Origin: Candidatus Dojkabacteria bacterium
GTDB taxonomy: Bacteria; Patescibacteriota; Dojkabacteria; GCA-002793355
Reading direction: 5' to 3'
Assembly: GCA_030583825.1 (NCBI GenBank)
Contig: CP129477.1
Location: 382,308-446,307 of the forward strand
DNA: 64,000 nt
Positions 1-64,000 of the stretch are shown one piece after another (position 1 is the first letter of the stretch; each line of letters opens with the position of its first letter). Made by a program: the position numbers and the translations under genes. The notes beneath the pieces are model-generated. The model was not told where the DNA came from and did no database searches. It saw nothing but the letters and a program-made list of their open reading frames with translations.

Positions 1-187
1 ATTCCTGCTCCGCACTGTGGCGCTCGCTACGTGGCTCTTTGCCATATTTATTGTTCTCTACACGGTGTTGTCATGACAACTTTGATCTTTTCTCGCCGCG
101 GGGCAGGCCTATCATCTCACGATGTTACCTGCCTCGCTCTCGCTACTAAAGCCAAATAAACAAAAAATTCCCCCTACTATTCGTTCC

Positions 188-658
188 CTACATAAATACC
201 ACCCTAAATCCGTATGTTCCGCCACTACATCCCCCTATTATTTCCGCGCCTGAATCTTGTGATACCACTTCAATATCTGTATCAGCTGTTGGCGGCAACG
301 TTTGGTGAACACCAAGTGATGGAATCGTTAAAGCTGCGCTGCAATCGAATGTCCCGCTTGTTTTAAACCGTAATAGAGTAGGAACTCCAGCTTTTGCCTC
401 TATTTGCGAAGGAGAAAATCCTCCTTTCGTCTTTATTTCAACAATTTGAACACCATCCTCTCGAATATATACCGTCTCTAAAGCAGTATCTTGCCCAATA
501 TTCTCTCCTCTCCCTGCACTACTTACCGAAAAAAATACGTATGTGCCTAAAATAACGGATAAAAACGTTGCAACGATAATAATTGCTATTCCACGAGAGT
601 TTACTGAAGACATCGTCATATTCGCTGTATTCCTGTGTTCGGCTGAGTGATGAGGCAT
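188..658 (-). CDS. Small membrane-anchored cupredoxin-like protein, paralog A. It has an N-terminal TM helix and a conserved TKGTFDCSA...TIP..G core.
   Basis: 156-aa ORF with an N-terminal hydrophobic helix. Clear paralogy (about 45% identity over about 90 aa) to ORF 15808..16278, which sits directly upstream of csoR-copA. Shared motifs are KGG(F/Y)xPSxIxAKA and TKGTFDCSAAxTIP. The start codon is uncertain (several in-frame Met). Confidence 0.4.
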   Translation of the reverse strand: MPHHSAEHRNTANMTMSSVNSRGIAIIIVATFLSVILGTYVFFSVSSAGRGENIGQDTALETVYIREDGVQIVEIKTKGGFSPSQIEAKAGVPTLLRFKTSGTFDCSAALTIPSLGVHQTLPPTADTDIEVVSQDSGAEIIGGCSGGTYGFRVVFM

Positions 659-732
659 ACATGTATTATATACCTCACCACATCAAGTTACTACGCAAAA
701 TGCATACTAACGCCGACTAGTAGAGACTAAAT

Positions 733-1662
733 CTATTTCTTTGTACGCTTTCCACGTGCAAGGAAGTACCATCCAATGACAGCTGGAACCAATAGTAATG
801 GAGAGAAGACGACGAGCCAGATTCCAAGTGCGAGAACTGCATCAACTGTTGAAACTAACGCACGAACTGCTGTTTTGAATGTTTTGCCAAATTCAAATGT
901 ACCTTCAGGAACGTATGGAAGTGCAAATTCATCGGTGCTGAAGTAAATTGTAATTTGAGTATTCGTGCTCAGCTCATCCAATGCGCGCTTGCGCCCCTTA
1001 ATTGAGTCAATTTCTGACTGCATATTTGTTAGCTCTCGCTGGACTTTCAGAATTTCTTCGACTGTTGTCGCTTTTTCATAAATAACCTTCAAGCGGGAAT
1101 ATGTTTCTTCTGCCTGTGCCAGACGTCTCTCTAAATCAGTATATTCCTGGGAAATTTCGTACGACAAAAGCTGAGTATCAACGATTTTTATACTTTCCGA
1201 TGTCACCTTATCCAAAAATGTCTCAACTTGTGCATTTGGGACAAGAACCATAAGAGTTCCAAAAGAGTTTGTTCCATCCACAGTTTCGGATAAATTCACA
1301 TTCATTACTTTTCCACCGGCTAGCTCGGCCTGAACAGAAATTTTGTTTGAGAAGTCCTGTGTATTCTTCACATGGGCGCTCACATAGTTACGGGTAATAC
1401 GGCGATCTACAGAGTTTCCAACAACAGTTTCCTGCTTTGCTCCGGAAAAATCATAGTCTAACGAAGGAGCAAGCGTTAAGCCATTTGCTGCCGAATCCAT
1501 CCCTACACCACCGCGATACGACGGCATACTACTTGAATAATATTGGTTTCTTGGCATAAACATGCCGATTACGAGAATACCCATTAACACTGCTCCGCCA
1601 ACAAGCCCGAAAATCACGAGTTTTGCTTTCTTAAGAAGCGGAAAATTAACAGTTTCAGTCAT
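733..1662 (-). CDS. DUF4349-like membrane protein with an N-terminal TM, a central coiled coil and a C-terminal TM anchor.
   Basis: 309-aa ORF with N-terminal and C-terminal hydrophobic segments. The central region (LERRLAQAEETYSRLK...SIKGRKRALDELS) resembles the DUF4349 architecture. Assigned from memory of the family, not by search. Confidence 0.35.
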   Translation of the reverse strand: MTETVNFPLLKKAKLVIFGLVGGAVLMGILVIGMFMPRNQYYSSSMPSYRGGVGMDSAANGLTLAPSLDYDFSGAKQETVVGNSVDRRITRNYVSAHVKNTQDFSNKISVQAELAGGKVMNVNLSETVDGTNSFGTLMVLVPNAQVETFLDKVTSESIKIVDTQLLSYEISQEYTDLERRLAQAEETYSRLKVIYEKATTVEEILKVQRELTNMQSEIDSIKGRKRALDELSTNTQITIYFSTDEFALPYVPEGTFEFGKTFKTAVRALVSTVDAVLALGIWLVVFSPLLLVPAVIGWYFLARGKRTKK

Positions 1663-1771
1663 AAAAATGTGACTAAAATTAAAGGCGAAATGCCTGAATC
1701 ATTATACGCCGTTCTTACATTTTCGTGAATATGATTTACCTCTAATTAATCCACCAAGTTTTTACTTTCGG

Positions 1772-2842
1772 TTATGTGCTTTCAAGCATGGATTCGATTT
1801 CCTTAAAAAGAGATACTTTATCAATATCTTTGCCAATAAAAACGATTCGGGTTGTTTCATAGTCGAAATCTTTCTTTGGCGAGATGTATGGAATAAGCGA
1901 GCGAGATGCTCCTACAGACTGGAAAAGGAAAAACGATGGCTCAGTTTCTGCGTGGAACTTTATGAAACCTTTTGCTCTAATAATATTCCGTGGGAATTTA
2001 TCTCTCAAAAATCCGTCGAACTTTGTAAAGTCAACACGTTTTTCAGTAGTAAATACAATTTCATCTACATGATCGTGCTCATGATGATGGTCATGCTCGT
2101 GGTTGTGGTGCTCCTCATGCGAATGATGTTCATGTGTGTGATGTTCATGTGTGTGATGTTCATGTGTGTGATGTTCATGGTTATGTTCCTCGCGATGAGT
2201 ATCCTGCCTTCCCATACGTGATAACTTTTCAATAGTCCAATCGCCTGCACTAATCAAGATATCTGTATCGTGTTTTCCTTCACTCGTTAAGGTTGTTGTT
2301 GCAGCTTTTGGATTTACTGTCGCAACTGTTTCTGCTATTTTCTGCAATGAGTCGGCTGAAATGCCTTCAACTTTATTCAGTGCCACAAGATCTGCATAAT
2401 ACAGTTGTTTTACTCCAGTAACAAAGTTCTTAAACCCTAAGTCAAAGTTACTCGCATCCACAACGCAAATTACAGCATCAAGAATTACTCCGTAGTCGGT
2501 CAACTCAGACCACAGAAATGTTTGAATCACAGGGCTTACTTCTGCCAAGCCGGATGCCTCGATGATAATATGAGAAATTTTCGTATCTTGTGCCAGCATT
2601 TTCTTTACCGATGTCAAAATATCTTCCCTTGCGACACAACAAATACAGCCGTTGGATAATTCGACTAATTCTTCTGTTTCAAGCTCAATAAGCTGGCCAT
2701 CAATAGAAACTTCTCCAAACTCGTTAACGATAATGCCAAATTTTTTGTCTTTATGCTCTGCCAAGATTTTATTTACCAGCGTTGTTTTTCCACTCCCTAA
2801 AAACCCGGTAATTATGGTCACAGGTATTTCTTTTTCAAACAT
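1772..2842 (-). CDS. COG0523/CobW-family G3E GTPase (zinc metallochaperone, ZigA/YeiR-like) with a His-rich insertion.
   Basis: Walker [11 protein letters not shown], a CxCC metal motif (GCICC), and a His-rich tract [37 protein letters not shown]. CobW C-terminal domain follows. Confidence 0.85.
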
Positions 2843-2954
2843 GAGAAGGTGTATTATCTAAAAACTACTGTAAGAATTTTCCCACAATATTCTCGTAATT
2901 GCTATTTTAAGCGTGAAATATCCCCAACTATTCGAAAAAACGCTATAATCCTTC

Positions 2955-3881
2955 ATGAAAAACATTTTAATCACCGGCGCAGCTGGATTCATTGGAAGCT
3001 CTCTTGCTGAGAGACTTTCTCAAAATAAAGAGTATTCTCTTGTTCTTGTAGACAATTTTCTTACAGGCAAAGAGCAATTTATTGTCAAAAAGGACAATAC
3101 TCAGTTTATAAAAGCAGATGTAAACCAGTATGAAGATATTGCCCCATTGATGTCAGCAAACCGTTTTGATTATGTTTTTCATTATGCAGCAGTAGTTGGG
3201 GTTCAACGAACACTTCAAAACCCGGTAATGGTACTCCACGACATCGAAGGACTTAAAAATATTCTTTCTTTAGCTAAAAATACAGGAGTAGAAAGAGTAT
3301 TCTTTTCATCATCGTCAGAAGTATACGGAGAGCCGGTTGAGATTCCACAAAATGAAAGCACTACTCCATTAAACGCGCGACTTCCGTACGCAATTGTAAA
3401 AAATCTTGGAGAAGCATTTCTCCGCTCATACCAGCAGGAATATGGGCTCAATTATACAATTTTTAGATTTTTTAATACGTACGGCGCAAGGCAAAGTCCT
3501 GATTTTGTGATGTCCAAGTTTATTCAGAAAGCAAAAAAGAACGAAGATATCACGGTGTATGGTGATGGGTCACAAACACGAACTTTTTGTTACGTTGAAG
3601 ATAACCTCGACGCAACTGTTAGAACTTTGGAAGAAAACCTATTCGTAAACGATGTCGTAAATATTGGTAGTGACATTGAAATCAGCATACTGGACTTAGC
3701 GAAACTTATTATAGAAATAACCGGATCAGAGTCCAAGATTGTTCATCTTCCCCCACTTAAAGAAGGAGATATGTCGCGTCGTAAACCGGATGTCACCAAT
3801 ATGAAAAAGCTTTTGCAGCATGATTTTACTCCAATCGAAGAAGGCATTCGCAAAGTAATCGAAGCACAAAACGCACAGTAA
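2955..3881 (+). CDS. NAD-dependent epimerase/dehydratase, extended SDR, similar to UDP-glucuronate decarboxylase (UXS).
   Basis: GAAGFIGS Rossmann motif, the SSSEVYG motif, a YxxxK catalytic motif (PYAIVK), and RFFNTYGARQ typical of UXS/ArnA-type decarboxylases. Confidence 0.8.
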   Translation: MKNILITGAAGFIGSSLAERLSQNKEYSLVLVDNFLTGKEQFIVKKDNTQFIKADVNQYEDIAPLMSANRFDYVFHYAAVVGVQRTLQNPVMVLHDIEGLKNILSLAKNTGVERVFFSSSSEVYGEPVEIPQNESTTPLNARLPYAIVKNLGEAFLRSYQQEYGLNYTIFRFFNTYGARQSPDFVMSKFIQKAKKNEDITVYGDGSQTRTFCYVEDNLDATVRTLEENLFVNDVVNIGSDIEISILDLAKLIIEITGSESKIVHLPPLKEGDMSRRKPDVTNMKKLLQHDFTPIEEGIRKVIEAQNAQ

Positions 3882-3909
3882 CTCTCTCGCTTTGTAGATC
3901 CTATCTTGT

Positions 3910-6900
3910 TTATTTTAAGGCTTTTGTCCCGCTTGCTGACACTTTCGAGGATTTTAGCTGTTTTACACTGATATTTTCCCTAACGATGCGTATTGCACTA
4001 TCTTTTTCAGCGTTGACATATAATTTTTCGTTTGTTGCTTTCGTATTCGTCATCTTGTAAGTTGCATCAATAAGGCGAATAAAGTAGTCACGGTTTGGTA
4101 CGTAGAATGCGTACTTACCCGACTTATCTGTAAATGTCCGTGTTACCAATGTTTGAAACTCTGTCTCGTAGAGACCAACTTCAACTCCGGCAACAGGCTG
4201 TAATACTCCTTTTGAAACTGTTCCAAAGTCCGGAATGCGCAAAAGATAGGCTTTCAAGGCAAAGAATCCACCATAAAATGTAAGTACTACCATATTTACA
4301 AACGATGGAGTAATAAAGGTTGCCCAAATACTGTAAGCAAAGCCTCCATATAATAGCGCTGAATTAAGCTTTTCAAATACAAAGAGTGCTCGTGTTTTTA
4401 CAAGTCTCCAGGTAAGTTTCGCTTTATCCTCCGTTTTTTCGGGATCAATTGGAATTGTTAACGTTACAGGTGCATTATCTGCTTTAATTTCTAGTGTTTC
4501 TCCATGATAAACGTTCATGAATGCGTCATCTGTTTCACCTGGCACAATGGCTGACGGAAAGACATACCCTATTTTCGTAACTTGAATAAAGTATTTTCCC
4601 GCTTTTGGAGTAAGTTTAAATACACCCTGCGCGTCGGTAACTGCCGTTGTTACAATTTTTCCACTGCCTGCATCAAAAAGACGGATGATTGCTCTTCCAA
4701 GTGGTTTCTTAGTGACGCCATCGTATACAACTCCCCACGGAATTCTTCGACGTAGTCGCTCAATAAGACCGACACCGGCAAGCCATATATTTCCTTGCGC
4801 AGCTCCTCCCAAAATCGGAAGAACTGTTTCTGCAACAATAATTGCGCCAACAACGCCAGCACTTAAATCTTGTGGAGTAAATCCAACAAAGAATAATGAT
4901 ACTGTCTGCGTTTTTTGACAATTTTCACCGACAGCTTTAATAGTAAATTGCTGAGAACGATCTGCGACGAATCCATATAAACCATTTGGAGCGACCTCTG
5001 ATCCAATCGTATCAATAGCAACGCTGGTCGCATCAATAACTTTCCAACTCAATACTACTCTTTCATCTGGTGTTGCAAAAGAATCGCTAAGCTTAAATTC
5101 CTGAATAACAGGACACATTGCATTTGGCGGAATTGTAGGAAATGGAGTCATCGTTGGTGTTGGAATTGGGGTACCGGAAGGCAGAGGATTAATCACAAAC
5201 TCTGTAGGTGTTGGAGTAGGCAATGGTGTTTCGCTATTATTTACAGTAATTGTGATCGTCATCGTTACAATTGAGTCGTCTGGGCGAGTTCCTTGGATCA
5301 TAAATGACATTGTTTGAGGAATAGAGACGTTCACTGTTCCATTTGCCGGAACGCTGCCAATTCCATTATCAATAATGAGATTCGTCATAAACTGGCTTGT
5401 CCATTGCAACGTAATAACCTGATTTTGTGCAACAAAGTAGTCACTTGATGTGAATGTTAAATTCGGAACAGAAGGAATAGCTACCGTAAATGCAGCAGTA
5501 TCTGTTAAGGCCGGAGTATGGACATCTTCTACAGTAATTGTAAAATTACCAGCTTCGTAGAACAACACATTTTGAAACACTTTCTGCCCATTATCTCCCA
5601 CAGTAAATGTGTAATTGTCAGGCAGATCTGCGGTCAAACTTGTGCTGGAAAATGTCACTTCTCCTCGATATGTTGTATCCACATTGTTGTTCTGATCGCG
5701 TGCAATAACAGTGAGCTCAATTACTTCGCCTGTTAACAGATTTGTTTTACTTGGAATTAATTCAATTGCCACTGTAGACGAAATTGTAAAGTCTGATTCA
5801 CTGTCCGCATTGTTTCCGAACGATTTCCAGTCACTGAAAAGTCCATTGCTTACATTTACAGTACGCACTCGCCATTTATACGAAGTTCCCACTTCGAGAT
5901 TCGTAATTGTTGCAGACAATAACTGCGGTGCTCCACCAGTAAATACAATTGTGTTCGAAGTATGAACGTTTGTAACACCATCAAATGACTGATTTACTTC
6001 TTTTAATTCAAATTCAAGACGCAGACTTTTTGGACTTCCAGGAGACGCTCCAGCATCGTATGCATTTGCTTTAAGCGTGACTGTCGTGCCACCAATAACT
6101 CCACCAACTGGAATAACTTCTTCTCCTGCGCCAAGTACTGAACCTTCGGACATTACCGGCGTTTCATATACAGGTTGTCTAAATTGCTGCGCGAATACTT
6201 GAGTTGCTTTGTCTCTTCTTATTAATTCTGAGCTTGAGCCCGGAGACACAGGTGCGTATTGGTTCTCAAAGTCAGGAGGTAATGGAACTGAGTTAGGCTC
6301 CGGTGGGTATGTTCCAATCTGACCTTCCTGTGCTGACGCGCCAGCTCCAAATGCAACAGAAATTGAACCCGACACTTCACAAGGGCCGCTTGCAAAGAGG
6401 ATTGATATTCTTCCTCCTCCACCGCCACCACCGTCAAATGTTCCGTCACCGCCATTGCCTCCCATTGCAGAGAGAGTTCCGCCAATATCACATGAATCAC
6501 CGTAGAGAAGAATTGAGCCGCCGGCTCCGCCTCCACCACCAGGACTACCGGTTGCGCCGCCTGTTCCATTCATAAGAATAGAACCTTTTACGGTAATAGC
6601 ACCCTGATTTGCCAAGACTGCGAATGCGTTTCCTCCATTTCCACCGATTGCCCCAAGGTTTGATGCACCTCCACCGCTTCCAAGAGTTAGTGGACGATAT
6701 TGATCTCCATACTTTATTCCACCGCCTGGGGCAGTGTTAATTCCATCAGATTCTGCAGTACCACCATCTCCTCCATGTGCACCTCCGCTACCACCGGTTT
6801 GTCCGACTCCAATACGTCCTTTTCCAGCACCTTTGCTTGAAGGAAATCCTCTTCCACTTCCGTTAATGACTGCACCTGTGTCTAAAGTAAAGTCTCCAGA

Positions 6901-9900
6901 TAAATTAAGAGCTACACCCTGACCAACCATATATGGCTCGAGCTGTTCAAATTGCTCCAAAGTAAGGCCACGAGCGTGCGCTTCGATTTCTCTCGCTGTT
7001 AGTGCACGGTTCTGAATATGAATTTCATCTAATTTTCCTGCGAATTGGTTTCCCGCAGTTGAGCTATATCCTCCAATAATTGAAATTGGTTGCGTTGTTT
7101 TTGTGTTTATTGTGCCAACTTTGTTTCCATCTACATAGAAATGAGTTTGAGATCCCTGTGCAACTGTTGCGATATGATGCCACCCTGCTGCCAATGAATC
7201 CACGTCAAAGCCTGAACTATAAAAAGAACTGAAATATGCACCAAGAATACCATCACCATTCACAAGTATGTGGTGATATGTTCCACCATTTTTTGCGACC
7301 AGTGTTCTGTACCCATCTGGCGTCGTCGGCAACGGAAAAGTAGCCCACAATTCGATTGTGTAGTCTGTTGTCGTTGGAACTTCTGGGAACGTAATAACTT
7401 TCTGTGTAGCATTAAAGTTGTATCCATTACTGAACTTTCCTGTTTCTGGAAGAGGTTCTTTAACTGGAGTTGCATGTCTTCCGTATGATGAGCTATCAAG
7501 CAAATATGCTCCTGTACCAGTTACTTCGTCCAAATGCCATAGCGCCAAGGAATTTTCTGTTGCCGCCGGAGCCGATGGAGTGAGTGATGGAGCATTTGAT
7601 GCAAGCACAGTTGTATCGCTTTTTATCCACATTGTGACATTTTGTCCAAGGGTAACATCATGGAATGTCCACTCGCCAGCCTCCATATCTTGTACTCGTC
7701 CTGCACGATTTGCATTTACCACCCTAAAGTTGCCTTGTCCGGCACCATGAAGATTTAATGCTTCTGTGTAGACTGTTCCAGGGCCGCCCCAGTTACTTAC
7801 TCCTCCACCGAGAGATTGAACGTTTGAATCCGAAGTTACAGGGAAGCTTCCTCGAACTATTTCGTACAAAGCAAGGTGACCTCCGCTTCCGCCCTTGGCA
7901 CCACTATTTTGTCCTCCGTTTACAGTAAATGAACCTGTTCCATTAATTGTATTCGCGGCAATCCATAACGAGCCTCCAGCACCTGTGCCAAGGCCAGGGA
8001 ATCCTTTTACTCCATTGCCTCCGTTTGCTGAGACAACACCATTGTTTGTAAAGATTCCGGTCGCAGCAATTTTAATTGCACCACCTCCGGTTCCACCCTG
8101 AGAAATATTACCAAAGTAGTTTCCATTCTGACCACCACTACCTAATGTTACGGGTTGTTTGATACTTCCATATGCGGTTCCTGCGGTACTAATACCATAT
8201 CCTCCATGTGATCCACCTGCTTCACCATTGCCTCCGTATCCTGGGCCGGTATTTATACCATAGCCAGTTCCGTCAGCATGAATTTTTGCAGAAGATTCAA
8301 CGGTCACATCACCATTTACATTGATTGTCACTCCATAATCGTCAAGTCCCTGGCTGTTATTATCGCCTTCGGTTGCGGCACTTCCATCGTATGAATTAAG
8401 AATAACTGTGGATTGCTGTTTTACCGTAAAGGAATCAAAGGTATAAATATCTTGGTTTGGATAACGCGTATTTTGACGCTTTTGCGTTCGTGCATACATC
8501 GTCAATGACGCAGGGTTCTGTCCATTTCCGACAGTTAAGTTGTTTCCACCGGAAATATCTCCAAGAATAGTGAGGTTAATTCTATCTATCGTAAACGCTT
8601 CAGGAAGTTCAAGCATTCCTTCCGGCTCAACACGAGACGCAGTATTGTCTCCTTCAAGTCCCTCTTCGCTGGTAATTTTAAGAGTGGAATCAATACCCAT
8701 TACTCGAAGATGACCGTATTCTTTTACATAAATTTTTGAAAACTCCTGTACAGGATCAAGCACATTATATGGAACTGCCGCACTGAGTGTATTTCGATTA
8801 TTATTGTTCACTCGTAAGTCGCCATTTCCACCGATCGCACCATCTCCATCAATATATACAGTTCCTGGGCCTCCCCAATTATTCACACCGCCACCAAACG
8901 ACTGTAAATTCGTTTTACTTTCAATTGGGAAGTTACCTCGTAAGTTTTCATAAATTGCAATACGTCCTCCACTGCCACCATTTGCACCGCTATTCTCTCC
9001 GCCATTTGCTGCAATAAGACCGTTTCCATTGAGAGTATTTGCAGAAATCCAAATAGAACCACCTGCTCCGGTTCCTAGACCTGGAAATCCTTTTACTCCA
9101 TTTCCACCATTTGCTGAGATTCGACCGTTATTTTGCAATATTCCACTAACTGCAAGACGAATTGCACCGCCTCCGGTTCCTCCATCTGAAATATTACCGA
9201 AATAGTTTCCGTTCTGACCACCGCTACCAAGAGTAACAGGAGTTTTTACGCTTCCATAAGGCGCACCTACTGCACTGACACCAAATCCTCCATGAGAGCC
9301 ACCTGCTTCTCCATTACCTCCGTATCCTGGGCCACTGTTAATTCCAAAGCCTCTTCCGTCGGCGTGAATAACACCGTTCGCATCAATCTGTAGATTTTCA
9401 GCAATAGTTAATGTCACACCATACTCATTGGCATTTTGTTCATTGTTATCATTTGGGGTTCCCGTATTGCCCACATAGCTAACAAGTGTCATTGTTGCTT
9501 GCGACTTTACATGTAGTGACTCAAATTCATAGACGTCTTGGTTTGGAAAACGATCGTTTTGACGCTTCTGTGTTCGCGCATAGAGTGTCACAGCTGCAGG
9601 GTTAGTTTCGTTACCGATTGTAAGATTATCAGCACCAGTAATATCGCCTAATACAGTGAGATTTACGCGATCCACAGTAAATATTTCCGGAAGATCTAAT
9701 AAGCCCTCAGGCTCGATCTTTGATACTGTTGCATCTCCTTCGAGGCCGCTTTCACTTGTGATTTTAAGGGTTGAATCAATACCCATTACTCGAAGATGAC
9801 CGTACTCCCTAACATGAATCTGGGTAAACTCCTGTACCGGGTTTACTGCATCATACGGAATTGCAGCACTATTTGTGTTCTGTCCATTATTGTTTACCCA

Positions 9901-12900
9901 CAAGTGACCATTGCCCCCAGATTGACCGTCGTCATCAATATAAATTGTGCCGGGGCCTCCCCAATTGGATATGCCACCACCAAACGATTGAATATTCGAC
10001 TTCGTTGTAATAGGGAAAGACCCTCGTATTGACTCATAAATTGCAATACGTCCTCCGCTACCACCACTACCACCGTCATTGGAGCCTCCATTTGTTGTTA
10101 TCAGTCCATTTCCGTTAATACTGTTCGCAACTACCCATAACGATCCACCTGCTCCGGTTCCAAGACCTGGAAATCCCTTTACTCCATTCCCTCCACGCGC
10201 TGTAAGTCCTCCATTGACCGTTAATGTTCCCGTAATGTTAAGCTTGATTGCTCCACCTCCGGTTCCTCCGTCTGAAATGTTACCGTAATAGTTTCCATTA
10301 TTACCGCCACTACCAAGAGTTACTGGTTCTTTGACTCGACCGTACGGAGCGCCAACTCCGTTGTAACCATATCCTCCGTGAGATGCACCGCCTTCACCGT
10401 TTCCGCCATAGCCAGGGCCACTGTTTATTGCATACCCTCGGCCATCTGCGCTAACAAGCCCGCCAGTCTCAATTGTAAAATCATCAAGAACATTTAGCGT
10501 TACGCCATATTCATTTAGGTTGGCTTCATTGTTATCTTCTGGAACAGAATTATTACCAACGTATGAAGTCAGATAGAACTGTCCTTGGTTTTTTACCAGA
10601 ACAGAAGTGAACTGATAATTGTCCTGATTTGGTGCATGCAAGTTTTGACGCTTCTGAGTTCGCGCATAGAGAGTTACAATTGCCGGATTCGTACCGTTTC
10701 CAATTGTTAATGAGTCTGCTCCAGACAATTCTCCTAAAATATTGAGGTTTACTCTATCAACAGTAAATACATATGGCACCTGAAGCGTTCCTTCCGGCTC
10801 AATCTTTGAAACAGTGTTATCACCGTCAATGCCGTCTTCATCGAGAATACGAAGAGTTGAGTCAATGCCCATTACCCGAAGATGACCATACTCTTTTACA
10901 TGAATTTTAGTAAATTCCTGGATTGGATTTGCATCGTCATACGGAATACCTGCACTGTTCGTGTTTTTACCATCGTTATTAACCCACAATTCTCCGTTTC
11001 CACCTGATTGACCGTCGTTATCAATATAGATTGTGCCGGGGCCTCCCCAATTGGATACGCCACCACCAAATGCTGTGACTTTTGTTCTGTCGGTAATAGG
11101 ATAATCTCCGCGAGTATTTTCATAAATTGCGATGCGACCTCCACTGCCACCACTTGCTCCATCGTTTGACCCTCCATTTACATTGAGTAGTCCATTACCA
11201 TTAATTGTGTCGGCAATAATCCATAGTGAGCCACCCGCACCGGTTCCAAGGCCAGGGAATCCTTTAACCCCATTGCCTCCGCGAGATGTAATTTCTCCGT
11301 TAACAACCAAATCTCCTCCAGTTATGATCTTGACTGCTCCACCGCCACGGCCTCCCGTTGAAATATTACCGTAATAGTTTCCATCCTGGCCACCACTACC
11401 CATTGTTAATGGATTTTTTACGCTTCCATACGGCAGTCCGACCGCGCTCACACCATATCCTCCATGCGATCCGCCTGCTTCTCCGTTTCCACCGTAACCA
11501 GGGCCAGTATTTGTATTATAACCACGTCCATCAGCGCTTACTTTACCACCTGATTGGACATCAAAATTTCCTGAAACCGTTATGCTTACGCCATAGTCAT
11601 CGAGATTCACTGCATTGTTATCTGTTGTTACAGAAGAGTTTCCGTCATATGAAACAAGCGCAAATTCTCCCTGACTTTTAACAGTGATCGTTGAAAATGA
11701 ATAATGATCGTGGTTAGGAAAGTGATTGCTCTGACGCTTTTGTGTTCGAGCATATAAAGTCATTACTGCAGGATGTGTACCATTTCCAACAGTGAGTGTT
11801 GTTGCGCCAATATAATCACCAATGATGTTCAAATTTATGCGATCCACAGTAAAAGTTTCTGGAATATCGAGCATACCTTCGGGTTCTACTTTCGATGTTG
11901 TATTGTCGCCTTCTAGGCCATCTTCATTAGCGATTTTAAGGGTGGAACCAATTCCTAATACTCGGAGGTGACCGTATTCTTTGACGTAAATTTTATTAAA
12001 CTCTTGAAGTGGCTTGTCTGGGTCAAACGGAATTCCCGCACTGTTCGTGTTGTTTCCATTATTATTCACATAAAGATCTCCATTACCGCCTGTGTCGCCA
12101 TCTGCATCAATATAAATTGTTCCTGGCCCACCAATTGTTGAAGACCCTCCTCCAAATGCTTGCATGTTCGCTTTATTGCCAAGTGGAAATGTTCCTGTAT
12201 TGGACTGATAAACTGCAATACGTCCTCCACTTCCGCCATTCGAGTCTTGATTTACACCACCATTCGCTCGAATAAGTCCATCTCCATTGAGGGAAGTTCC
12301 AGATAACCAAATACTTCCACCTGCTCCTGTTCCCAAGCTTGGAAAACCCTTTACTCCGGGGCCACCATTTGCGGAAATAGTCCCATTTACCGTAATTGTT
12401 GCTGTAGAGATGAGACGAATTGCTCCACCTCCAGTTCCACCATCTGAAGTATTCCCAAAATAGTTACCTCCTTGACCTCCGCTACCAAGAGTTGCCGGCT
12501 CTTGTACACTACCATATGGCCCATTGGCGGCATTAATTCCATATCCTCCATGTGATCCACCAGCTTCACTATTGCTGCCATAGCCTGGGCCACCATTCTG
12601 ACCGTATCCTTGTCCATCTGCAGAAATAACACCACCATCTTCGACTTCAAATGCATCGGCGAGAACTGTCGTGCTAAAGTCGTTTGCGTAGTTTGCATCA
12701 AGACTGTCATAACCTCTCAAAGTTAATGTTGCACCATTTCTTACATAGAGAGTTCCCAATCCACGGCAGTCAAATACACCACCAGGGACGTCAATCGCAT
12801 TCCATGTTTGATTCGTGTCAACATCAATATCTGGACAACTGCCAATTTCAGATACAAATGTAATGCTCTTAGAAACACCTGTATTTGAGTTTCCATCTGT

Positions 12901-14796
12901 TGCTTTTATTTTCATGACTTCGCCAAATGTGTATTGTGCCGTTGTTGTTTGTCCTTCTCCATTTACAAGGTTTACAGAAGGTGGACTTAGGGTTCCACTA
13001 CCGGGAGTTACATTATCTGCGAGTACCGGAGTGAGCGCTACATTTCCTGAAAATGAGACTAAGTTGTTAAATTCGTCGTAGGAACGTACTGTCACTGTGA
13101 AATTTTCATTAATAACTGCAATGTCAGGAACTGTTACTCCGTAATGATGTAACTCACCTGCATCAGCGCTTGCCGTAAAAGTAACTGTTCCGATACTGTT
13201 TCGGGTTGCCGTCATTGTATTGTTATTTGAGCCGGCAATCTGTCCGAGTGTCCATGCCACTGTTCCGAGTCCATTTTCGTTAGTAATTGTTGTTGAAGGA
13301 AGAACACTTCCATTACCAGCCGTTACGGCCCAAACAATTGTCTCACCAGGAACGCCAAATCCTGCAGAATCTTGTACTTTTGCAATAACACTTTGAGACA
13401 AAGCACTACCGGCTGTTCCCGTTTGATTATCGCCACTTACTTTTACAATAGCACTAGGATTTCCTACAATAAGAAAATCTCTATCGTTTGTACCATTGCC
13501 ACCGAAATCTACCCAGTGACCTGGAATACCGGAGTTATTAATTGCTCGGATTCTAAATTTGTATTCTTTACTCACCGGAACAGAAGCCACAGTCATCTGC
13601 CCACAATCGCTTGGAGGCGCAGCACAAAGCTGAGGATTAGACTGAAAAGTTCCCTGCGTATGTGTAAAGATTCCTGTAAACGCTTCGTTTTTATCGCGAA
13701 GCTCAATTTGCAAACGAACTTGCGCAGAGGGGTTAGGATCTTGTAAATCTGCTACAAATTTAATACTTGTCTGACGAGTAACACCACCAACCGCGATTTC
13801 GTTGCTTGTTGCATCTTCGTAAATATGCACAATTGTTGGAGTTTCCGGGCGGCAAGCTGGCCCAATAAGTGTGCCGTTTTGTCCATCTTGTCCGGCATCT
13901 CCACCCAAGACACTAACTGCACCGGAAAACGTATTGCCACTTTCACAAATCATCACAATACGTCCTCCACCGCCACCTCCGCCTTGTCGTAAGGCTGTAG
14001 CATCAGCGCCACCACCACGAGCATCAACTCGGCCAGTTCCTGCAAATGTTGTCGCTTCTATCCATACGCTTCCACCTGCACCACCACCACCGGACGACTT
14101 GCCATCTGCGCTTTTCTGTCCATTTTCTCCATTTGCTGATACTTCTCCATTAATTGTTACTGTGCCGGAGGCTTCAACTTTAAGAGCACCTCCACCATTT
14201 CCACCAACACCTGCATTTCCACTGTTTCCTCCTGCACCGCCCAAAGTAATTGGCTGTTCATTAAACCCAAAAGCAACGCCAGGAGTTGCACTTGCATTCA
14301 CTCCATCGGTAATACCTTCTCCACCGGCTCCACCATGACCACCACCGGAGCCTGCTGTGTCGCCTGCGGCATCGGCTGCATTTCCATTTGTGTCGTTACT
14401 CGTTGATGAATATCCCTGCCCATCTGCCGAAACTTTTCCACCGGCATCCACTGTTAAGTTGGCTACTTTTATAACAATTCCTTTATCATTTGAAGAACTT
14501 GTGTCGTTCGTAATATGGCTCTTTATTACCAAGTTTCCACCAGATGCAACGGTAATATCCTGACCAGAACAATCAATAATATTGTCATTTGCAAGAGGAG
14601 TTACTTCCAATGTTGTAGAAATAGTACCGGGAAGTACGCACGATATAGCAGTAACATTTGTAAGTGCTGAGAATAAGTAAAATACGCTAATTGAGGCAAT
14701 GCTCATGACAATGCCAAGCGACAGAATTCTTACCAAGAACTGACGTGATACTCTCTGTAAGAAGTTTGTAAGAACAGGTGAAATATTATGGTTCAT
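3910..14796 (-). CDS. Giant (3,628 aa) membrane-anchored, Gly-rich beta-helix-like repeat surface protein. It contains Ig-like/FN3 domains, a LamG-like domain, a PT-rich linker, a carboxypeptidase-regulatory-like domain and a C-terminal multi-TM region.
   Basis: Single uninterrupted 10,887-nt ORF. Along the protein: N-terminal TM anchor (aa ~25-53), Gly-rich ADGxGY...GGxGGS.W blocks, bacterial Ig-like (Big) motif SGDNQTGTAGSALSQSV, 4.6 tandem ~362-aa repeats, LamG/ConA-like jelly-roll (YTIELWATF...GWHHIATV...HFYVDGNKV), PT linker (PLPTPTPTEF...IPTPTMTPFPTIPP), CarboxypepD_reg-like segment (VVYDGVTKKPLGRAIIRLFDAGSGKIVTTAVTDAQGVFKL), and at least 4 C-terminal TM helices. Confidence 0.85.
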   Translation of the reverse strand: MNHNISPVLTNFLQRVSRQFLVRILSLGIVMSIASISVFYLFSALTNVTAISCVLPGTISTTLEVTPLANDNIIDCSGQDITVASGGNLVIKSHITNDTSSSNDKGIVIKVANLTVDAGGKVSADGQGYSSTSNDTNGNAADAAGDTAGSGGGHGGAGGEGITDGVNASATPGVAFGFNEQPITLGGAGGNSGNAGVGGNGGGALKVEASGTVTINGEVSANGENGQKSADGKSSGGGGAGGSVWIEATTFAGTGRVDARGGGADATALRQGGGGGGGRIVMICESGNTFSGAVSVLGGDAGQDGQNGTLIGPACRPETPTIVHIYEDATSNEIAVGGVTRQTSIKFVADLQDPNPSAQVRLQIELRDKNEAFTGIFTHTQGTFQSNPQLCAAPPSDCGQMTVASVPVSKEYKFRIRAINNSGIPGHWVDFGGNGTNDRDFLIVGNPSAIVKVSGDNQTGTAGSALSQSVIAKVQDSAGFGVPGETIVWAVTAGNGSVLPSTTITNENGLGTVAWTLGQIAGSNNNTMTATRNSIGTVTFTASADAGELHHYGVTVPDIAVINENFTVTVRSYDEFNNLVSFSGNVALTPVLADNVTPGSGTLSPPSVNLVNGEGQTTTAQYTFGEVMKIKATDGNSNTGVSKSITFVSEIGSCPDIDVDTNQTWNAIDVPGGVFDCRGLGTLYVRNGATLTLRGYDSLDANYANDFSTTVLADAFEVEDGGVISADGQGYGQNGGPGYGSNSEAGGSHGGYGINAANGPYGSVQEPATLGSGGQGGNYFGNTSDGGTGGGAIRLISTATITVNGTISANGGPGVKGFPSLGTGAGGSIWLSGTSLNGDGLIRANGGVNQDSNGGSGGRIAVYQSNTGTFPLGNKANMQAFGGGSSTIGGPGTIYIDADGDTGGNGDLYVNNNGNNTNSAGIPFDPDKPLQEFNKIYVKEYGHLRVLGIGSTLKIANEDGLEGDNTTSKVEPEGMLDIPETFTVDRINLNIIGDYIGATTLTVGNGTHPAVMTLYARTQKRQSNHFPNHDHYSFSTITVKSQGEFALVSYDGNSSVTTDNNAVNLDDYGVSITVSGNFDVQSGGKVSADGRGYNTNTGPGYGGNGEAGGSHGGYGVSAVGLPYGSVKNPLTMGSGGQDGNYYGNISTGGRGGGAVKIITGGDLVVNGEITSRGGNGVKGFPGLGTGAGGSLWIIADTINGNGLLNVNGGSNDGASGGSGGRIAIYENTRGDYPITDRTKVTAFGGGVSNWGGPGTIYIDNDGQSGGNGELWVNNDGKNTNSAGIPYDDANPIQEFTKIHVKEYGHLRVMGIDSTLRILDEDGIDGDNTVSKIEPEGTLQVPYVFTVDRVNLNILGELSGADSLTIGNGTNPAIVTLYARTQKRQNLHAPNQDNYQFTSVLVKNQGQFYLTSYVGNNSVPEDNNEANLNEYGVTLNVLDDFTIETGGLVSADGRGYAINSGPGYGGNGEGGASHGGYGYNGVGAPYGRVKEPVTLGSGGNNGNYYGNISDGGTGGGAIKLNITGTLTVNGGLTARGGNGVKGFPGLGTGAGGSLWVVANSINGNGLITTNGGSNDGGSGGSGGRIAIYESIRGSFPITTKSNIQSFGGGISNWGGPGTIYIDDDGQSGGNGHLWVNNNGQNTNSAAIPYDAVNPVQEFTQIHVREYGHLRVMGIDSTLKITSESGLEGDATVSKIEPEGLLDLPEIFTVDRVNLTVLGDITGADNLTIGNETNPAAVTLYARTQKRQNDRFPNQDVYEFESLHVKSQATMTLVSYVGNTGTPNDNNEQNANEYGVTLTIAENLQIDANGVIHADGRGFGINSGPGYGGNGEAGGSHGGFGVSAVGAPYGSVKTPVTLGSGGQNGNYFGNISDGGTGGGAIRLAVSGILQNNGRISANGGNGVKGFPGLGTGAGGSIWISANTLNGNGLIAANGGENSGANGGSGGRIAIYENLRGNFPIESKTNLQSFGGGVNNWGGPGTVYIDGDGAIGGNGDLRVNNNNRNTLSAAVPYNVLDPVQEFSKIYVKEYGHLRVMGIDSTLKITSEEGLEGDNTASRVEPEGMLELPEAFTIDRINLTILGDISGGNNLTVGNGQNPASLTMYARTQKRQNTRYPNQDIYTFDSFTVKQQSTVILNSYDGSAATEGDNNSQGLDDYGVTINVNGDVTVESSAKIHADGTGYGINTGPGYGGNGEAGGSHGGYGISTAGTAYGSIKQPVTLGSGGQNGNYFGNISQGGTGGGAIKIAATGIFTNNGVVSANGGNGVKGFPGLGTGAGGSLWIAANTINGTGSFTVNGGQNSGAKGGSGGHLALYEIVRGSFPVTSDSNVQSLGGGVSNWGGPGTVYTEALNLHGAGQGNFRVVNANRAGRVQDMEAGEWTFHDVTLGQNVTMWIKSDTTVLASNAPSLTPSAPAATENSLALWHLDEVTGTGAYLLDSSSYGRHATPVKEPLPETGKFSNGYNFNATQKVITFPEVPTTTDYTIELWATFPLPTTPDGYRTLVAKNGGTYHHILVNGDGILGAYFSSFYSSGFDVDSLAAGWHHIATVAQGSQTHFYVDGNKVGTINTKTTQPISIIGGYSSTAGNQFAGKLDEIHIQNRALTAREIEAHARGLTLEQFEQLEPYMVGQGVALNLSGDFTLDTGAVINGSGRGFPSSKGAGKGRIGVGQTGGSGGAHGGDGGTAESDGINTAPGGGIKYGDQYRPLTLGSGGGASNLGAIGGNGGNAFAVLANQGAITVKGSILMNGTGGATGSPGGGGGAGGSILLYGDSCDIGGTLSAMGGNGGDGTFDGGGGGGGRISILFASGPCEVSGSISVAFGAGASAQEGQIGTYPPEPNSVPLPPDFENQYAPVSPGSSSELIRRDKATQVFAQQFRQPVYETPVMSEGSVLGAGEEVIPVGGVIGGTTVTLKANAYDAGASPGSPKSLRLEFELKEVNQSFDGVTNVHTSNTIVFTGGAPQLLSATITNLEVGTSYKWRVRTVNVSNGLFSDWKSFGNNADSESDFTISSTVAIELIPSKTNLLTGEVIELTVIARDQNNNVDTTYRGEVTFSSTSLTADLPDNYTFTVGDNGQKVFQNVLFYEAGNFTITVEDVHTPALTDTAAFTVAIPSVPNLTFTSSDYFVAQNQVITLQWTSQFMTNLIIDNGIGSVPANGTVNVSIPQTMSFMIQGTRPDDSIVTMTITITVNNSETPLPTPTPTEFVINPLPSGTPIPTPTMTPFPTIPPNAMCPVIQEFKLSDSFATPDERVVLSWKVIDATSVAIDTIGSEVAPNGLYGFVADRSQQFTIKAVGENCQKTQTVSLFFVGFTPQDLSAGVVGAIIVAETVLPILGGAAQGNIWLAGVGLIERLRRRIPWGVVYDGVTKKPLGRAIIRLFDAGSGKIVTTAVTDAQGVFKLTPKAGKYFIQVTKIGYVFPSAIVPGETDDAFMNVYHGETLEIKADNAPVTLTIPIDPEKTEDKAKLTWRLVKTRALFVFEKLNSALLYGGFAYSIWATFITPSFVNMVVLTFYGGFFALKAYLLRIPDFGTVSKGVLQPVAGVEVGLYETEFQTLVTRTFTDKSGKYAFYVPNRDYFIRLIDATYKMTNTKATNEKLYVNAEKDSAIRIVRENISVKQLKSSKVSASGTKALK
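7770..12834 (-). repeat. Intragenic tandem repeat array: about 4.6 copies of a ~1,086-nt unit (362 aa) encoding Gly-rich modules of the giant protein.
   Basis: The SADG(Q/R)GY motif recurs every ~362 aa (aa ~725, ~1087, ~1450, ...). DNA copies are about 75-85% identical (for example 8045-8160 vs 9130-9240). Recurring antisense shadow ORFs at 7895, 10079 and 11132 (PAPVPRPGNPFTP...) mark the period. Confidence 0.8.
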
Positions 14797-15718
14797 TCTT
14801 TATATTGCTATCTAATTCAAAATCGTGCGTTAACTTACGTCCAAGCGCATAAATGCACACACCAAGAAGAACTACTCCTGTCAGTTTGAGCGCAATAAGT
14901 GCCCACCAAGCAGGAAGCAAAATGAATAATCCTGTACCTAAAATCCATAAAAATGTGAAAAACTGCATATATACGACCACAGCAGCATAGAAAATCGCTT
15001 CTTTTGAAATAGATGACTGTGAAGATTTTTTAATAGCAAACTTCTGAGTTAGAAATTTCACAATAAATGCCCAAATAACATGAAATATAACTCCAATAGT
15101 TGCACCTGCAATTGCAAAGATCGGCAAAATAATCGCCCAGTAACTCATGAGAAATGAAGTGCTAACCATTTGTGCAATCGCACCTTCGGCACCTGCTTTG
15201 TCAAATGTAACTGTTTTTGAAAATAGCTGCGAATACTGAATCTCTGTTCGTTTTTCTCCATCTTTAAACAACACATGATCTTTTAAAAGCCCAATACCGT
15301 TGATTGTTACTGTTTTTCCGTTCGCAATTCTATCATCCCAGAAGTGCGGGTTTAATTGCCCAGTATTATCAATGACGCAAACATATTGGCTCATCTCTGT
15401 ATTTTCAATGTAGTACGTATATACTTGCGGTTTAATATCTGTGGAAAGTTGACCATTCTCAATTGTCATTGTTGTGAAATTGGCATTACGAAGTGCGTTT
15501 TGCACCTGATTCCCTAAATATTGAACCTGCGGAACAATAATGAAAAGAAATAATAGTGTCGCAGAGATAGCGATGGCGACCCCTTGGAAAATTGAAGACA
15601 ACAAGAAAAGCATTCCTAAATGTTTTTTAGTCAGCTTTGAGACTGCTGTAAATTTCTCGTTCCAGAAAAAGGGAACAAATAGCATCTCAAGATAAGTGCG
15701 CAGAGAATTCATGTTCAC
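14786..15718 (-). CDS. Polytopic membrane protein (N-terminal TM, ~130-aa extracytoplasmic domain, 3-4 C-terminal TMs; DUF1189-like?), translationally coupled to the giant protein gene.
   Basis: 310-aa ORF whose stop overlaps the giant gene start by 11 nt (14786-14796). Hydrophobic segments lie at aa ~35-62 and ~200-300. Family assignment is uncertain. Confidence 0.5.
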   Translation of the reverse strand: MNMNSLRTYLEMLFVPFFWNEKFTAVSKLTKKHLGMLFLLSSIFQGVAIAISATLLFLFIIVPQVQYLGNQVQNALRNANFTTMTIENGQLSTDIKPQVYTYYIENTEMSQYVCVIDNTGQLNPHFWDDRIANGKTVTINGIGLLKDHVLFKDGEKRTEIQYSQLFSKTVTFDKAGAEGAIAQMVSTSFLMSYWAIILPIFAIAGATIGVIFHVIWAFIVKFLTQKFAIKKSSQSSISKEAIFYAAVVVYMQFFTFLWILGTGLFILLPAWWALIALKLTGVVLLGVCIYALGRKLTHDFELDSNIKNEP

Positions 15719-15807
15719 ACGTTATTCTGACAGGATTTAAAAAATGATGCAATATCTTATAACCAGTATCAGTAGTCTACGGATCTCATATACCGTATCC
15801 CTCCCTT

Positions 15808-16278
15808 TTGACGTTGCTAGGTACCTCCCCCACAGGTATTGACTTTATTACATTCAAGAGAGATACTTTAGGTATGGCACAGATTCACATAAAAAAGACT
15901 TCCCTCTCGTGGATCTTTCTGAGCGTTGTAATAATGGCACTATTAGTATTTTTATTTTTGTCGCAACCTGAAAAGTCTCAATCACAAAATACTGTTGTCG
16001 CATTTGAAAACGATATTCAAATTATTACTGTCTCGGCAAAAGGCGGATATTACCCGTCGGTAATCACGGCAAAGGCAAACAAGAAAACTGTACTCCGTAT
16101 GCTTACCAAAGGAACCTTTGACTGTAGTGCCGCATTTACTATTCCCGCAATTGGATACAGAGAGTTTCTTCCAAATACAGGAACGACTGATATTTCAATT
16201 CCTCCGCAGGAAGCAGGTAACACAATAAACGCGACCTGCTCAATGGGAATGTATTCGCTAAAAATAAACTTTCAATAA
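15808..16278 (+). CDS. Small membrane-anchored cupredoxin-like protein, paralog B. It is the first gene of the copper operon, and the true start is probably the internal Met at 15874.
   Basis: Paralog of 188..658 with the same TKGTFDCSAAFTIPAIG core, plus Cys/Met-rich C-terminal TCSMGMYS. It sits 5 nt upstream of csoR. The candidate operator at 15822-15838 would lie inside the long-ORF N-terminal extension, which favours the 15874 start. Confidence 0.45.
   Translation: MTLLGTSPTGIDFITFKRDTLGMAQIHIKKTSLSWIFLSVVIMALLVFLFLSQPEKSQSQNTVVAFENDIQIITVSAKGGYYPSVITAKANKKTVLRMLTKGTFDCSAAFTIPAIGYREFLPNTGTTDISIPPQEAGNTINATCSMGMYSLKINFQ
15822..15838 (+). promoter_or_regulatory. Candidate CsoR operator (imperfect inverted repeat flanking a C-run) upstream of the cupredoxin-csoR-copA operon.
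   Basis: TACCT-CCCCCAC-AGGTA. This resembles the TACCC-N-GGGGTA type GC-tract pseudo-palindromes described for CsoR operators. It lies about 35-50 nt upstream of the probable Met start at 15874. Confidence 0.25.
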
Positions 16279-16283
16279 TTATC

Positions 16284-16580
16284 ATGAATCATCCACATCA
16301 TACACACAATTCTCATACTCTCTCGAAGCGACAAGCTTCTATCGCACTGAAAAAAGCTAGAACTCATATTTCAAAAGTACTGACAATGATTGAAGATGAC
16401 CAGTACTGCGTAGATGTTTTACAACAAATCCGAGCTGTCGAAGGATTGCTAAAATCCGCATCAGAGAAAGTGCTAAAGAATCATATGCAGACATGTTTTG
16501 CAGAAGGGATGAGTACTCATGATAAAAAACGAAAAGAGATACTGATTCAGGAAGTGCTAGATGTTGTAAAGATAAGCTAA
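16284..16580 (+). CDS. csoR: CsoR/RcnR-family (DUF156) copper-sensing transcriptional repressor.
   Basis: 98-aa protein carrying the conserved CsoR core (DDQYCVDVLQQIRAVEGLLKSA ... HMQTC), with Cys/His ligand positions in the expected spacing. Located immediately upstream of copA. Confidence 0.8.
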   Translation: MNHPHHTHNSHTLSKRQASIALKKARTHISKVLTMIEDDQYCVDVLQQIRAVEGLLKSASEKVLKNHMQTCFAEGMSTHDKKRKEILIQEVLDVVKIS

Positions 16581-16591
16581 AAGACACAAGC

Positions 16592-18973
16592 ATGAAAAAA
16601 TATACTCTCCCCGTGAAAGGAATGAACTGCGCAAGCTGCTCTATCACAGTTGAAAAAACATTAAAGAAACAACCTGGAGTTATTGAGTGTGAAGTAAATT
16701 TCGGTAACGAGAAAGCAAATATTACGCTTGATGAATCAAAAACAGATTTACCGACACTAAGTAAAACAATTGAACCATTTGGATATTCTTTAGATATCGA
16801 GATACATAACCACGATGGAAACAATCATAGCAAAGGGCATCACCACACGAACCACAATACTCATAAACCTGGAACACATGTAATGCCTGACGGAACAGTC
16901 ATGGACAATAATGCAATGGATCATTCACAACACTTGGGCTTGAATCAAACAAAAGATGAAAAGCTTCAGCAACTAGAAAAAGAGCGCCAAAAAGTCTTGT
17001 TTGCATTACCGGCAGCCTTGCTTATGTTTGGGTTGATGATGTGGGAAATTTCAGCAATGTATATTCCCCAAATTCCAGCATTCCCAATAGATATGATGAT
17101 TTATCAGCGAGTAGCACTTATTCTTGCAACAGTTTCTCTCTTCTGGATCGGAGGAGAATTTCTTAAAGAAGTTATCGTTTTTCTGCGGTACAGGGTTGCA
17201 AACATGTACACACTTATTGGCATAGGAACATTCACGGCATACGTTTACTCAGCGTTCGTTGTTTTGTTTCCAGATATTGCGATGCAGCTTTCTTTGCCTG
17301 AGAATGCATATTTTGACGTTACTATTATCGTTATTGGGTTTGTGTATTTCGGAAAATATCTTGAAACACGCTCAAAGCTAAAAACTGGAGAAGCGATTGA
17401 GAAGCTTATAAATCTTCAAGCAAAAACTGCGACAGTGCTTCGTAATGGACAGGAAAAAGAGATTGCAATCGAAGATGTCGTATCTGGAGACTTGATAATC
17501 GTAAAGCCTGGACAAAAAATTCCTGTTGACGGCGTTATTACAGAAGGGACATCGTCAATAGATGAATCAATGATTACTGGGGAGCCTATACCGGTTGATA
17601 AAACACTTGGAGAAGTAGTCATTGGAGGGTCAATTAACAAGCACGGCAGCTTTACATTCAAAGCGACAAAAGTTGGTGCAGATACCTTACTTGCAGGAAT
17701 TATTCGCATGGTTGATGAAGCGCAAGGATCACGTGCACCGATTCAAAAAGTTGCCGATAAAGTGTCAGAAGTATTTGTGCCTGTTGTTCTTGTTGTCGCT
17801 ATTCTTTCACTCGTTGCATGGATAATTGCAGGATTTACTGTAATGCCATTTGATCAAGCTCTTTCACTAGGACTTATGTCATTTGTGGGAGTACTTATCA
17901 TTGCCTGTCCATGCGCTCTTGGGTTAGCAACGCCAACTGCAATAATCGTGGGAACTGGAAAAGGCGCAGAAATGGGGATACTGATAAAAAACGCTGAAAG
18001 CTTGGAAAAGTTACACTCTGTAACAACTATTGTAACCGACAAAACTGGCACACTCACCGAAGGAAGACCTGTTGTCACTGACATAATTATTCTTAATAAA
18101 AACATTACAGAGAAAGAAGTCTTACAGATTTTAGGGTCACTTGAGAAAAAGTCTGAGCATCCAATTGCGCATGCAATTGTTGAAAAAATGGCCAGAGAAA
18201 ACTATGCAAGCCTGGAAGTTACTGACTTCTCTATTCTCGAAGGAATGGGATTAACTGGAAAAGTGAAGAATACTCACTATTTCGCTGGAAACCTAAAACT
18301 CATGGAAAAACAGCGTATTGCAGTAAACTCAGAAAGATACAAACAGCTCACAGATCACGGAAAAACACTTGTATTTCTTGCAGACAGTAAAACAGCTCTC
18401 GCAGTGATTGGAATAACAGATACAGTGAAAGATACCGCAAAAGACACGATACAGTCACTGCACAAGCTGGGAATAAAGGTGGTAATGCTGACAGGAGATA
18501 ACCAGAAAGCAGCAGCCTTTTTTGCAAACGAAACTGGAATTGATACAGTCGTCGCAGATGTACTTCCAGGAGAAAAGGCAACTGTTGTGAAAAAACTTCA
18601 AGAAGAAGGAGAGATTGTTGCAATGGTGGGAGATGGCGTAAATGACGCACCTGCCTTGGCACAAGCAGATATTGGCATTGCAATGGGAACTGGAACAGAT
18701 GTTGCGATTGAATCTGCACAAATTACATTGCTGAAAGGAGATTTTTCCAAAGTATTAAAAGCAATAAAGTTGTCGAAATTCACGATGACAACGATTAAGC
18801 AAAATCTCTTCTGGGCATTTGCGTATAACATTGTGGGAATTCCACTCGCAGCTGGATTGTTTTATCCATTTTTTGGAGTAACACTCAATCCGGCATTTGC
18901 AGGGATGGCAATGGCACTCAGCAGCGTATCGGTGATTGGAAATTCATTAAGGTTGAGAGGGAGGAGGTTGTAG
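16592..18973 (+). CDS. copA: Copper-translocating P1B-type ATPase.
   Basis: N-terminal HMA domain GMNCASCS, His-rich linker, CPC motif (IIACPCALGLATP), DKTGTLT phosphorylation site, GDGVNDAP hinge, 8 TM helices. Confidence 0.95.
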   Translation: MKKYTLPVKGMNCASCSITVEKTLKKQPGVIECEVNFGNEKANITLDESKTDLPTLSKTIEPFGYSLDIEIHNHDGNNHSKGHHHTNHNTHKPGTHVMPDGTVMDNNAMDHSQHLGLNQTKDEKLQQLEKERQKVLFALPAALLMFGLMMWEISAMYIPQIPAFPIDMMIYQRVALILATVSLFWIGGEFLKEVIVFLRYRVANMYTLIGIGTFTAYVYSAFVVLFPDIAMQLSLPENAYFDVTIIVIGFVYFGKYLETRSKLKTGEAIEKLINLQAKTATVLRNGQEKEIAIEDVVSGDLIIVKPGQKIPVDGVITEGTSSIDESMITGEPIPVDKTLGEVVIGGSINKHGSFTFKATKVGADTLLAGIIRMVDEAQGSRAPIQKVADKVSEVFVPVVLVVAILSLVAWIIAGFTVMPFDQALSLGLMSFVGVLIIACPCALGLATPTAIIVGTGKGAEMGILIKNAESLEKLHSVTTIVTDKTGTLTEGRPVVTDIIILNKNITEKEVLQILGSLEKKSEHPIAHAIVEKMARENYASLEVTDFSILEGMGLTGKVKNTHYFAGNLKLMEKQRIAVNSERYKQLTDHGKTLVFLADSKTALAVIGITDTVKDTAKDTIQSLHKLGIKVVMLTGDNQKAAAFFANETGIDTVVADVLPGEKATVVKKLQEEGEIVAMVGDGVNDAPALAQADIGIAMGTGTDVAIESAQITLLKGDFSKVLKAIKLSKFTMTTIKQNLFWAFAYNIVGIPLAAGLFYPFFGVTLNPAFAGMAMALSSVSVIGNSLRLRGRRL

Positions 18974-18997
18974 GTTTAGTCTACTTGGAGATAGCGA

Positions 18998-19402
18998 TTA
19001 TAAAGCTCCGATAATCAGGCCCATTACAGCGAATACAACAGTGTTATATTCTGCATTGATAAGCCAGTGCTTGAATGATTTGCCTTCAAACATGTAATTG
19101 ACTCCAAATGCAAGAGAAACCCATCCCAAACCTGCTGCTAATCCAGCAAAAAGACCAAACATCCAATCGGTGTCTTTACCGATAAATGCGGCAAGATTAA
19201 GTGCCATGATAATGTCGAGGACAAATGATCCACCAAGAAACACTGCGAGGTTTGGAGCTTGTGCTTTCTCTGAATCTTTACCGGATTCTTTCATACCAAT
19301 CTCTTTCTGCCATGGCTTGGCAAAAATGATTGTGTACCAGACAAAACCAATGAAGAACGCTGCAAGTGCAGCCAAAAATACTGCTATAAAGTTGATTTCC
19401 AT
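18998..19402 (-). CDS. DUF1761-family small membrane protein.
   Basis: 134 aa with 4 hydrophobic helices. N-terminal MEINFIAVFLAALAAFFIGFVWY resembles DUF1761 members. Recalled, not searched. Confidence 0.4.
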   Translation of the reverse strand: MEINFIAVFLAALAAFFIGFVWYTIIFAKPWQKEIGMKESGKDSEKAQAPNLAVFLGGSFVLDIIMALNLAAFIGKDTDWMFGLFAGLAAGLGWVSLAFGVNYMFEGKSFKHWLINAEYNTVVFAVMGLIIGAL

Positions 19403-19484
19403 TTTTTATTGTAAAGGAATTGGGGAGGGTGTCAATAAATATACATAAAAAGAAGTTAGTAAGATACTTAGGATATAATTAAAA

Positions 19485-20936
19485 ATGAGTCAAAATGAAT
19501 TAACAGAATTAGTCGATGAGCTCAGAACACTTCCTACAGAAGTGGAATGGGTTGAGTTTAAAGTAAACAATGAAAACCCAGACGAAATAGGAGAATATAT
19601 TTCCGCTTTAGCAAATTCCTCGTGTATTTTAGACAAGCCCTATGGATATTTGGTATTTGGAATTGAAAATGAAACTCATGCTGTTATTGGAACATTATTT
19701 GACCCTAGAGCAAGAAAGGTTAACGGGCAGGAAATTGAAAGTTGGCTTCTAACATTTTTAGATCCACATACTGACTTGGAAATTATTCCAGGTTTATATA
19801 AGGGTAAAAAAGTAGTTGTTATTAAAATTAGTGCAGCGTTAAATATCCCCATCAAATTTAAAGGAGAAGACTACATTAGGGTAGGTTCATATAAGAAACG
19901 ATTAAAAGATTTTCCAGAAAAGGCAAGAAAGATTTGGATGAAAGATGGAAAAGCATTTGAAGATTTAATCGCAATTGAAGGAGTGGATCGAGCAACGCTA
20001 CTAGAACTTATTGATATGGACTCATATTTCAGGCTAATGAAAATTAATGTTCCTGAGAGTAATGATTATAAGATTGAACAGTTCATCCTAAAAAAACTCA
20101 TCTATAAAAACGAAAATTCTTATAGTATTACAAATCTATGCGCATTACTCCTTGCAAAAGATATAACTGGGTTTACAAAACTAAGCAGAAAAGCCGTAAG
20201 AGTTATCATTTATGAAGGAAAAGACAAGGCAAAAACTATTCGTGAACAAGTCGGGAAAAAAGGATTTGCGGCAGGGTTTGAAGGTCTAATTGACTTCATA
20301 AATAACCAGCTGCCTTCAAATGAGGAAATAGAAAAAGCCTTTAGAAAAGAAGTAAGGATGTATCCCGAAATCGCAATTAGAGAAATTGTTGCAAATGCTC
20401 TCATCCACCAAGACTTAACAATTACTGGAACCAGTCCGATGATTGAAATCTATGAAGATAGAATAGAAATTAGTAATCCTGGATCTCCATTAATTGACAC
20501 GCTAAGATTTATTGATTCACCTCCAATATCAAGAAATGAAAAGCTAGCTTCTATGATGAAAAGAATGTATATCTGTGAAGAAAGAGGAAGCGGCATAGAT
20601 AAAGCCATAAAAGCCGCAGAAGAGTACCAATTACCGGCACCATTATTTCGAAAAGATGATAATTTTACACGAGTAGTTTTATTTGCGCCAAGAAGTCTTA
20701 GGCAAATGGATTCAAAGGATAAGATTCGTGCTTGCTATCAACATTGTTGCTTGCAACATATAGTTAATGGATTTATGACAAACACAAGCTTGCGTGAGAG
20801 ATTTGGTATCAAAGATGAAAACTACTCTACTATTTCACGAGTTATTAAAGAAACTCTCGAAGAAGGGTTAATCAAGGATTATGATCCCCAGAATAAATCC
20901 AGGAAAAATTCTAGATATATTCCTTACTATGTTTAA
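19485..20936 (+). CDS. AlbA_2 (Schlafen-like) plus HATPase_c_4 protein, COG2865-type putative ATP-dependent DNA-binding regulator.
   Basis: The N-terminal EVEWVEFKVNNENP...IGEYISALANS...GYLVFGIEN matches the AlbA_2/Schlafen core. The C-terminal REIVANALIHQDL...GSPMIEIYEDRIEISNPG matches the RecG-C-terminal-like HATPase_c_4 domain. Confidence 0.7.
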   Translation: MSQNELTELVDELRTLPTEVEWVEFKVNNENPDEIGEYISALANSSCILDKPYGYLVFGIENETHAVIGTLFDPRARKVNGQEIESWLLTFLDPHTDLEIIPGLYKGKKVVVIKISAALNIPIKFKGEDYIRVGSYKKRLKDFPEKARKIWMKDGKAFEDLIAIEGVDRATLLELIDMDSYFRLMKINVPESNDYKIEQFILKKLIYKNENSYSITNLCALLLAKDITGFTKLSRKAVRVIIYEGKDKAKTIREQVGKKGFAAGFEGLIDFINNQLPSNEEIEKAFRKEVRMYPEIAIREIVANALIHQDLTITGTSPMIEIYEDRIEISNPGSPLIDTLRFIDSPPISRNEKLASMMKRMYICEERGSGIDKAIKAAEEYQLPAPLFRKDDNFTRVVLFAPRSLRQMDSKDKIRACYQHCCLQHIVNGFMTNTSLRERFGIKDENYSTISRVIKETLEEGLIKDYDPQNKSRKNSRYIPYYV

Positions 20937-21022
20937 TTCTTATGTGATCGAAAAAAAAAGATCTTACAAAAATTGCATAATACCTACCAATATAAGGCAA
21001 TATTCTTATGTGATCGAAAAAA

Positions 21023-21036
21023 ATCCCCGCAGGGAT
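21023..21036 (-). terminator. Weak hairpin plus T-run, a candidate rho-independent terminator on the minus strand.
   Basis: Minus-strand ATCCC-TGCG-GGGAT stem-loop followed by TTTTTTT. Only a 5-bp stem, so low stability. Located about 370 nt past the tmRNA 3' end. Confidence 0.2.
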
Positions 21037-21403
21037 CATTAGGTTACATATTTACTAAAAATTAACGATTTCGGGGAACCCCGCCTCCGGCTCTTTCGCT
21101 TTGCTCAAGCCGCACTATGCAATTTACTCGCCTATTCAAATAAGAAATGGAAATTGCAGTGCATCTTCCCTACCCAACACCAAATAATTTCCACACACCA
21201 CAACAATCAATAAATATAACACGAAGGATAATTGTAGTGTATGAAAATTACTGGTGGAGCTGAGGGCGACGCGCATATGCGCTAGGTCGAGCAAAAAGAT
21301 AACCAGCGTTATGTTTTTGCGTAGACTTCGTCGAAGACGACAGTGTGCTATTTATACCCAAATCATTAAAAATGACTAACACATGTGGGTGTAAATAAAA
21401 CAC

Positions 21404-21831
21404 TGGTGGAGCTGAGGGGAATCGCACCCCTGTCTATTTGATCTGAAAAAGAAGCATCTCCCAGGACAGACCTGTTAGTAGGTTTCGGCGTTGTCTTTAA
21501 CAGGACGAAAAAACTCAGCCTATCCGCTGTTAGTACGGAACACTATGCCGCAGAGCGCACAGTATTACGACATGAACCTTCTTACTCCCTCGCGACCGCT
21601 AGTCATGTACAGGAGGATCGTGAAGTATTGCCGGTAATTAGGCAATCGCGTAGTTTAATGCAACGCTAGCACCTGCATTCATTGCGTTAGCAACGTTTGC
21701 GAAGATACCGTTGATTGCATTAGCAACACGGTTAAAAGTTTTGTTTGCACTTTTGTGCTTTTGTCGTTTAACGAGAGACACTCGCCTGGCTTCTTCTTTT
21801 AATGAGCAAATATCTAAAGCTTGTCAGCCCC
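21404..21831 (-). ncRNA. ssrA: tmRNA (transfer-messenger RNA).
   Basis: The reverse complement reads 5'-GGGGCUGACAAGCUUUAG ... GACAGGGGUGCGAUUCCCCUCAGCUCCACCA-3'. It has a 7-bp acceptor stem with the G3:U70 wobble (alanine identity element), a T-arm (AGGGG/UGCGAUU/CCCCU), discriminator A and an encoded CCA. An internal tag reading frame ends ...GASVALNYAIA-UAA (plus coordinates ~21638-21700), resembling the canonical ...YALAA degron. The region has no protein ORF of 60 aa or more. Confidence 0.8.
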
Positions 21832-21866
21832 GATAAGTAGTTCTGAAATATATCAGAATGTTTGTA

Positions 21867-21895
21867 ATTATAACATTTTTATGAAGATTTTTCAA
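21867..21895 (-). promoter_or_regulatory. Sigma70-like promoter for ssrA: TTGAAA, 17-nt spacer, extended -10 TGTTATAAT.
   Basis: Reverse complement of 21867-21895 is TTGAAAaatcttcataaaaatgtTATAAT. It lies about 35 nt upstream of the mature tmRNA 5' end, consistent with an RNase P-processed leader. Confidence 0.55.
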
Positions 21896-21930
21896 CTCGC
21901 GATACGAAAGAAATACCGACGGAAGCGTAC

Positions 21931-22341
21931 TTAATTGTGCATCATGCTGTATTTTGTTCCTGCAAGCACCTGCCGCACTTTTTCTACAACTTCGCCCGGA
22001 TCAGAATTGCTCTTTATCATATACCCGATTGCACCCGCTTCGAGGGCTTTTTCAATATAGGTTTGGTCTGATAAATTGGTAAGCATCACAACAGGAATAT
22101 CTTTTGTTTCAGGCTCTGCCTTCAATTCAGAAAGGACGGTCATTCCATCTTTTATCGGCATCATAATGTCTAAAAGAATAATCGTTGGCTTTACGAGTTT
22201 TGCCTTTGTAACTCCCTGAACTCCATTGAGCGCTGTTTCACATTCATAACCAGCTTTTGTTAGTTTCATCTCGTACATCTGGCATAACATTTCATCGTCT
22301 TCGACTACGAGAACAAGGGGTTTTTGTGTTTCCTCAGGCAT
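21931..22341 (-). CDS. Stand-alone CheY-like response regulator receiver domain.
   Basis: VLVVEDDE acidic pocket, phospho-acceptor Asp in IILLDIMMP, conserved T in VVMLT and K in YMIKS. 136 aa with no output domain. Confidence 0.8.
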   Translation of the reverse strand: MPEETQKPLVLVVEDDEMLCQMYEMKLTKAGYECETALNGVQGVTKAKLVKPTIILLDIMMPIKDGMTVLSELKAEPETKDIPVVMLTNLSDQTYIEKALEAGAIGYMIKSNSDPGEVVEKVRQVLAGTKYSMMHN

Positions 22342-22476
22342 GCGACAACATAAAAATTACTTACAGAGATATTACCACGATGACGCGACATGTTAAAGAG
22401 AATCCTTTCCACTATTTAAGTCAAATTGCCGGAGATACATACAAAAACTGAGTATTCTCTTTGCGAAAATAAACGA

Positions 22477-25017
22477 CTAATTGGGCCACCACATATTAAA
22501 GACCTTTTTTAGTGTCCCAATACGAGAATCTGCCCATATTTTCACTCTTTGCAATGCGACCAAAGAGGCTTCCCCATCATGCGATTCAAGATTATGCCTA
22601 AAAATTGCCCTGTTATAGGCCTGACATGCATACAATAATGATTGTTTAGTCTCTTCGTCCATAGAATGGCTCGCAATCACGCGAGAATAGTAGTGAAGTG
22701 CCGTTTCCCCTTGCTGTAGCGTTAATTTTCTGTCCATTTTCCTTAATGTTCGTTCGATAAGGATAAATGTGGCTATAATTGTTTCCCGTTCGTTACGAGT
22801 GCCAAATCGGCCCTCTAAGCCCCATTCTACAAGCATGTTTATTAGGGTTGGGAGCCCGAAAATCATTGCAACAATAAGCAGAATATAAAATGGTAACATA
22901 AACTTTAATACTCGCGTCCAGACGGCCAATACCCACATAATCAGATCTGTGAGCTTCGTAAGCCATTCTGGTTCTTGGAATGGAGGATTTTCCGGCTGCT
23001 GCGGAGTTGTTACCTCATTATTGTCAAATTTATTCTTCATCTCTTCTGCGATTTTTTGCTGTTCTTCAAGCTGTTTTTTGACCTCTTCGGTAAGCGCTTT
23101 CTCTTTTTCTTCCTGCTTTTGCTGTTCCTGTTCTTCTCTTTCGTCAGAAGTACCGGTCGGATCGAATGTTACCCATCCATAGTTATTGAAAAATACTTCA
23201 ACCCAAGCATGCGCCTCTCCTCCAGTGACAATATATGCCTGTAATTCGTCAGAATATGTTCCTTCGGCAAAACCTCCTACAACACGTGCAGGAATACCTA
23301 CAGATCGAAGCATTGCAACCATTGCGGAAGCATAATAGGTACAATATCCACGCTTATTTTCGAATAAAAAGTAGGTCAGGCGATCGTACCCGGCAGTTTC
23401 TTCGCGCAAGTTTGGAGGGCTTCCAGGCTCAAGAGTGTATTCATAGTTATTTTTAAGGTAATTATTTACATAAAGCGCGATGTCAAAACGGTTTGTTCGC
23501 GCTCCAATAACGCTCTGGGTAAATTCGCGTATTCTGGAATCATCAAATCTTCCGTATTTTTCTTCAATAACTTTCCATTCTTCCTGACGGCGCAAGTCAT
23601 AAGAAGAGGTTCCCACTCGGCTATAGTTCTGGCGAATTTCTCTAATATCTGCTGGATTGTTCAAGTTTAAACGAGATACATCACTCACAACTTCGTACGA
23701 TTCTCCTCGACGCCATGGAGCGTTTCTTTCAGTCAGAATGCTTTGGTTTTTAGTGGTAAATAAAGTCCGATTTTGCCCCACAAGTAAACGGATTCGCGTA
23801 GGAGCAAGGTGGGCAATAAGCCACGGTGTTTCTAAATCGTGAAAGGTATATAACTGAGTTAGTGTCTTTGACCGTTGAATATAATAGCTATTATCAAAGT
23901 AATCAAACCATTTACTGTCCAGAGTGAACTCTTCAGGGTTCGTATCATATTCGATAACATTGAAGAAACCCTGCTTTTTGTTAAATTCAGAGAGATGCTC
24001 CATTTTCCAATAGAATCTCTCACCGTTAGGAGCTTTTGCCACAATTTCGTTTCCACCATACGTATCCATGACCTTTACGGTGAAAAGTATATTTCCTTGT
24101 CCAGCACCGCCGTTATTTAGCTTGTCTTGTAACTCACTGTTTGGATCCATTTTTACGGTTTCTGAGCCATCGGGATTCTGCTGAACATCCATATTCCCAG
24201 CAGATCCATCGTTTGCGTTATCAGGACGCTGCTCTTCTGTGGTCTTTTCTCCATTTGCTTGTCCACTTTCCTGAGTTTGTTCCCACAACACTTTCCACAC
24301 TGCCGGAGATGCAGCATTCGTTATAAATACAGCAATTATTAACACTGCAATTAACGGAATTATCGTACGCAGAGGCAAGCCGATAACTTTTGAAGGAAGT
24401 CTTTTCCATCGCGCAAGTGCTTGAGTATTGTCTATGATAAGTAAGAGTGAAGAAACAAAAAAGAATAATCCGGTGATAATTAAATAGTCAGGGCGAAGAA
24501 GTGACAAAAACTTCGAAGGATCGGAGGTATCTATTCGAACGGCAGTTGCAATCAGAACAGTTGAGAGATAAAGAATTGAGAGCCATCCAACCGCAACAAA
24601 TGGTGCGCGAAAGCGGAAATATGCCCACATAGCCGGCCCGAAGAAGACAATAGCATAGTACACACCGATCACAAGACCCAAGAATATTGGCCCGAGTGCT
24701 GAAAAAAATCCCGCACTGTATACAACAAAATATAAAAATAGAAAGGACGCAATTCCTAATGGAATCAGCACTGTTGTCGTACGTAAACGTGTAAGAGAAA
24801 GCGCTAAAATCGCAAAATTAAGCACAAAACAAACAAGGATCATAATGCCGACTGCAACAGCTCCTTGTATCATGTCAAAACCATTTGTAAATCGTACACC
24901 TGACTCAGCAAAAACTACGTAGATAATTGATAGTCCATGAATAAGAACAAGAACCTGAAAGAGAATGAAGGCAAACAGGATCGCCTTATTTTTGAACATT
25001 GACAAAAATTTATTCAT
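22477..25017 (-). CDS. Membrane transglutaminase-like protein (TgpA-like; DUF3488, TGase core, DUF4129-type).
   Basis: About 8 N-terminal TM helices. Transglutaminase Cys-His-Asp core: GYCTYYASAMVAMLRSVGIPARVV (Cys), GGEAHAWVEVF (His), VTFDPTG (Asp). K/E-rich coiled coil and a C-terminal TM follow. Confidence 0.8.
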   Translation of the reverse strand: MNKFLSMFKNKAILFAFILFQVLVLIHGLSIIYVVFAESGVRFTNGFDMIQGAVAVGIMILVCFVLNFAILALSLTRLRTTTVLIPLGIASFLFLYFVVYSAGFFSALGPIFLGLVIGVYYAIVFFGPAMWAYFRFRAPFVAVGWLSILYLSTVLIATAVRIDTSDPSKFLSLLRPDYLIITGLFFFVSSLLLIIDNTQALARWKRLPSKVIGLPLRTIIPLIAVLIIAVFITNAASPAVWKVLWEQTQESGQANGEKTTEEQRPDNANDGSAGNMDVQQNPDGSETVKMDPNSELQDKLNNGGAGQGNILFTVKVMDTYGGNEIVAKAPNGERFYWKMEHLSEFNKKQGFFNVIEYDTNPEEFTLDSKWFDYFDNSYYIQRSKTLTQLYTFHDLETPWLIAHLAPTRIRLLVGQNRTLFTTKNQSILTERNAPWRRGESYEVVSDVSRLNLNNPADIREIRQNYSRVGTSSYDLRRQEEWKVIEEKYGRFDDSRIREFTQSVIGARTNRFDIALYVNNYLKNNYEYTLEPGSPPNLREETAGYDRLTYFLFENKRGYCTYYASAMVAMLRSVGIPARVVGGFAEGTYSDELQAYIVTGGEAHAWVEVFFNNYGWVTFDPTGTSDEREEQEQQKQEEKEKALTEEVKKQLEEQQKIAEEMKNKFDNNEVTTPQQPENPPFQEPEWLTKLTDLIMWVLAVWTRVLKFMLPFYILLIVAMIFGLPTLINMLVEWGLEGRFGTRNERETIIATFILIERTLRKMDRKLTLQQGETALHYYSRVIASHSMDEETKQSLLYACQAYNRAIFRHNLESHDGEASLVALQRVKIWADSRIGTLKKVFNMWWPN

Positions 25018-25034
25018 ACCTCTCCACTGTCTGT

Positions 25035-26636
25035 TTATTCATTTTCCAGTAAATCAATTATATTGTCTGCATCGCTGGTTGCGTACTCTGGCTGCTGCAG
25101 TACTTTTACTTGCAACCCAGTTGCCTGGAGCATTCTTGCAGCTTTTTTCTCTTCTTCTTCAACAGCGGCAATATCTTCTTTTTTATATTTCTCTTGAAAT
25201 GTCAGTAATAATTTCTCGATCTTTTCGCCAAGTGTCGTTTGTGAAAAATACGGTTTCGTAAGCAGAAGCCTTTTAATTATACCCATAAAACGAGATTCTT
25301 TGGATGGCGTTACGAGCGCAAACCGATCAATAAACTCACTATAAGGGCAATAGTAAATGATCGAGTCAAGACCTTCCTTCGTCAAAGTACTTCCCAACTG
25401 CGTAATTGAAGAAGAATCTGTTTCAGACAAGGTCATTAAAATGGCTTTTTCGTTTGCAGCAAGCTTTTCCAATGCCTCTGTATCGGGACGGTCGTAAGTA
25501 TACGAAACTGCAGCGAGCCTGTATTTCCATTCATGCGGGTCATGAGCTTGAGGAGTAAATGAAACCATCTTTGACCTTTCGTGATAATGTATGGTAACAG
25601 GAATCCCTGTGCGTAGCGCATAGTCAATGATTGCTCCTGCTATTCTTACTTGATTGTCTAATGCGAGTTCTGCAGGCGTTTTAAACCGTGTTGTTGCATA
25701 GGATCCTTTGCCAATTGTCACTTTAGGCATGACATTCCAGATCACAATATTCATGGTATGAAACGATACGGATGTGACTTCAGCCTGACGGATAACAAGG
25801 TTACCCGTTTTTGCGGTAAGTTTCCAATGTAAACGTCGCACATCATCTCCGCGAACATATGGTCTTGTTGCATAATAATCTTCGGTATTTACTAGCGCAA
25901 CAATTTGTTGGTCTTCATCTCCTTTTGACCTCGAAAGCGTTAATGAATATCGTGTAATTTGTGGAATTTCAGGAAGAATCGTAAGCTCAACACGGGAACT
26001 GTCGGTAATGTTTATTCGACTCAGTCCAAACATGTCCTGATAAGACAAATGCACTGGCCCAAGCGTATACACCCCTCGACGAGTATGAGGAATTGTTGTT
26101 TCAAATACTGCTGTACCGTTCTCTGTTTTTGTTGCAACTCCTCGAAGATCTCCTCCAAGCTTTGCAGGCATCTTTTCAGTAATCTTAAGCACATACCCTG
26201 GTGGAATCATGCTTTTAACGGCAACTTTTATTGTTCCTGCGCTGTTTTCTACAAGCTCAATTTTTGAAATAGACGATTCTACAAATGATTGCTTCCCAAA
26301 TATTCCAATCTTTAAATGAATAAATATTTTCGCAATGAGAGCAATAAGTAAAAAGATAACAACAAGCGTGATTGTAAAAATTGCAATAGACGCAAACAAC
26401 GAAAATTCGATACTAATAAGCGCAATGGACATAAAAATAGACGCGCCAACAATTGCTGCAATGCTTCGCGCAGTAATAATGCTCACCCAGCCACTATATG
26501 CAGAAACATAATCCGAAACAGCAAATTTTCCACGACGAATAACGAGTGTAATAAACAAGCCTGCAAAAAAGAGAACAAAAAGTATAGGAATACTGCAACA
26601 GCATAACAAAAATGTTGTTGACACGATATCAGCCAT
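25035..26636 (-). CDS. DUF58-domain membrane protein (vWA-like), partner of the MoxR ATPase.
   Basis: N-terminal TM helices, then the DUF58 signature YVRGDDVRRLHWKLTAKTGNLVIRQAE. Starts 1 nt after the MoxR gene. Confidence 0.75.
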   Translation of the reverse strand: MADIVSTTFLLCCCSIPILFVLFFAGLFITLVIRRGKFAVSDYVSAYSGWVSIITARSIAAIVGASIFMSIALISIEFSLFASIAIFTITLVVIFLLIALIAKIFIHLKIGIFGKQSFVESSISKIELVENSAGTIKVAVKSMIPPGYVLKITEKMPAKLGGDLRGVATKTENGTAVFETTIPHTRRGVYTLGPVHLSYQDMFGLSRINITDSSRVELTILPEIPQITRYSLTLSRSKGDEDQQIVALVNTEDYYATRPYVRGDDVRRLHWKLTAKTGNLVIRQAEVTSVSFHTMNIVIWNVMPKVTIGKGSYATTRFKTPAELALDNQVRIAGAIIDYALRTGIPVTIHYHERSKMVSFTPQAHDPHEWKYRLAAVSYTYDRPDTEALEKLAANEKAILMTLSETDSSSITQLGSTLTKEGLDSIIYYCPYSEFIDRFALVTPSKESRFMGIIKRLLLTKPYFSQTTLGEKIEKLLLTFQEKYKKEDIAAVEEEEKKAARMLQATGLQVKVLQQPEYATSDADNIIDLLENE

Positions 26637-26637
26637 A

Positions 26638-27594
26638 TTATGACAATGCTACTTTCTGAAGGATTTCTTCAATAACTGCTTCTCCTACTTTACCTCGTGA
26701 ACTGATTCTATGTGCAAATACCTGGCGGATCACTCTTTGAACATCGTCAGGAATAACGTAATCTCTCCCGTAGAGCACTGCACAGGCACGAGCTGCTTTT
26801 TTCAACATTAATGCTGCACGAGTACTAACTCCTGCTCCGCCTTGCTCTCGAGTTGCACGTGCTAAGTCAACGATATATTCATCAATAAGCGGTGAAGTAT
26901 AAATTGAGCTCGCAGTATTTTGCCACTCTAAAATTTGTGCTTCTGAAATGATTGCCTGCACGGATTCTAATGGTGCAGTCGTGCCAGTATGAACACCAAG
27001 AATTTCCAGCTCTGTTTCTTTCTCTGGGTATCCAATGCTTAATCTCATCATAAAACGATCAAGCTGTGCGGTAGGCAATGGATATGTTCCCGCATGCTCA
27101 ATTGGATTTTGTGTTGCAATCACAAAGAAAAACTTTGGCAACATGTACTGTACATTATCAATTGTGACCTGTCTTTCTTCCATTGCTTCAAGCAACGCTG
27201 ACTGCGTTTTCGGACTTGCACGGTTGATTTCGTCTGCAAGCAAGATATTTGTAAAGACCGGCCCTTGTTGGAATTCAAACTCTCTTTCTTTCGGGTTGAA
27301 AATATTCACACCGGTGATATCTGTTGGAAGCAAGTCCGGTGTAAACTGAATTCTTTTATATGTTGAAGCAATAGTTTTCGCTATCGTTTTGGCAAGCATA
27401 GTTTTTCCTACACCTGGAACATCAAGTAAAAGCACGTGGCCGTTTGCACAAATAGACATAACGACTTCTTCAATAACATTTCTTTTTCCTTTAATAACTT
27501 TTTCTACATTTGTGATCATTGCCCCCATTTCGGCATTGACGCGTTGAACATGCTGTTTAATTTCAACAGCTGGGTTAGGATTTTGAAAGTCCAT
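26638..27594 (-). CDS. MoxR-family AAA+ ATPase (AAA_3).
   Basis: Walker A LLDVPGVGKTMLAKT, Walker B/sensor region LLADEINRASPKTQSALLEAMEERQVTI, 318 aa. Canonical MoxR-DUF58-TGase gene order. Confidence 0.9.
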   Translation of the reverse strand: MDFQNPNPAVEIKQHVQRVNAEMGAMITNVEKVIKGKRNVIEEVVMSICANGHVLLLDVPGVGKTMLAKTIAKTIASTYKRIQFTPDLLPTDITGVNIFNPKEREFEFQQGPVFTNILLADEINRASPKTQSALLEAMEERQVTIDNVQYMLPKFFFVIATQNPIEHAGTYPLPTAQLDRFMMRLSIGYPEKETELEILGVHTGTTAPLESVQAIISEAQILEWQNTASSIYTSPLIDEYIVDLARATREQGGAGVSTRAALMLKKAARACAVLYGRDYVIPDDVQRVIRQVFAHRISSRGKVGEAVIEEILQKVALS

Positions 27595-27618
27595 GTGTTG
27601 GGAATTGATATTATTTGT

Positions 27619-30600
27619 TTATTGAGCAAAACGGACGCTAGCATCAGAGGTTCTCAAGAAAGATTTAGAGAAGATATTACCATTCTTTGCAAATCCTTCA
27701 CGGAGCAAAAACGCCTCAGGCAATGTACTGTCACGACTTAATGTGAGTTGTACGGTTACCTGTTCTGATTCTAAGCCTGCTTGTTTAACGAGATTCATGG
27801 CCGAAGGAAACTCATCATATTCAAATACGAGCGCGAATGAGCGTGTTCCCTGTATTGGGACTTCTACCATTTGGCCGGTGTAAATCGCATTTGATTGCTC
27901 GTATACTTTCATTTGTTCTGTGTATCCTGCTGCTTCAACAAGTTTCCACGTTTTAGGAAAAAAGACTCTTTGGTAGTTGCGGTATCGTCCTTCGGGATAA
28001 TTTTCTGTTCTGCTTGTATTTCGATACGTCATTGTAAGGCGAACTTGCTTACGTGTTTCATTGACTTCAATATTTGTCTCTCGAGTAACATATTTATTTG
28101 TTTTATTTCCCGACCAGTTCCAGTCAGTAATAAACACTGACGGTTGAGGAAGTTGATCAAGCTGCAAAAACGTATTGTATTTTTTCAAAAATGAATTAGT
28201 AAATGCCGGATTGTCACTATACACCATCATATTTCGCTGGGAGATAGACTTGACCATTGCATCGAGTGCCTGCTTTTTCCCCGATGCATCCAGCCTTGTA
28301 ATCTGGTTAAACAATTCAGGAACTAGTGATGAAACAATACCAACTTTCTGTTGAGACCCTGGAGTAAACGATGTGTGAAGCTCTACAACTTTATCAAACA
28401 GGTTGTCAGCAGAAACTTCTCCATATTCCGCCAAAGTAATTGGGCCAGTCACTTTTAATAATTCTCGTAGTGTTCCAAAATTCATAAGAACGAATACTTG
28501 AATATCACTTGCTTTACCAGCCTGTTTCAAAAAACTTTCTGCATCAAGTGCTGTTGCTGGCACATCTGGAGACCAGTTTGAAAGTGAAAATTTGTAAGAA
28601 TCAATACCAAGTCCATCTCTCATTGCGGCTGGTGCTTGTTTTGCAACGAGTTGACCGTCAATGTTGTATACATCGTCAACGGTTAGTTCACGAATTCTTC
28701 CATTTTCGATACCGATAATTGCGTAGTTTGTAAACCACCCGCCTGTGGCACGAATTTCAGTTTCATTTTGTACCATAACAAGATAATTTGTTCGCTGTTG
28801 ATATCCCAATAAGAATGGGAGATATTCATACATTTCCGTAAGTGTTTGCAAGCTTGTGGAATACTCCGCCCCCATTTTCTTTGCGTCCAAGAGGCCACTT
28901 TGCATAAAGCCGGGGAAGGCATTCGCATCTACTTTGACGATCATTTCTCCGCCAATAGCGGCATATTGAGACGCTCGATATATATTCACTTTTGTTTCGA
29001 CAATTTTTGAAATCTCCGTAAAGTAATCGCGAGTTCCCTGCCCTGCCGGATTATTCACCTGCGGAAGTGAAAACTCTTTGTAATAAGTCATAAGCGGCTC
29101 TGCTGCGAGAGACATCTCATGAATGCTTTTGCCATAATAATTCGAAGCATCAGCTAAAAGTACGGCTTGATCGTAGCTATATTGCATAGATCCACCAAAG
29201 TAACGGAGATACGTCACTCCCTGCAACGACGACTTGATTCCCTGAGTAACCTGTACTAACTCTGCGGCATTTTGTTTTGTTCCCTCAGGATTAAGACTCG
29301 CCACAGAATTTTGCAATTCTCTCAGCGATAAATATCCTCGAAGTGAAAAAACAGCGAGGTTTACATATGGTGCTAGCAGAATTGTAATAACAATAAATAT
29401 CGAAGCCGTTATTATCCATGGAATGACATTTTTAGTTGTGACCGTTGTTACTTGTTCTGTTGCCTTTGCCACATGAGCTGGAGCTTTCATTACTGCCTGA
29501 AATGGCCTTCGAATAAGAGAGTTAAATGCTTGATATAACAAATAATCAAAGCGGTACCAGACAATTTCCTTTTTCACTTGGGCATTTTCTTTCATTTTTA
29601 TGCCTCTTTTTGGAAGATCTTCATTTTCTGTTGCTCCTGCCGAAGAAACTGTCCTTGTTTTTACCCCACCCTGCTGCAAAGGTTTCCATTCTTTCTGGAA
29701 CTGACCGGCAACAAATTCAAGCGTTTCTTGAATGCCACTGTCGAATGTCATCGTTGGTTCCCACCCTGCTTCCTGCGCATTTGGCGCGATACAGAGATCT
29801 TTCAGTTTGAATACTTCTTCCTGTTTTGGAGAGACTTCATTAAAGATAACTTCTTTTTCATCAGGTGTTACTTCAAGCATTCGGTATGCAAGACTTAAAG
29901 TACTTACTGGGTTAGTATCAGCAAGTAAATATGTTTTGCCTTTTGTTTTTTCATTGAAATTGACTTTTAATAATCCGTATACAGCATCAAGATAGTGCAC
30001 AAAATAGTTATTTTGTAATCCTTCTCCATAAATATTGATCACATTATCGAAAAACATTTCACGGGCAAGTCGGGAAAAGTTCGTAGGAACCGCTAAGTCT
30101 GTTCTTTCTCCATATACCTCACCTAAACGAACAATTCGGCCGTTAAATCGGGTCTTATTGTAATAATCATGGAGCAATGACTCGGCATATTTTTGCAATT
30201 GAATATTCTGCTCATTTGGCATTTCAATAAGCTGCCCAAGAAAGCCTGCTGTAATAAGTTCGAATTTTGCATCAAACTCGATTGCAAGTTTTATATAAGC
30301 ATCTACTCTTGCTGTTTCTCTAGAAAAATCTTTATGCGTTAACTGAACAAGATCAAGCTCGCCAGGTTTTACATCAGGAAATGTAGATCCTCCGACCTGC
30401 GCGTGGATAAAATAGTACATGTAGTCTATTTTTTTGAATTTCTCGAGGTTCTTAAATGTACTTTCAATATCCATGAACACACATCTATCATTTTTCAAAA
30501 GGTCTCCAATCGCTTTACGCTTTGCAGAAGTAAAACTATCTACGAGAATAACGCGACTTCCTTGTTCAATAAGAGTTTCTGCCAGTTTAATACCAACTGG

Positions 30601-30663
30601 ATTCACAAAGTTAACAATGACACTTAACGGACTCACTGTTTTTGTAAAATTCTCAATTTTCAT
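27619..30663 (-). CDS. Fusion protein: N-terminal degenerate NAD-epimerase-like (pseudo-SDR) domain, single TM helix, C-terminal DUF4012 domain.
   Basis: aa 1-330 are homologous to the extended-SDR epimerase fold (compare LGEVYGER and NIYGEGLQNNYFVHYLDAVYG with SSSEVYGEP and VYGDGSQTRTFCYVEDNLDA of ORF 2955..3881), but the Gly-rich NAD motif is degenerate (VNFVNPVG). TM helix at aa ~425-447. The C-terminal region has the DUF4012-type EIRATGGWFTNYAIIG motif. Start overlaps the stop of the downstream PEGA gene by 1 nt. Confidence 0.6.
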   Translation of the reverse strand: MKIENFTKTVSPLSVIVNFVNPVGIKLAETLIEQGSRVILVDSFTSAKRKAIGDLLKNDRCVFMDIESTFKNLEKFKKIDYMYYFIHAQVGGSTFPDVKPGELDLVQLTHKDFSRETARVDAYIKLAIEFDAKFELITAGFLGQLIEMPNEQNIQLQKYAESLLHDYYNKTRFNGRIVRLGEVYGERTDLAVPTNFSRLAREMFFDNVINIYGEGLQNNYFVHYLDAVYGLLKVNFNEKTKGKTYLLADTNPVSTLSLAYRMLEVTPDEKEVIFNEVSPKQEEVFKLKDLCIAPNAQEAGWEPTMTFDSGIQETLEFVAGQFQKEWKPLQQGGVKTRTVSSAGATENEDLPKRGIKMKENAQVKKEIVWYRFDYLLYQAFNSLIRRPFQAVMKAPAHVAKATEQVTTVTTKNVIPWIITASIFIVITILLAPYVNLAVFSLRGYLSLRELQNSVASLNPEGTKQNAAELVQVTQGIKSSLQGVTYLRYFGGSMQYSYDQAVLLADASNYYGKSIHEMSLAAEPLMTYYKEFSLPQVNNPAGQGTRDYFTEISKIVETKVNIYRASQYAAIGGEMIVKVDANAFPGFMQSGLLDAKKMGAEYSTSLQTLTEMYEYLPFLLGYQQRTNYLVMVQNETEIRATGGWFTNYAIIGIENGRIRELTVDDVYNIDGQLVAKQAPAAMRDGLGIDSYKFSLSNWSPDVPATALDAESFLKQAGKASDIQVFVLMNFGTLRELLKVTGPITLAEYGEVSADNLFDKVVELHTSFTPGSQQKVGIVSSLVPELFNQITRLDASGKKQALDAMVKSISQRNMMVYSDNPAFTNSFLKKYNTFLQLDQLPQPSVFITDWNWSGNKTNKYVTRETNIEVNETRKQVRLTMTYRNTSRTENYPEGRYRNYQRVFFPKTWKLVEAAGYTEQMKVYEQSNAIYTGQMVEVPIQGTRSFALVFEYDEFPSAMNLVKQAGLESEQVTVQLTLSRDSTLPEAFLLREGFAKNGNIFSKSFLRTSDASVRFAQ

Positions 30664-31526
30664 TATTCTGACCCAAGAACATATTTATATAAGCGGGACG
30701 TTACCGTAATAACCTTTGCTTCGTCAATGTTTAACTCAATCTCAATGTCACGATGCCCTTCTTTAGAAATAACAATTTTCTTTGTTCCATTTGTAATTTC
30801 TGCCTGAGAAAGTGGTGTATATCCAATTTCCTGTCCATCCAAAACAATTCTTGAATCACCCGGTACGGACGATACTAAAAGCTTAAATGGCGAAGCTGAT
30901 GTTGCATCTGTAGAAGCAACAGTGATGTAGCTGGATGTATCACGAGTTGGGCCGATTTGTGCTTTTACAACCGTTGTGTTTGACGGATTTACTGTAATAG
31001 GAATTTCCAATGGAATAAAAAAGTCATTTTTATTATCAACAGCCCTTAACGTAAGTGTATATTCCCCCGTTACAATGGAGTTTACTTCAAGCGGTGTTTC
31101 TCCAAGTTTTCTGTCGCCCAGATATACTTCTGACTTCAAGAATTCAGAGGTGACAACCAATGCGCCACGAGGGCTCACCTGCGACTGAATAGCATTTGTG
31201 ATAAGTGAAAATGCTCCGGTGATGTTGGCAAGAATTAACAAAACGATAATACCGGCAATAACAATCATACCGCGGGCGAATCCCTGAACTCGCTGCCTAT
31301 TGGCGACTTTTGCAGGATACAATTCTTTTTCTATTTCGGGCTGATAACTGCTTACAGAGCTCTTACTTACTGTGCTTTGAGGCTTGCGCTGAAACATCGC
31401 AGAAATAAAGGCGAATGGGGACTTAGATTTATCCGGCTTCTTCGCATCAGAATTGCGATTTAATGAATTTTCAGATAAATATTTCACGGGCATTAACTCA
31501 TTATACACAGAACCTCCATCGCACAC
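30663..31526 (-). CDS. Membrane-anchored protein with two PEGA domains.
   Basis: TM at aa ~85-107. PEGA-like motifs SEVYLGDRKLGETPLEV and SRIVLDGQEIGYTPLS. The start may be an internal Met. Confidence 0.6.
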   Translation of the reverse strand: MCDGGSVYNELMPVKYLSENSLNRNSDAKKPDKSKSPFAFISAMFQRKPQSTVSKSSVSSYQPEIEKELYPAKVANRQRVQGFARGMIVIAGIIVLLILANITGAFSLITNAIQSQVSPRGALVVTSEFLKSEVYLGDRKLGETPLEVNSIVTGEYTLTLRAVDNKNDFFIPLEIPITVNPSNTTVVKAQIGPTRDTSSYITVASTDATSASPFKLLVSSVPGDSRIVLDGQEIGYTPLSQAEITNGTKKIVISKEGHRDIEIELNIDEAKVITVTSRLYKYVLGSE

Positions 31527-31585
31527 AAGCGAAAACGTTCCTTAAACGGTACTTCTTACTTGTAGACAAGTGCTCCAAGAGAATT

Positions 31586-32908
31586 TCAACCTTTTGGTTC
31601 TTTTCTTCTCAACATTTTGTGGTATCCCTTTGCAAAACGATGGGCTTCATCGCGTAATTCTCGGAGGTGAAGATACCCTGAATTATCTTTTAGTGGCTTG
31701 ATAATTCTCCATCGGTTATTTATTCGACGAAGAAAAAAATCATTTGGCTTAAAAATTCCCACCACAGGAATATCCTCAAAAGGAGTTCCTTTAATTGCTT
31801 TTAACACTACACTTACCTGACCTCTTCCACCATCAATAAGGAGAATGTCGGGACGATTCCAATCCTTTTTAACCCTACGAGAGAGAACTTCCGTCATCAT
31901 GCCGAAGTCTGTAATACCTTTGGTAAATTTGATTCTAAAACGTCTATATTGAGACTTTGCTAGCCTGCCATTTTCACTCACAACCATGGAGCCAGTTGCC
32001 CAATCACCCATAATATTAGAAATATCATAACATTCAACACGGTTTATCTCATGGTCAAACCCAAAAATCTTTTGAATTTCTTCTGCTCTTTTTGCATAGA
32101 GATCTTCAATAAGGTTAGGATTTTCTACATATTGATCTGGAATAATATTCGATGTCTCCAGCTTGGTCATATTGTCAAGAAATTTACGTATCTCTAAGGC
32201 CTTTTCATACTCAAAATTATTGGAGTGCTTCTGCATTTGTATTTGCATATCTTCTAACACACGATTGTATCCTTTTGTGAATAGCTCTTTTAGAGCACGA
32301 ATGTTTTTCTGCTGGACAGGAAAGTTTTCAACACCAACACAAGTTCCAGGGCATAACCCAATATGATAATACAAACATGCTCGTTTCTTATTTACATGCT
32401 CCTGCAACTTTTTACCGGAGTATTCACAATACGGAAATACTTTTCTCAAAGCTCTTAATGCTTTTTTAACGGCTTGTGCCTCTGCAGGAAATGGCCCAAA
32501 GTACTTTGTTCGTTTCAGTTTCTTTGTCCGCGTGGAGAATACTTTCGACAATGTGTGCTTTATCCCATCTACGACAATATCAAAATCCTGAACAGCAATA
32601 TACAAGTAAGATTTATCATCTTTTAGGTCAATATTATATTTTGGTTTATACCGTTTAATAAGCTCAGCTTCTAGCAGAAATGCTTCAACTTCTGAACGGA
32701 CAACTATTGTATCTAGATCAACAATACGAGATAGTAATGCCGTTGTCTTTGGGCCTTTGTATGTATTTACAAAATAGCTGGAAACTCGATTCTTGAGATT
32801 TTTTGCCTTACCGACATAGATGATATCGTGAGCCTCGTTGTAGTATAAATATACTCCAGGAGAATTTGGAAGAAGTTTTAATTTTTCCTGCAGTTTTACT
32901 CTCGTCAT
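31586..32908 (-). CDS. uvrC: Excinuclease ABC subunit C, short form lacking the C-terminal (HhH)2 domain.
   Basis: GIY-YIG motif (GVYLYYNEAHDIIYVGKAKNLKNRVSSYF), UVR motif (EYEKALEIRKFLDNM), endonuclease domain (IDGGRGQ...RDEAHRFA). The likely start is Met14, which gives a TAATG overlap with the uvrA stop at 32908. The ORF track extends it to 32947. Confidence 0.85.
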   Translation of the reverse strand: MTRVKLQEKLKLLPNSPGVYLYYNEAHDIIYVGKAKNLKNRVSSYFVNTYKGPKTTALLSRIVDLDTIVVRSEVEAFLLEAELIKRYKPKYNIDLKDDKSYLYIAVQDFDIVVDGIKHTLSKVFSTRTKKLKRTKYFGPFPAEAQAVKKALRALRKVFPYCEYSGKKLQEHVNKKRACLYYHIGLCPGTCVGVENFPVQQKNIRALKELFTKGYNRVLEDMQIQMQKHSNNFEYEKALEIRKFLDNMTKLETSNIIPDQYVENPNLIEDLYAKRAEEIQKIFGFDHEINRVECYDISNIMGDWATGSMVVSENGRLAKSQYRRFRIKFTKGITDFGMMTEVLSRRVKKDWNRPDILLIDGGRGQVSVVLKAIKGTPFEDIPVVGIFKPNDFFLRRINNRWRIIKPLKDNSGYLHLRELRDEAHRFAKGYHKMLRRKEPKG

Positions 32909-35883
32909 TACTGTTGAGTATATTCCTTCAGCATTCGTCCTGTCCAAGTATCGGCATGCATCAATTGCGATACAGTACCTTCAAATACAATATTTCCACC
33001 TTTGTCACCACCTTCTGGCCCGACATCAATGACCCAATCAGCTTCCATAATAAAATCGAGGTTATGCTCAATAACAATGACCGTATTCCCTTGGTGCACG
33101 AGAGTTTTCAATACCGCAATAAGCTTTTCAATATCTACAAAGTGAAGACCTGTTGTCGGCTCGTCTAAAATATACACAGTTTTTCCCGTAGATCTTTTAG
33201 AAAGTTCAGAAGCGAGTTTTACTCGTTGCGCTTCACCACCAGAAAGTAACGGAGCGGATTGTCCAAGCGTTAAATATCCTAATCCAACTTGGACAAGGAC
33301 TTCTAATTTCTCACGGATAAGTGGAATATCTTTAAAGAATTCTCTTGCCTGGCTAATTGGCATGTCTAAAACGTCAGAAATATTCTTGTCTTTAAACTTT
33401 ACTTGTAATACCTCAGAAACATAACGTTTTCCATGGCATACATCACAATCAATGTATACGTCAGGCATAAACTGCATTTCGATTTTGATTTTTCCTTCAC
33501 CTTTACATGCCTCACATCGTCCACCTTTTAAGTTGAAGCTAAAGCGGCTTGCTGTGTATCCTTTTACTTTCGCCTCTTTTGTTTGTGCAAATAACTCTCG
33601 AATATCATCAAAAACCTTTGTATATGTTGCTGGATTACTTCGTGGAGTTCGGCCAATTGGCGACTGGTCAATATACAATACTTTATCAACCGCTCCAGCG
33701 ATAAATACGTTTTTATATGCTGTATCTGCGCTATCAATTTTTTGTCCAAAAGACTTTTTGAGTGCTGGAAGTAAACTTTCTACAACAAGAGAGCTCTTTC
33801 CAGAACCTGATACGCCAGTAACATTTACGAATTTTCCGAGAGGGAATTTTACAGATACGTCTTTAAGGTTATGTGTTGTAGCACCTTTAATTTCAAGAAA
33901 TCTATCTCTTGAAGGAGGTGTTACTCCTGGCTGTTTCTTTTCAATAATTGCTTTCATCAATTTTGCTACATTCTTACTAACTGAGGCTTTACCAGAGAGA
34001 TATGGGCCAGTAACACTATTTTTATCTGCCATAAGGTCTTCAGGGGTTCCTTTTGCAATTATCCGTCCACCTTCATCGCCTGCTCCTGGGCCGAAATCAA
34101 CTACCATATCGGCATTCATCATTGTATCTTTATCGTGCTCTACAACAACTACTGTATTTCCTAGGTCACGTAAATTCTTCAAAGTATTGATAAGGCGGTG
34201 CTGATCACGAGCATGTAATCCAATCGAAGGCTCATCCAATACATAAATGACACCAGACAGACCTGTACCGATTTGGCTCGCAAGACGAATACGCTGCGAT
34301 TCACCTCCAGATAATGTATTTGCTGAGCGGTTTACTGTTAAATAGTCCAAACCGACATCAAGCAGAAACTTTGATCGCAGCTGAATCTCACGCAAAATTG
34401 CCTGTGAAATAATTGTGGCTTTGTTATCAAAAGTTTTTGGAAGCTTTTCTACTGCATCAAAGAACTCGCCAATGGTGAGGTTTCCAAGCTCTGCAATGTT
34501 TCTTTCGCCAATTTTTACAGCAAGAGCGATTCGTTTTAGCCGTGTTCCATTACATTCCGGGCAAACTACTGATGTCATATACTTCTCAATTTCAGTGCGA
34601 ATATATTCAGATTGCGTTTCTTTATATCGTCGTTCCAAGTTAGGAATAATGCCCTCGTACTTGCCCATTAGTGTTCTCTCTGTGCCATCCTGACTAGAAT
34701 AGTACGTAATTTTATACTTCTGTTCGCCAGTTCCAAAAAGCAAGGTATCAATTTTACCTTGGGTCAAATTTTCAATAGGAGTATGCATAGAGATTGCATG
34801 TGCATCGGCAACCATTTCAAGCAACCTGCGGAAATATGAATCACGTTCCATTAACTTTGCATATGGAGCAATTCCGCCTGCAACAATTGATCTCTTTTTA
34901 TCAATAACAAACTCCGGATCAATTCTTTTAATTACGCCAAGTCCGCTACATTCAATACACGCGCCGTGAGGGGAGTTAAATGAAAAGTCTCGCGGCTCAA
35001 ATTCAGGAACAGAAATACCACATACCTTACAACTTTTTGTTACGCTAAAATCATTGGTCAATAAAGCTGTAGGACGCGCTGGAATTCCCGGAGATGGGTC
35101 TCTAATTTCTAATACACGAACAAAATTAGGCTGAATCTTTAGAGCAGCCTCAATTGATTGAAACAGTCGTGTACGAAGTTCCTTGAGTTGCGTTTCATCG
35201 CCAATAACGGATTTTGAAATGCTCATTGTATCCACGATAACTTCAATATCATGTGCTTTATATTTGTCCAATTGCGGAAGAGATTGTTGTAAATCGTAGT
35301 AGGAGTCATCAACTCGGACAAGGTTCCATCCCTGCTTACGAAGGTTCAAAAATACCTGCTCATATTCTCCTTTGCGCCCTGAAATAGGGACTCCGGAAAT
35401 CATCGCTCTATAAGTAAAACGCTGGGCAATCGAATCATTTTTCAGATTTTCAATAATGGATGCCAATAATCCGTCAACAATTTCATCAATTGTTTGCGAA
35501 GTAAGAACACGACCACAATTTGGACAATGCGCAATACCAACACGGGCGTACAACAATCGTAAATAATCATAAATTTCTGTAATTGTTCCGACCGTCGAGC
35601 GAGGGTTATGAGACACTGTTTTCTGATCAATTGCGATGGCTGGAGAAAGCCCTTCTATCTTTTCAACGTCAGGCTTACGGAGTTCACCTAAAAACTGCCG
35701 TGCATAGGAGGATAAACTCTCTACGTACTTACGTTGGCCCTCTGCATAGAGTGTATCCATGGCAAGAGAGCTTTTTCCAGATCCGGATAAGCCCGTAAAA
35801 ACCACATATTTATTCTTTGGGATTTCTAAAGATACGTTTTTCAGGTTATTTTCGTTTGCTCCAGTAACAATGATTTTGTCCAT
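32908..35883 (-). CDS. uvrA: Excinuclease ABC subunit A.
   Basis: Two ABC ATPase modules (GLSGSGKSSL and GVSGSGKSSL), zinc-finger Cys clusters, 991 aa. Confidence 0.95.
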   Translation of the reverse strand: MDKIIVTGANENNLKNVSLEIPKNKYVVFTGLSGSGKSSLAMDTLYAEGQRKYVESLSSYARQFLGELRKPDVEKIEGLSPAIAIDQKTVSHNPRSTVGTITEIYDYLRLLYARVGIAHCPNCGRVLTSQTIDEIVDGLLASIIENLKNDSIAQRFTYRAMISGVPISGRKGEYEQVFLNLRKQGWNLVRVDDSYYDLQQSLPQLDKYKAHDIEVIVDTMSISKSVIGDETQLKELRTRLFQSIEAALKIQPNFVRVLEIRDPSPGIPARPTALLTNDFSVTKSCKVCGISVPEFEPRDFSFNSPHGACIECSGLGVIKRIDPEFVIDKKRSIVAGGIAPYAKLMERDSYFRRLLEMVADAHAISMHTPIENLTQGKIDTLLFGTGEQKYKITYYSSQDGTERTLMGKYEGIIPNLERRYKETQSEYIRTEIEKYMTSVVCPECNGTRLKRIALAVKIGERNIAELGNLTIGEFFDAVEKLPKTFDNKATIISQAILREIQLRSKFLLDVGLDYLTVNRSANTLSGGESQRIRLASQIGTGLSGVIYVLDEPSIGLHARDQHRLINTLKNLRDLGNTVVVVEHDKDTMMNADMVVDFGPGAGDEGGRIIAKGTPEDLMADKNSVTGPYLSGKASVSKNVAKLMKAIIEKKQPGVTPPSRDRFLEIKGATTHNLKDVSVKFPLGKFVNVTGVSGSGKSSLVVESLLPALKKSFGQKIDSADTAYKNVFIAGAVDKVLYIDQSPIGRTPRSNPATYTKVFDDIRELFAQTKEAKVKGYTASRFSFNLKGGRCEACKGEGKIKIEMQFMPDVYIDCDVCHGKRYVSEVLQVKFKDKNISDVLDMPISQAREFFKDIPLIREKLEVLVQVGLGYLTLGQSAPLLSGGEAQRVKLASELSKRSTGKTVYILDEPTTGLHFVDIEKLIAVLKTLVHQGNTVIVIEHNLDFIMEADWVIDVGPEGGDKGGNIVFEGTVSQLMHADTWTGRMLKEYTQQ

Positions 35884-35996
35884 CGGTTATTTTATCATAT
35901 TTCGAAGGTAAAACATACATAAAGTACCGGTTTTACTTGACCTTATAGTGTTACAAGAAGTATAATTCACAGATATATAATGAGGTTCCAGATTTT

Positions 35997-37118
35997 ATGA
36001 CACAAACACCTAAGGATGAAATGGATGAACATTCAACTCCAGCTCACACAGCAGAATATCCATACCCAAAATCTTCAAGTATTTTTCCAAAAAATGTACA
36101 AACTGTTCATACTGCGGAAATTAGACATCCCATTGATGTTTTTAACGTCACAAGTTCGATTCGAATTAATGCATTGGCAATTAAGCCAGAAGCTATGCAG
36201 GAAGAACGCATTGAGAAAGGAACATTTTATGAAACAGTAGCTACTGGGTTTCAAAATGCTTTAAACTATGGTTATAGTACAAAAAAGAGGTACGTAACTA
36301 AAGATATCCCCATGGGTTTAGGTACTGCACATACTGCGTATATTGTAACACTTGGAGATGATATAAAAGATTATTCTCATGGTGAATTCAGACTTAAAGG
36401 ACGTAATATCATCGAGACCGGGCCAGAAAATAATCCTGAAAGAGTTGTTGTTTTAGGAGGTTTTCTTATTCGGAAACCCCGTCCATTAGATCAATATCTT
36501 GGTGATTTCGTCAAACCGATAGAAGCAGAAGCCACCATGTTAGAATTTCAGCAACAAATACTTCGACAATATGGACAAGAGGTTTCTTTAGAGCAACTCT
36601 CTGCCGTCCCTATTGTTGAATGGTCAAGAGCAGTAAACATGTCTCGAAATGGAACAAATTTCAGACAATTATTTGGGTTAAAGAGCACTCCTGCCTTAGT
36701 CTCAGCAATGGCGCATATTCCCGCCGTGAAAGACATTCTGATTAAAGACGCTCTTATGCGCAGTATAAGAATTATAGAAGGTACCGAACCCAAAATAGGT
36801 ATTATTGGCTCTGTTGGCTTTCAAGATGAAGAAGGCCTTGGAGGACATATTACTATGGCAAAAGGATATCTTACACAAATAGGGCACCAGATGGGCGCCA
36901 GTAGAAATACCTTGAGTGTAAATCCTATTCCTGGGCTTCATCCTAATTTTACAGATCCTCATAGTACAAGCTTTATAGATAGATTCTGGGCGACATCACC
37001 AGAGAACAGAGGCGTTCTCACTCCTGGATTTTTAAATACATATAATGGCCCGGATGGAGTTGGAGGAAACTACGCGCTCGAATTTCTGGGAATTTGGTGT
37101 AATGCCAATGAGTTATAG
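35997..37118 (+). CDS. Hypothetical soluble protein (373 aa) with no recognisable motifs. Encoded immediately upstream of the histidine kinase on the same strand.
   Basis: Clean ORF with protein-like composition, no TM or signal peptide. I recognise no family. Confidence 0.5.
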   Translation: MTQTPKDEMDEHSTPAHTAEYPYPKSSSIFPKNVQTVHTAEIRHPIDVFNVTSSIRINALAIKPEAMQEERIEKGTFYETVATGFQNALNYGYSTKKRYVTKDIPMGLGTAHTAYIVTLGDDIKDYSHGEFRLKGRNIIETGPENNPERVVVLGGFLIRKPRPLDQYLGDFVKPIEAEATMLEFQQQILRQYGQEVSLEQLSAVPIVEWSRAVNMSRNGTNFRQLFGLKSTPALVSAMAHIPAVKDILIKDALMRSIRIIEGTEPKIGIIGSVGFQDEEGLGGHITMAKGYLTQIGHQMGASRNTLSVNPIPGLHPNFTDPHSTSFIDRFWATSPENRGVLTPGFLNTYNGPDGVGGNYALEFLGIWCNANEL

Positions 37119-37172
37119 TTTCAGTAACAATCATAGTTTGCGGATTATCAACGAATCCCTTACTATACTACT

Positions 37173-39455
37173 ATGTTAAATGAGCTGCTCCAATCATTAA
37201 GCGAATTCCAAATTTATCTCTCGGTCATTTATATTTGTATCCTATTGATAAACTTCTATCTGTTTATATCTACTACTTTCTCTTTTTATAAGACCCAAAA
37301 AATTGGATTCCTCTTTTATTCACTTTCTCATATCTTCACTGCACTTTGGATCATTGCTGTCTATCTTGTTGTAATCATTGCAAATACGACTGTTTTAAAT
37401 AATACCTTGCTGACAAAGATTTCTTTCATGGCAAGTGCTCTTTCTATCTATTTTCTTGCACTTTACCTTATTACCGAATTCGCACTATTTAAACCTTTTG
37501 TTCATAGGATACTTGTCAGTATATTTTCTATATTTGCTCTTATTAACGTCTACATTTCTCTAGCACCAGGATTAGTAGTTGTTGAATATTTTGCTGAACT
37601 CCATCGCGCCGAATATGGCCCTTACCGAAATCTGTTTGCCATATTATTGGTTTTCTCCTGGATCATTCCTCTCATTGCAATGTTTATTTACTATCCTAAA
37701 AGTAGGGGTATCCAACGTTTTCAGCTTAAGTTCCTCATTCCATCGCTATTCGTTACTATTTTATTCCTTTTTGGAACAAACTTATTGCTTCCGACTATTA
37801 TTGGATCCTCAAACGTATCTGCACTTGGGCCAATTTTCATCTCTATTTACTTTGCAGCACTCTTCTACTCGTCTTTTAACTATCGTCTGATCAATGTTCC
37901 AAGAATTATCAGAGGATTGGGTAATATCACGCTAAAGATTGCGTACGTTTTAGCCATTTACTTCTTTCTTGATTCAATTGAAAATTCAAGTTTCAGCATA
38001 GCATTCTTGGTTGTTATTGGTGCAATCAGCTCAACAGTTCTAAAAATAATTGACCGATACACCATCGAGATTGACGATAGTCAACAGGCATATGCGCAGC
38101 TGGAGATCTTATTAAACACAATTTCTAAAGAGTTAAATCTTATTAAACTGTGTAGCGAAATTGAAGATTTGTCACGAAGTATTTTTAGAGGCCATACAAC
38201 TTCTATCATTGTAATGAACTCTAAATCGCGTACTATTCTTTACAAATCCAAGAATCTACGAGGACTGTTTGTTGTAAACAAGCTATTTCATCAGTGGGCA
38301 AAATCAGACGAACATCGTGTACTCACCATCGAAGAGGTAGAATTAGTGCTTCAGGATCCGGATTTTGAGAATCTTGTGCTTTATAAAGAGTTACACAAAT
38401 TCATGACCCGCAATGATATCGGGTTAATTGCGCCGTTAGATAAGAAAGTTATTATCAATGGCGTTTTTATGGTATCCCGTAAGAAGGAAGGAATTTTCAG
38501 TATGAGTGAAATTAAATTTGCAGAGTCTATTGCTAATAACTGTTCTGTGGCCATCTCTCGTGCAATGCTTTACAAAGAAACTCGAGACTTCGCTTCTTTT
38601 CTTGAAGATACGGTTAGCCAGAGAACAATTCAGCTACAGCAGGCAAATGCCCAATTGGAAACGCTTGTTACAGAATTAAAAACGGTTGACCAAGCAAAAA
38701 GTGAATTTATTTCTATTGCAAGCCATCAACTTCGTACGCCAATATCTATCATTCGAGGATATATTTCTATGTTGCTTGATGGAGACTTCGGCCCTGTTCC
38801 AGATGAACAGAAAATGATGCTTGGCAAAGCTCAACAGAGTGTAAAACAGCTTATTAATATTGTTGAGGACATTCTTAATGCTTCTCGTATTGAACAAGGT
38901 CGTCTTGTTATTACTCCTGAAGCATTTAATGTTGCAGAGTTGGTTAAAACTGTAACCTCCGAATTGAAACAAAAAGCAACCAAAAAGGGACTGTCTCTGG
39001 ATTATATTTCAGAGATCTCAAATGTCCAGATCGAGGGAGATAGAAATAAACTGCTTGAAGTGTTTATGAATATCATTGATAACGGCATTAACTATACAAA
39101 GCAAGGAGGAATTTACATTAACGTGGAAGAAACTAAAGATAAAGTACTAACAAGCATTAAAGACTCAGGAATCGGCATTCCAAAAGAGTCTCAAGACAAA
39201 ATATTCAAGCGATTTAGCCGACTTGATAATGCAAAGAAAGTGCGCCCAGATGGAACCGGAATTGGTTTGTATATAGCAAAAACTATCGTTGAATCACATG
39301 GCGGAAAAATCTGGTTTGAAAGCAAAGAAAATATTGGAACAACATTCTTTATTGAGTTGCCGAAGTTGTTTCCTAAAGAACTTCTTCCTGACGAAGAGGA
39401 TAAAAAGATGGCGGCAACACAATTGGAGTCACTCACCACAATCAGTAAAACATAA
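37173..39455 (+). CDS. Sensor histidine kinase with a multi-TM N-terminal sensor region, GAF-like linker, HisKA and HATPase_c.
   Basis: About 8 predicted TM helices in aa 1-290. H-box SIASHQLRTPISIIRGYISML, N-box and G-boxes (NIIDNGINYTKQGG...DSGIGIP...GTGIGLYIAKTIVESHGGKIWFES). Confidence 0.9.
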   Translation: MLNELLQSLSEFQIYLSVIYICILLINFYLFISTTFSFYKTQKIGFLFYSLSHIFTALWIIAVYLVVIIANTTVLNNTLLTKISFMASALSIYFLALYLITEFALFKPFVHRILVSIFSIFALINVYISLAPGLVVVEYFAELHRAEYGPYRNLFAILLVFSWIIPLIAMFIYYPKSRGIQRFQLKFLIPSLFVTILFLFGTNLLLPTIIGSSNVSALGPIFISIYFAALFYSSFNYRLINVPRIIRGLGNITLKIAYVLAIYFFLDSIENSSFSIAFLVVIGAISSTVLKIIDRYTIEIDDSQQAYAQLEILLNTISKELNLIKLCSEIEDLSRSIFRGHTTSIIVMNSKSRTILYKSKNLRGLFVVNKLFHQWAKSDEHRVLTIEEVELVLQDPDFENLVLYKELHKFMTRNDIGLIAPLDKKVIINGVFMVSRKKEGIFSMSEIKFAESIANNCSVAISRAMLYKETRDFASFLEDTVSQRTIQLQQANAQLETLVTELKTVDQAKSEFISIASHQLRTPISIIRGYISMLLDGDFGPVPDEQKMMLGKAQQSVKQLINIVEDILNASRIEQGRLVITPEAFNVAELVKTVTSELKQKATKKGLSLDYISEISNVQIEGDRNKLLEVFMNIIDNGINYTKQGGIYINVEETKDKVLTSIKDSGIGIPKESQDKIFKRFSRLDNAKKVRPDGTGIGLYIAKTIVESHGGKIWFESKENIGTTFFIELPKLFPKELLPDEEDKKMAATQLESLTTISKT

Positions 39456-39496
39456 CAATCTTTCGAAAAAGATTGCAACATACATTTTGGAGAAAA

Positions 39497-41563
39497 TTAC
39501 ATTTCGCCTTTTTTCAGCTTTTGAATAAGGTTTCTGATTTCGATTGCACGCTCGAAGTTCAGCGATTCTGCTTCTCTTTTCATTTCTTGCGTTAAGACTT
39601 TTAGAGTTTCATTTTGTTCGCGTTTTGGCATCGTTTGATAGTTTGCAGTCATCACCTCAACATCTTTGCCAAGCCTGTGCCTGACTCGATCTTCAACTGC
39701 GGCAGCAGAGTCATCTTCGCCTTTCGGTAAAATTCTTTCACGAATACTCTTTTTAATTGATTGCGGAGTAATACCATGCTTTTCATTATATTCAATTTGA
39801 ATTTTGCGGCGTCTTTCGACTTCATAAATTGCTTGCTCCAAGCTTCGAGTTCTGTTATCAGCATAAAGCAATACACGTCCTTCTACATGACGGGCAGCGC
39901 GACCCATTGTTTGAATCAAACTTGTGCGAGAGCGAAGGAACCCTTCTTTGTCCGCATCGAGAATAGCAACAAGTGCAACTTCGGGTAAGTCTAACCCTTC
40001 ACGAAGAAGGTTAATACCCACGAGTACGTCATACTCTCCCTTTCTAAGGTTTGTAAGAATATCGCTTCGTTCAAGAGTTTCAATATCTGAGTGAAGATAG
40101 GTGACTCGCACATTTTCCTGCTTTAGATATTCTGACAAATCTTCTGCCATACGTTTGGTCAAGGTGGTCACTAAAACTCTGAATCCCTTCGAAATTGTGT
40201 CTTTAATCTCTACAATAAGATCCTTAATTTGGTTTTCAGCCGGGCGGACTTCAATAACAGGATCAATAAGTCCAGTTGGACGAATAAGCTGCTCTGCTAT
40301 TCCCTCTTTTCCTGCTTTCTCAAGCTCATATTGTTCTGGAGTCGCGGACAAGTAAATCGTATTTCCCATCCTCTGTTCGAACTCATCAAATTTTAATGGA
40401 CGGTTATCTAAAGCACTCGGAAGTCGAAATCCATAATCAACAAGCGTCTGTTTTCTTGAACGATCTCCGTTATACATACCTCGAACCTGAGGAATTGTAA
40501 TGTGTGATTCGTCTAATACTAGCAAATAGTCATCGGGAAAGTATTCGAGCAAGCTTAGCGGTGCATCTCCAGTATTTCTTCCATCAAAGTACCGAGAATA
40601 GTTTTCAATGCCTTTACAGTAACCGACTTCGCGCATCATTTCTATATCGTAGTTAACTTTCTGCTGCAAACGATAGGCCTCGATCTCTTTGCTCTGAGAT
40701 TTTAATTCCTGCAAACGCTTTTCAAGGTCAATAACGATTTGTGCAATGCCTTTTTCGCGTTCTTCTGCGTCGGTCACGTAGTGTTTGGCCGGATAAAGTA
40801 CAACACGCTCGATTTTATCGCCTGTAAACGCAACCAGCATATCTATGTAGTAATCATAATTTGTGATAATTGTCCCATCAATCGGGTTGAACATATCACA
40901 ACGTGTAATGACATCTCCATCAAAGACAAAGCGAAGTGCAATATCTGCGTAGGAAATATATACATCAAGATTATTTCCACGTACTCGGAATGTTCCGCGC
41001 TTAAAATCTATATCGTTTCGCTCATAAAATAGGTTTACCAGATCATGTTGCAAGTCAAAAGACGAATACTTATCTCCTACGTTTATCAAAACCATTGCTT
41101 TTTTATACGCCTCAGGAGAACCAAGGTTATAAATTGCAGAGACGGAGGCCACAACTATCGTATCTTCACGAGTCATAAGAGAAGTAGATGCTGCAAGTCG
41201 AAGCTTGTCAATTTCATCGTTAATCTGCGCATCTTTTTCGATATACAGGTCGCGTTGAGGAATATATGCTTCCGGTTGGTAGTAGTCGTAGTAGCTGACA
41301 AAATATTGCACTGCATTTTTAGGAAAGAATTCACGAAACTCCTGGTAAAGCTGGGCTGCAAGTGTTTTGTTGTGACTAATGATTAATGTTGGTTTTTGTA
41401 GTTTTTCGATAACATTTGCAACTGTAAAGGTTTTTCCACTACCCGTTACACCAAGAAGAACCTGATGTTTTTTGCCCTCACTCGCAATACCACGAACAAG
41501 CTTATCAATTGCTTTTGGCTGGTCTCCGGTTGGTTTGTATACAGACGATAGCTGGAATTTCAT
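39497..41563 (-). CDS. uvrB: Excinuclease ABC subunit B.
   Basis: Helicase motif I GVTGSGKTFT, UvrB beta-hairpin region, C-terminal UVR coiled coil (FERAIEIRNLIQKLKKGE). Confidence 0.95.
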   Translation of the reverse strand: MKFQLSSVYKPTGDQPKAIDKLVRGIASEGKKHQVLLGVTGSGKTFTVANVIEKLQKPTLIISHNKTLAAQLYQEFREFFPKNAVQYFVSYYDYYQPEAYIPQRDLYIEKDAQINDEIDKLRLAASTSLMTREDTIVVASVSAIYNLGSPEAYKKAMVLINVGDKYSSFDLQHDLVNLFYERNDIDFKRGTFRVRGNNLDVYISYADIALRFVFDGDVITRCDMFNPIDGTIITNYDYYIDMLVAFTGDKIERVVLYPAKHYVTDAEEREKGIAQIVIDLEKRLQELKSQSKEIEAYRLQQKVNYDIEMMREVGYCKGIENYSRYFDGRNTGDAPLSLLEYFPDDYLLVLDESHITIPQVRGMYNGDRSRKQTLVDYGFRLPSALDNRPLKFDEFEQRMGNTIYLSATPEQYELEKAGKEGIAEQLIRPTGLIDPVIEVRPAENQIKDLIVEIKDTISKGFRVLVTTLTKRMAEDLSEYLKQENVRVTYLHSDIETLERSDILTNLRKGEYDVLVGINLLREGLDLPEVALVAILDADKEGFLRSRTSLIQTMGRAARHVEGRVLLYADNRTRSLEQAIYEVERRRKIQIEYNEKHGITPQSIKKSIRERILPKGEDDSAAAVEDRVRHRLGKDVEVMTANYQTMPKREQNETLKVLTQEMKREAESLNFERAIEIRNLIQKLKKGEM

Positions 41564-41664
41564 TGTGTATGGTGAAAGCTATAAATAATCTACTCAAAAA
41601 CTGTGCAATAGAGCATTTTACCATAAAACCTGCCCTATTTTACACAGACTACGGTAAGGTATAA

Positions 41665-42621
41665 TTGCTTATGCTGACAGTTGGACAAATTTTAAAACGC
41701 GCACGCGAACAGGCAAAAGTAACAATAGATGAAATTGCGCAGACAACAAAGATTCGTAAAGAATACCTGGAAAAGATCGAGAGAAACGAATTCACCGGTT
41801 TTGTATCTACAACATTCGTTAAAGGGTTTATTCGCAGTTACGCAAACTTTCTTGACCTTGACCCGGATAATCTTGTGGCACTTTACCGCAGGCAAGTAGG
41901 TGAAGATGAAAAACCCATTAAAGCCAACTTGAAAAAGGTAAAAACGGAGGGATTTTCAATTTCTCCTGCGCATATTATCTCACTTGGACTCGCACTCTTC
42001 TTTATTTTCATCATCGGGGTGCTCATCGTTCAGTTTTACCGCTTACAGCAGCCTCCTGCAATTGAAATTGCCTCCCCGGCAGAATCTCCGTTTACAACAG
42101 ACAAGCAGTCATTTGAAATAAAAGGAGCGACCGAAGATCAAGTTATCCTTATGCTCAATGGAGCGCAAGTGCAACTTCGTCCAGATAAAACGTTCTCTGT
42201 TCTCGTAGAGCTGGCACCCGGAGAAAATATTATCACGATCGAAGGATGGAAAGTAAACGCAGAGCAGAAAAAAACGTATAAAACGCTGGTTGTAACGTAT
42301 AACGCGGATGGAACGCAACAAACATCGGGGCAACAATTTTCTAACACCAATACAAATACTGGTGAGCCGACACCGTTTATTATTACCTCAACTGCCGAAG
42401 CGTGGATCCGAGTCGTTGCTGACAAAACTCAGCTTGCCGTAGGAGTTGTACCGGTCAATTATCGCCGAGAGTTCGAAGCAAAGAATGAATTCGTTGTGAC
42501 AACTGGAAAACCACGAGAAACAAAACTCACCCTAGATGGAGAAGAAAAAGAATGGGATATCAGCAATGGCGTTGGCTCATTAACTTGTACAAAATCCTCC
42601 ACAGGATGGAGATGTGAATGA
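41665..42621 (+). CDS. rodZ: RodZ-like cytoskeleton-associated protein (HTH_25 XRE-type HTH, TM, C-terminal DUF4115-like domain).
   Basis: N-terminal LTVGQILKRAREQAKVTIDEIAQTTKIRKEYLEKIE...FVKGFIRSYANFL parallels the RodZ HTH. A single TM at aa ~95-120 and a beta-rich C-terminal domain follow. Confidence 0.6.
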   Translation: MLMLTVGQILKRAREQAKVTIDEIAQTTKIRKEYLEKIERNEFTGFVSTTFVKGFIRSYANFLDLDPDNLVALYRRQVGEDEKPIKANLKKVKTEGFSISPAHIISLGLALFFIFIIGVLIVQFYRLQQPPAIEIASPAESPFTTDKQSFEIKGATEDQVILMLNGAQVQLRPDKTFSVLVELAPGENIITIEGWKVNAEQKKTYKTLVVTYNADGTQQTSGQQFSNTNTNTGEPTPFIITSTAEAWIRVVADKTQLAVGVVPVNYRREFEAKNEFVVTTGKPRETKLTLDGEEKEWDISNGVGSLTCTKSSTGWRCE

Positions 42622-42747
42622 CCTTCCATGTCTCACCTATTTTAATGGAGCGAGTGCACGTAAAAAGCGCTTATCCATGTTTCACTGAGTTTATACGGAG
42701 CGAGGGAATTCAAAATGTTTTTTCATTTTGAATTCCTCAAGCGACGT

Positions 42748-44064
42748 TTATGGGGAAATTCTCTTTACTCCCCTATAAAGAAACATTGCATCTCTCACAG
42801 ATTCGAGGTTTAGAAGCTTCATTAGCATTCGTGATGGGCCCATTCCAAGTCCTCCATGAGGAGGTGCTCCGTACTTAAAGAAGTCCAAGTAGTACTGTAA
42901 GCTTGGAACATCCATGCCCTTATCTTTTGCTTGTTCAACAAGAATATCGTATCGGTGTTCACGCTGTGCACCGGTTGTAATTTCTACTCCCTTAAACAAA
43001 AGATCAAAGCTTTTTGTTAAAGTTTTATCTTCTTCCAAGCGCATGTGGTAGAACGGACGAACAGTAATTGGATATTCCGTAACGAATACAAATTGGTGAC
43101 CATGTTCTTTTTCAATATATTCACAAAGTTTTCGCTCTTCTTCCGGGCTCAAGTCTCCTGGTTTTTCACTTTCTACACCCATTTGTCCAAGAATTTCTTT
43201 TGCTTCTTTCATCGTGACCTTTGGGAATGGCATTGTTGGAACAACCACCTCAACACCAAGCTGTTTCTTTATCTCTTCGCCAAGTTTCTCTTTTACGTCA
43301 GTCATCATTGCAACAATAAAACGCTCTTCTTCTGCCATGACATCGTAGTGAGAATCAATAAATGAGATTTCAATATCATAACCAGTGAATTCGGTTGCAT
43401 GCCGCGTTGTGAATGATGGTTCTGCGCGAAAAACAGGCCCAATTTCAAAGACTTTTTCAAAACCGGCGGTCATAGCCATCTGCTTGTAAAACTGCGGAGA
43501 TTGAGCCAAATAGGCCTTTCTATCAAAGTATTTAACTTCGAATACTTCAGATCCAGATTCGCTTGCTGATCCCATTAACTTTGGCGAATGGATGTTTATG
43601 TATCCTTGCTCTGTACAATAGCGTACAAAGGCGTTTTCCATGATTGTCCATGTTTTAAATGCGAGTGCTCTTTCTGGCTTGCGAAGATCAATAAATCTCC
43701 AGTCCATACGTGCTTGCTGCTCTGCTTCTGAGCTGCTCTTTTCAACAACCTGAATTGGAAGTTCCGGTGCTGCATGTGTTAAGACTTCCAGGCTTGTGAC
43801 TAAGATTTCAACTCCTGCCTCGACCTGTTTTGCCTCTTTTACTGTTCCTGTGACGGAAATAACGTCTTCTAAATGTAAATCTTTAGAAAGTTCGAGCGCT
43901 TCTGGCGCTTCTTTCGTGACAACAATCTGCACAATTCCGGAAATATCTCGCACCATGATAAATGCCAATGATCCTTGCTTTCTGACAGCATGTGCCCAGC
44001 CTTTGATAGTTACTTCACTGCCGATTTTCTCTCGAAGTGAGCTGACGTGTGTTCTTTCTTTCAT
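42748..44064 (-). CDS. aspS: Class IIb aminoacyl-tRNA synthetase, archaeal/eukaryotic-type aspartyl-tRNA synthetase. Asn specificity is not excluded.
   Basis: 438 aa. N-terminal OB anticodon-binding domain, class II motifs (FRAEPSFTTRHATEFTGYDIE; GAPPHGGLGMGPSRMLM), and a C-terminal ...FLYRGVKRISP tail like archaeal-type AspRS. Confidence 0.75.
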   Translation of the reverse strand: MKERTHVSSLREKIGSEVTIKGWAHAVRKQGSLAFIMVRDISGIVQIVVTKEAPEALELSKDLHLEDVISVTGTVKEAKQVEAGVEILVTSLEVLTHAAPELPIQVVEKSSSEAEQQARMDWRFIDLRKPERALAFKTWTIMENAFVRYCTEQGYINIHSPKLMGSASESGSEVFEVKYFDRKAYLAQSPQFYKQMAMTAGFEKVFEIGPVFRAEPSFTTRHATEFTGYDIEISFIDSHYDVMAEEERFIVAMMTDVKEKLGEEIKKQLGVEVVVPTMPFPKVTMKEAKEILGQMGVESEKPGDLSPEEERKLCEYIEKEHGHQFVFVTEYPITVRPFYHMRLEEDKTLTKSFDLLFKGVEITTGAQREHRYDILVEQAKDKGMDVPSLQYYLDFFKYGAPPHGGLGMGPSRMLMKLLNLESVRDAMFLYRGVKRISP

Positions 44065-44315
44065 ATGTTTTTATTTAAATTTATAGATTTATGAATAATT
44101 AAATGTCTCTAAAGTGATGTGCATTTATAGCACTATAATGAAAAAATTTCCCTTCTACAGGGAATTGGCGTCGCAAACCGATACGGCAGAAACTAAGAAC
44201 TTCTGAAAAAAGGAATGTCTAGACGTTTCTTGTAACATACGTAATTATACCACCTCAATCATGACTCGTGAATAAAATTTTACTCACACTTTTTCCAAAC
44301 GGGGTATAATTCTCT

Positions 44316-44996
44316 ATGACTCAAAAGAAAAAAGTCACAATTGAGCAACTTTATCGCGAGCTTGAGCAATATATTCCTCCACAGCAAGAACCTTTAGTAC
44401 AGGCTGTATTTCGATCGTCAGGGTCATCGTTTCAAGCGCTTGTAACCTGCATATTATCGGCGCGGACAGCAGATAAAACAACAGAAAAGCGTATTCCAGA
44501 GCTATTCAAAATCGTTAAAGAGCCAAAAGACTTAAAAAAAGTGAGCCAACAGCGCCTAGAAAAAATCCTTTTTCCCATTGGATTTTACAAGAACAAAGCA
44601 AAACTACTTAAAAAGTTCCCCGACGTATTAGAAAAAGAGTTTAATGGCGTTATTCCAGAAACGATAGAAGAACTAATAAAGCTGCCAGGAGTTGGACGTA
44701 AAACGGCAAATCTTATTGTATCTGTATGCTTCGACAAAGACGGTATTTGCGTTGATACCCATGTGCACAGAATTATGAACCACATCGGCTATGTAAACAC
44801 TAAAACTCCGCTCGAAACAGAAGCCGCTTTGAGGGAAAAGTTACCCAAAAAGCTCTGGAAAAAAACAAATTCACTTATGGTACTGCTAGGACAGAGTGTT
44901 TGCGCTCCTACATTGATTAATAAGCCAGCATGTCCGCTCAATTGGTACGAATTGAAAGAATCAAAGCCCACAGTAAAGAAAAGGGTTTCCCGCTAA
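44316..44996 (+). CDS. nth: HhH-GPD DNA glycosylase, endonuclease III-like, apparently lacking the 4Fe-4S cluster.
   Basis: HhH-GPD motif LIKLPGVGRKTANLIVSVCF with the catalytic Lys, and the catalytic Asp in VDTHVHRI. The C-terminus has only 2 Cys (CAPTLINKPAC) instead of the 4-Cys FeS loop. Confidence 0.75.
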   Translation: MTQKKKVTIEQLYRELEQYIPPQQEPLVQAVFRSSGSSFQALVTCILSARTADKTTEKRIPELFKIVKEPKDLKKVSQQRLEKILFPIGFYKNKAKLLKKFPDVLEKEFNGVIPETIEELIKLPGVGRKTANLIVSVCFDKDGICVDTHVHRIMNHIGYVNTKTPLETEAALREKLPKKLWKKTNSLMVLLGQSVCAPTLINKPACPLNWYELKESKPTVKKRVSR

Positions 44997-46390
44997 TCTT
45001 CCAAGGCAAACGCTAGAAATGTGTAATATCCCCCTTCAAATTGTGAAAGATTGTACTTCTCGTTTGGTGCATGCAGTCTATCATCAGGAAATCCAAGGTT
45101 TGCAAGCAATGTTGTTGCGCCATAGGCTTCTTTAAATGTATTCACAATGCCAATTGTTCCACCTGTTGCAGTAAGTACTGACTTTTTACCAAATCCTTTC
45201 TCAAACGCGACACTTAGCCTTTTGATTTCTGGATCGTTTGGATCAGTAATATACGGCTTTGCATGGTTTAGAAACTGTAAATCCCACTCTATTCCCTTTG
45301 GCATGATTTTCGCAATATACTTGCGCACTAATTCTGCAATATGATCGGGCTCCTGGTATGGAACAAGTCTAAAGCTGAATTTTACCGATGCTTTGGATGG
45401 AATAATTGTTTTTGCACCACCCCATTGGGTAAACCCAGACTCCATACCGTGAACGTCAAAGCTTGGACGTAATCCTGTTACTGCAAGTGCAGAAAAACTT
45501 TTACCTTTGCGAATATACGGACTAACCGTTCGCGCAGTTGTTTCGTGGCGAATTTGTTCCCACGACGGACTGACTGAGTTCAATGCATCAATTTCTTCTT
45601 CTCCCGGTTTTCGAACAGTTTTGTAAAATCCTGGAACACGAACTCGGTTCTTTTTAATATCTTTCAGCTTGTATACGATGTAAGATGCAACGTTTGCAGG
45701 ATTCATTACGGCATTTCCGTATATACCTGAGTGCATATCTGAGTCAGAGTTCTTTATGTGCAAGTCAAAATATGCGAGACCTCGGGATGCATATTCAATG
45801 CTTGGAGCATCGAAAGTCGCCCATGGGCCGTCAGAAATATAGACATAATCTGCAGCCACTTCCTTATCAAACTTTTTAGATGCAACGATAACTTCGGTGG
45901 TTGCACCTGAAATCTCCTCTTCACCTTCAAAGAAGACTTTTATATTGAAACGGCGCTTTCCTTCTTCACCGTGCTTTAAGTAGTATTCCAATCCGGCAAG
46001 GTTTGTCAGCAACTGGCCCTTATTATCAGTTGTTCCTCGGCCGTACATTGCGCCATCTCGAATTTCTGGCTCAAATGGATCAGATGTCCATTGCTCCAAT
46101 GGTTCTGGTGGTTGCACATCATAGTGACCATACACTAGCAATGTTTTTAATGAAGGATCAAATTCTTTGTGTCCGACAACAACAGGGTATCCATTTGGCC
46201 GATCTTCCGGAAGAATCTCTTTTACATCATCCAGGCCCATTTCGGCAAGTTTTGTCTTCAACCATTCTACAGCGTTGCGAATTTCAGGCTTGAATTGTTC
46301 ATCTGTGCTAATTGACTTAATACGTACAAAGTCAGCAAGCTCGGAATAAAAGCGATCTTTGTGCTGTTCGAAATATTCTTTGGGAGTCAT
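44993..46390 (-). CDS. M20-family metallopeptidase (dipeptidase/desuccinylase-like).
   Basis: Metal-binding motifs YGHYDVQPP, GRGTTDNKGQ and FFEGEEEISG, 465 aa. Confidence 0.8.
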   Translation of the reverse strand: MTPKEYFEQHKDRFYSELADFVRIKSISTDEQFKPEIRNAVEWLKTKLAEMGLDDVKEILPEDRPNGYPVVVGHKEFDPSLKTLLVYGHYDVQPPEPLEQWTSDPFEPEIRDGAMYGRGTTDNKGQLLTNLAGLEYYLKHGEEGKRRFNIKVFFEGEEEISGATTEVIVASKKFDKEVAADYVYISDGPWATFDAPSIEYASRGLAYFDLHIKNSDSDMHSGIYGNAVMNPANVASYIVYKLKDIKKNRVRVPGFYKTVRKPGEEEIDALNSVSPSWEQIRHETTARTVSPYIRKGKSFSALAVTGLRPSFDVHGMESGFTQWGGAKTIIPSKASVKFSFRLVPYQEPDHIAELVRKYIAKIMPKGIEWDLQFLNHAKPYITDPNDPEIKRLSVAFEKGFGKKSVLTATGGTIGIVNTFKEAYGATTLLANLGFPDDRLHAPNEKYNLSQFEGGYYTFLAFALED

Positions 46391-46418
46391 GAGAACGTAT
46401 ATAAAATTACATTAATAA

Positions 46419-47288
46419 TTATCTAATAAATGCGAACAAAATAATGAAAAATACTAATAGCGCAAATGCGATAAGTAATGCCCTATTGGACAAAATAATG
46501 CGAGGAACACTATCGGTAAGCCCTTCGATTTTCGTATCTGAGGTAATTAGCTCGTTGATATAGACGAGTACAAAAACCAGCAATGCTTCGGTATAAAGTA
46601 ACGGCCCAGTAATAAATGAGACAGTCAAATAGTAGGAAATTACGGCTGCCATCAGAATAATGACAAGAAACTTTTTCAGCATGCCTTTTGAGTACTTGCT
46701 AAGAACTGAACGAGCTTCTGTTCCGTATTTAGTGAGTTCGACCAAACGCTGCACTGCGTACATAAAAATAGTAAGGAAGAATACCGTTATTGCCAAGAAC
46801 ATCGGTACAGGGAGAGAAAGCAGCAAGAATCCTGAGGCAGTACGTAGAATGTACAAGGATCCAAGCAGCGCAAACTCTACAAACGGAATTCTCTTTCCAA
46901 TATTTGTGTAAATCATATTTATTGCAAGCACTCCTGCCACAATATATGCAAAGGAGGTGCTTTCAATCATAATCACCATCGCGCAGACGATAACTGACAA
47001 TACAACCGCGATAAACACGGTTTCCTGAATCGTCAGCGCTCCGGACGCCAATGGGCGGTTTTTCTTAGTTGGATGCTTTCTGTCAGCCTCGATATCATGG
47101 ATATCGTTAACGATATAGACTATACTGCTCGTAAAAGAAAGGGTAAAATACCCCAGGAGGAGGGTAATAATATTGGGAATAGATACATGAGTACTCCAGA
47201 GCAAAGGAAAGAAGACGTAAATGTTGCGGTACCATTCGGTTACTCTCATTTCTCGCAGAACATTTTTAAGCTTTACGATAATATTCAT
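46419..47288 (-). CDS. UbiA-family prenyl/phosphoribosyl transferase carrying a decaprenyl-phosphate phosphoribosyltransferase (DPPR synthase)-type motif.
   Basis: NDIHDIEADRKHPTKKNRPLASG matches the NDxxDxxxDRxHPxKxxRPxxSG signature of Rv3806c-type DPPR synthases. It has 8-9 TM helices. Confidence 0.7.
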   Translation of the reverse strand: MNIIVKLKNVLREMRVTEWYRNIYVFFPLLWSTHVSIPNIITLLLGYFTLSFTSSIVYIVNDIHDIEADRKHPTKKNRPLASGALTIQETVFIAVVLSVIVCAMVIMIESTSFAYIVAGVLAINMIYTNIGKRIPFVEFALLGSLYILRTASGFLLLSLPVPMFLAITVFFLTIFMYAVQRLVELTKYGTEARSVLSKYSKGMLKKFLVIILMAAVISYYLTVSFITGPLLYTEALLVFVLVYINELITSDTKIEGLTDSVPRIILSNRALLIAFALLVFFIILFAFIR

Positions 47289-47780
47289 AACTTGGATGTA
47301 AAATTTTCCAGAGCTTTATATGACTTTACTGTTCATTATAAGCTAATCTACTATCCCAGTAAAGTTATTGAGTTCATTTCGGACACCATCGGATTGCCGA
47401 TTCTTTTTATTCTCTATGCACAAGCTGGTGCACCGGCTCCAATCACATTTGCAACCTATGTTCTCTTTTTCATGCTTATTGCGGAACTTTTTGTAAAACG
47501 TTTATTCAAAAGAAAGCGCCCGGAATGGACATTCATGCTCGGATTCGCATTTCCATCATCTCACTCGTTACTTGCGACAATTTGCTTCACAGTACTGCTC
47601 TTTGTTCCGATCCCATTAAAACCACTCTTTCTTGGATTTCTCTTCCTTATCCCGCTTAACCGCATCATGTTGGGACATCACTATATCGCCGATGTCATTA
47701 TGGGCGTAATGCTAGGAGCACTTGCTGGAATACTGTGGCTGCTGGGATTGCCGCTTATGCTGCATTTTATGCTTCCGTAA
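47187..47780 (+). CDS. PAP2-family lipid phosphatase. The start is uncertain; the longest ORF begins at 47073.
   Basis: PAP2 motifs KRKRPEW (KxxxxxxRP), PSSHS (PSGH) and NRIMLGHHYIADV (SRxxxxxHxxxD). It is divergent from the UbiA gene, and the 5' ends overlap. Confidence 0.7.
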   Translation: MSTPEQRKEDVNVAVPFGYSHFSQNIFKLYDNIHNLDVKFSRALYDFTVHYKLIYYPSKVIEFISDTIGLPILFILYAQAGAPAPITFATYVLFFMLIAELFVKRLFKRKRPEWTFMLGFAFPSSHSLLATICFTVLLFVPIPLKPLFLGFLFLIPLNRIMLGHHYIADVIMGVMLGALAGILWLLGLPLMLHFMLP

Positions 47781-47815
47781 AACAGGTTACTCTCTAAATA
47801 ACCAATGGGGATACT

Positions 47816-48400
47816 CTAGTTACCAAAGATCGCGCCGAGAATTCCGTTAATAATCGCAGCAATCAAGTCAAACAATGGAGAAAGGAAAGAATCTCCATTT
47901 CCTGTTACTGGCGGAGGATTGGTTCCTCCTGTGACATTAATCTTACAAAAGTCACTCAACTCTTTTTCAGTATCAATATATCCGTTTGGTTCGCGAAGTA
48001 ACACAGGGAATTCGCCGAATTCTTCGATTCTGACACTCCCCGGCAGAATAAATACGTATTTCACATTGTTTTTAAGGTATCCATAGCTGCGAAATTCAGA
48101 AACATAGTCAAACGTTGGATAGAGAGGATCGCGACAACCTCGATTCATTTCAAACCGAAAGCCGTTTCCGGTAACGGTCGGTGTCGCAAAGCCAATAAAT
48201 GTGTTTTTTACAATAAGTTCAATACGCTGCGGAACCGGTTCGCCACTCTGAATAATTTGGAAATCTACGGAAAAGCGCTCATTCGACATGTACGGAGTTG
48301 TTGTCTCGCGGTAGCGGTCAACTGCACTGGCAGTTGGAATCGTCATTGCCAACAAAGTTCCTGTGAAAAGTGTAAAGAGTAAGTAAAAAACTTTCTTCAT
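47816..48400 (-). CDS. Hypothetical secreted protein with a signal peptide.
   Basis: N-terminal MKKVFYLLFTLFTGTLLAMTIPTASA signal peptide. C-terminal Gly/Ile-rich tail. No recognised domain. Confidence 0.5.
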   Translation of the reverse strand: MKKVFYLLFTLFTGTLLAMTIPTASAVDRYRETTTPYMSNERFSVDFQIIQSGEPVPQRIELIVKNTFIGFATPTVTGNGFRFEMNRGCRDPLYPTFDYVSEFRSYGYLKNNVKYVFILPGSVRIEEFGEFPVLLREPNGYIDTEKELSDFCKINVTGGTNPPPVTGNGDSFLSPLFDLIAAIINGILGAIFGN

Positions 48401-48409
48401 ATATGTATT

Positions 48410-49915
48410 TTACCCTAAAAATTGCAAAGGCACCTCAATCGAGATCACCTTTTTCGTTGGATGCTCAATTGGCGTCACTTTATACTCAAGACTCATACTT
48501 ACAGCATCGAACGTTGGGAACAAAATCACAACGTTATCGCGATTTGCTGTTTCAACGAATTTATCAATTGTCGCACGTAGTCTGCGAGGATCTTTCGGCT
48601 TATTAATAATTGTTCCAAAAACATAATCTCCACGCTCGAATACCAAATCTACGCGGTGACCTGCATAATCCTGCCAATAATACACTTGAGGAACACTATC
48701 AAGAGAGCTAAAGTATGCAAGTAATGTGCCAAGAAGCCAACTTCCTATAATTTTACTGAATGTATCTGGGCGAATCATTTCCTGAATTGATGTCACGTAC
48801 GACAAATTGTTTAAAACACCGGTATCAAGGTAATACAACATAATGCTTTTCGTTGTTTCTTCTTGTGCTTCGCCTTTTCGAAGGTATGGATATACTTTTT
48901 TAATAAGGTAGGTATTTTCGAGCAAATCAAGGTACTTATACAAACTTGGACGTGAAATTCCCACTTCTTTACTCACCTGGTTAATGTTCAATGTCTCGCC
49001 ATTTTGCTGTGCGAATGACTGTAGGCTTAGGCCAAATAGCTCTAAATCCAAGTTACGGGCCACTGCACCAATTTCCTTTTCAAGGTATACAGAGATATAG
49101 CTTTTGATCATTTTCATTCTGTCCTCGATTGGGCTGGTGATAATGCGGGGAAGTCCCCCATAAAAGAGATTTTCAACAACTGTTGCGGTTGCTTCTTTTG
49201 CAACCATCTTTAATGCTGAGTGTTTTTGCGGAAAATATTCGTTAAGAAATGCAACAAATTTCTCAAACGTGTCTGTTTTTGGTTTTCCCTGTAATTGGGC
49301 AAGGATTGCGTCATCGCCGGTTACGGTAGAGTCAAAGTGCTCATCAATATGTTCAAAAAGATCGCCAAAGAAATTAATTTTCTGCGATGTTTTTGCCGCT
49401 AATAGCTCGCTGTACACAAACGGATACACCGTTATGTGCTCTACTCGTCCTGCGAGCGTTTCTGCCGCCATGTTAGTAATTCCAATAGAGGAAGAGCCTG
49501 TGAGAATAAATTTGATATTATTACTATTCTGGTCGAAAATTTGCTTTACCCAATCGAAAAGCTGCGGCATTTTCTGGACTTCATCTATAAAAATGAATAC
49601 CTTTTTGCTTGATTTTTCGAGTGAGTTGCCTAAAGAAAGTTCCACGTCTTTTTGAATGTAGCGGATGTCTTTTTTCAGATAACCACGAAGCTGAATATCG
49701 TCTAAAACGTAAAAAAACGAGTTTTGAGAAACTTGAAATGTACCGTCATCTTTGGCATCTACTTGTTTTTCTTTCTTCACAAATTCCTGTGCCATGTTCA
49801 TTAAAGTGCTTTTTCCAACCTGACGAGGCCCAATAATCATGGTCACAAGGTTTGATTCGAGAGACTCAATTATTTTTTCGTGAATAGCACGTTCAAGATA
49901 GCCTTTCATATTCAA
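48410..49915 (-). CDS. AAA+ ATPase of the AAA_14 + DUF4143 (COG1373) type.
   Basis: Walker A MIIGPRQVGKSTLM, Walker B FIFIDEVQ, and a C-terminal DUF4143-like region (HRVDLVFERGD). Confidence 0.7.
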   Translation of the reverse strand: MNMKGYLERAIHEKIIESLESNLVTMIIGPRQVGKSTLMNMAQEFVKKEKQVDAKDDGTFQVSQNSFFYVLDDIQLRGYLKKDIRYIQKDVELSLGNSLEKSSKKVFIFIDEVQKMPQLFDWVKQIFDQNSNNIKFILTGSSSIGITNMAAETLAGRVEHITVYPFVYSELLAAKTSQKINFFGDLFEHIDEHFDSTVTGDDAILAQLQGKPKTDTFEKFVAFLNEYFPQKHSALKMVAKEATATVVENLFYGGLPRIITSPIEDRMKMIKSYISVYLEKEIGAVARNLDLELFGLSLQSFAQQNGETLNINQVSKEVGISRPSLYKYLDLLENTYLIKKVYPYLRKGEAQEETTKSIMLYYLDTGVLNNLSYVTSIQEMIRPDTFSKIIGSWLLGTLLAYFSSLDSVPQVYYWQDYAGHRVDLVFERGDYVFGTIINKPKDPRRLRATIDKFVETANRDNVVILFPTFDAVSMSLEYKVTPIEHPTKKVISIEVPLQFLG

Positions 49916-50096
49916 TTATAGCGTAAAAAATATACTTGGGCAGTTCTTTTTTCTCGTGAACTATGTCAACACTTTCTGAAAACATTGTGGTTTCCGCGAG
50001 AACGGTAATACCAGACAAAACAGCGAAAAAAGGTATTACTCAAGGTATCATACTCCACTCTACGTGTAAAGCGAGATATTGGCAGATGCCGAATGA

Positions 50097-51710
50097 TTGC
50101 GTACAATAGAGATTATGAGAGTCATGCTTGCAAAACCTGAAAAAGGAAACCCATTACAGATTGTCTTTACTTTGCTGCTTTTAGTCGTTCCTATCGTATT
50201 TATTGCAGGTGCAGTGTATTTTATTATTCAGGTGCGAAATGACTCAGTGATTATTACTCCAGAGCGACACATCGTTGGAAATGTGACCGCCGCAAGCGCG
50301 ACAATCGCGTGGACAACGCCAAATGGTGAAGCTATTGGATCAGTTATGTGGGGAACAAGTGAATCTCTCAGTAATACCGAAGGTGACATTCGCAATAACA
50401 CGAACGGAAAAACAGATAAACGAAACACTCATATCGTAACAATTGAGAATTTATCCCCAAATACAACGTATTATTATCGAATAAAAGTTGGATCAACTGT
50501 GTATCCATCGGCAGATGAAGCTCCATTTTCGTTTACGACAATTCCGCTGCGTACGCAATCAACCTCACAGCCTGTGTCAATTTACGGCAATGTTACAAAT
50601 GTTACTGACGACGATATTATTGTCTCTGCAATGGTGAGCAATGGTACTCAAAACTCGTTTCCGCTTATTACGTACCCGAAAACTGATGGATCCTGGTACA
50701 TTGATATTAGCAAAGCAGTTTCTACTGCAGCATTACAGCCTATGACTGTGACTAATAAGCATAGTGTGACGGTCAACTTTGATACTTCCGATTCAGGAAA
50801 TAGCGTCATTGCCTCTGCAGAAAGCTCTCCACTAAGAACTGGGCTTATCACTGCGTATATGTTTGATACTTCAACTGCAGAGAAAATTACTCCTACCCCA
50901 ACACCGACAATAACTGCGCCGATTATTACTCCGGCGCAACCAACGGGAAGCGTTACGCCAACTCCAACAGTGACACAACAATTCACATCTGGAACAGTTT
51001 CCCCATCAGAAAGTAGCGGCACCGGCGTTTTCAATTTTGCCGCGCTCAAACAAGATATTTCTCTTTCAACTGGCCAATCCCCAACATTGGGCGAAAAAAC
51101 AGTTTCCGGATCACATATCGCATTCTCTTTGTATAAAACTCCGGTACTTACGAATATTACAGATACATCGCTCAGCATTTTTTGGATCACCGAAGCAAAA
51201 GAAGCAAGCGATATTGTGCATGCACAGACAAACTCATCAGGCTCAACAAAAGTTATTGACGATAGAGACGGCTCAATTTCTAAACAGCATCGGATTCATC
51301 ATGTTACGCTAAAGAAGCTGACCGCAAATACAGGGTATTCCTATACATATGGGCAAAATTCTTCGTCACGACAATTTAGTTCTCCAAAAACACTGCAGGT
51401 ACAGCCATCGTTTCAGAATATTTCTGGCTCGTTAAACACTTTTGCAGGTGAATGTGTAATGTTTACCCAACTCAGTCGTGGCAATCAAAAGTCAAGCAAA
51501 ATTTCGACACTATTACAGACAAAGGACTGGATCTTAAATATTGGGCCTGTTCGTACTGAAGATTTGTCACAGTTCTTTGCTCCTCAATCATCAGATATTG
51601 TCACATTTGATGTGTATTGTATTCAGGAAAATCTCTCGGTACTTTCGGGAACAAAAAGCATGCCTGTTGGAACAGCGATTGGAAGTTCTGTTTCTATTGA
51701 TATTCAATAA
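50097..51710 (+). CDS. Membrane-anchored surface protein with two FN3 (purple-acid-phosphatase-N-like) domains and a TP-rich linker.
   Basis: N-terminal TM, then FN3-like TIAWTTPNGEAIGSVMWG...THIVTIENLSPNTTYYYRI and a second LSIFWITEAK...HHVTLKKLTANTGYSY. Linker TPTPTPTITAPIITP...TPTPTVT. The C-terminal domain is paralogous to ORF 63356..63931. Confidence 0.6.
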   Translation: MRTIEIMRVMLAKPEKGNPLQIVFTLLLLVVPIVFIAGAVYFIIQVRNDSVIITPERHIVGNVTAASATIAWTTPNGEAIGSVMWGTSESLSNTEGDIRNNTNGKTDKRNTHIVTIENLSPNTTYYYRIKVGSTVYPSADEAPFSFTTIPLRTQSTSQPVSIYGNVTNVTDDDIIVSAMVSNGTQNSFPLITYPKTDGSWYIDISKAVSTAALQPMTVTNKHSVTVNFDTSDSGNSVIASAESSPLRTGLITAYMFDTSTAEKITPTPTPTITAPIITPAQPTGSVTPTPTVTQQFTSGTVSPSESSGTGVFNFAALKQDISLSTGQSPTLGEKTVSGSHIAFSLYKTPVLTNITDTSLSIFWITEAKEASDIVHAQTNSSGSTKVIDDRDGSISKQHRIHHVTLKKLTANTGYSYTYGQNSSSRQFSSPKTLQVQPSFQNISGSLNTFAGECVMFTQLSRGNQKSSKISTLLQTKDWILNIGPVRTEDLSQFFAPQSSDIVTFDVYCIQENLSVLSGTKSMPVGTAIGSSVSIDIQ

Positions 51711-51762
51711 TAATTCCCATCTTCTTTATCAAAAGATTAATTCGGCAGAATTACCGAATTAG

Positions 51763-52515
51763 TTAGTCGCGGACAAGCACTCTGCTCTGAAACGATCGTG
51801 GGCGATGAATAAATGCATAAATACCGATAGCAAGAATCATTCCTCCTCCTGCCGTAATAAGGAGCATCAATGGCGAAACTCCTAAATCATCCGGTGGCTG
51901 TGGGATTGGCGTTGTTGGTGTTACTCCTGAAGAGACAGTAATTTCCCCATTTGTAGGAGCAACGAGAATAAATTGCGTTGGACTGTTGTTATCCATTATT
52001 GCAGAGTTCTGAACGTCGTTTGTGCCGGAATATCTGAACTGCAAATCACTTGCGCCTGCTTTTCTCCCTCGAAATTGCACTGTAAAAAAAGTTGCCTGAG
52101 TTGCCGTAAGCTGTGGATATGCACAGTCAGTTGTACCATCGGAAAATCCGGTCACCATAATAACACCCTGGGTATTGTCAGAAGCATATGAAGCGCTGTC
52201 AGTGGGATAGGTACAGAAAATCGAGCCGGCAACAACATCAGTTATTTCAAGGATTTCTGGATCAAACTGCAACACCGCTTTTGCATAGCTCGCCTGCTTC
52301 GGCGTTGAAGAAGAGAGAGAAACAACAACATTAACAGTTTGGCCCGGAGTTATCGTAGGATTTTGTGGGTTTAAAGTCATTGCAGCAGTCTGCTGAGTAG
52401 ACTGAGCAAAAATAGGAGAAATAGCAAAAAACAACGAGAAAATAGCACAAGCGGCAGTAATCCATACTTTATGAAAACGCGGCAGATTCATACGATATAC
52501 TAGCACGAATACCAT
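51763..52515 (-). CDS. Secreted protein with a C-terminal TM anchor (cohesin-like beta-sandwich?).
   Basis: N-terminal signal/anchor, a beta-rich central region, PT-rich stalk (TPTTPIPQPPDD) and a C-terminal hydrophobic helix plus basic tail (HRPRSFQSRVLVRD). Confidence 0.4.
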   Translation of the reverse strand: MVFVLVYRMNLPRFHKVWITAACAIFSLFFAISPIFAQSTQQTAAMTLNPQNPTITPGQTVNVVVSLSSSTPKQASYAKAVLQFDPEILEITDVVAGSIFCTYPTDSASYASDNTQGVIMVTGFSDGTTDCAYPQLTATQATFFTVQFRGRKAGASDLQFRYSGTNDVQNSAIMDNNSPTQFILVAPTNGEITVSSGVTPTTPIPQPPDDLGVSPLMLLITAGGGMILAIGIYAFIHRPRSFQSRVLVRD

Positions 52516-52583
52516 TCATGTGCTACTTCAGCTCATTGCACGATAGCTAGTTGAAGTATTACACCGAGATGCAATAATACAGA

Positions 52584-53432
52584 ATGCCGTCATTTAATTA
52601 CAAGAAAAAATTTGGACAACACTTTTTGCGCTTCTTCCCTGCAGAACTCACAGACGATGTGCTGCAGCTTTCTGAAGAAACAGAGCTGCACATTGTTGAA
52701 ATCGGCCCAGGAAACGGAGCATTGACTATTCCTCTCCTGCAGGAGCTTACCAAAAAGTTCACCAACATTACGTATCATTGTGTTGATATAGATAGCGAAG
52801 CGTTATCGGCAGTAAAAGAGCGTATTTCTGAAGTATCTGAGGCAATGACTGTTAAAGTCGAATATCATTTGCAAGATGTTCTTACTGTAATGTTGCAGGA
52901 TTTTCACATTGAAAATGGCGCGTTGTTGCTGCTGGGATCACTACCCTACAATATTTCTAAGCAAATTATTTCATGGACATTTAGAGAACTTTCTACTTTG
53001 GACAGAAATATCACAATATTGCCCGTCAACTACATCATTCAAAAAGAAGTCGCAGACGTTTATTTGTCTACCCCCCCTGATGCAGATTTTTTAAGCCACA
53101 CCATGAGATTGTTTGCCGACCGTGCAGAAAACCTTCGGATATTACCACCAGGAGCGTTTGTTCCTCCACCTAAAGTGACCAGTGCTCTATTGCATATTGT
53201 TCCAAAGAAACTTGGACAGAAAGAGCATGAAGAAATTGAAAAAGTCGGGCAATTCATAAAAAAGTGCTTTAACTTTCCGAGAAAAAAGCTTGCTTTTGCA
53301 TTGAGCAAACACTTTTCTCATGTGAAATGGCCAGAAAACGTAGAAGAAGTTATGCAAAAACGACCTCAAGAAGTAACAACCGATGAATTCCTCGAACTTT
53401 TTAGAGTAATGATCACAACAATCGCCCAATAA
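52584..53432 (+). CDS. ksgA: 16S rRNA (adenine1518/1519-N6)-dimethyltransferase.
   Basis: KKKFGQHFL and the SAM motif VEIGPGNGALT, 282 aa. Confidence 0.9.
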   Translation: MPSFNYKKKFGQHFLRFFPAELTDDVLQLSEETELHIVEIGPGNGALTIPLLQELTKKFTNITYHCVDIDSEALSAVKERISEVSEAMTVKVEYHLQDVLTVMLQDFHIENGALLLLGSLPYNISKQIISWTFRELSTLDRNITILPVNYIIQKEVADVYLSTPPDADFLSHTMRLFADRAENLRILPPGAFVPPPKVTSALLHIVPKKLGQKEHEEIEKVGQFIKKCFNFPRKKLAFALSKHFSHVKWPENVEEVMQKRPQEVTTDEFLELFRVMITTIAQ

Positions 53433-53844
53433 TTTGCATTGTTTCAGAGATGAGCCGAACATCTTCAGCGCTAAGCTGTCTATCTTCGTGAACTACTTTA
53501 TTTCGCACAAGGTGCATTGCTTTTATGACTTTGAACTCTTCGTAAGTAATGACTTTTTTCTGCATTGCTTGGCGAATTTTCTGATTAACACTTGGATCAC
53601 TGCATCCATATGCTTCAAAAACGTGCCCAATCAAGTTGTCAAAGCGAGAAATAACCTTTTGAAGCTTTAATTGCTGTAATTCGTGTTGCGTCTCGCTCAC
53701 TGCTTGGGAGAATTCTTGATAAATGACTTTGTACTTTGCGTTTAGATCCGCTAAACCGGTCTTCATCGTACGTGGAATAACAATGCCTACCAACAAAACG
53801 ACAATGACAAGTCCAACAATTGCGATAAAAATTGTTGTGTACAT
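53413..53844 (-). CDS. TM-anchored HEPN-like (DUF4145-type) protein.
   Basis: N-terminal TM helix (IFIAIVGLVIVVLLVGIVI). C-terminal helical domain with an Rx4H motif (LVRNKVVHE) like DUF4145/HEPN. The start forms a TAATG overlap with the uppS stop. Confidence 0.4.
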   Translation of the reverse strand: MYTTIFIAIVGLVIVVLLVGIVIPRTMKTGLADLNAKYKVIYQEFSQAVSETQHELQQLKLQKVISRFDNLIGHVFEAYGCSDPSVNQKIRQAMQKKVITYEEFKVIKAMHLVRNKVVHEDRQLSAEDVRLISETMQIIGRLL

Positions 53845-54554
53845 TAGCCTCCTCCAAATCTGCGCTGACGATTGTAGTAATCCTCAACAATAGTAAGTAA
53901 GTCTTCTTTGGTTAATTCAGGGAATTTTTTGTCCAGAAATTCAAGCTCTGCATACACTGACTGATACGGCATAATGCCACTTAATCGCTTTTCACCTGAG
54001 GTTCGCAAAATTAAGTCAGGGTCAGGAATTCGCAAGGTAGTATCCAAATATTCTTTAAACTTTTCTTCAGATACTTCGTCGGGAAGTTTGCCTGCTTTGG
54101 CATCTGCAACGATAGTGTTAACTGCACGAATAATTTCGTTTCGTCCACCGTAATCGAGGGCTACTTGGTAGTTCCATTCTGTAAAGTGAGCAGTTGCATC
54201 TTCTACTTCTGCAATTTTTCTGCGAAGATTTTCAGGCAAACGATCCTTTCTTCCCAGATGAGTAAATCGAATTTCATACTTGATTAAATCATTTTTCTTT
54301 GAATCAAGTAGCTGGTAAAAAAGCTCCATAAGAAACTTAACTTCAGCCTCGTCGCGTTTCCAGTTCTCAGTTGAAAAGCCCCACATTGTTAAAAAGTGGA
54401 TCTCTTTTTCTTTGCAGACCTGTAAAATCATATCCAAATTATTAGCGCCTTTTCGGTGACCTTCCCATGCCGGAACACCGGAGTTTTTTGCCCATCGGCG
54501 ATTCCCATCCGGGATAATAACAAGGTGGTTTAAAGGCACAATTTCATTACTCAT
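53844..54554 (-). CDS. uppS: Undecaprenyl-diphosphate synthase (cis-prenyltransferase).
   Basis: HLVIIPDGNRRWAK and FTHLGRKDRLPENL...LILRTSGEKRLSG motifs. Confidence 0.95.
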   Translation of the reverse strand: MSNEIVPLNHLVIIPDGNRRWAKNSGVPAWEGHRKGANNLDMILQVCKEKEIHFLTMWGFSTENWKRDEAEVKFLMELFYQLLDSKKNDLIKYEIRFTHLGRKDRLPENLRRKIAEVEDATAHFTEWNYQVALDYGGRNEIIRAVNTIVADAKAGKLPDEVSEEKFKEYLDTTLRIPDPDLILRTSGEKRLSGIMPYQSVYAELEFLDKKFPELTKEDLLTIVEDYYNRQRRFGGG

Positions 54555-54660
54555 AATCTAACATCCCCCAAATATTATGTACGTGGCAGAATATGTACCA
54601 CGATTATATACGATGGTACGAATGATGAGTAGTATGAGGTCTTTTACCTACTCTTTTCGG

Positions 54661-56487
54661 TTACAGTGTACTTAATCGCTGTAATTCTTTCAACGAAGTC
54701 GCATCTATGGGCTTTTTTTCGCGAAATTTCATAAACCTTGGAAAACGCAATGCTAAACCAGACGTGTGCAACGGGCTTTTTGTAATCTCATCGGCTTCGA
54801 CTTCAACAACTAGCTCGGGGAACATCCATTTATGGGGAATTAACGATTTTGGAACACTTACTTGCTGAGGCTGTTCTGCAACAACAAATTCATCGCACTT
54901 TCGCTTAATCTCCTGCCATATTTCATCTGTAATTCCCGTTCCGATTTTTGTCACTGACACAAACATATCTTTTTCTTCGTCGTATAGGCCGGCCAAGAGT
55001 GCACCAATTCCAAACTTTGCAAGCCTTCCTTCGCCAAAGTAATAGCCCAACAATACGAGGTCAACGGTATCTGCAAGCTCTTTTTTCATTGCGCGCTTAA
55101 ACTTGATCCATTCGAAATTACGAACACCTGGCTCATATTTGCCTGCTCCATTTTTGAAAATGACTCCTTCCAACCCTTCTGCAACATATTCCATAAAGAT
55201 TTTATCTGCTTCGACAATATCGGTGGTGATATGAAATGGAGTTTTGGTAAATACATAGCTTTTTTCCTGGACATCAAGAAATGAAAGTAATGCTTTTCTC
55301 TCTGCCAACGGAAGAGACATGCATTCGCTTGTTTCTTTGTACAAAATGTCAAACACAAAAATTCTTACCGGTACCGAAGTTTGCGCATCTCCAATGTTAT
55401 GCTTTCTTCGACGCGTCATTGTTTCCTGGTAGGTCATGAATTGCTCGACAGCATCGTTATATCCAATAACTTCTCCGTCCAGAACCAGCCCGTTGCTATT
55501 CGTCCCATGAACTTTATCAAATCGCTCAATCAAAGTTTTTGCTGCTTCTGTAATTTCAGGAAACATGTTGGTCATATCCTCAAGATTGCGGGAATATAAC
55601 TTTACTTCAATATCTTGTGTTAATACCGGAAGCAGTGTTGCTGGCTCTTCCTCTTCAAGGTAAGCAAACCACACTCTATCACCAAAAGACTTTTGCTTCA
55701 CTTCTTCTTTAAAAACATGCACCTGGATACGTAATCCATCGTATTTAGGCTCAATATACGGCTCTGGAATACGTGCAAAGACATCTTCTACTGTAGACTC
55801 TCTTTCTACTAACTTGGAAGCAACAGGAACTCCTGGAACAAAAGAAATATTTTCAATTCCTTCGCGACCCTTTGTTTTGTATGTGTATGCGATATAGCCT
55901 ACATCGCTGACCATTCCCGACGCTTTTCGCAATATTTCTGAAAATACTTTTGGATCTTCTTCATATGTTGCAATTGCATCAAGGATTGTTTTGTCACTCG
56001 CGCCAAGTCTGAGTTTTCCATTCAGAATGCGAAGCATATACTTTCCGGTTTTTGCATCTAATTTTTCTAAGAATGTTCTAATCGCAAGTTGCTTTGCCTG
56101 CTGCGATCCTTTTCCTGTAATTTTTGCAATATCCCACAACGTGACATACGCCTCTGTAACGGTGAATATTTCCAATTTTTCGTTTACAGCAAATTGTGCA
56201 AATACTGATCCTGCATCACCAGCTTGAGACATTGCCTGAGTAAAGACCTCGTCTGAAAGATTTAGTGTTTCTTTTACGACCTTTTCGAGTGTTTTTCCTG
56301 CGATTTGAAACTCCACAGGTACAAAGTCTGGCGTAAGCCTTCCAAGAAGAAGATATGTCGTCATTGCTGCCTCTTCAGCCGAAAGCTCTTTGTATAGATT
56401 TGCGGCTATATCGCGCATTTCAAGGCGTCCAGATGTCTGTTCGATTTTTTCGAAATGGGAAATAACGAAAGAAAGTGTTTCTAGCAT
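54661..56487 (-). CDS. ATP-dependent DNA ligase (Lig1/archaeal-type).
   Basis: Adenylation motif I KYDGLRIQVH, N-terminal DNA-binding domain, OB-fold C-terminus, 608 aa. Confidence 0.9.
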   Translation of the reverse strand: MLETLSFVISHFEKIEQTSGRLEMRDIAANLYKELSAEEAAMTTYLLLGRLTPDFVPVEFQIAGKTLEKVVKETLNLSDEVFTQAMSQAGDAGSVFAQFAVNEKLEIFTVTEAYVTLWDIAKITGKGSQQAKQLAIRTFLEKLDAKTGKYMLRILNGKLRLGASDKTILDAIATYEEDPKVFSEILRKASGMVSDVGYIAYTYKTKGREGIENISFVPGVPVASKLVERESTVEDVFARIPEPYIEPKYDGLRIQVHVFKEEVKQKSFGDRVWFAYLEEEEPATLLPVLTQDIEVKLYSRNLEDMTNMFPEITEAAKTLIERFDKVHGTNSNGLVLDGEVIGYNDAVEQFMTYQETMTRRRKHNIGDAQTSVPVRIFVFDILYKETSECMSLPLAERKALLSFLDVQEKSYVFTKTPFHITTDIVEADKIFMEYVAEGLEGVIFKNGAGKYEPGVRNFEWIKFKRAMKKELADTVDLVLLGYYFGEGRLAKFGIGALLAGLYDEEKDMFVSVTKIGTGITDEIWQEIKRKCDEFVVAEQPQQVSVPKSLIPHKWMFPELVVEVEADEITKSPLHTSGLALRFPRFMKFREKKPIDATSLKELQRLSTL

Positions 56488-56572
56488 GGATGATTATACT
56501 TGGTTTTTACCACTTTAAGAAAACCTTAAAAATTACGATTGCGTCATCACAAATCCTGTAATACAATATCTC

Positions 56573-59500
56573 ATGTCACACAAGCAATTTGATTTAACCA
56601 ATGTCTCGTCGTTTTTTCACGATGTTGAGACACCTGTACTCTCCTTTTGGAAAGAGAACAGTATTTTCGAGAAATCTGTGACACAACGACCAGAGAGCGA
56701 CCATTTCGTATTTTACGATGGCCCGCCATTTGTCACAGGAACTCCTCACTACGGACACTTACTTTCGAGCATTTTAAAAGACATTATTCCCCGCTACCAA
56801 ACAATGAAAGGCAAAAGAGTTGAGCGCGTATGGGGATGGGATTGTCATGGACTTCCTGTCGAAGAAAAAGTTGAACGAACATTAGGTACAAAAAACCGTC
56901 GTGACATTGAGAATGTTGTCGGTATCCAGAAGTTTATTGATGCCTGTGTTGCATATGTGAAAGATACTTCCGCAGAATGGCCATGGTATGTTGATCGTAT
57001 TGCCCGCTGGGTTGATATGGAAAAACCTTACCGAACAATGGATAAAAACTATATGGAATCCGTCATCTGGGTATTCAAGCAGCTTTACGAAAAAGAGCTT
57101 GTGTACAAAGGAAAACGTGTTTCTTTGTACTGCACGCGATGTGGAACTCCAATTTCAAATTTTGAGGTCGCAATGGACAACTCATATGCAGACTTGGAAG
57201 ACCCTTCTGTCTACGTAAAGTTCAAAGCAAAATACCACAAGTCAGGACTAGGAGTTGGAATTGTTATCAAGAACGAAAAAGGCGAAGTTTTAATGATGCG
57301 ACGTAATGAACCCGGTCGTGAACAAGTTTGGGGAATCGTGGGTGGAAAAGTTGAAGAGTCAGATAAATCACTGGAAGAAACCGTACGACGCGAAATGGTC
57401 GAAGAAATTGGACTTGAACCCACCAATATTCAGTATTACACATACTCTATTGATCTTTTTGAAGGACGTTTATTCAAAACATACCACGTTGCAGCAACAA
57501 TTACTGGAACACCAAAGTTACAGGATGAAAATATTGGTACAGAGCTAAAGTGGTTCGCAGCAAAAGACCTTCCATGGGAAGATATGCATATCCCGACACG
57601 AAACTGCTTAAAAGAAGCATTGGAAGGAACTCCACGGACAGAATCTAACTACAGCACGTATAAACCAGATGTGTATATCGTTGCGTGGACAACGACTCCA
57701 TGGACATTACCATCAAACGCAGCACTCGCAATTGATAAAGAAAAAGAATACGTATCATTCTCGTTCCAAGGAAAAGAAGAAATTCTCGTTGTGGCAAAAG
57801 AAAGACTCGAGCATGTCGTTAAAGATGAGTCCTACACTCTTGTAGATACATTATTGGGTAAGGACTTGGTCAAATTGCCATATGAACAGCTCTTTTCATA
57901 CTTTGAATCTGCTGAGAATGACTATCGCGTATACGCCGCAGACTTTGTCAGTATGGGTGATGGTACCGGTATTGTTCATGTTGCTCCTGGATATGGCGAA
58001 GACGATACAGAATTAGGAAAAGAACATACACTTTCGGTTTTTGATGCTGTCAATGACGAAGGAAAACTTATTGAAAAGGTTACTGATTTTGCAGGTCAGT
58101 ACATAAAAGATGCCGATAACGAGATTATTGCCAATCTTACTGAGAGAAATTTAATGCTCAGAGCAGAGAAAGCTGTCCACAGTTATCCACTTTGTTATCG
58201 CTGCCAGACACCGCTTATCTACAAAGCACAGGATTCTTGGTATGTTGACATTGCAACACTTCGTCCACAACTCGAAGCAAATAATGAAGGAATTCACTGG
58301 GTACCTGAACACCTAAAACAGGGACGTTTTCTTGCAGGAATAAAATCTGCCCCAGATTGGGGAGTTTCCCGTACACGCTACTGGGCAACACCAATGCCAA
58401 TTTGGGAATGTAATAAGTGTGAGACTCGCGATGTATTAGGCTCAATTGCCGAAATTGAAGAGAAATCCGGTAAGAAAGTGACTGATTTGCACCGCCCGTA
58501 CATTGATGAGCATACCTATGCCTGTAAATGTGGAGGAACAATGACTCGCGTAGAAGAAGTTCTCGACTGCTGGTTGGAATCTGCATCTATGCCATTTGCA
58601 CAGTTCCATTACCCATTTGAAAATAAAGAGAAATTTGAGAAGAATTTTCCTGGTGACTACATCGTTGAGTATATTCCGCAAACTCGAGCATGGTTTTATG
58701 TTATGCATGTGATTTCCACAGCACTATTCGGCAAGAATGCATTTAGAAACGCAATCGGAACAGGAACAATTAACGGAACCGACGGACGAAAAATGAGTAA
58801 AAGCTATGGAAACTATCCTGACCCGAAGCAAATTCTCGAAAAGTTTGGTGGAGACGCATTTAGAATGTCTATGGCAAACAGCGTATTAACTCATGGCGAA
58901 GACGTAAATGTCTCAGAAGAGTTAATTGGCCAACAGGTAAAAGATTTGCTCATGCCGCTTATGAACATTTATAAGTATTTTGGATTGTATGCAAACCAGC
59001 ATAATGTCGAACCACAATTCGGTGTCGCATCAAACAATATTCTGGATAAATGGGTGCTTGCACGAGTAAAACAGGCGACACAACAAATCCAAACAGGATT
59101 AGACGCATATGATGTTCAAGGCGCTGCACGAGAACTTAAGCCGATGTTAGACGATGTTTCTACATGGTACATTCGTCGTTCACGCGATAGATTCGTTGCA
59201 GGCGATAACGAAGCAATAAGTACATTGTTTATAACTCTCTTTTTGGTACTTCGCGCAATGGCACCGTTTACTCCATTTATTGCAGAGTTTTTATATCTCC
59301 GAATAAAACATGCTTTGCCAGAAATGATGCAGCTTGAATCAATTCATTTGCACCTCTTCGATGGCTTTAACGAAGTTTCCACTGACGAACAAACACTTCT
59401 CGACGATATGGAACATGTTCGCACAACCGCGTCATTGGCATTAAGTATTCGCGATGAAAAGCAATTGCCAGTTAAACAGCCGCTTTCTTCTGTTACATTT

Positions 59501-59938
59501 GCTGCACCGCATGAGCTTACGCAGGAAATGCTGGAGCTCATCCAAAGTGAAGTAAATGTTTTGAGTATCTCGCAAGTTCCAACTGCCGGCGATATTCCTC
59601 AGACTTTCGAGCGAAAAGATAAAGAAGATTTATCAGTTGCACTCGACATTGCCTTGACTCCAGAGCTTATTGAGAAAGGTGTTGTTCGTGAAGTTATTCG
59701 AGCAATTCAGGTTTCTCGAAAGAAGTCAGGATTTGAGCTTGGTGAAAAAGCGAAAGCAACGCTCACAACGCACGAAGACGCGCTTGTAGATATCGTGAAC
59801 AAATACGCCGAGACCATTTCTTCGCAAACGGGGCTTGCTTCATTAAAAGTGAACAAAGCAATTGTCGAAGGAGAACATGGTGAATTGTTCACACTCAAAC
59901 AAGGAGAATACCCATTAGCAGTGTCACTTGAGCATTAG
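56573..59938 (+). CDS. ileS: Isoleucyl-tRNA synthetase (type 2, eukaryote/archaeal-like) with an inserted NUDIX hydrolase domain.
   Basis: HIGH motif (PHYGHLLS), KMSKS (RKMSKSYGN), CP1 editing domain (WTTTPWTLPSN). A ~135-aa insertion (aa ~222-358) lies between VYVKFKA and YIVAWTTTPWTLPSN. Within it, WGIVGGKVEESDKSLEETVRREMVEEIGLE matches a Nudix box. Confidence 0.9.
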   Translation: MSHKQFDLTNVSSFFHDVETPVLSFWKENSIFEKSVTQRPESDHFVFYDGPPFVTGTPHYGHLLSSILKDIIPRYQTMKGKRVERVWGWDCHGLPVEEKVERTLGTKNRRDIENVVGIQKFIDACVAYVKDTSAEWPWYVDRIARWVDMEKPYRTMDKNYMESVIWVFKQLYEKELVYKGKRVSLYCTRCGTPISNFEVAMDNSYADLEDPSVYVKFKAKYHKSGLGVGIVIKNEKGEVLMMRRNEPGREQVWGIVGGKVEESDKSLEETVRREMVEEIGLEPTNIQYYTYSIDLFEGRLFKTYHVAATITGTPKLQDENIGTELKWFAAKDLPWEDMHIPTRNCLKEALEGTPRTESNYSTYKPDVYIVAWTTTPWTLPSNAALAIDKEKEYVSFSFQGKEEILVVAKERLEHVVKDESYTLVDTLLGKDLVKLPYEQLFSYFESAENDYRVYAADFVSMGDGTGIVHVAPGYGEDDTELGKEHTLSVFDAVNDEGKLIEKVTDFAGQYIKDADNEIIANLTERNLMLRAEKAVHSYPLCYRCQTPLIYKAQDSWYVDIATLRPQLEANNEGIHWVPEHLKQGRFLAGIKSAPDWGVSRTRYWATPMPIWECNKCETRDVLGSIAEIEEKSGKKVTDLHRPYIDEHTYACKCGGTMTRVEEVLDCWLESASMPFAQFHYPFENKEKFEKNFPGDYIVEYIPQTRAWFYVMHVISTALFGKNAFRNAIGTGTINGTDGRKMSKSYGNYPDPKQILEKFGGDAFRMSMANSVLTHGEDVNVSEELIGQQVKDLLMPLMNIYKYFGLYANQHNVEPQFGVASNNILDKWVLARVKQATQQIQTGLDAYDVQGAARELKPMLDDVSTWYIRRSRDRFVAGDNEAISTLFITLFLVLRAMAPFTPFIAEFLYLRIKHALPEMMQLESIHLHLFDGFNEVSTDEQTLLDDMEHVRTTASLALSIRDEKQLPVKQPLSSVTFAAPHELTQEMLELIQSEVNVLSISQVPTAGDIPQTFERKDKEDLSVALDIALTPELIEKGVVREVIRAIQVSRKKSGFELGEKAKATLTTHEDALVDIVNKYAETISSQTGLASLKVNKAIVEGEHGELFTLKQGEYPLAVSLEH
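57236..57646 (+). other. NUDIX hydrolase domain embedded in IleRS.
   Basis: Nudix fold motifs GIVIKNEKGEVLMMRRNEPGREQVWGIVGGKVE and REMVEEIGL (GX5EX7REUXEEXGU-like, with a one-residue register shift). Flanked on both sides by canonical IleRS sequence in the same frame. Confidence 0.75.
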
Positions 59939-59992
59939 TACTTCGGTAGTTCTATGCTATTTTCGGCCTAAAAATGATAGGCAGGCTTACGA

Positions 59993-60772
59993 TCAACTTC
60001 GAGCGAGACTAAAGAGTACGAATTGTGTATGACTCGGCCAATGTAAGCCTTTCTTTAGTGTTTCAAGCAAGCTTTGTGCCGTCGCTCCGGTGGAGACGAC
60101 GTCGTCAACAATAACAACAAGGTCTACATTGAGCTTACTAACCACTTTTTGGGCTCCATCTTGCAAAGCAAAAACTCCAAGTTGTTGCGTAAAGCGTTGA
60201 AATTTTTTAACTTGAGCCTGTGCCTTTGTTTGCTTAACCTTTACTACAATATTGTGTAAAACACTTGCCCGGCAATATTCTGTTTGTTGCAGAATCTTCT
60301 GCAATATTTCGGCTACTGATTGCGACGAAGAGTATCCGCGCTCACGTAATTTGTTGCGATGCATTGGAACAGGAATAAGCAATATATTTTTATTGCGAAA
60401 CAACTCAAACGACAAAAATGGATTATATTGGGCATATTCCTGCAATAATTGGCGAATAACTCTGATGAGTACTCGCTCTCCGTGGTATTTATATTCACGG
60501 AAAATATATTTCAAGACGGCATGATACCGAAAGCATGAAATAAAGAAGTCAAAATGCATTGCTCTTTGCTTGCAATACGGGTGAGTTTTGCCATGATGAG
60601 CTGTTCCACCGCAATAGAGGCACTCCGGAGCCGTAAATATAAGCTCGTCGGCGCATTCCATACATAACTGAACATCTTCTTTGCCACACCTTACGCAGCG
60701 GAATGGGAGAAAAAACGAAATCAACAATTCGAGAGCTAAAGCTCCAGATGTAATAATATAATCCAATACCAT
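59993..60772 (-). CDS. comFC: ComF-family phosphoribosyltransferase (competence protein ComFC-like).
   Basis: N-terminal Cys4 zinc ribbon (CVRCG...CMEC...CLYCGG) and C-terminal PRTase motif LVVIVDDVVSTGAT. Confidence 0.8.
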   Translation of the reverse strand: MVLDYIITSGALALELLISFFLPFRCVRCGKEDVQLCMECADELIFTAPECLYCGGTAHHGKTHPYCKQRAMHFDFFISCFRYHAVLKYIFREYKYHGERVLIRVIRQLLQEYAQYNPFLSFELFRNKNILLIPVPMHRNKLRERGYSSSQSVAEILQKILQQTEYCRASVLHNIVVKVKQTKAQAQVKKFQRFTQQLGVFALQDGAQKVVSKLNVDLVVIVDDVVSTGATAQSLLETLKKGLHWPSHTQFVLFSLARS

Positions 60773-60798
60773 GCACTATTATGCAACGTGAATTGTGA

Positions 60799-61491
60799 TT
60801 ACTTTTTCTTCAGGTGAAAATAGGTAAATGACCGATGTTGCCGAACCCACTTTTTGTAATAATGAGTTTCAGGTAAGCCGAATTTTTCCGGAATATACTC
60901 TCCAATCGAAACGTCATATTCATCGCTCACTTTATCCACTTGGATCGCAATAAAGTCAGCATAGTCCTGCCAGTCGGTCGCAATAATGATATCACCATCG
61001 TCTTTAAGGAACTTTTTCACGCTTTTCATCCACTCTGTTGTAAGTGGGCGACGTTTCTGATGTCGCTTTTTATGCCAGGGATCAGGAAAAAGTACTGTAA
61101 TTCGTTGAATTGTCTTCTCCTTAAATAAATGAGGAATCATTTTATACGCATCACCTTTGTAAAGCACTGCTGACAGTTTTTTACTCAGTTTTGCAAAAGT
61201 AAAACGATAAAAACGGCTTTTTATTTCGAATCCAACGCAATAAAACTTATTTGAAAGAAACCATAAGACTTCTCCATGACCGCTACCTATATCAATAAGT
61301 AATGGTTTTCCGTCTGCTACTTTTTCCCATGCAACCGGAAACGGCAAATCATGGACATCTGTTTTTTTAACCATTTCAGGGGAATAGTGAAATGAAATTG
61401 CTCTCATTTTTCCTCTGAGAGAATATAACAAGCCGGAGAAAAATTTTTTGACCTTATGGCGGAAATATTTTACCGAAGAGAGAAATATCAT
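60799..61491 (-). CDS. trmB: tRNA (guanine46-N7)-methyltransferase.
   Basis: SAM-binding LLIDIGSGHG and the signature FPDPWHKKRHQKRR. Confidence 0.9.
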   Translation of the reverse strand: MIFLSSVKYFRHKVKKFFSGLLYSLRGKMRAISFHYSPEMVKKTDVHDLPFPVAWEKVADGKPLLIDIGSGHGEVLWFLSNKFYCVGFEIKSRFYRFTFAKLSKKLSAVLYKGDAYKMIPHLFKEKTIQRITVLFPDPWHKKRHQKRRPLTTEWMKSVKKFLKDDGDIIIATDWQDYADFIAIQVDKVSDEYDVSIGEYIPEKFGLPETHYYKKWVRQHRSFTYFHLKKK

Positions 61492-61493
61492 AA

Positions 61494-62792
61494 TTGGTGG
61501 AGTATAATATGGTAGTATTATATCAAAAACAGGCCAGAATGTCGAGCATTATAAACAAAACACATGAACAGATACGGAGCGATTTTCCAATTCTGAGACG
61601 ACAAATTAATGGATTTCCTCTCGCATATTTGGACAATGCTGCAACAACACAAAAACCTCATGCTGTTATTGATGCGGTTTCGCATATATATGCCCACTCA
61701 TACGCCAATATTCACCGAGGAATGCACACAATGGCACATGAAGCCTCAGAATTATACGAATCTACAAAAAAGAGATTACTTTCATTTGTTAATGCGAAAG
61801 ATAACTACTCAGTCGTATTTACTAAAAATATGACTGAAAGCTCAAATCTCGTGGCATTTTCTTATCTCTCTACGCAAAAACAACCTCAGCGCACTATTAT
61901 TCTTACTTCTGGGCAGGAACATCATTCAAACTTTCTACCATGGCTTAGGCAAAGCAAAGCAAAAGGATTCGCTGTAGAGCTTATCCCGACACTTCCTAAC
62001 GGGGATTTGGATATCAATTTCTATCGGCAATTTGTGTCCTTTAACTCTGACAAAATCGCATTAATTGCACTTTCTACGGCTTCAAATGTATTTGGAATCC
62101 TTCAGCCAATAGAAGACTTTGCCAGCATCGCGACAGAGCATAATATTCCGCTTTTTGTAGATGGTGCTCAAACAATTGGCCATGTTCCTACCAACCTAGA
62201 ACAAGTTAATCCGGCATTTTTTGCGGCATCGGCACATAAAATGTATGCTCCGGCAGGGGTCGGCATGCTCTTTATTCGTAAGGATCTTTTACAGACAATG
62301 GAACCATATATTCTTGGAGGAGGAACTGTCAGCAGTGTTACTGAAACTGACTATGTTCCAAAAGACTCAGAAGAGCGATTTGTTGGTGGAACACCCAACA
62401 TTGAAGGCATTGCCGGGCTTAATGCGGCAATCGCCTACCTTGAAGACATCGGCATGGAGGCAGTTGTAGACCACGAGCAAATGCTTGTTACTCATTTTCA
62501 AGAACGAGCACGTGAATTCTCTTATCTGCGGTTTTTAGGCGATATATTCCACAAAAATCACCTTGGATTATTCTCTTTTGCATCAAAACTTCACCCTCAT
62601 GATATTGCCGATTTTCTCGATCAAAAAGGAATTGCTGTCAGAGCGGGAGCACATTGTGCACATCCACTTCATAACCTTGCAGGGGAAACTTCGTCCGTAC
62701 GTGCCAGTTTTGGTATTTACACAACAAGAGAAGAAATTGATCGCCTATTCGAAAGTATCCGCGATATTCATAAGCAGTTTGGCATAACATAG
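61494..62792 (+). CDS. sufS: Class V aminotransferase, cysteine desulfurase (SufS-like).
   Basis: AYLDNAATTQKP, PLP-Lys motif SAHKMYAPAGVG, and catalytic Cys in RAGAHCAHPL (group II desulfurase). Confidence 0.85.
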   Translation: MVEYNMVVLYQKQARMSSIINKTHEQIRSDFPILRRQINGFPLAYLDNAATTQKPHAVIDAVSHIYAHSYANIHRGMHTMAHEASELYESTKKRLLSFVNAKDNYSVVFTKNMTESSNLVAFSYLSTQKQPQRTIILTSGQEHHSNFLPWLRQSKAKGFAVELIPTLPNGDLDINFYRQFVSFNSDKIALIALSTASNVFGILQPIEDFASIATEHNIPLFVDGAQTIGHVPTNLEQVNPAFFAASAHKMYAPAGVGMLFIRKDLLQTMEPYILGGGTVSSVTETDYVPKDSEERFVGGTPNIEGIAGLNAAIAYLEDIGMEAVVDHEQMLVTHFQERAREFSYLRFLGDIFHKNHLGLFSFASKLHPHDIADFLDQKGIAVRAGAHCAHPLHNLAGETSSVRASFGIYTTREEIDRLFESIRDIHKQFGIT

Positions 62793-62799
62793 TTTTCGA

Positions 62800-63372
62800 A
62801 TGAAGAAATTCTTCGCTTTTGTCCTGCTTTTCTTGGGACTTTGCTGCTTAGAACTATTCCTTCGACAACAGAAGGAAATGCGCTTGCTCTCACATGGTGA
62901 AAAGTATAGAAATATAACTACGCTTTCGATCCCAGGTAACGCAGAAAAGTTTATTGTTACCCATGTTGTTGATGGAGACACAATAGAAGGATATTTTGAA
63001 AAAAGTCCTCAAAAAATGCAGAATGTTCGCTATCTTGGCATAGATACGCCTGAAATTGCCCACCGTACTTCAGGAAGTTTTCAATATGGCGGCAAGACTG
63101 CCGCACATTTAAACGAGTTACTCATTACACAACATGATTATAAAGTTTTTCTTGCTAAAGACACTAAAAACACTGACGCGTATGACCGTTTACTCAGGCA
63201 TGTGTTTCTTCCAGATGGAACATATCTTAACTCTGTAATATTGTGCGCGGGGTATGGAAAAACGTATATACAGGATATTGCGATTCCCCCGTATGTTAAG
63301 GCTTTACAATCATGTGAATTACTTGCCAAGAATTCTCTCAGAGGAATTTGGAGCGTTACTGCATCTGAATAG
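62800..63372 (+). CDS. Secreted thermonuclease (staphylococcal nuclease-like, SNase fold).
   Basis: N-terminal signal/anchor, then HVVDGDTIEG...VRYLGIDTPE...DRLLRHVFL...GYGK SNase motifs. Confidence 0.75.
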   Translation: MKKFFAFVLLFLGLCCLELFLRQQKEMRLLSHGEKYRNITTLSIPGNAEKFIVTHVVDGDTIEGYFEKSPQKMQNVRYLGIDTPEIAHRTSGSFQYGGKTAAHLNELLITQHDYKVFLAKDTKNTDAYDRLLRHVFLPDGTYLNSVILCAGYGKTYIQDIAIPPYVKALQSCELLAKNSLRGIWSVTASE

Positions 63373-64000
63373 TAATTGTGGTTTCATCAGTAATTTCGCC
63401 AAATGGCTTTTCTGTCTTTCCAATACTAAATGTTCTATCGTCAGAAAGACATCGCGCTTCAAATACGGCAATATCACTGGCAACCGGAGAAAAATATGCA
63501 GACATATCTGCTTTGCGCATAGTTCCTGCATTCATATTCCACGTGTACGGACTTTTTATAACGATAACCGATTGCGAAGTAGAAAGATCGTTACCTCTTT
63601 TAAGGTAGCCTCGAATAAAACACTCCCCTTTTGCGTTGCTTAGTTCGCCGGAAATATTCGAAAACTGAGGAGGAGAGCCTAAAGTTTTTGGTGTAGCAAA
63701 CTGCTCGCTCAATCCGTGGGTATTTCTTTTGTAAAAGTATGACTTTTCTGGTGTGAGATTTCTCAATGTAACTTGATGGAAATATCCCCATGAGGCATCA
63801 AACGTTTCTTTTCGTTCGTCATCTCGAGTTTGGGTCATTGCTTGCATACTTTCTCCAAAAGAGACCTTTCCCTCTTCTTTTTGAATCGTATTCCATACTA
63901 TGCTAAAAGAATTCTCAGTCACATTTGTCACAATTCCCTGTAAACGAAGCGCTGCAATTAGTCCATCTTTTGAAACAAGATCTTCTATTGCAATATCGTC
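63356..64000 (-). CDS. FN3-like surface protein, paralog of 50097..51710. It is partial; the N-terminus probably lies beyond the window end.
   Basis: FN3-like SFSIVWNT...FHQVTLRNLTPEKSYFYK. The C-terminal half aligns with the C-terminal domain of ORF 50097..51710 (PKTL...FSNISG...GEC...). The reading frame remains open to coordinate 64000. Confidence 0.5.
   Translation of the reverse strand, partial: DDIAIEDLVSKDGLIAALRLQGIVTNVTENSFSIVWNTIQKEEGKVSFGESMQAMTQTRDDERKETFDASWGYFHQVTLRNLTPEKSYFYKRNTHGLSEQFATPKTLGSPPQFSNISGELSNAKGECFIRGYLKRGNDLSTSQSVIVIKSPYTWNMNAGTMRKADMSAYFSPVASDIAVFEARCLSDDRTFSIGKTEKPFGEITDETTITIQMQ

Follow-up and report, generated by a model that had tools for sequence, protein, structure and literature searches.

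A single 10.9-kb gene of Candidatus Dojkabacteria encodes a giant protein whose family is widespread, has so far gone undescribed and carries an unusual membrane anchor. In our best reading, which we regard as reasonably probable, this protein is a C-terminally anchored adhesin that forms a cell-surface fibre of Dojkabacteria. The gene is real and intact. It is located within the window, i.e. the entire stretch of 64,000 nucleotides that was analysed, and comprises the features listed below (coordinates refer to the window, residues to the predicted protein).

14786..15712, minus strand: partner gene upstream of the giant gene, encoding a 308-aa polytopic membrane protein (putative divergent DUF1189)
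3910..14796, minus strand: giant gene
14647..14796, minus strand: aa 1-50, N-terminal signal sequence with a K/R n-region, an h-region (aa 24-45) and Ala50
13837..14559, minus strand: aa 80-320, N-terminal degenerate Gly-rich block G, associated with Cys53/Cys76 and Cys284/Cys315
12709..13836, minus strand: aa 321-696, spacer (FN3-like and Big_1-like, i.e. Ig-like), then cap and array lead-in
7699..12708, minus strand: aa 697-2366, tandem array, 4.6 units of exactly 362 aa
9773..9804: 32-nt exact repeat, copy 2
8687..8718: 32-nt exact repeat, copy 1
7405..7698, minus strand: aa 2367-2464, array end and linker, containing LPETG at aa 2449
6970..7404, minus strand: aa 2465-2609, LamG/concanavalin-A-like lectin-type domain
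6277..6939, minus strand: aa 2620-2840, second degenerate Gly-rich block G, with Cys2769/Cys2806
5242..6276, minus strand: aa 2841-3185, FN3-like domain, then Ig-like domains, strongly conserved in orthologues
5116..5241, minus strand: aa 3186-3227, Pro/Thr-rich linker, candidate wall-spanning segment
4897..5115, minus strand: aa 3228-3300, small domain close to the membrane, flanked by the invariant Cys3228/Cys3293
4753..4866, minus strand: aa 3311-3348, predicted TM helix 1 (hydropathy 2.09), extended by a short amphipathic stretch, with an RLRRR cluster behind it
4441..4734, minus strand: aa 3355-3452, transthyretin-like (CarboxypepD_reg) beta-sandwich 1
4240..4368, minus strand: aa 3477-3519, predicted TM helices 2 and 3, forming a hairpin whose loop (4-5 residues) is uncharged
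3958..4224, minus strand: aa 3525-3613, transthyretin-like beta-sandwich 2 (AF2 pLDDT ~80)

Integrity of the gene and its family

The window derives from a 1.09-Mb chromosome (1,090,595-bp NCBI contig) of Candidatus Dojkabacteria (CPR), in line with the small-genome bacterium presumed in the sequence-only reading. The giant gene, which takes up approximately 1% of this genome, starts with ATG and consists of 3,628 codons and a stop codon. Internal stops are absent, and the predicted product of 3,628 aa has a mass of 372 kDa, a Gly content of 16.6% and a pI of 4.8. The proposal of a single ORF for a composite giant surface protein likewise holds. Records of the flanking proteins come from the chromosomal contig, and their accession numbering leaves exactly one free slot for the giant CDS; judged by this numbering, the NCBI annotation probably treats the gene as one CDS. 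An exact look-up of the giant protein sequence yielded no match, scans for promoters and terminators around both ends of the gene gave chance-level signals only, and no paralogous segments were found elsewhere in the window.

An exhaustive HMMER search revealed 4,340 related cluster representatives, whereas a word-indexed search with one repeat unit recovered 19 short fragments only and thus understates the family. Full-length collinear orthologues of 3,100-4,700 aa are present in at least 15 Dojkabacteria/Patescibacteria genomes, with full-length identities of 39-43% to P0025, P0030, P0044, P0073 and P0028, and in Dojkabacteria genomes the matches span query residues ~10-3615. The family is centred on Dojkabacteria, and the Gly-rich G block occurs in thousands of protein clusters from many phyla. 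The order of elements in the family is signal sequence, G block, FN3/Ig spacer, G-b array and optional LamG, followed by a further G block, FN3/Ig, a Pro/Thr linker and a TM-sandwich-TM-TM-sandwich cassette. The window protein fits this collinear order, and the chassis G-G-b-G-b-G-b-G-b-G-G is common to most orthologues. Units are more similar within one protein than across proteins, which indicates that they evolve in concert while their copy number stays fixed. Our literature searches returned no description of this unnamed family of giant beta-helix proteins.

The sequence-only reading had allowed for a mis-assembled array. Logan short-read contigs from several runs correspond to window positions 2150-8716 and 9773-25712 at 100% identity, leaving 1,056 nt (window 8717-9772) without independent recovery. 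Samples in which the gene is present include runs DRR779145/6, DRR859392 and SRR24948970/1. These contigs (k=31) break within the array, and the breaks coincide exactly with the 32-nt exact repeat, the two copies of which lie one period apart and which is the sole exact repeat of at least 31 nt in the giant gene. An assembly artefact or a pseudogene, i.e. an incorrectly joined array or a non-functional ORF, could be argued from these breaks and from the stretch that was not recovered. However, it is extremely improbable, considering that the breaks fall at this single repeat, that the unit copies are just 57-68% identical in DNA, that the unit count of the window protein is the norm in about 20 orthologues, that the frame is uninterrupted, and that the chromosome record holds the flanking proteins with one slot for the giant CDS. 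The array is neither a mis-assembly risk nor a variable-number array, and its unit number is conserved across the family.

Repeat units and their fold

The array has a period of exactly 362 aa (1,086 nt) with zero indels, as anticipated from the 4.6 tandem copies of ~362 aa described for the middle of the protein. The units begin at residues 738, 1100, 1462 and 1824 and are followed by a partial unit (2186-2366); the value of 4.6 copies is obtained when they are counted together with the lead-in from aa 697. Each unit consists of a Gly-rich block G (~205 aa) and a block b (~157 aa), and the copies are 61-70% identical in protein. The motif set previously noted for the Gly-rich blocks, including ADG(Q/R)GY and GGSHGGYG, was recovered, each motif being found 4-6 times. 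The two degenerate blocks (aa 100-320 and 2620-2840) are 35-39% identical to the Gly-rich half of an array unit. One of them had been assigned to each end of the protein; the first is indeed located near the N-terminus, whereas the second follows the LamG domain and does not sit at the end of the protein. Tandem Repeats Finder, with a period limit of 500 as compared to the array period of 1,086 nt, found nothing.

The array repeat matched no Pfam or NCBIfam family, and the assignment to a well-characterised family that had been considered for the repeats did not emerge from these scans. The G block, with rungs of ~30-35 residues, likewise has no Pfam model. An AF2 model of aa 1050-1480 (pLDDT 83, pTM 0.86) displays short strands throughout, suggesting that the array repeat folds as a continuous beta-helix, though as a confident model and not a solved structure. 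This structure prediction of a repeat unit agrees with the beta-helix-like character ascribed to the blocks before.

The beta-helix is a generic fold that polysaccharide lyases and hydrolases employ as well. The protein could accordingly be read as a surface-displayed polysaccharide-degrading enzyme, with the units as lyase/hydrolase modules, the LamG domain as a carbohydrate-binding module, and either the cell wall of a host or a glycan from the environment as the target. We give this reading little chance: no lyase, hydrolase or Beta_helix family in Pfam/NCBIfam matched the protein even at E up to 1, adhesin beta-helices score above polysaccharide lyases and hydrolases in the fold comparison, and the residues conserved in orthologues are nearly all Gly and structural.

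The fold resembles the tapirins of Caldicellulosiruptor (PDB 6n2b, 4wa0), which are beta-helical and belong to the adhesin class, and likewise the autotransporter passengers IgA1 protease, Hap, Pet and Ag43, the TPS proteins HMW1 and EtpA, the Candida Awp adhesins and Fap2. However, sequence identity to the tapirins and other beta-helical adhesins is just 5-18%, and no sequence family is shared. In contrast to these adhesins, the giant protein comes without a beta-barrel translocator, a TPS domain or an outer membrane, and is anchored by predicted C-terminal alpha-helical TM segments. It cannot be assigned to type V secretion, as Pfam/NCBIfam returned no autotransporter or TpsA match, the C-terminus is composed of alpha-helical TM segments and sandwiches, and the neighbouring genes include no TpsB-like partner. 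Nor does it belong to the RTX adhesins, the nonapeptide GGxGxDxUx having 0 matches and HemolysinCabind no match.

Among named families, only NCBIfam gliding_AgmC_N (NF047640), the N-terminal domain of Myxococcus AgmC, matches the Gly-rich blocks in sequence, at aa 126-294 (E 1e-6) and in the C-block (E 1e-3). This match raises the idea of a motility or 'leg' adhesin, a fibre for surface translocation on the host like AgmC, and the putatively cytoplasmic sandwiches of the anchor could couple to an intracellular partner. Flavobacterium SprB and Mycoplasma mobile Gli349 are the gliding adhesins with which such a fibre would be compared. However, this idea is improbable: the AgmC_N match reaches 28 bits against a curated cutoff of 275, so that the resemblance is one of motifs and not of membership, motility genes are absent beside the giant gene, and Patescibacteria are thought to attach and move by type IV pili (PMC13293708).

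Termini, accessory modules and the upstream gene

The N-terminal hydrophobic segment had been taken for a TM anchor, but it is probably not a permanent one. In addition to the K/R n-region, 19 of 19 aligned orthologues display an invariant Ala at position -1 and a small or aliphatic residue at -3, and this Ala is located 6-10 residues past the h-region, compatible with a signal peptidase I site. The segment is probably a Sec signal peptide cleaved by signal peptidase I; both this cleavage and the membrane topology given below are derived from sequence rules. If it remained uncleaved as a signal-anchor, the ectodomain would be a giant loop anchored at both ends, and the protein would be an envelope scaffold or spacer, acting as a coat comparable to an S-layer, or as a ruler that fixes the distance to the host membrane, and not as a ligand-specific adhesin. 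Such an arrangement is unlikely, given the residues at -1 and -3. Moreover, the LamG modules, which vary among orthologues in number (0-4) and position, favour ligand binding, and most loci represent one giant gene per genome, with nothing pointing to lattice formation. A lipoprotein reading of Cys53 was rejected as well, since this residue lies ~8-10 polar residues past the h-region and, in most orthologues, the residues at -3 to -1 do not match a lipobox.

Among the accessory modules proposed before, the LamG/ConA-like domain was verified by Pfam Laminin_G_3 (PF13385; aa 2467-2604, 59.3 bits versus a cutoff of 27.6, profile positions 6-150 of 151), and the Pro/Thr linker was located as listed above. 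For the Big-like and FN3 domains, Pfam matches were obtained, but they remained below the cutoffs for fn3 (PF00041; 16.6-17.6 bits versus 25) and Big_1 (PF02369; 17.1-21.1 bits versus 34.9). The region aa 2841-3185 yielded sub-threshold fn3 and Pur_ac_phosph_N matches, a weak PDB FN3 match (1x4z) and a weak match to internalin K. PDB sequence/profile searches with the whole protein, the spacers and the partner were uninformative, with the spacers reaching E ~0.01 at best. FN3 and Big_1-like domains are plausible, not established. The spacer at aa 321-696, where Big_1 reaches 21 bits, is conserved among orthologues, including Cys391/398 and Cys654/677. All 12 Cys are located in the ectodomain, where they form six apparent pairs, and 8 of them are invariant; the ectodomain has a pI of 4.6 as compared to 8.9-9.7 for the sandwiches. 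Sortase anchoring was rejected: the only LPETG is internal (in the LamG lead-in), non-conserved and at chance level, and the protein lacks the C-terminal LPXTG with hydrophobic segment and basic tail of LPXTG surface proteins.

When scanned alone, the C-terminus matched CarboxypepD_reg (PF13620) in two stretches with 45.7 bits (cutoff 32.3), and it matches the transthyretin-like domain of carboxypeptidase D, which assigns it to the CarboxypepD_reg/transthyretin-like fold. The second stretch corresponds to sandwich 2, for which SdrD_B and bMG3 matches were likewise obtained. The AF2 model depicts the region of TM helix 1 as a single long helix (pLDDT <50). Instead of the at least four C-terminal TM helices counted earlier, three are predicted, a single one and a pair. 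The CarboxypepD_reg-like sandwich that had been placed between TM helices is present; however, there are two sandwiches, and the second follows TM3. K/R clusters are found after TM1 and before TM2 and are missing from the TM2-TM3 loop, a charge distribution that, by the positive-inside rule, probably places both sandwiches in the cytoplasm. Transthyretin-like domains are usually extracytoplasmic, which counts against this placement. In some distant homologues, P0182 among them, two TM segments may precede sandwich 1, in which case the sandwiches would be outside.

The transthyretin-like/CarboxypepD_reg relatives, namely carboxypeptidase D (5aq0), SdrD B, the CnaB pilin domains and NOMO, act outside the cytoplasm as stalk or regulatory domains, whereas the two domains of the giant protein are interleaved with three predicted TM helices and probably face the cytoplasm. 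To our knowledge, there is no described family with two transthyretin-like domains arranged in this way. The cassette ends every Dojkabacteria orthologue as well as short proteins of 370-580 aa, and recurs on other Patescibacteria proteins. Thus, the C-terminal placement that had been called unusual is undescribed as an arrangement, yet it is not a one-off.

The stop codon of the upstream partner gene overlaps the ATG of the giant gene by 11 nt, and in seven loci, window included, a partner homologue immediately precedes the giant gene. All seven homologues are polytopic with a loop of ~120 aa after TM1. Three of them match DUF1189 (PF06691; best E 4.3e-10), whereas the window copy gave no Pfam match at E up to 1. 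The exact ATG-start partner protein is present on Logan contigs, and an exact look-up of the GTG-start version gave no match. We know of no function for DUF1189, and literature searches did not reveal a pairing of DUF1189 with a giant surface protein.

Putative function at the host interface

In the adhesin reading, the protein would be exported by Sec via its N-terminal signal sequence, which is probably cleaved. The acidic ectodomain of ~3,260 aa, with six candidate disulfide Cys pairs, is modelled as a rigid beta-helical rod built on the conserved chassis, with a length that would reach tens of nanometres by standard beta-helix geometry. FN3/Ig-like spacers and one LamG lectin-type module would decorate this rod, and the Pro/Thr linker would lead to the cassette of TM helix, sandwich, TM hairpin and second sandwich that holds the fibre in the membrane. 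The rod may represent the constant part, and the LamG modules exchangeable parts for ligand binding. The most likely putative function is adhesion, with a glycan or the surface of a host or partner cell as the target, and host attachment is the reading that we infer to be best. The translationally coupled DUF1189-like protein, judged by gene pairing, probably aids insertion, anchoring or function.

Giant membrane proteins of the CPR predator Vampirococcus have been proposed as host-attachment factors (PMC8080830). Those of Vampirococcus lugosii contain WD40, TPR, PKD, DUF11, integrin and fibronectin domains (PMC8080830) and are described without this beta-helix chassis. The giant genes of Omnitrophota share with the present one long predicted beta-helix regions and carbohydrate-binding modules, and they too are proposed to act where a predator or symbiont meets its host (bioRxiv 10.1101/2023.11.21.568195). 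However, their products are >10,000-85,000 aa in length and comprise many TM regions, SecA-DEAD domains and antiparallel beta-helices (bioRxiv 10.1101/2023.11.21.568195), whereas the Dojkabacteria protein has one signal sequence and a compact C-terminal anchor. With 3,628 aa and no SecA matches in Pfam/NCBIfam, it is not of the Omnitrophota type.

A doubtful extension would be that the fibre is no passive adhesin but a fixed-length, signalling-competent tether, in which the unit count, held uniform by concerted evolution, sets the gap to the host, and the cassette and the DUF1189-like partner relay binding or force. If this were true, the C-terminal cassette, in which two cytoplasmic transthyretin-like domains flank a TM hairpin, would define a membrane anchor of a new class, shared by an entire repertoire of surface proteins in Patescibacteria.

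The genomes of Dojkabacteria and other CPR bacteria measure ~1 Mb, and these bacteria are presumed to live in attachment to other cells; the attachment machinery discussed to date is essentially type IV pili. Because its architecture is conserved across the class, and with 1% of the genome devoted to it, the giant protein is a prime candidate for a host-interaction structure. It offers testable handles: a beta-helical chassis with a conserved number of units that are homogenised within each gene, and LamG modules that, variable in number and position, are candidate specificity determinants. Moreover, the undescribed anchor cassette and the coupled DUF1189-like protein could help to list the surface proteome of Patescibacteria.

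A giant reading frame with an exact tandem array

The giant gene and the features that bear on its integrity and context are as follows (window coordinates, residue numbers for the protein).

3910-14796, (-): giant ORF, uninterrupted, 3,628 codons, ATG start
aa 738, 1100, 1462 and 1824: starts of the full units of the array; a partial unit spans aa 2186-2366
8687-8718 and 9773-9804: 32-mer exact repeat, copies one period apart
14786-15712: partner gene, 308-aa polytopic membrane protein, upstream of the giant gene

The encoded protein (372 kDa) is acidic (pI 4.8) and contains 16.6% Gly. Chunked BLASTP of this protein against itself yielded tandem units of exactly 362 aa without indels, amounting to 4.6 copies once the lead-in from aa 697 is counted, as the sequence-only reading had proposed; the motifs quoted there are each present four to six times. 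The copies are 61-70% identical as protein and only 57-68% as DNA. Both degenerate versions of the Gly-rich half, placed outside the array in the earlier reading, were likewise recovered, at aa 100-320 and aa 2620-2840 (35-39% identity).

The array is not an assembly artefact. The neighbouring proteins, including the epimerase WKZ30528.1, CopA WKZ30533.1, UvrA and UvrB, appear verbatim in the NCBI record of a 1,090,595-bp contig titled 'MAG: Candidatus Dojkabacteria bacterium'. Since the accession numbering leaves exactly four slots between epimerase and CopA, for the giant gene, the partner, a cupredoxin gene and csoR, the record suggests that the giant gene is annotated as a single CDS. Moreover, independent Logan short-read contigs from several sequencing runs are 100% identical to window 2150-8716 and 9773-25712. 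Both sets stop at the 32-mer, the sole exact repeat of at least 31 nt in the giant gene, which is the behaviour expected from a k=31 assembler. The intervening 1,056 nt are the only stretch of the gene without independent recovery, and the unit count of the window is the family norm. We regard an artefact as barely conceivable.

Family conservation and domain composition

An exhaustive HMMER search over 1.84 billion cluster representatives returned 4,340 proteins at E <=1e-3, of which 658 reached E <=1e-30; the best matches measure 2,000-7,500 aa, and 6-7 stretches are matched in each. Family members are named only 'hypothetical protein' in their source records. Scanning one genome per species, we found full-length relatives (query residues ~10-3615 matched) in Candidatus Dojkabacteria (WS6) as well as other Patescibacteria, some of them on complete chromosomes of 0.89-1.17 Mb. 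The Gly-rich block by itself is also present in Chloroflexota, Verrucomicrobiota, Planctomycetota, Myxococcota and Gammaproteobacteria. Five full-length collinear orthologues (P0025, P0030, P0044, P0073 and P0028; 39-43% identity) emerged from segment-wise BLAST and an alignment of six proteins; they share all parts of the window protein, N-terminus and C-terminal cassette included. Some genomes encode two giant paralogues, such as P0022 and P0026 on one 35,260-nt JGI contig, or L010 and L018 in the same MAG.

Profiles of the unit halves, the Gly-rich block G (~205 aa) and the second block b (~157 aa), gave the string G-G-b-G-b-G-b-G-b-G-G in the window protein and in ~20 of 28 long orthologues. 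The period is fixed within each protein and unequal among proteins (362 aa here; elsewhere 357, 354, 344, 341, ~338 and ~370). Units are closer within a protein (63-84% on average, reaching 99%) than between proteins (34-60%), where the matrices are flat and without positional orthology; this is the hallmark of concerted evolution, or of repeated turnover, with copy number conserved. In the complete Dojkabacteria genome L012 (CP129475.1), three of the array's four full units (units 2-4) are mutually up to 99% identical, pointing to a very recent homogenisation or duplication within the array.

The 362-aa unit matched no Pfam or NCBIfam family at E up to 1. An AlphaFold2 model of one unit with both junctions (aa 1050-1480; alignment of internal copies and 14 database fragments) consisted solely of short strands, and its fold is confidently predicted (pLDDT 83, pTM 0.86). 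From strand spacing we estimate ~12-13 rungs per unit; by standard beta-helix geometry, a unit would therefore be roughly 6 nm and the array ~28 nm long. The only named match of the degenerate Gly blocks was NCBIfam gliding_AgmC_N, which scored 28 bits where the cutoff is 275.

In the whole-protein scan Laminin_G_3 was the sole Pfam family above cutoff (aa 2467-2604, 59.3 bits), in agreement with the LamG domain read from the sequence. LamG modules number 0 to 4 among relatives and are located either ahead of the final G block or within the N-terminal spacer, which we read as a conserved chassis, the rod, with LamG as exchangeable cargo. Big-like and FN3 domains had also been read from the sequence; fn3, Pur_ac_phosph_N and Big_1 all score under the Pfam cutoff and PDB profile searches gave only E ~0.01; such spacer domains are plausible but unproven. 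CarboxypepD_reg passes when the C-terminus is scanned alone (45.7 vs 32.3 bits, two stretches), confirming its earlier assignment.

Protein termini and gene neighbourhood

An AlphaFold2 model of the C-terminus (pLDDT 71 overall) comprises a long helix of low confidence, a sandwich (pLDDT 85-90), two helices and a second sandwich (pLDDT ~80), hence three helices rather than the at least four claimed before. The CarboxypepD_reg sandwiches do lie within the C-terminal membrane region, yet the arrangement, previously called unusual, recurs: this anchor cassette closes every Dojkabacteria orthologue and is also found at the end of other Patescibacteria proteins and of short ones (370-580 aa) whose ectodomains are unrelated. 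Among nine aligned homologues, 4-6 K/R follow the first helix in seven, several more precede helix 2, and the helix 2-3 loop is uncharged. Both sandwiches are basic (pI 8.9-9.7) and contain no Cys; the protein's 12 Cys all reside in the acidic ectodomain. By the positive-inside rule, the ectodomain would be outside and both sandwiches inside; in some distant homologues two membrane segments may precede sandwich 1, which would reverse this assignment.

In L083, a binned MAG labelled Gammaproteobacteria, three separate anchor cassettes lie within 16 kb (~1792-2595, 9855-10592 and 15878-16594), which suggests that one type of anchor serves several surface proteins in tandem; the taxonomic label may be unreliable. 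A canonical sortase-type LPETG occurs once in the window protein, just before LamG (7450-7464 (-), aa 2449-2453); it is internal, not conserved in orthologues and at about chance expectation, and sortase anchoring was rejected.

At the N-terminus, all 19 aligned orthologues show a K/R-rich n-region and a ~20-aa hydrophobic stretch; 6-10 residues further on, every one of them has an Ala (Ala50 in the window protein), position -3 being V/I/L/T/S. The conserved pair Cys53 and Cys76 lies downstream. A signal peptidase I site fits better than a lipobox or the permanent TM anchor first assumed, and cleavage is fairly probable. A scaffold or ruler anchored at both ends appears unlikely.

The partner's stop codon and the ATG of the giant gene overlap by 11 nt. 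Six further loci have a partner homologue at this position, and their wider surroundings are unlike the window's; three of seven homologues match DUF1189 (best E 4.3e-10). The remaining neighbours (copper-resistance cluster, cobW, sugar epimerase) are not kept beside the giant gene elsewhere. The copper cluster flanking it here (188-658 (-) and 15808-18973 (+)), likewise not conserved beside orthologues, encodes two cupredoxin-like proteins, a CsoR-type metal-sensing repressor and a CopA-type P-type ATPase with an HMA domain.

Further features of the window were recorded.

21404-21831 (-): full-length tmRNA by Rfam (RF00023, 80.8 bits); across all 64 kb ARAGORN reported no tmRNA and no tRNA gene
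22477-27594 (-): in a row, MoxR AAA ATPase, DUF58 protein and 846-aa transglutaminase-like protein, presumably resembling known MoxR-DUF58-transglutaminase membrane gene clusters
27619-31526 (-): 1,014-aa DUF4012 protein (also with a weak, partial match to an epimerase-like family at 27.4 bits that has no matched stretch of its own), then a PEGA-domain protein, both candidate envelope proteins
41665-42621 (+): RodZ-like protein, Glucodextran_B-like domain between HTH_25 and RodZ_C
56573-59938 (+): 1,121-aa class-I aminoacyl-tRNA synthetase, IleRS-like (tRNA-synt_1, Anticodon_1, DUF5915), with NUDIX (PF00293, 71 bits, aa 225-337) inside the core match, about the usual editing/CP1 insertion site

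A putative surface fibre

Giant surface proteins are a known theme in CPR bacteria (PMC8080830), and the giant genes of Omnitrophota are a further case. In the searchable literature we found no description of the giant family, the G block, the anchor cassette or the DUF1189 pairing, and a 2026 review of the phylum treats attachment through type IV pili only, the giant family being absent from it.

Taken together, we favour, with somewhat better than even confidence, a beta-helical fibre on the cell surface, anchored at its C-terminus, that displays a lectin-type module and acts as an adhesin. A motility adhesin and a surface polysaccharide-degrading enzyme both seem quite improbable. The intact ORF, the repeats, the conservation of the family and the above-cutoff domain matches are read directly from the data, and the folds are confident models; export, signal cleavage, topology, rod length and ligand binding, as well as the role of the partner, are what we infer, and the source organism is expected to live attached to other cells.

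What the first reader, a model, noticed from the sequence alone, without database searches (positions are those of the whole stretch)
57236..57646. Isoleucyl-tRNA synthetase carrying an internal NUDIX hydrolase domain
An otherwise canonical type-2 IleRS (HIGH, KMSKS, WTTTPWTLPSN editing domain) has a ~135-aa in-frame insertion between the conserved VYVKF segment and the start of CP1. The insertion has the hallmarks of a Nudix fold: WGIVGGKVE...REMVEEIGL. Aminoacyl-tRNA synthetases generate Ap4A and related dinucleotide polyphosphates and mis-activated aminoacyl-adenylates as side products, and both are Nudix substrate classes. A covalently attached Nudix module would be a new way to couple aaRS activity to nucleotide-derivative hydrolysis. 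I am not aware of this architecture being described.
Basis: partly seen in the sequence, partly recalled or inferred. Interest (0 to 1): 0.8.

Follow-up and report, generated by a model that had tools for sequence, protein, structure and literature searches.

The report
Nudix hydrolase embedded inside isoleucyl-tRNA synthetase
A Dojkabacteria (candidate phyla radiation) bacterium has a nucleotide-cleaving Nudix enzyme domain inserted in the middle of its essential isoleucyl-tRNA synthetase; the architecture is real, conserved and apparently undescribed, and it is one of several hydrolase modules this lineage has repeatedly built into the same enzyme.

Summary
ORF 56573-59938 (+) is an uninterrupted 1121-aa type-2 IleRS with HIGH, KMSKS and both CP1 editing motifs intact. 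It carries a 143-aa in-frame insert (aa 220-362) that is a genuine Nudix domain: Pfam 76 bits against a cutoff of 21, AF2 pLDDT 90, TM 0.77-0.79 to MutT/NUDT15-type structures, REUxEE intact. It is not a chimera. The protein equals NCBI WKZ30561.1, and the same insert at the same site occurs in 22 sampled IleRS clusters and 10 GTDB species genomes, nearly all labelled Dojkabacteria. The insert has diverged in step with the IleRS core (r = 0.85) and was lost cleanly at least twice. A different Nudix family sits at a second site inside CP1 in a sister clade. Other relatives carry CYTH-like, histidine-phosphatase and alpha/beta-hydrolase modules, so 84 of 223 sampled IleRS are decorated. The substrate is unknown and no Nudix equivalog cutoff is met. 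Ap4A-type hydrolysis is plausible but untested. Aminoacyl-AMP is not a canonical Nudix substrate, and repeated loss shows the module is accessory. No paper describing this was found. Verdict: a new variant of a known kind, of real interest, with the mechanism open.

The parts
56573..59938 (+). ileS gene: 1121-aa type-2 isoleucyl-tRNA synthetase with an internal Nudix domain (identical to NCBI WKZ30561.1)
   Evidence: Single ORF. TIGR00392 805 bits against cutoff 621. AF2 pLDDT 91.1, pTM 0.79. Foldseek top hits are IleRS2 8C9D/8C8V, target-normalised TM 0.80-0.81. Exact match in NCBI.
56747..56758 (+). HIGH signature (HYGH, aa 59-62) of the class I catalytic site
57185..57229 (+). Beta-strand aa 205-219 (YADLEDPSVYVKFKA) that leads from the catalytic core into CP1. 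The insert starts right after it.
   Evidence: DSSP strand E205-219 in the full model; alignment
57230..57658 (+). The 143-aa insertion (aa 220-362) relative to insert-less orthologs, here called 'site 1'
   Evidence: Alignments with P0008, P0014 and P0019-25. hmmalign against an insert-less IleRS HMM places a 139-aa insert after model position 219. Coordinates verified.
57245..57583 (+). Nudix domain core (aa 225-337)
   Evidence: PF00293 71-76 bits. AF2 of the insert alone: pLDDT 90, pTM 0.86. Foldseek 4KYX, NUDT15, MutT and 4DYW: TM 0.77-0.79, E ~1e-10. Profile against PDB: 4KYX 46.7 bits.
57341..57415 (+). Nudix box GGKVEESDKSLEETVRREMVEEIGL (aa 257-281), one residue longer than the consensus, with Asp for the first Glu
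   Evidence: alignment to 4KYX
57389..57406 (+). REUxEE catalytic helix motif REMVEE (R273, E274, E277, E278), invariant in all homologous inserts
   Evidence: Invariant columns R55, E56, E59, E60 of A1. REUxEE is intact in 22 of 22 inserts and in all 10 GTDB loci.
57452..57469 (+). Family-specific invariant motif D-x-F-E-G-R (aa 294-299) after the Nudix helix. Candidate extra metal or substrate ligands.
   Evidence: Invariant D76, F78, E79, G80, R81 in A1. The functional role is inference.
57587..57598 (+). Family-specific invariant H-I-P-T (aa 339-342) at the start of the C-terminal Nudix helix
   Evidence: Invariant H121, I122, P123, T124 in A1
57626..57670 (+). Coil linker aa 352-366 that returns from the Nudix domain to the CP1 strand
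   Evidence: No regular secondary structure and slightly lower pLDDT (82-89) in the full model. Length varies among homologs.
57686..57706 (+). Thr-rich CP1 editing peptide WTTTPWT (aa 372-378), about 10 residues after the insert
   Evidence: invariant W372-T378 in A3
57962..58006 (+). Second CP1 editing motif GTGIVHVAPGYGEDD (aa 464-478)
58790..58804 (+). KMSKS signature (aa 740-744)

Best explanation
The gene encodes a working type-2 IleRS with a self-contained MutT-like Nudix pyrophosphohydrolase domain inserted into a length-variable hairpin loop. That loop lies between the strand entering CP1 (aa 205-219) and the strand carrying the Thr-rich editing peptide (aa 367-378). Shown here: the domain is real, folds on its own, and keeps the metal-binding REUxEE glutamates. 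It was acquired early in Dojkabacteria IleRS evolution, has co-diverged with the IleRS core under similar constraint, and has been deleted cleanly in several descendant lineages. Inferred: it is catalytically active and hydrolyses a nucleoside-polyphosphate compound on the surface of IleRS. The most plausible candidates are ApnA/Np4-type by-products of adenylate chemistry, cleaved asymmetrically to AMP + ATP, or an NTP-type 'housecleaning' substrate. On this model the coupling is by fixed 1:1 co-expression and co-localisation and not by substrate channelling, and the module is accessory to aminoacylation. It belongs to a lineage-wide habit of building phosphohydrolase-type modules into IleRS: two unrelated Nudix families, a CYTH-like module and a histidine phosphatase.
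For: The domain is real and has the right fold: PF00293 76 bits; AF2 pLDDT 90 alone and 82-96 in context; Foldseek TM 0.77-0.79 to 4KYX, NUDT15 and 4DYW, with Ap4A/Ap6A hydrolases 3I7U and 1VC8 also among the hits. Catalytic residues: R, E, E, E of REUxEE are invariant in 22 of 22 inserts at 39-66% identity and in 10 GTDB genomes; a D/E is retained at the Gx5E position. IleRS is intact: HIGH, KMSKS and both editing motifs are present, and the fold matches IleRS2. Vertical inheritance and constraint: pairwise identity of insert versus core gives r = 0.85, means 52.5% and 56.3%. Losses: Nudix-less P0008 and P0014 fall within a 100/100 bootstrap group of Nudix-bearing proteins, and P0019-25 within a 95/100 group; P0008 sits in the same gene neighbourhood as the window. 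Functional theme: a second Nudix family was independently inserted at another site. It scores 4-22 bits on the site-1 HMM, against 52-91 bits for free Nudix proteins. A CYTH-like module matches the N. europaea protein NE1496 (2FBL/3TYP) at E 2e-10. I identify NE1496 with the characterised CYTH triphosphatase NeuTTM (PMC3440374) from memory; searches did not confirm that link. His_Phos_1 is seen as well. Where two Nudix modules coexist, one has decayed (P0027), consistent with selection for one active copy. aaRSs are a main source of Ap4A and Nudix enzymes degrade it (PMC10148737).
Against: No substrate assignment is possible. The best NCBIfam Nudix equivalogs (MutT 39 bits against cutoff 98; RppH 35 against 139; NudC 31 against 158) all fail, and no known specificity motif was seen. 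From the strand topology, the insert hangs at the outer end of the CP1 hairpin, roughly 20-25 A from the editing pocket and farther from the synthetic site. Repeated clean losses show the module is dispensable for IleRS. One genome with the fusion also has a free-standing canonical Nudix 1.5 kb away (L007), so the fusion is not simply 'the' cellular Nudix, though that does not show coupling either. About a third of the His-phosphatase modules in sister IleRS have lost the catalytic RH[GA], so not all inserted modules are kept for catalysis. Ap4A is diffusible, so tethering gives no obvious kinetic benefit.
Confidence: 0.5

Rival explanations
1. Hitch-hiking housekeeping enzyme. The Nudix is an ordinary housecleaning hydrolase (MutT/NTP-pyrophosphatase-like) that landed in a permissive surface loop of an essential, constitutively expressed protein. 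It has no mechanistic link to isoleucine activation or editing, and IleRS is just a tolerant scaffold.
For: aaRSs are among the preferred hosts for domain insertions in general (PMC13114784). Site 1 is a length-variable loop. Unrelated modules (alpha/beta Ser-hydrolase, His phosphatase, an unknown 118-aa module) occupy the same few loops. There were repeated clean losses. The closest sequence and structure relatives are generic MutT-like proteins.
Against: The modules are mostly phosphohydrolase-type, and Nudix was acquired twice independently in IleRS, which looks non-random. In the exhaustive search, the only multidomain hosts carrying this Nudix family were IleRS. A free-standing Nudix coexists in L007. 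The insert is conserved almost as strongly as the IleRS core.
Confidence: 0.27
2. RNA-end enzyme. The Nudix acts on the tRNA held by IleRS, or on another RNA, as an RppH/NudC-like 5'-pyrophosphohydrolase or decapping (NAD/Np4 cap) activity. It might work together with the CYTH-like (RNA-triphosphatase-like) and phosphatase modules seen in relatives.
For: RppH and NudC are among the weak family and fold matches. CP1 sits next to the acceptor end in IleRS-tRNA complexes (general knowledge; 8WND and 1QU2 are among the structural matches). Nudix, TTM and phosphatase are the enzyme types that process RNA 5' ends (general knowledge; PMC8233210 lists RNA triphosphatase among CYTH activities).
Against: The insert is acidic (pI 5.3, net -5), like the rest of the protein, so it has no basic RNA-binding character. 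RppH and NudC equivalog scores are far below cutoff. Mature bacterial tRNAs normally have 5'-monophosphate ends (general knowledge). There is no direct evidence.
Confidence: 0.08
3. In-situ immunity module. The embedded hydrolase destroys a natural isoleucyl-nucleotide-mimic (Trojan-horse type) inhibitor at its target, analogous to GNAT-mediated acetylation of aaRS-inhibitor warheads.
For: GNATs are immunity determinants against aaRS-targeting warheads (bioRxiv 10.64898/2025.12.02.691738). NCBIfam holds a curated 'ileS_w_GNAT' model, i.e. IleRS with an accessory modifying domain. Presence/absence among close orthologs is patchy, as is typical of conflict genes.
Against: Known aaRS-inhibitor warheads are acyl-sulfamoyl or phosphoramidate compounds without a pyrophosphate bond (general knowledge), so they are poor Nudix substrates. 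The insert is old and vertically inherited, not mobile. No biosynthetic or resistance context is visible around ileS.
Confidence: 0.05
4. Non-catalytic module. The Nudix fold serves as a ligand sensor (NrtR-like) or as a structural or interaction surface that modulates CP1 movement, not as an enzyme.
For: The Nudix box deviates from consensus: an extra residue, Asp for the first Glu, and Gly of EExG replaced by N/D in P0005, P0006, P0011 and P0015. About a third of the His-phosphatase modules in sister IleRS are catalytically dead yet retained. The N-terminal junction is tight: a 3-residue turn between the IleRS strand and the first Nudix strand.
Against: R and all three E of REUxEE are invariant across 22 lineages. 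Non-catalytic Nudix domains typically lose these (general knowledge). In the one pair with two Nudix modules, box decay is visible, showing what relaxed selection looks like (P0027).
Confidence: 0.09
5. Artefact: assembly chimera, frameshift or mis-joined contig creating a false fusion.
For: None found.
Against: The frame is uninterrupted and composition is uniform. The protein is identical to one on a 1.09-Mb NCBI contig. The same insert at the same site occurs in 22 sampled IleRS clusters from JGI, NCBI, ENA and Logan, and in 10 GTDB genomes including a complete chromosome, CP129470.1. The full-length model is confident.
Confidence: 0.01

Closest known systems
Type-2 (eukaryote-like, mupirocin-resistant) bacterial IleRS, e.g. 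Priestia megaterium IleRS2 (PDB 8C8V/8C9D) and Thermus thermophilus IleRS (1ILE)
   Same: Overall fold (target-normalised TM 0.80-0.87), HIGH/KMSKS, CP1 editing motifs, DUF5915-type C-terminal domain, and an ileS equivalog score above cutoff.
   Different: The known enzymes have only a short hairpin loop where this protein has a 143-aa Nudix domain.
Small free-standing MutT-type Nudix hydrolases (Rickettsia felis 4KYX, Burkholderia 4DYW, human NUDT15, E. coli MutT; Ap4A/Ap6A hydrolases 3I7U/1VC8 more distantly)
   Same: Alpha/beta/alpha Nudix fold, size, and REUxEE metal-binding helix.
   Different: Only 20-27% identity. The Nudix box is one residue longer, with Asp at the first Glu position. 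There are family-specific invariant motifs (Y-x-K-x-G-x-G-x-G, D-x-F-E-G-R, H-I-P-T). The domain is embedded in another enzyme. No equivalog cutoff is met. The best free-standing relative scores 91 bits against 183-222 bits for close family members.
NCBIfam NF040702 'ileS_w_GNAT' (isoleucine--tRNA ligase, N-acetyltransferase domain-containing)
   Same: A curated precedent for an IleRS with an accessory small-molecule-modifying enzyme domain. By coordinate arithmetic on the hit, the extra ~186 residues lie N-terminal to our aa 404, so possibly in the same region (inference).
   Different: A GNAT and not a Nudix. Our protein scores 285 bits against a 1999-bit cutoff, so it is not a member. I could not find a paper on it.
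Mycobacterial MutT1 (PDB 5GGC/5GG6): Nudix domain plus histidine-phosphatase domain in one polypeptide
   Same: The same pair of modules (PF00293 + PF00300) is found in the relatives P0123, P0276, P0292, P0296 and others. MutT1 appears among the fold matches of the insert.
   Different: In MutT1 the two domains are fused end to end and stand alone. Here they are inserted separately into different loops of IleRS, and the window's own protein has only the Nudix.
aaRS / Ap4A / Nudix axis acting in trans (LysRS and other aaRSs make Ap4A; RppH, NUDT2 and other Nudix enzymes degrade it)
   Same: The same two activities that the fusion would bring together (PMC10148737).
   Different: The proteins are separate in all described systems. 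No evidence yet that this Nudix takes Ap4A.
CP1 editing domain itself (a hydrolytic domain inserted into the class Ia Rossmann fold)
   Same: A nested domain-insertion architecture that adds a hydrolytic activity to the synthetase. aaRSs are recognised insertion hosts (PMC13114784).
   Different: CP1 is universal in IleRS/ValRS/LeuRS and acts on aminoacyl-tRNA. The Nudix is a lineage-restricted second-order insertion into CP1's entry hairpin and is dispensable.

Membership tests
Nudix superfamily (PF00293) | Pfam HMM score above the gathering threshold | tested here: met
   76.3 bits (insert alone) and 71.2 bits (whole protein) against a cutoff of 21.1
Nudix superfamily (PF00293) | Nudix box GX5EX7REUXEEXGU | tested here: met
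   GGKVEESDKSLEETVRREMVEEIGL: REUxEExGU is exact. The upstream part has one extra residue, with Asp at the first-Glu position. Relatives P0028 and P0029 have the canonical spacing with Glu. Motif definition from PMC10148737.
Nudix superfamily (PF00293) | Alpha/beta/alpha sandwich fold | tested here: met
   AF2 pLDDT 90, pTM 0.86. Foldseek probability 1.00, TM 0.77-0.79 to 4KYX, NUDT15 and 4DYW.
Nudix superfamily (PF00293) | Divalent-cation-dependent hydrolysis of a nucleoside diphosphate linked to X | not testable with these tools
   Needs enzymology
Isoleucyl-tRNA synthetase, type 2 | ileS equivalog HMM above the curated cutoff | tested here: met
   TIGR00392 805.2 bits against 621.4
Isoleucyl-tRNA synthetase, type 2 | HIGH and KMSKS class I signatures; CP1 Thr-rich and GTGxVHxAPxxGxxD editing motifs | tested here: met
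   HYGH 59, KMSKS 740, WTTTPWT 372, GTGIVHVAPGYGEDD 464
Isoleucyl-tRNA synthetase, type 2 | Structure closer to IleRS2 / eukaryote-like IleRS than to IleRS1 | tested here: met
   IleRS2 8C9D/8C8V E ~1e-87, 29-30% identity, against IleRS1 8C9F/8C9E E ~1e-54, 21% identity. DUF5915 C-terminal domain present.
Isoleucyl-tRNA synthetase, type 2 | Aminoacylation of tRNA-Ile and editing of Val | not testable with these tools
   Needs biochemistry. Whether it is the only ileS in the genome could not be checked; only the 64-kb window was available.
MutT 8-oxo-dGTP diphosphatase (TIGR00586 / PRK10776) | Equivalog HMM above the curated cutoff | tested here: not met
   39.2 bits against 97.9, and 33.3 against 148
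RppH RNA pyrophosphohydrolase (NF001937 etc.) | Equivalog HMM above the curated cutoff | tested here: not met
   34.8 bits against 139
NudC NAD(H)/NAD-cap diphosphatase (NF001299) | Equivalog HMM above cutoff; zinc-ribbon and N-terminal domain | tested here: not met
   30.6 bits against 158. Only the catalytic Nudix core aligns to NudC structures (target-normalised TM 0.41-0.43).
Nudix Ap4A hydrolases | Family-specific sequence signature or closest structural neighbour | tested here: inconclusive
   3I7U (Aquifex Ap4A hydrolase) and 1VC8 (Ndx1 Ap6A hydrolase) are among the fold hits (ranks 28-36) but not the best. No dedicated HMM was available. The downstream Tyr that I recall as a marker was not seen at the expected spacing (recalled from memory and checked by eye, so a weak test).
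NCBIfam ileS_w_GNAT (NF040702) | Exception HMM above the curated cutoff | tested here: not met
   285 bits against 1999

The most novel reading that the evidence does not exclude
Dojkabacteria IleRS is a scaffold for a modular, IleRS-coupled nucleotide-polyphosphate or RNA-end processing activity. Nudix (acquired twice independently), a CYTH-like triphosphatase-type module and a histidine phosphatase, inserted into loops of CP1 and the neighbouring connective region, would act on a compound that IleRS makes or holds. Candidates are ApnA/p4A from the adenylate, or a phosphorylated tRNA end. This would add a previously unknown, genetically hard-wired layer of by-product clearance or signalling control to an aminoacyl-tRNA synthetase.
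Probability: 0.15. Interest if true: 0.85.

Novelty: new variant of a known kind. Interest (0 to 1): 0.68.

Why it matters
Aminoacyl-tRNA synthetases are the main cellular source of Ap4A-type dinucleotides, and Nudix enzymes are among their main sinks. In every described system the two are separate proteins. A conserved natural fusion of the two gives a direct experimental handle on whether by-product or alarmone turnover is coupled to tRNA charging, and the natural insert-less orthologs in the same gene context serve as built-in controls. The broader pattern is that 84 of 223 sampled IleRS from Dojkabacteria and neighbouring Patescibacteria lineages carry one to three hydrolase modules at a few fixed loops, with two unrelated Nudix acquisitions. 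This is an unusually clear case of recurrent domain insertion into an essential enzyme in a reduced-genome lineage. It matters for how CPR bacteria organise nucleotide housekeeping. It matters for protein engineering, because it identifies permissive insertion sites in IleRS. It also matters for annotation: PGAP labels these proteins only 'class I tRNA ligase family protein'.

Tried and rejected
(1) A homolog search with the insert alone returned nothing. This was a limit of the word index for short queries and not a real absence, since the full-length search and the exhaustive HMMER search find the family.
(2) Assembly chimera or frameshift was rejected.
(3) Mobile-element or intein-like insertion was rejected: no flanking repeats, composition the same as the host gene, and the insert co-diverges with the core.
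(4) Internal duplication as the origin of the second (site-2) Nudix was rejected: it scores 4-22 bits on the site-1 HMM.
(5) Origin by fusion with a neighbouring Nudix gene: there is no Nudix in the 64-kb window apart from the insert, and none within 10 kb of the Nudix-less ortholog P0008.
(6) Substrate assignment through NCBIfam equivalogs, a PDB profile search and Foldseek gave only generic MutT-like matches.
(7) The apparent 350-424-aa site-2 inserts turned out to be hmmalign artefacts; the CYTH-like module is about 186 aa.
(8) My first regex counts of the CYTH ExExK and His-phosphatase RHG motifs were unreliable because of window placement. The His-phosphatase count was redone by inspection. 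The CYTH-like N-terminus reads ExE[KRQ]x and not ExExK, so its catalytic competence is left open.
(9) The Foldseek afdb50 library was unavailable.
(10) Literature searches for IleRS or aaRS with Nudix, Dojkabacteria, CPR or GNAT found no description of the architecture.
(11) I could not obtain model coordinates, so distances between the Nudix cleft and the IleRS sites were not measured.
Full report
OBSERVATION. The window holds one uninterrupted ORF, 56573-59938 on the + strand, of 1121 codons. It is an isoleucyl-tRNA synthetase: TIGR00392 scores 805 bits against a curated cutoff of 621, and PF00133, PF08264 and the C-terminal DUF5915 are present. The class I signatures and both CP1 editing motifs are present: HYGH at aa 59, KMSKS at aa 740, WTTTPWT at aa 372 and GTGIVHVAPGYGEDD at aa 464. 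Aligned to insert-less orthologs, the insertion spans aa 220-362 (57230-57658), which is 143 residues. The Nudix box reads GGKVEESDKSLEETVRREMVEEIGL. The REUxEExGU half is exact. The upstream half is one residue longer than GX5EX7, with Asp where the first Glu is expected. Two relatives (P0028, P0029) have the canonical spacing and a Glu.

IS IT REAL? Base composition is flat across the gene: GC 0.413 in the insert against 0.418 elsewhere. No repeats flank the insert. The protein is identical to NCBI WKZ30561.1, 'class I tRNA ligase family protein [Candidatus Dojkabacteria bacterium]', on a 1,090,595-bp contig. A full-length homolog search found the same PF00133+PF00293 architecture in many independent clusters from JGI, NCBI, ENA and Logan at 43-65% identity. 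Alignment shows the insert at exactly the same position in all of them. A scan of one genome per GTDB species found it in 10 species-level genomes, nearly all labelled Candidatus Dojkabacteria, including the complete 889-kb chromosome CP129470.1. An assembly artefact is therefore excluded for practical purposes.

STRUCTURE. Folded alone from an alignment of 20 inserts, the domain gives mean pLDDT 90 and pTM 0.86 with the strand/helix order of a Nudix sandwich. Foldseek against the PDB returns small MutT-type Nudix enzymes first: Rickettsia 4KYX, human NUDT15, Burkholderia 4DYW and E. coli MutT, at TM 0.77-0.79 and E ~1e-10. The NudC catalytic core and the Ap6A/Ap4A hydrolases 1VC8 and 3I7U rank further down. 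A profile-versus-PDB sequence search gives the same picture. The full-length model is confident (pLDDT 91.1, pTM 0.79), with 82-96 across the insert. In the model, IleRS strand 205-219 is followed by a three-residue turn and then the first Nudix strand, 223-233. The chain returns through a 15-residue coil (352-366) into strand 367-373, which carries the Thr-rich editing peptide. In insert-less relatives these two IleRS strands are joined by a short loop of variable length. So the Nudix replaces a hairpin tip at the edge of CP1. From that topology I infer that it lies some 20-25 A from the editing pocket and farther from the synthetic site. I could not measure this because coordinates are not returned.

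EVOLUTION. An exhaustive HMMER search of 1.84 billion representatives with the insert profile found only three hits below 1e-30, all IleRS or IleRS fragments. Next came two more distant IleRS with the match at the same residue position (P0123, 106 bits; P0124, 95 bits). Free-standing or tandem Nudix proteins followed at 91 bits or less. The family is thus small and, as a multidomain form, specific to IleRS, with no close free-living relative. Across 21 insert-bearing proteins, pairwise identity in the insert tracks identity in the IleRS core (Pearson r = 0.85; means 52.5% and 56.3%), including the most distant member, P0123 (0.39 against 0.41). That fits one old acquisition followed by vertical descent under constraint similar to that on the synthetase itself. 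R, E, E and E of REUxEE are invariant in 22 of 22 inserts, along with family-specific motifs (Y-x-K-x-G-x-G-x-G at the N-terminal junction, D-x-F-E-G-R, H-I-P-T). The 10 GTDB loci also keep REUxEE. In a neighbour-joining tree of 928 core columns, insert-less proteins are nested inside insert-bearing groups. P0008 and P0014 fall within a 100/100 bootstrap group with the query, P0001, P0002 and P0003. P0019-25 fall within a 95/100 group with P0011-13. P0008 lies in the same gene neighbourhood as the window (DNA ligase, ileS, ComF-like, TrmB, SufS, SNase) and so is an ortholog, not a paralog. The domain has therefore been deleted cleanly at least twice and is accessory to IleRS function.

THE WIDER PATTERN. 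In a sister clade of Dojkabacteria IleRS, a second site (after query aa 399, inside CP1) holds a different Nudix domain: Pfam 50-51 bits, canonical box. It scores only 4-22 bits against the site-1 profile, whereas more than 140 free-standing Nudix proteins score 52-91 bits. It is therefore an independent acquisition from another Nudix subfamily. P0026 carries both Nudix modules. Its sister P0027 also has both, but the site-2 box has decayed (KIIKDNTGY). The same site 2 more often holds a ~186-aa module that Pfam does not recognise. A three-sequence profile of it matches the N. europaea protein NE1496 (PDB 2FBL/3TYP) at E 2e-10. I identify NE1496 with the CYTH-family inorganic triphosphatase NeuTTM described in PMC3440374 from memory; searches did not confirm that link. 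The N-terminal motif of this module is ExE[KRQ]x and not ExExK, so I leave its activity open. A third region holds His_Phos_1 (PF00300; 114 bits in P0123) or a PF06821 serine hydrolase. I aligned 223 sampled IleRS to an HMM of insert-less enzymes and clustered the inserts. Of these, 84 are decorated: CYTH-like + His-phosphatase 23, site-1 Nudix only 19, CYTH-like only 15, His-phosphatase only 8, site-2 Nudix + His-phosphatase 7, and rarer combinations of up to three modules (P0296, 1538 aa). The His-phosphatase catalytic RH[GA] is kept in about 26 and lost in about 14 of 40 inspected. In contrast, 0 of 22 site-1 Nudix inserts and 2 of 16 site-2 Nudix inserts have lost REUxEE.

WHAT IT MOST LIKELY DOES. 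Shown here: a functional-looking IleRS2; an autonomous Nudix fold with all catalytic carboxylates; long-term purifying selection; dispensability. Inferred: the module is an active Mg2+-dependent pyrophosphohydrolase. The substrate cannot be read from the sequence. Every NCBIfam Nudix equivalog is far below its cutoff (MutT 39/98, RppH 35/139, NudC 31/158), and the structural neighbours are generic. aaRSs are a principal source of Ap4A, and Nudix enzymes cleave it to AMP + ATP (PMC10148737). Two unrelated Nudix families plus a triphosphatase-type and a phosphatase module have all been recruited into the same synthetase. On that basis I consider hydrolysis of a nucleoside-polyphosphate by-product (ApnA/p4A) the single most attractive specific model, but only at roughly one chance in four. 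The more general statement, an active nucleotide-polyphosphate hydrolase tethered to IleRS and coupled by co-expression and co-localisation, gets about 0.5.

RIVALS. The main rival, at about 0.27, is that the Nudix is a housekeeping enzyme hitch-hiking in a permissive loop. aaRSs are known to be favoured insertion hosts (PMC13114784), unrelated modules use the same loops, and losses are frequent. Against it are the non-random enzyme classes, the double Nudix acquisition, the IleRS-only distribution of this Nudix family, and the coexistence of a free canonical Nudix 1.5 kb from the fused ileS in L007. An RNA-end role (RppH/NudC-like, on tRNA) is conceivable because CP1 borders the acceptor end, but the insert is acidic (pI 5.3). 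An immunity role against aminoacyl-nucleotide mimics is suggested only by analogy with GNAT immunity proteins (bioRxiv 10.64898/2025.12.02.691738) and by the NCBIfam 'ileS_w_GNAT' model. A purely non-catalytic role is disfavoured by the invariant REUxEE.

NOVELTY. The components are well known. The sequences are in public databases and even carry precomputed PF00133+PF00293 hits. Eight full-text searches found no description of an IleRS or any aaRS with an embedded Nudix, or of the decorated Dojkabacteria IleRS. NCBI's pipeline names the proteins only 'class I tRNA ligase family protein'. I class it as a new variant of a known kind: an undescribed, conserved domain architecture, with a lineage-wide pattern behind it that makes a functional link worth testing.

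Noticed in passing
Not in the window; proteins P0069, P0075, P0026, P0027, P0273-P0277, P0282, P0292, P0296, P0309, P0315, P0325, P0331 (site 2, equivalent to after window-protein aa 399): A second, unrelated Nudix family (16 proteins) is inserted inside the CP1 editing domain of sister-clade Dojkabacteria IleRS. P0026 and P0027 carry both Nudix modules. The site-2 box is degenerate in P0027 and P0309.
   Followed up: partly
Not in the window; e.g. P0066, P0099, P0105, P0279, P0281 (site 2): A ~186-aa module in about 40 IleRS has no Pfam hit but matches PDB 2FBL/3TYP (NE1496 of N. europaea) at E 2e-10. I take NE1496 to be the CYTH triphosphatase NeuTTM, from memory. Its N-terminal motif is ExE[KRQ]x and not the CYTH ExExK, so activity is uncertain.
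   Followed up: partly
Not in the window; e.g. P0123 aa 642-819, P0279-P0363 (site 3b, near window-protein aa ~637): A histidine-phosphatase (PF00300) module is inserted in about 42 IleRS. The catalytic RH[GA] is kept in about 26 and lost in about 14 of 40 inspected, which suggests pseudo-enzyme retention in a third of lineages.
   Followed up: partly
Not in the window; P0099, P0273-P0275 (site 3a) and P0296, P0331 (site 1): Alpha/beta serine-hydrolase modules (PF06821) are inserted in IleRS, in two proteins at the very loop that holds the Nudix in the window. P0296 (1538 aa) carries three accessory modules.
   Followed up: no
L007 10176-10559 (- strand): A free-standing 128-aa canonical Nudix gene (box GGKLEEGETLRESIIREVEEELGI) lies 1.5 kb from a Nudix-bearing ileS in another Dojkabacteria genome, so the embedded and free forms coexist.
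   Followed up: no
window 56573-59938; NCBI WKZ30561.1, MBD3329018.1, MBD3363385.1, MCX6807234.1, MBN1331502.1: NCBI annotation calls these decorated IleRS 'class I tRNA ligase family protein' and not isoleucine--tRNA ligase, presumably because the inserts disturb the naming rule. This is a systematic under-annotation.
   Followed up: no
window 3910-14796 (- strand): A giant 3628-aa ORF whose only hits are a Laminin_G_3/ConA-like domain and a weak alpha-2-macroglobulin MG3 hit. It is probably a large surface protein of the kind common in CPR genomes.
   Followed up: no
window 21404-21831 (- strand): Rfam finds a full-length tmRNA here (80.8 bits against a gathering score of 47), but ARAGORN reports no tRNA or tmRNA anywhere in the 64-kb window.
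   Followed up: no
window 54661-56487 (- strand): A 608-aa ATP-dependent DNA ligase gene is divergently adjacent to ileS. Its counterpart in L012 hits PF04675/PF01068/PF04679. In L012 an extra 204-aa gene with no Pfam hit lies between the ligase and ileS.
   Followed up: no
NCBIfam NF040702 hit on window protein aa 404-904: A curated 'ileS_w_GNAT' model exists, i.e. an IleRS with an N-acetyltransferase domain. By coordinate arithmetic, its extra ~186 residues lie N-terminal to our aa 404, possibly in the same insertion region. I found no literature on it.
   Followed up: no
P0125, P0126, P0127 (283-326 aa): The closest free-standing relatives of the embedded Nudix are tandem double-Nudix proteins (two PF00293 stretches; one has a Nudix zinc ribbon). 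Their organisms are unnamed in the sources.
   Followed up: no
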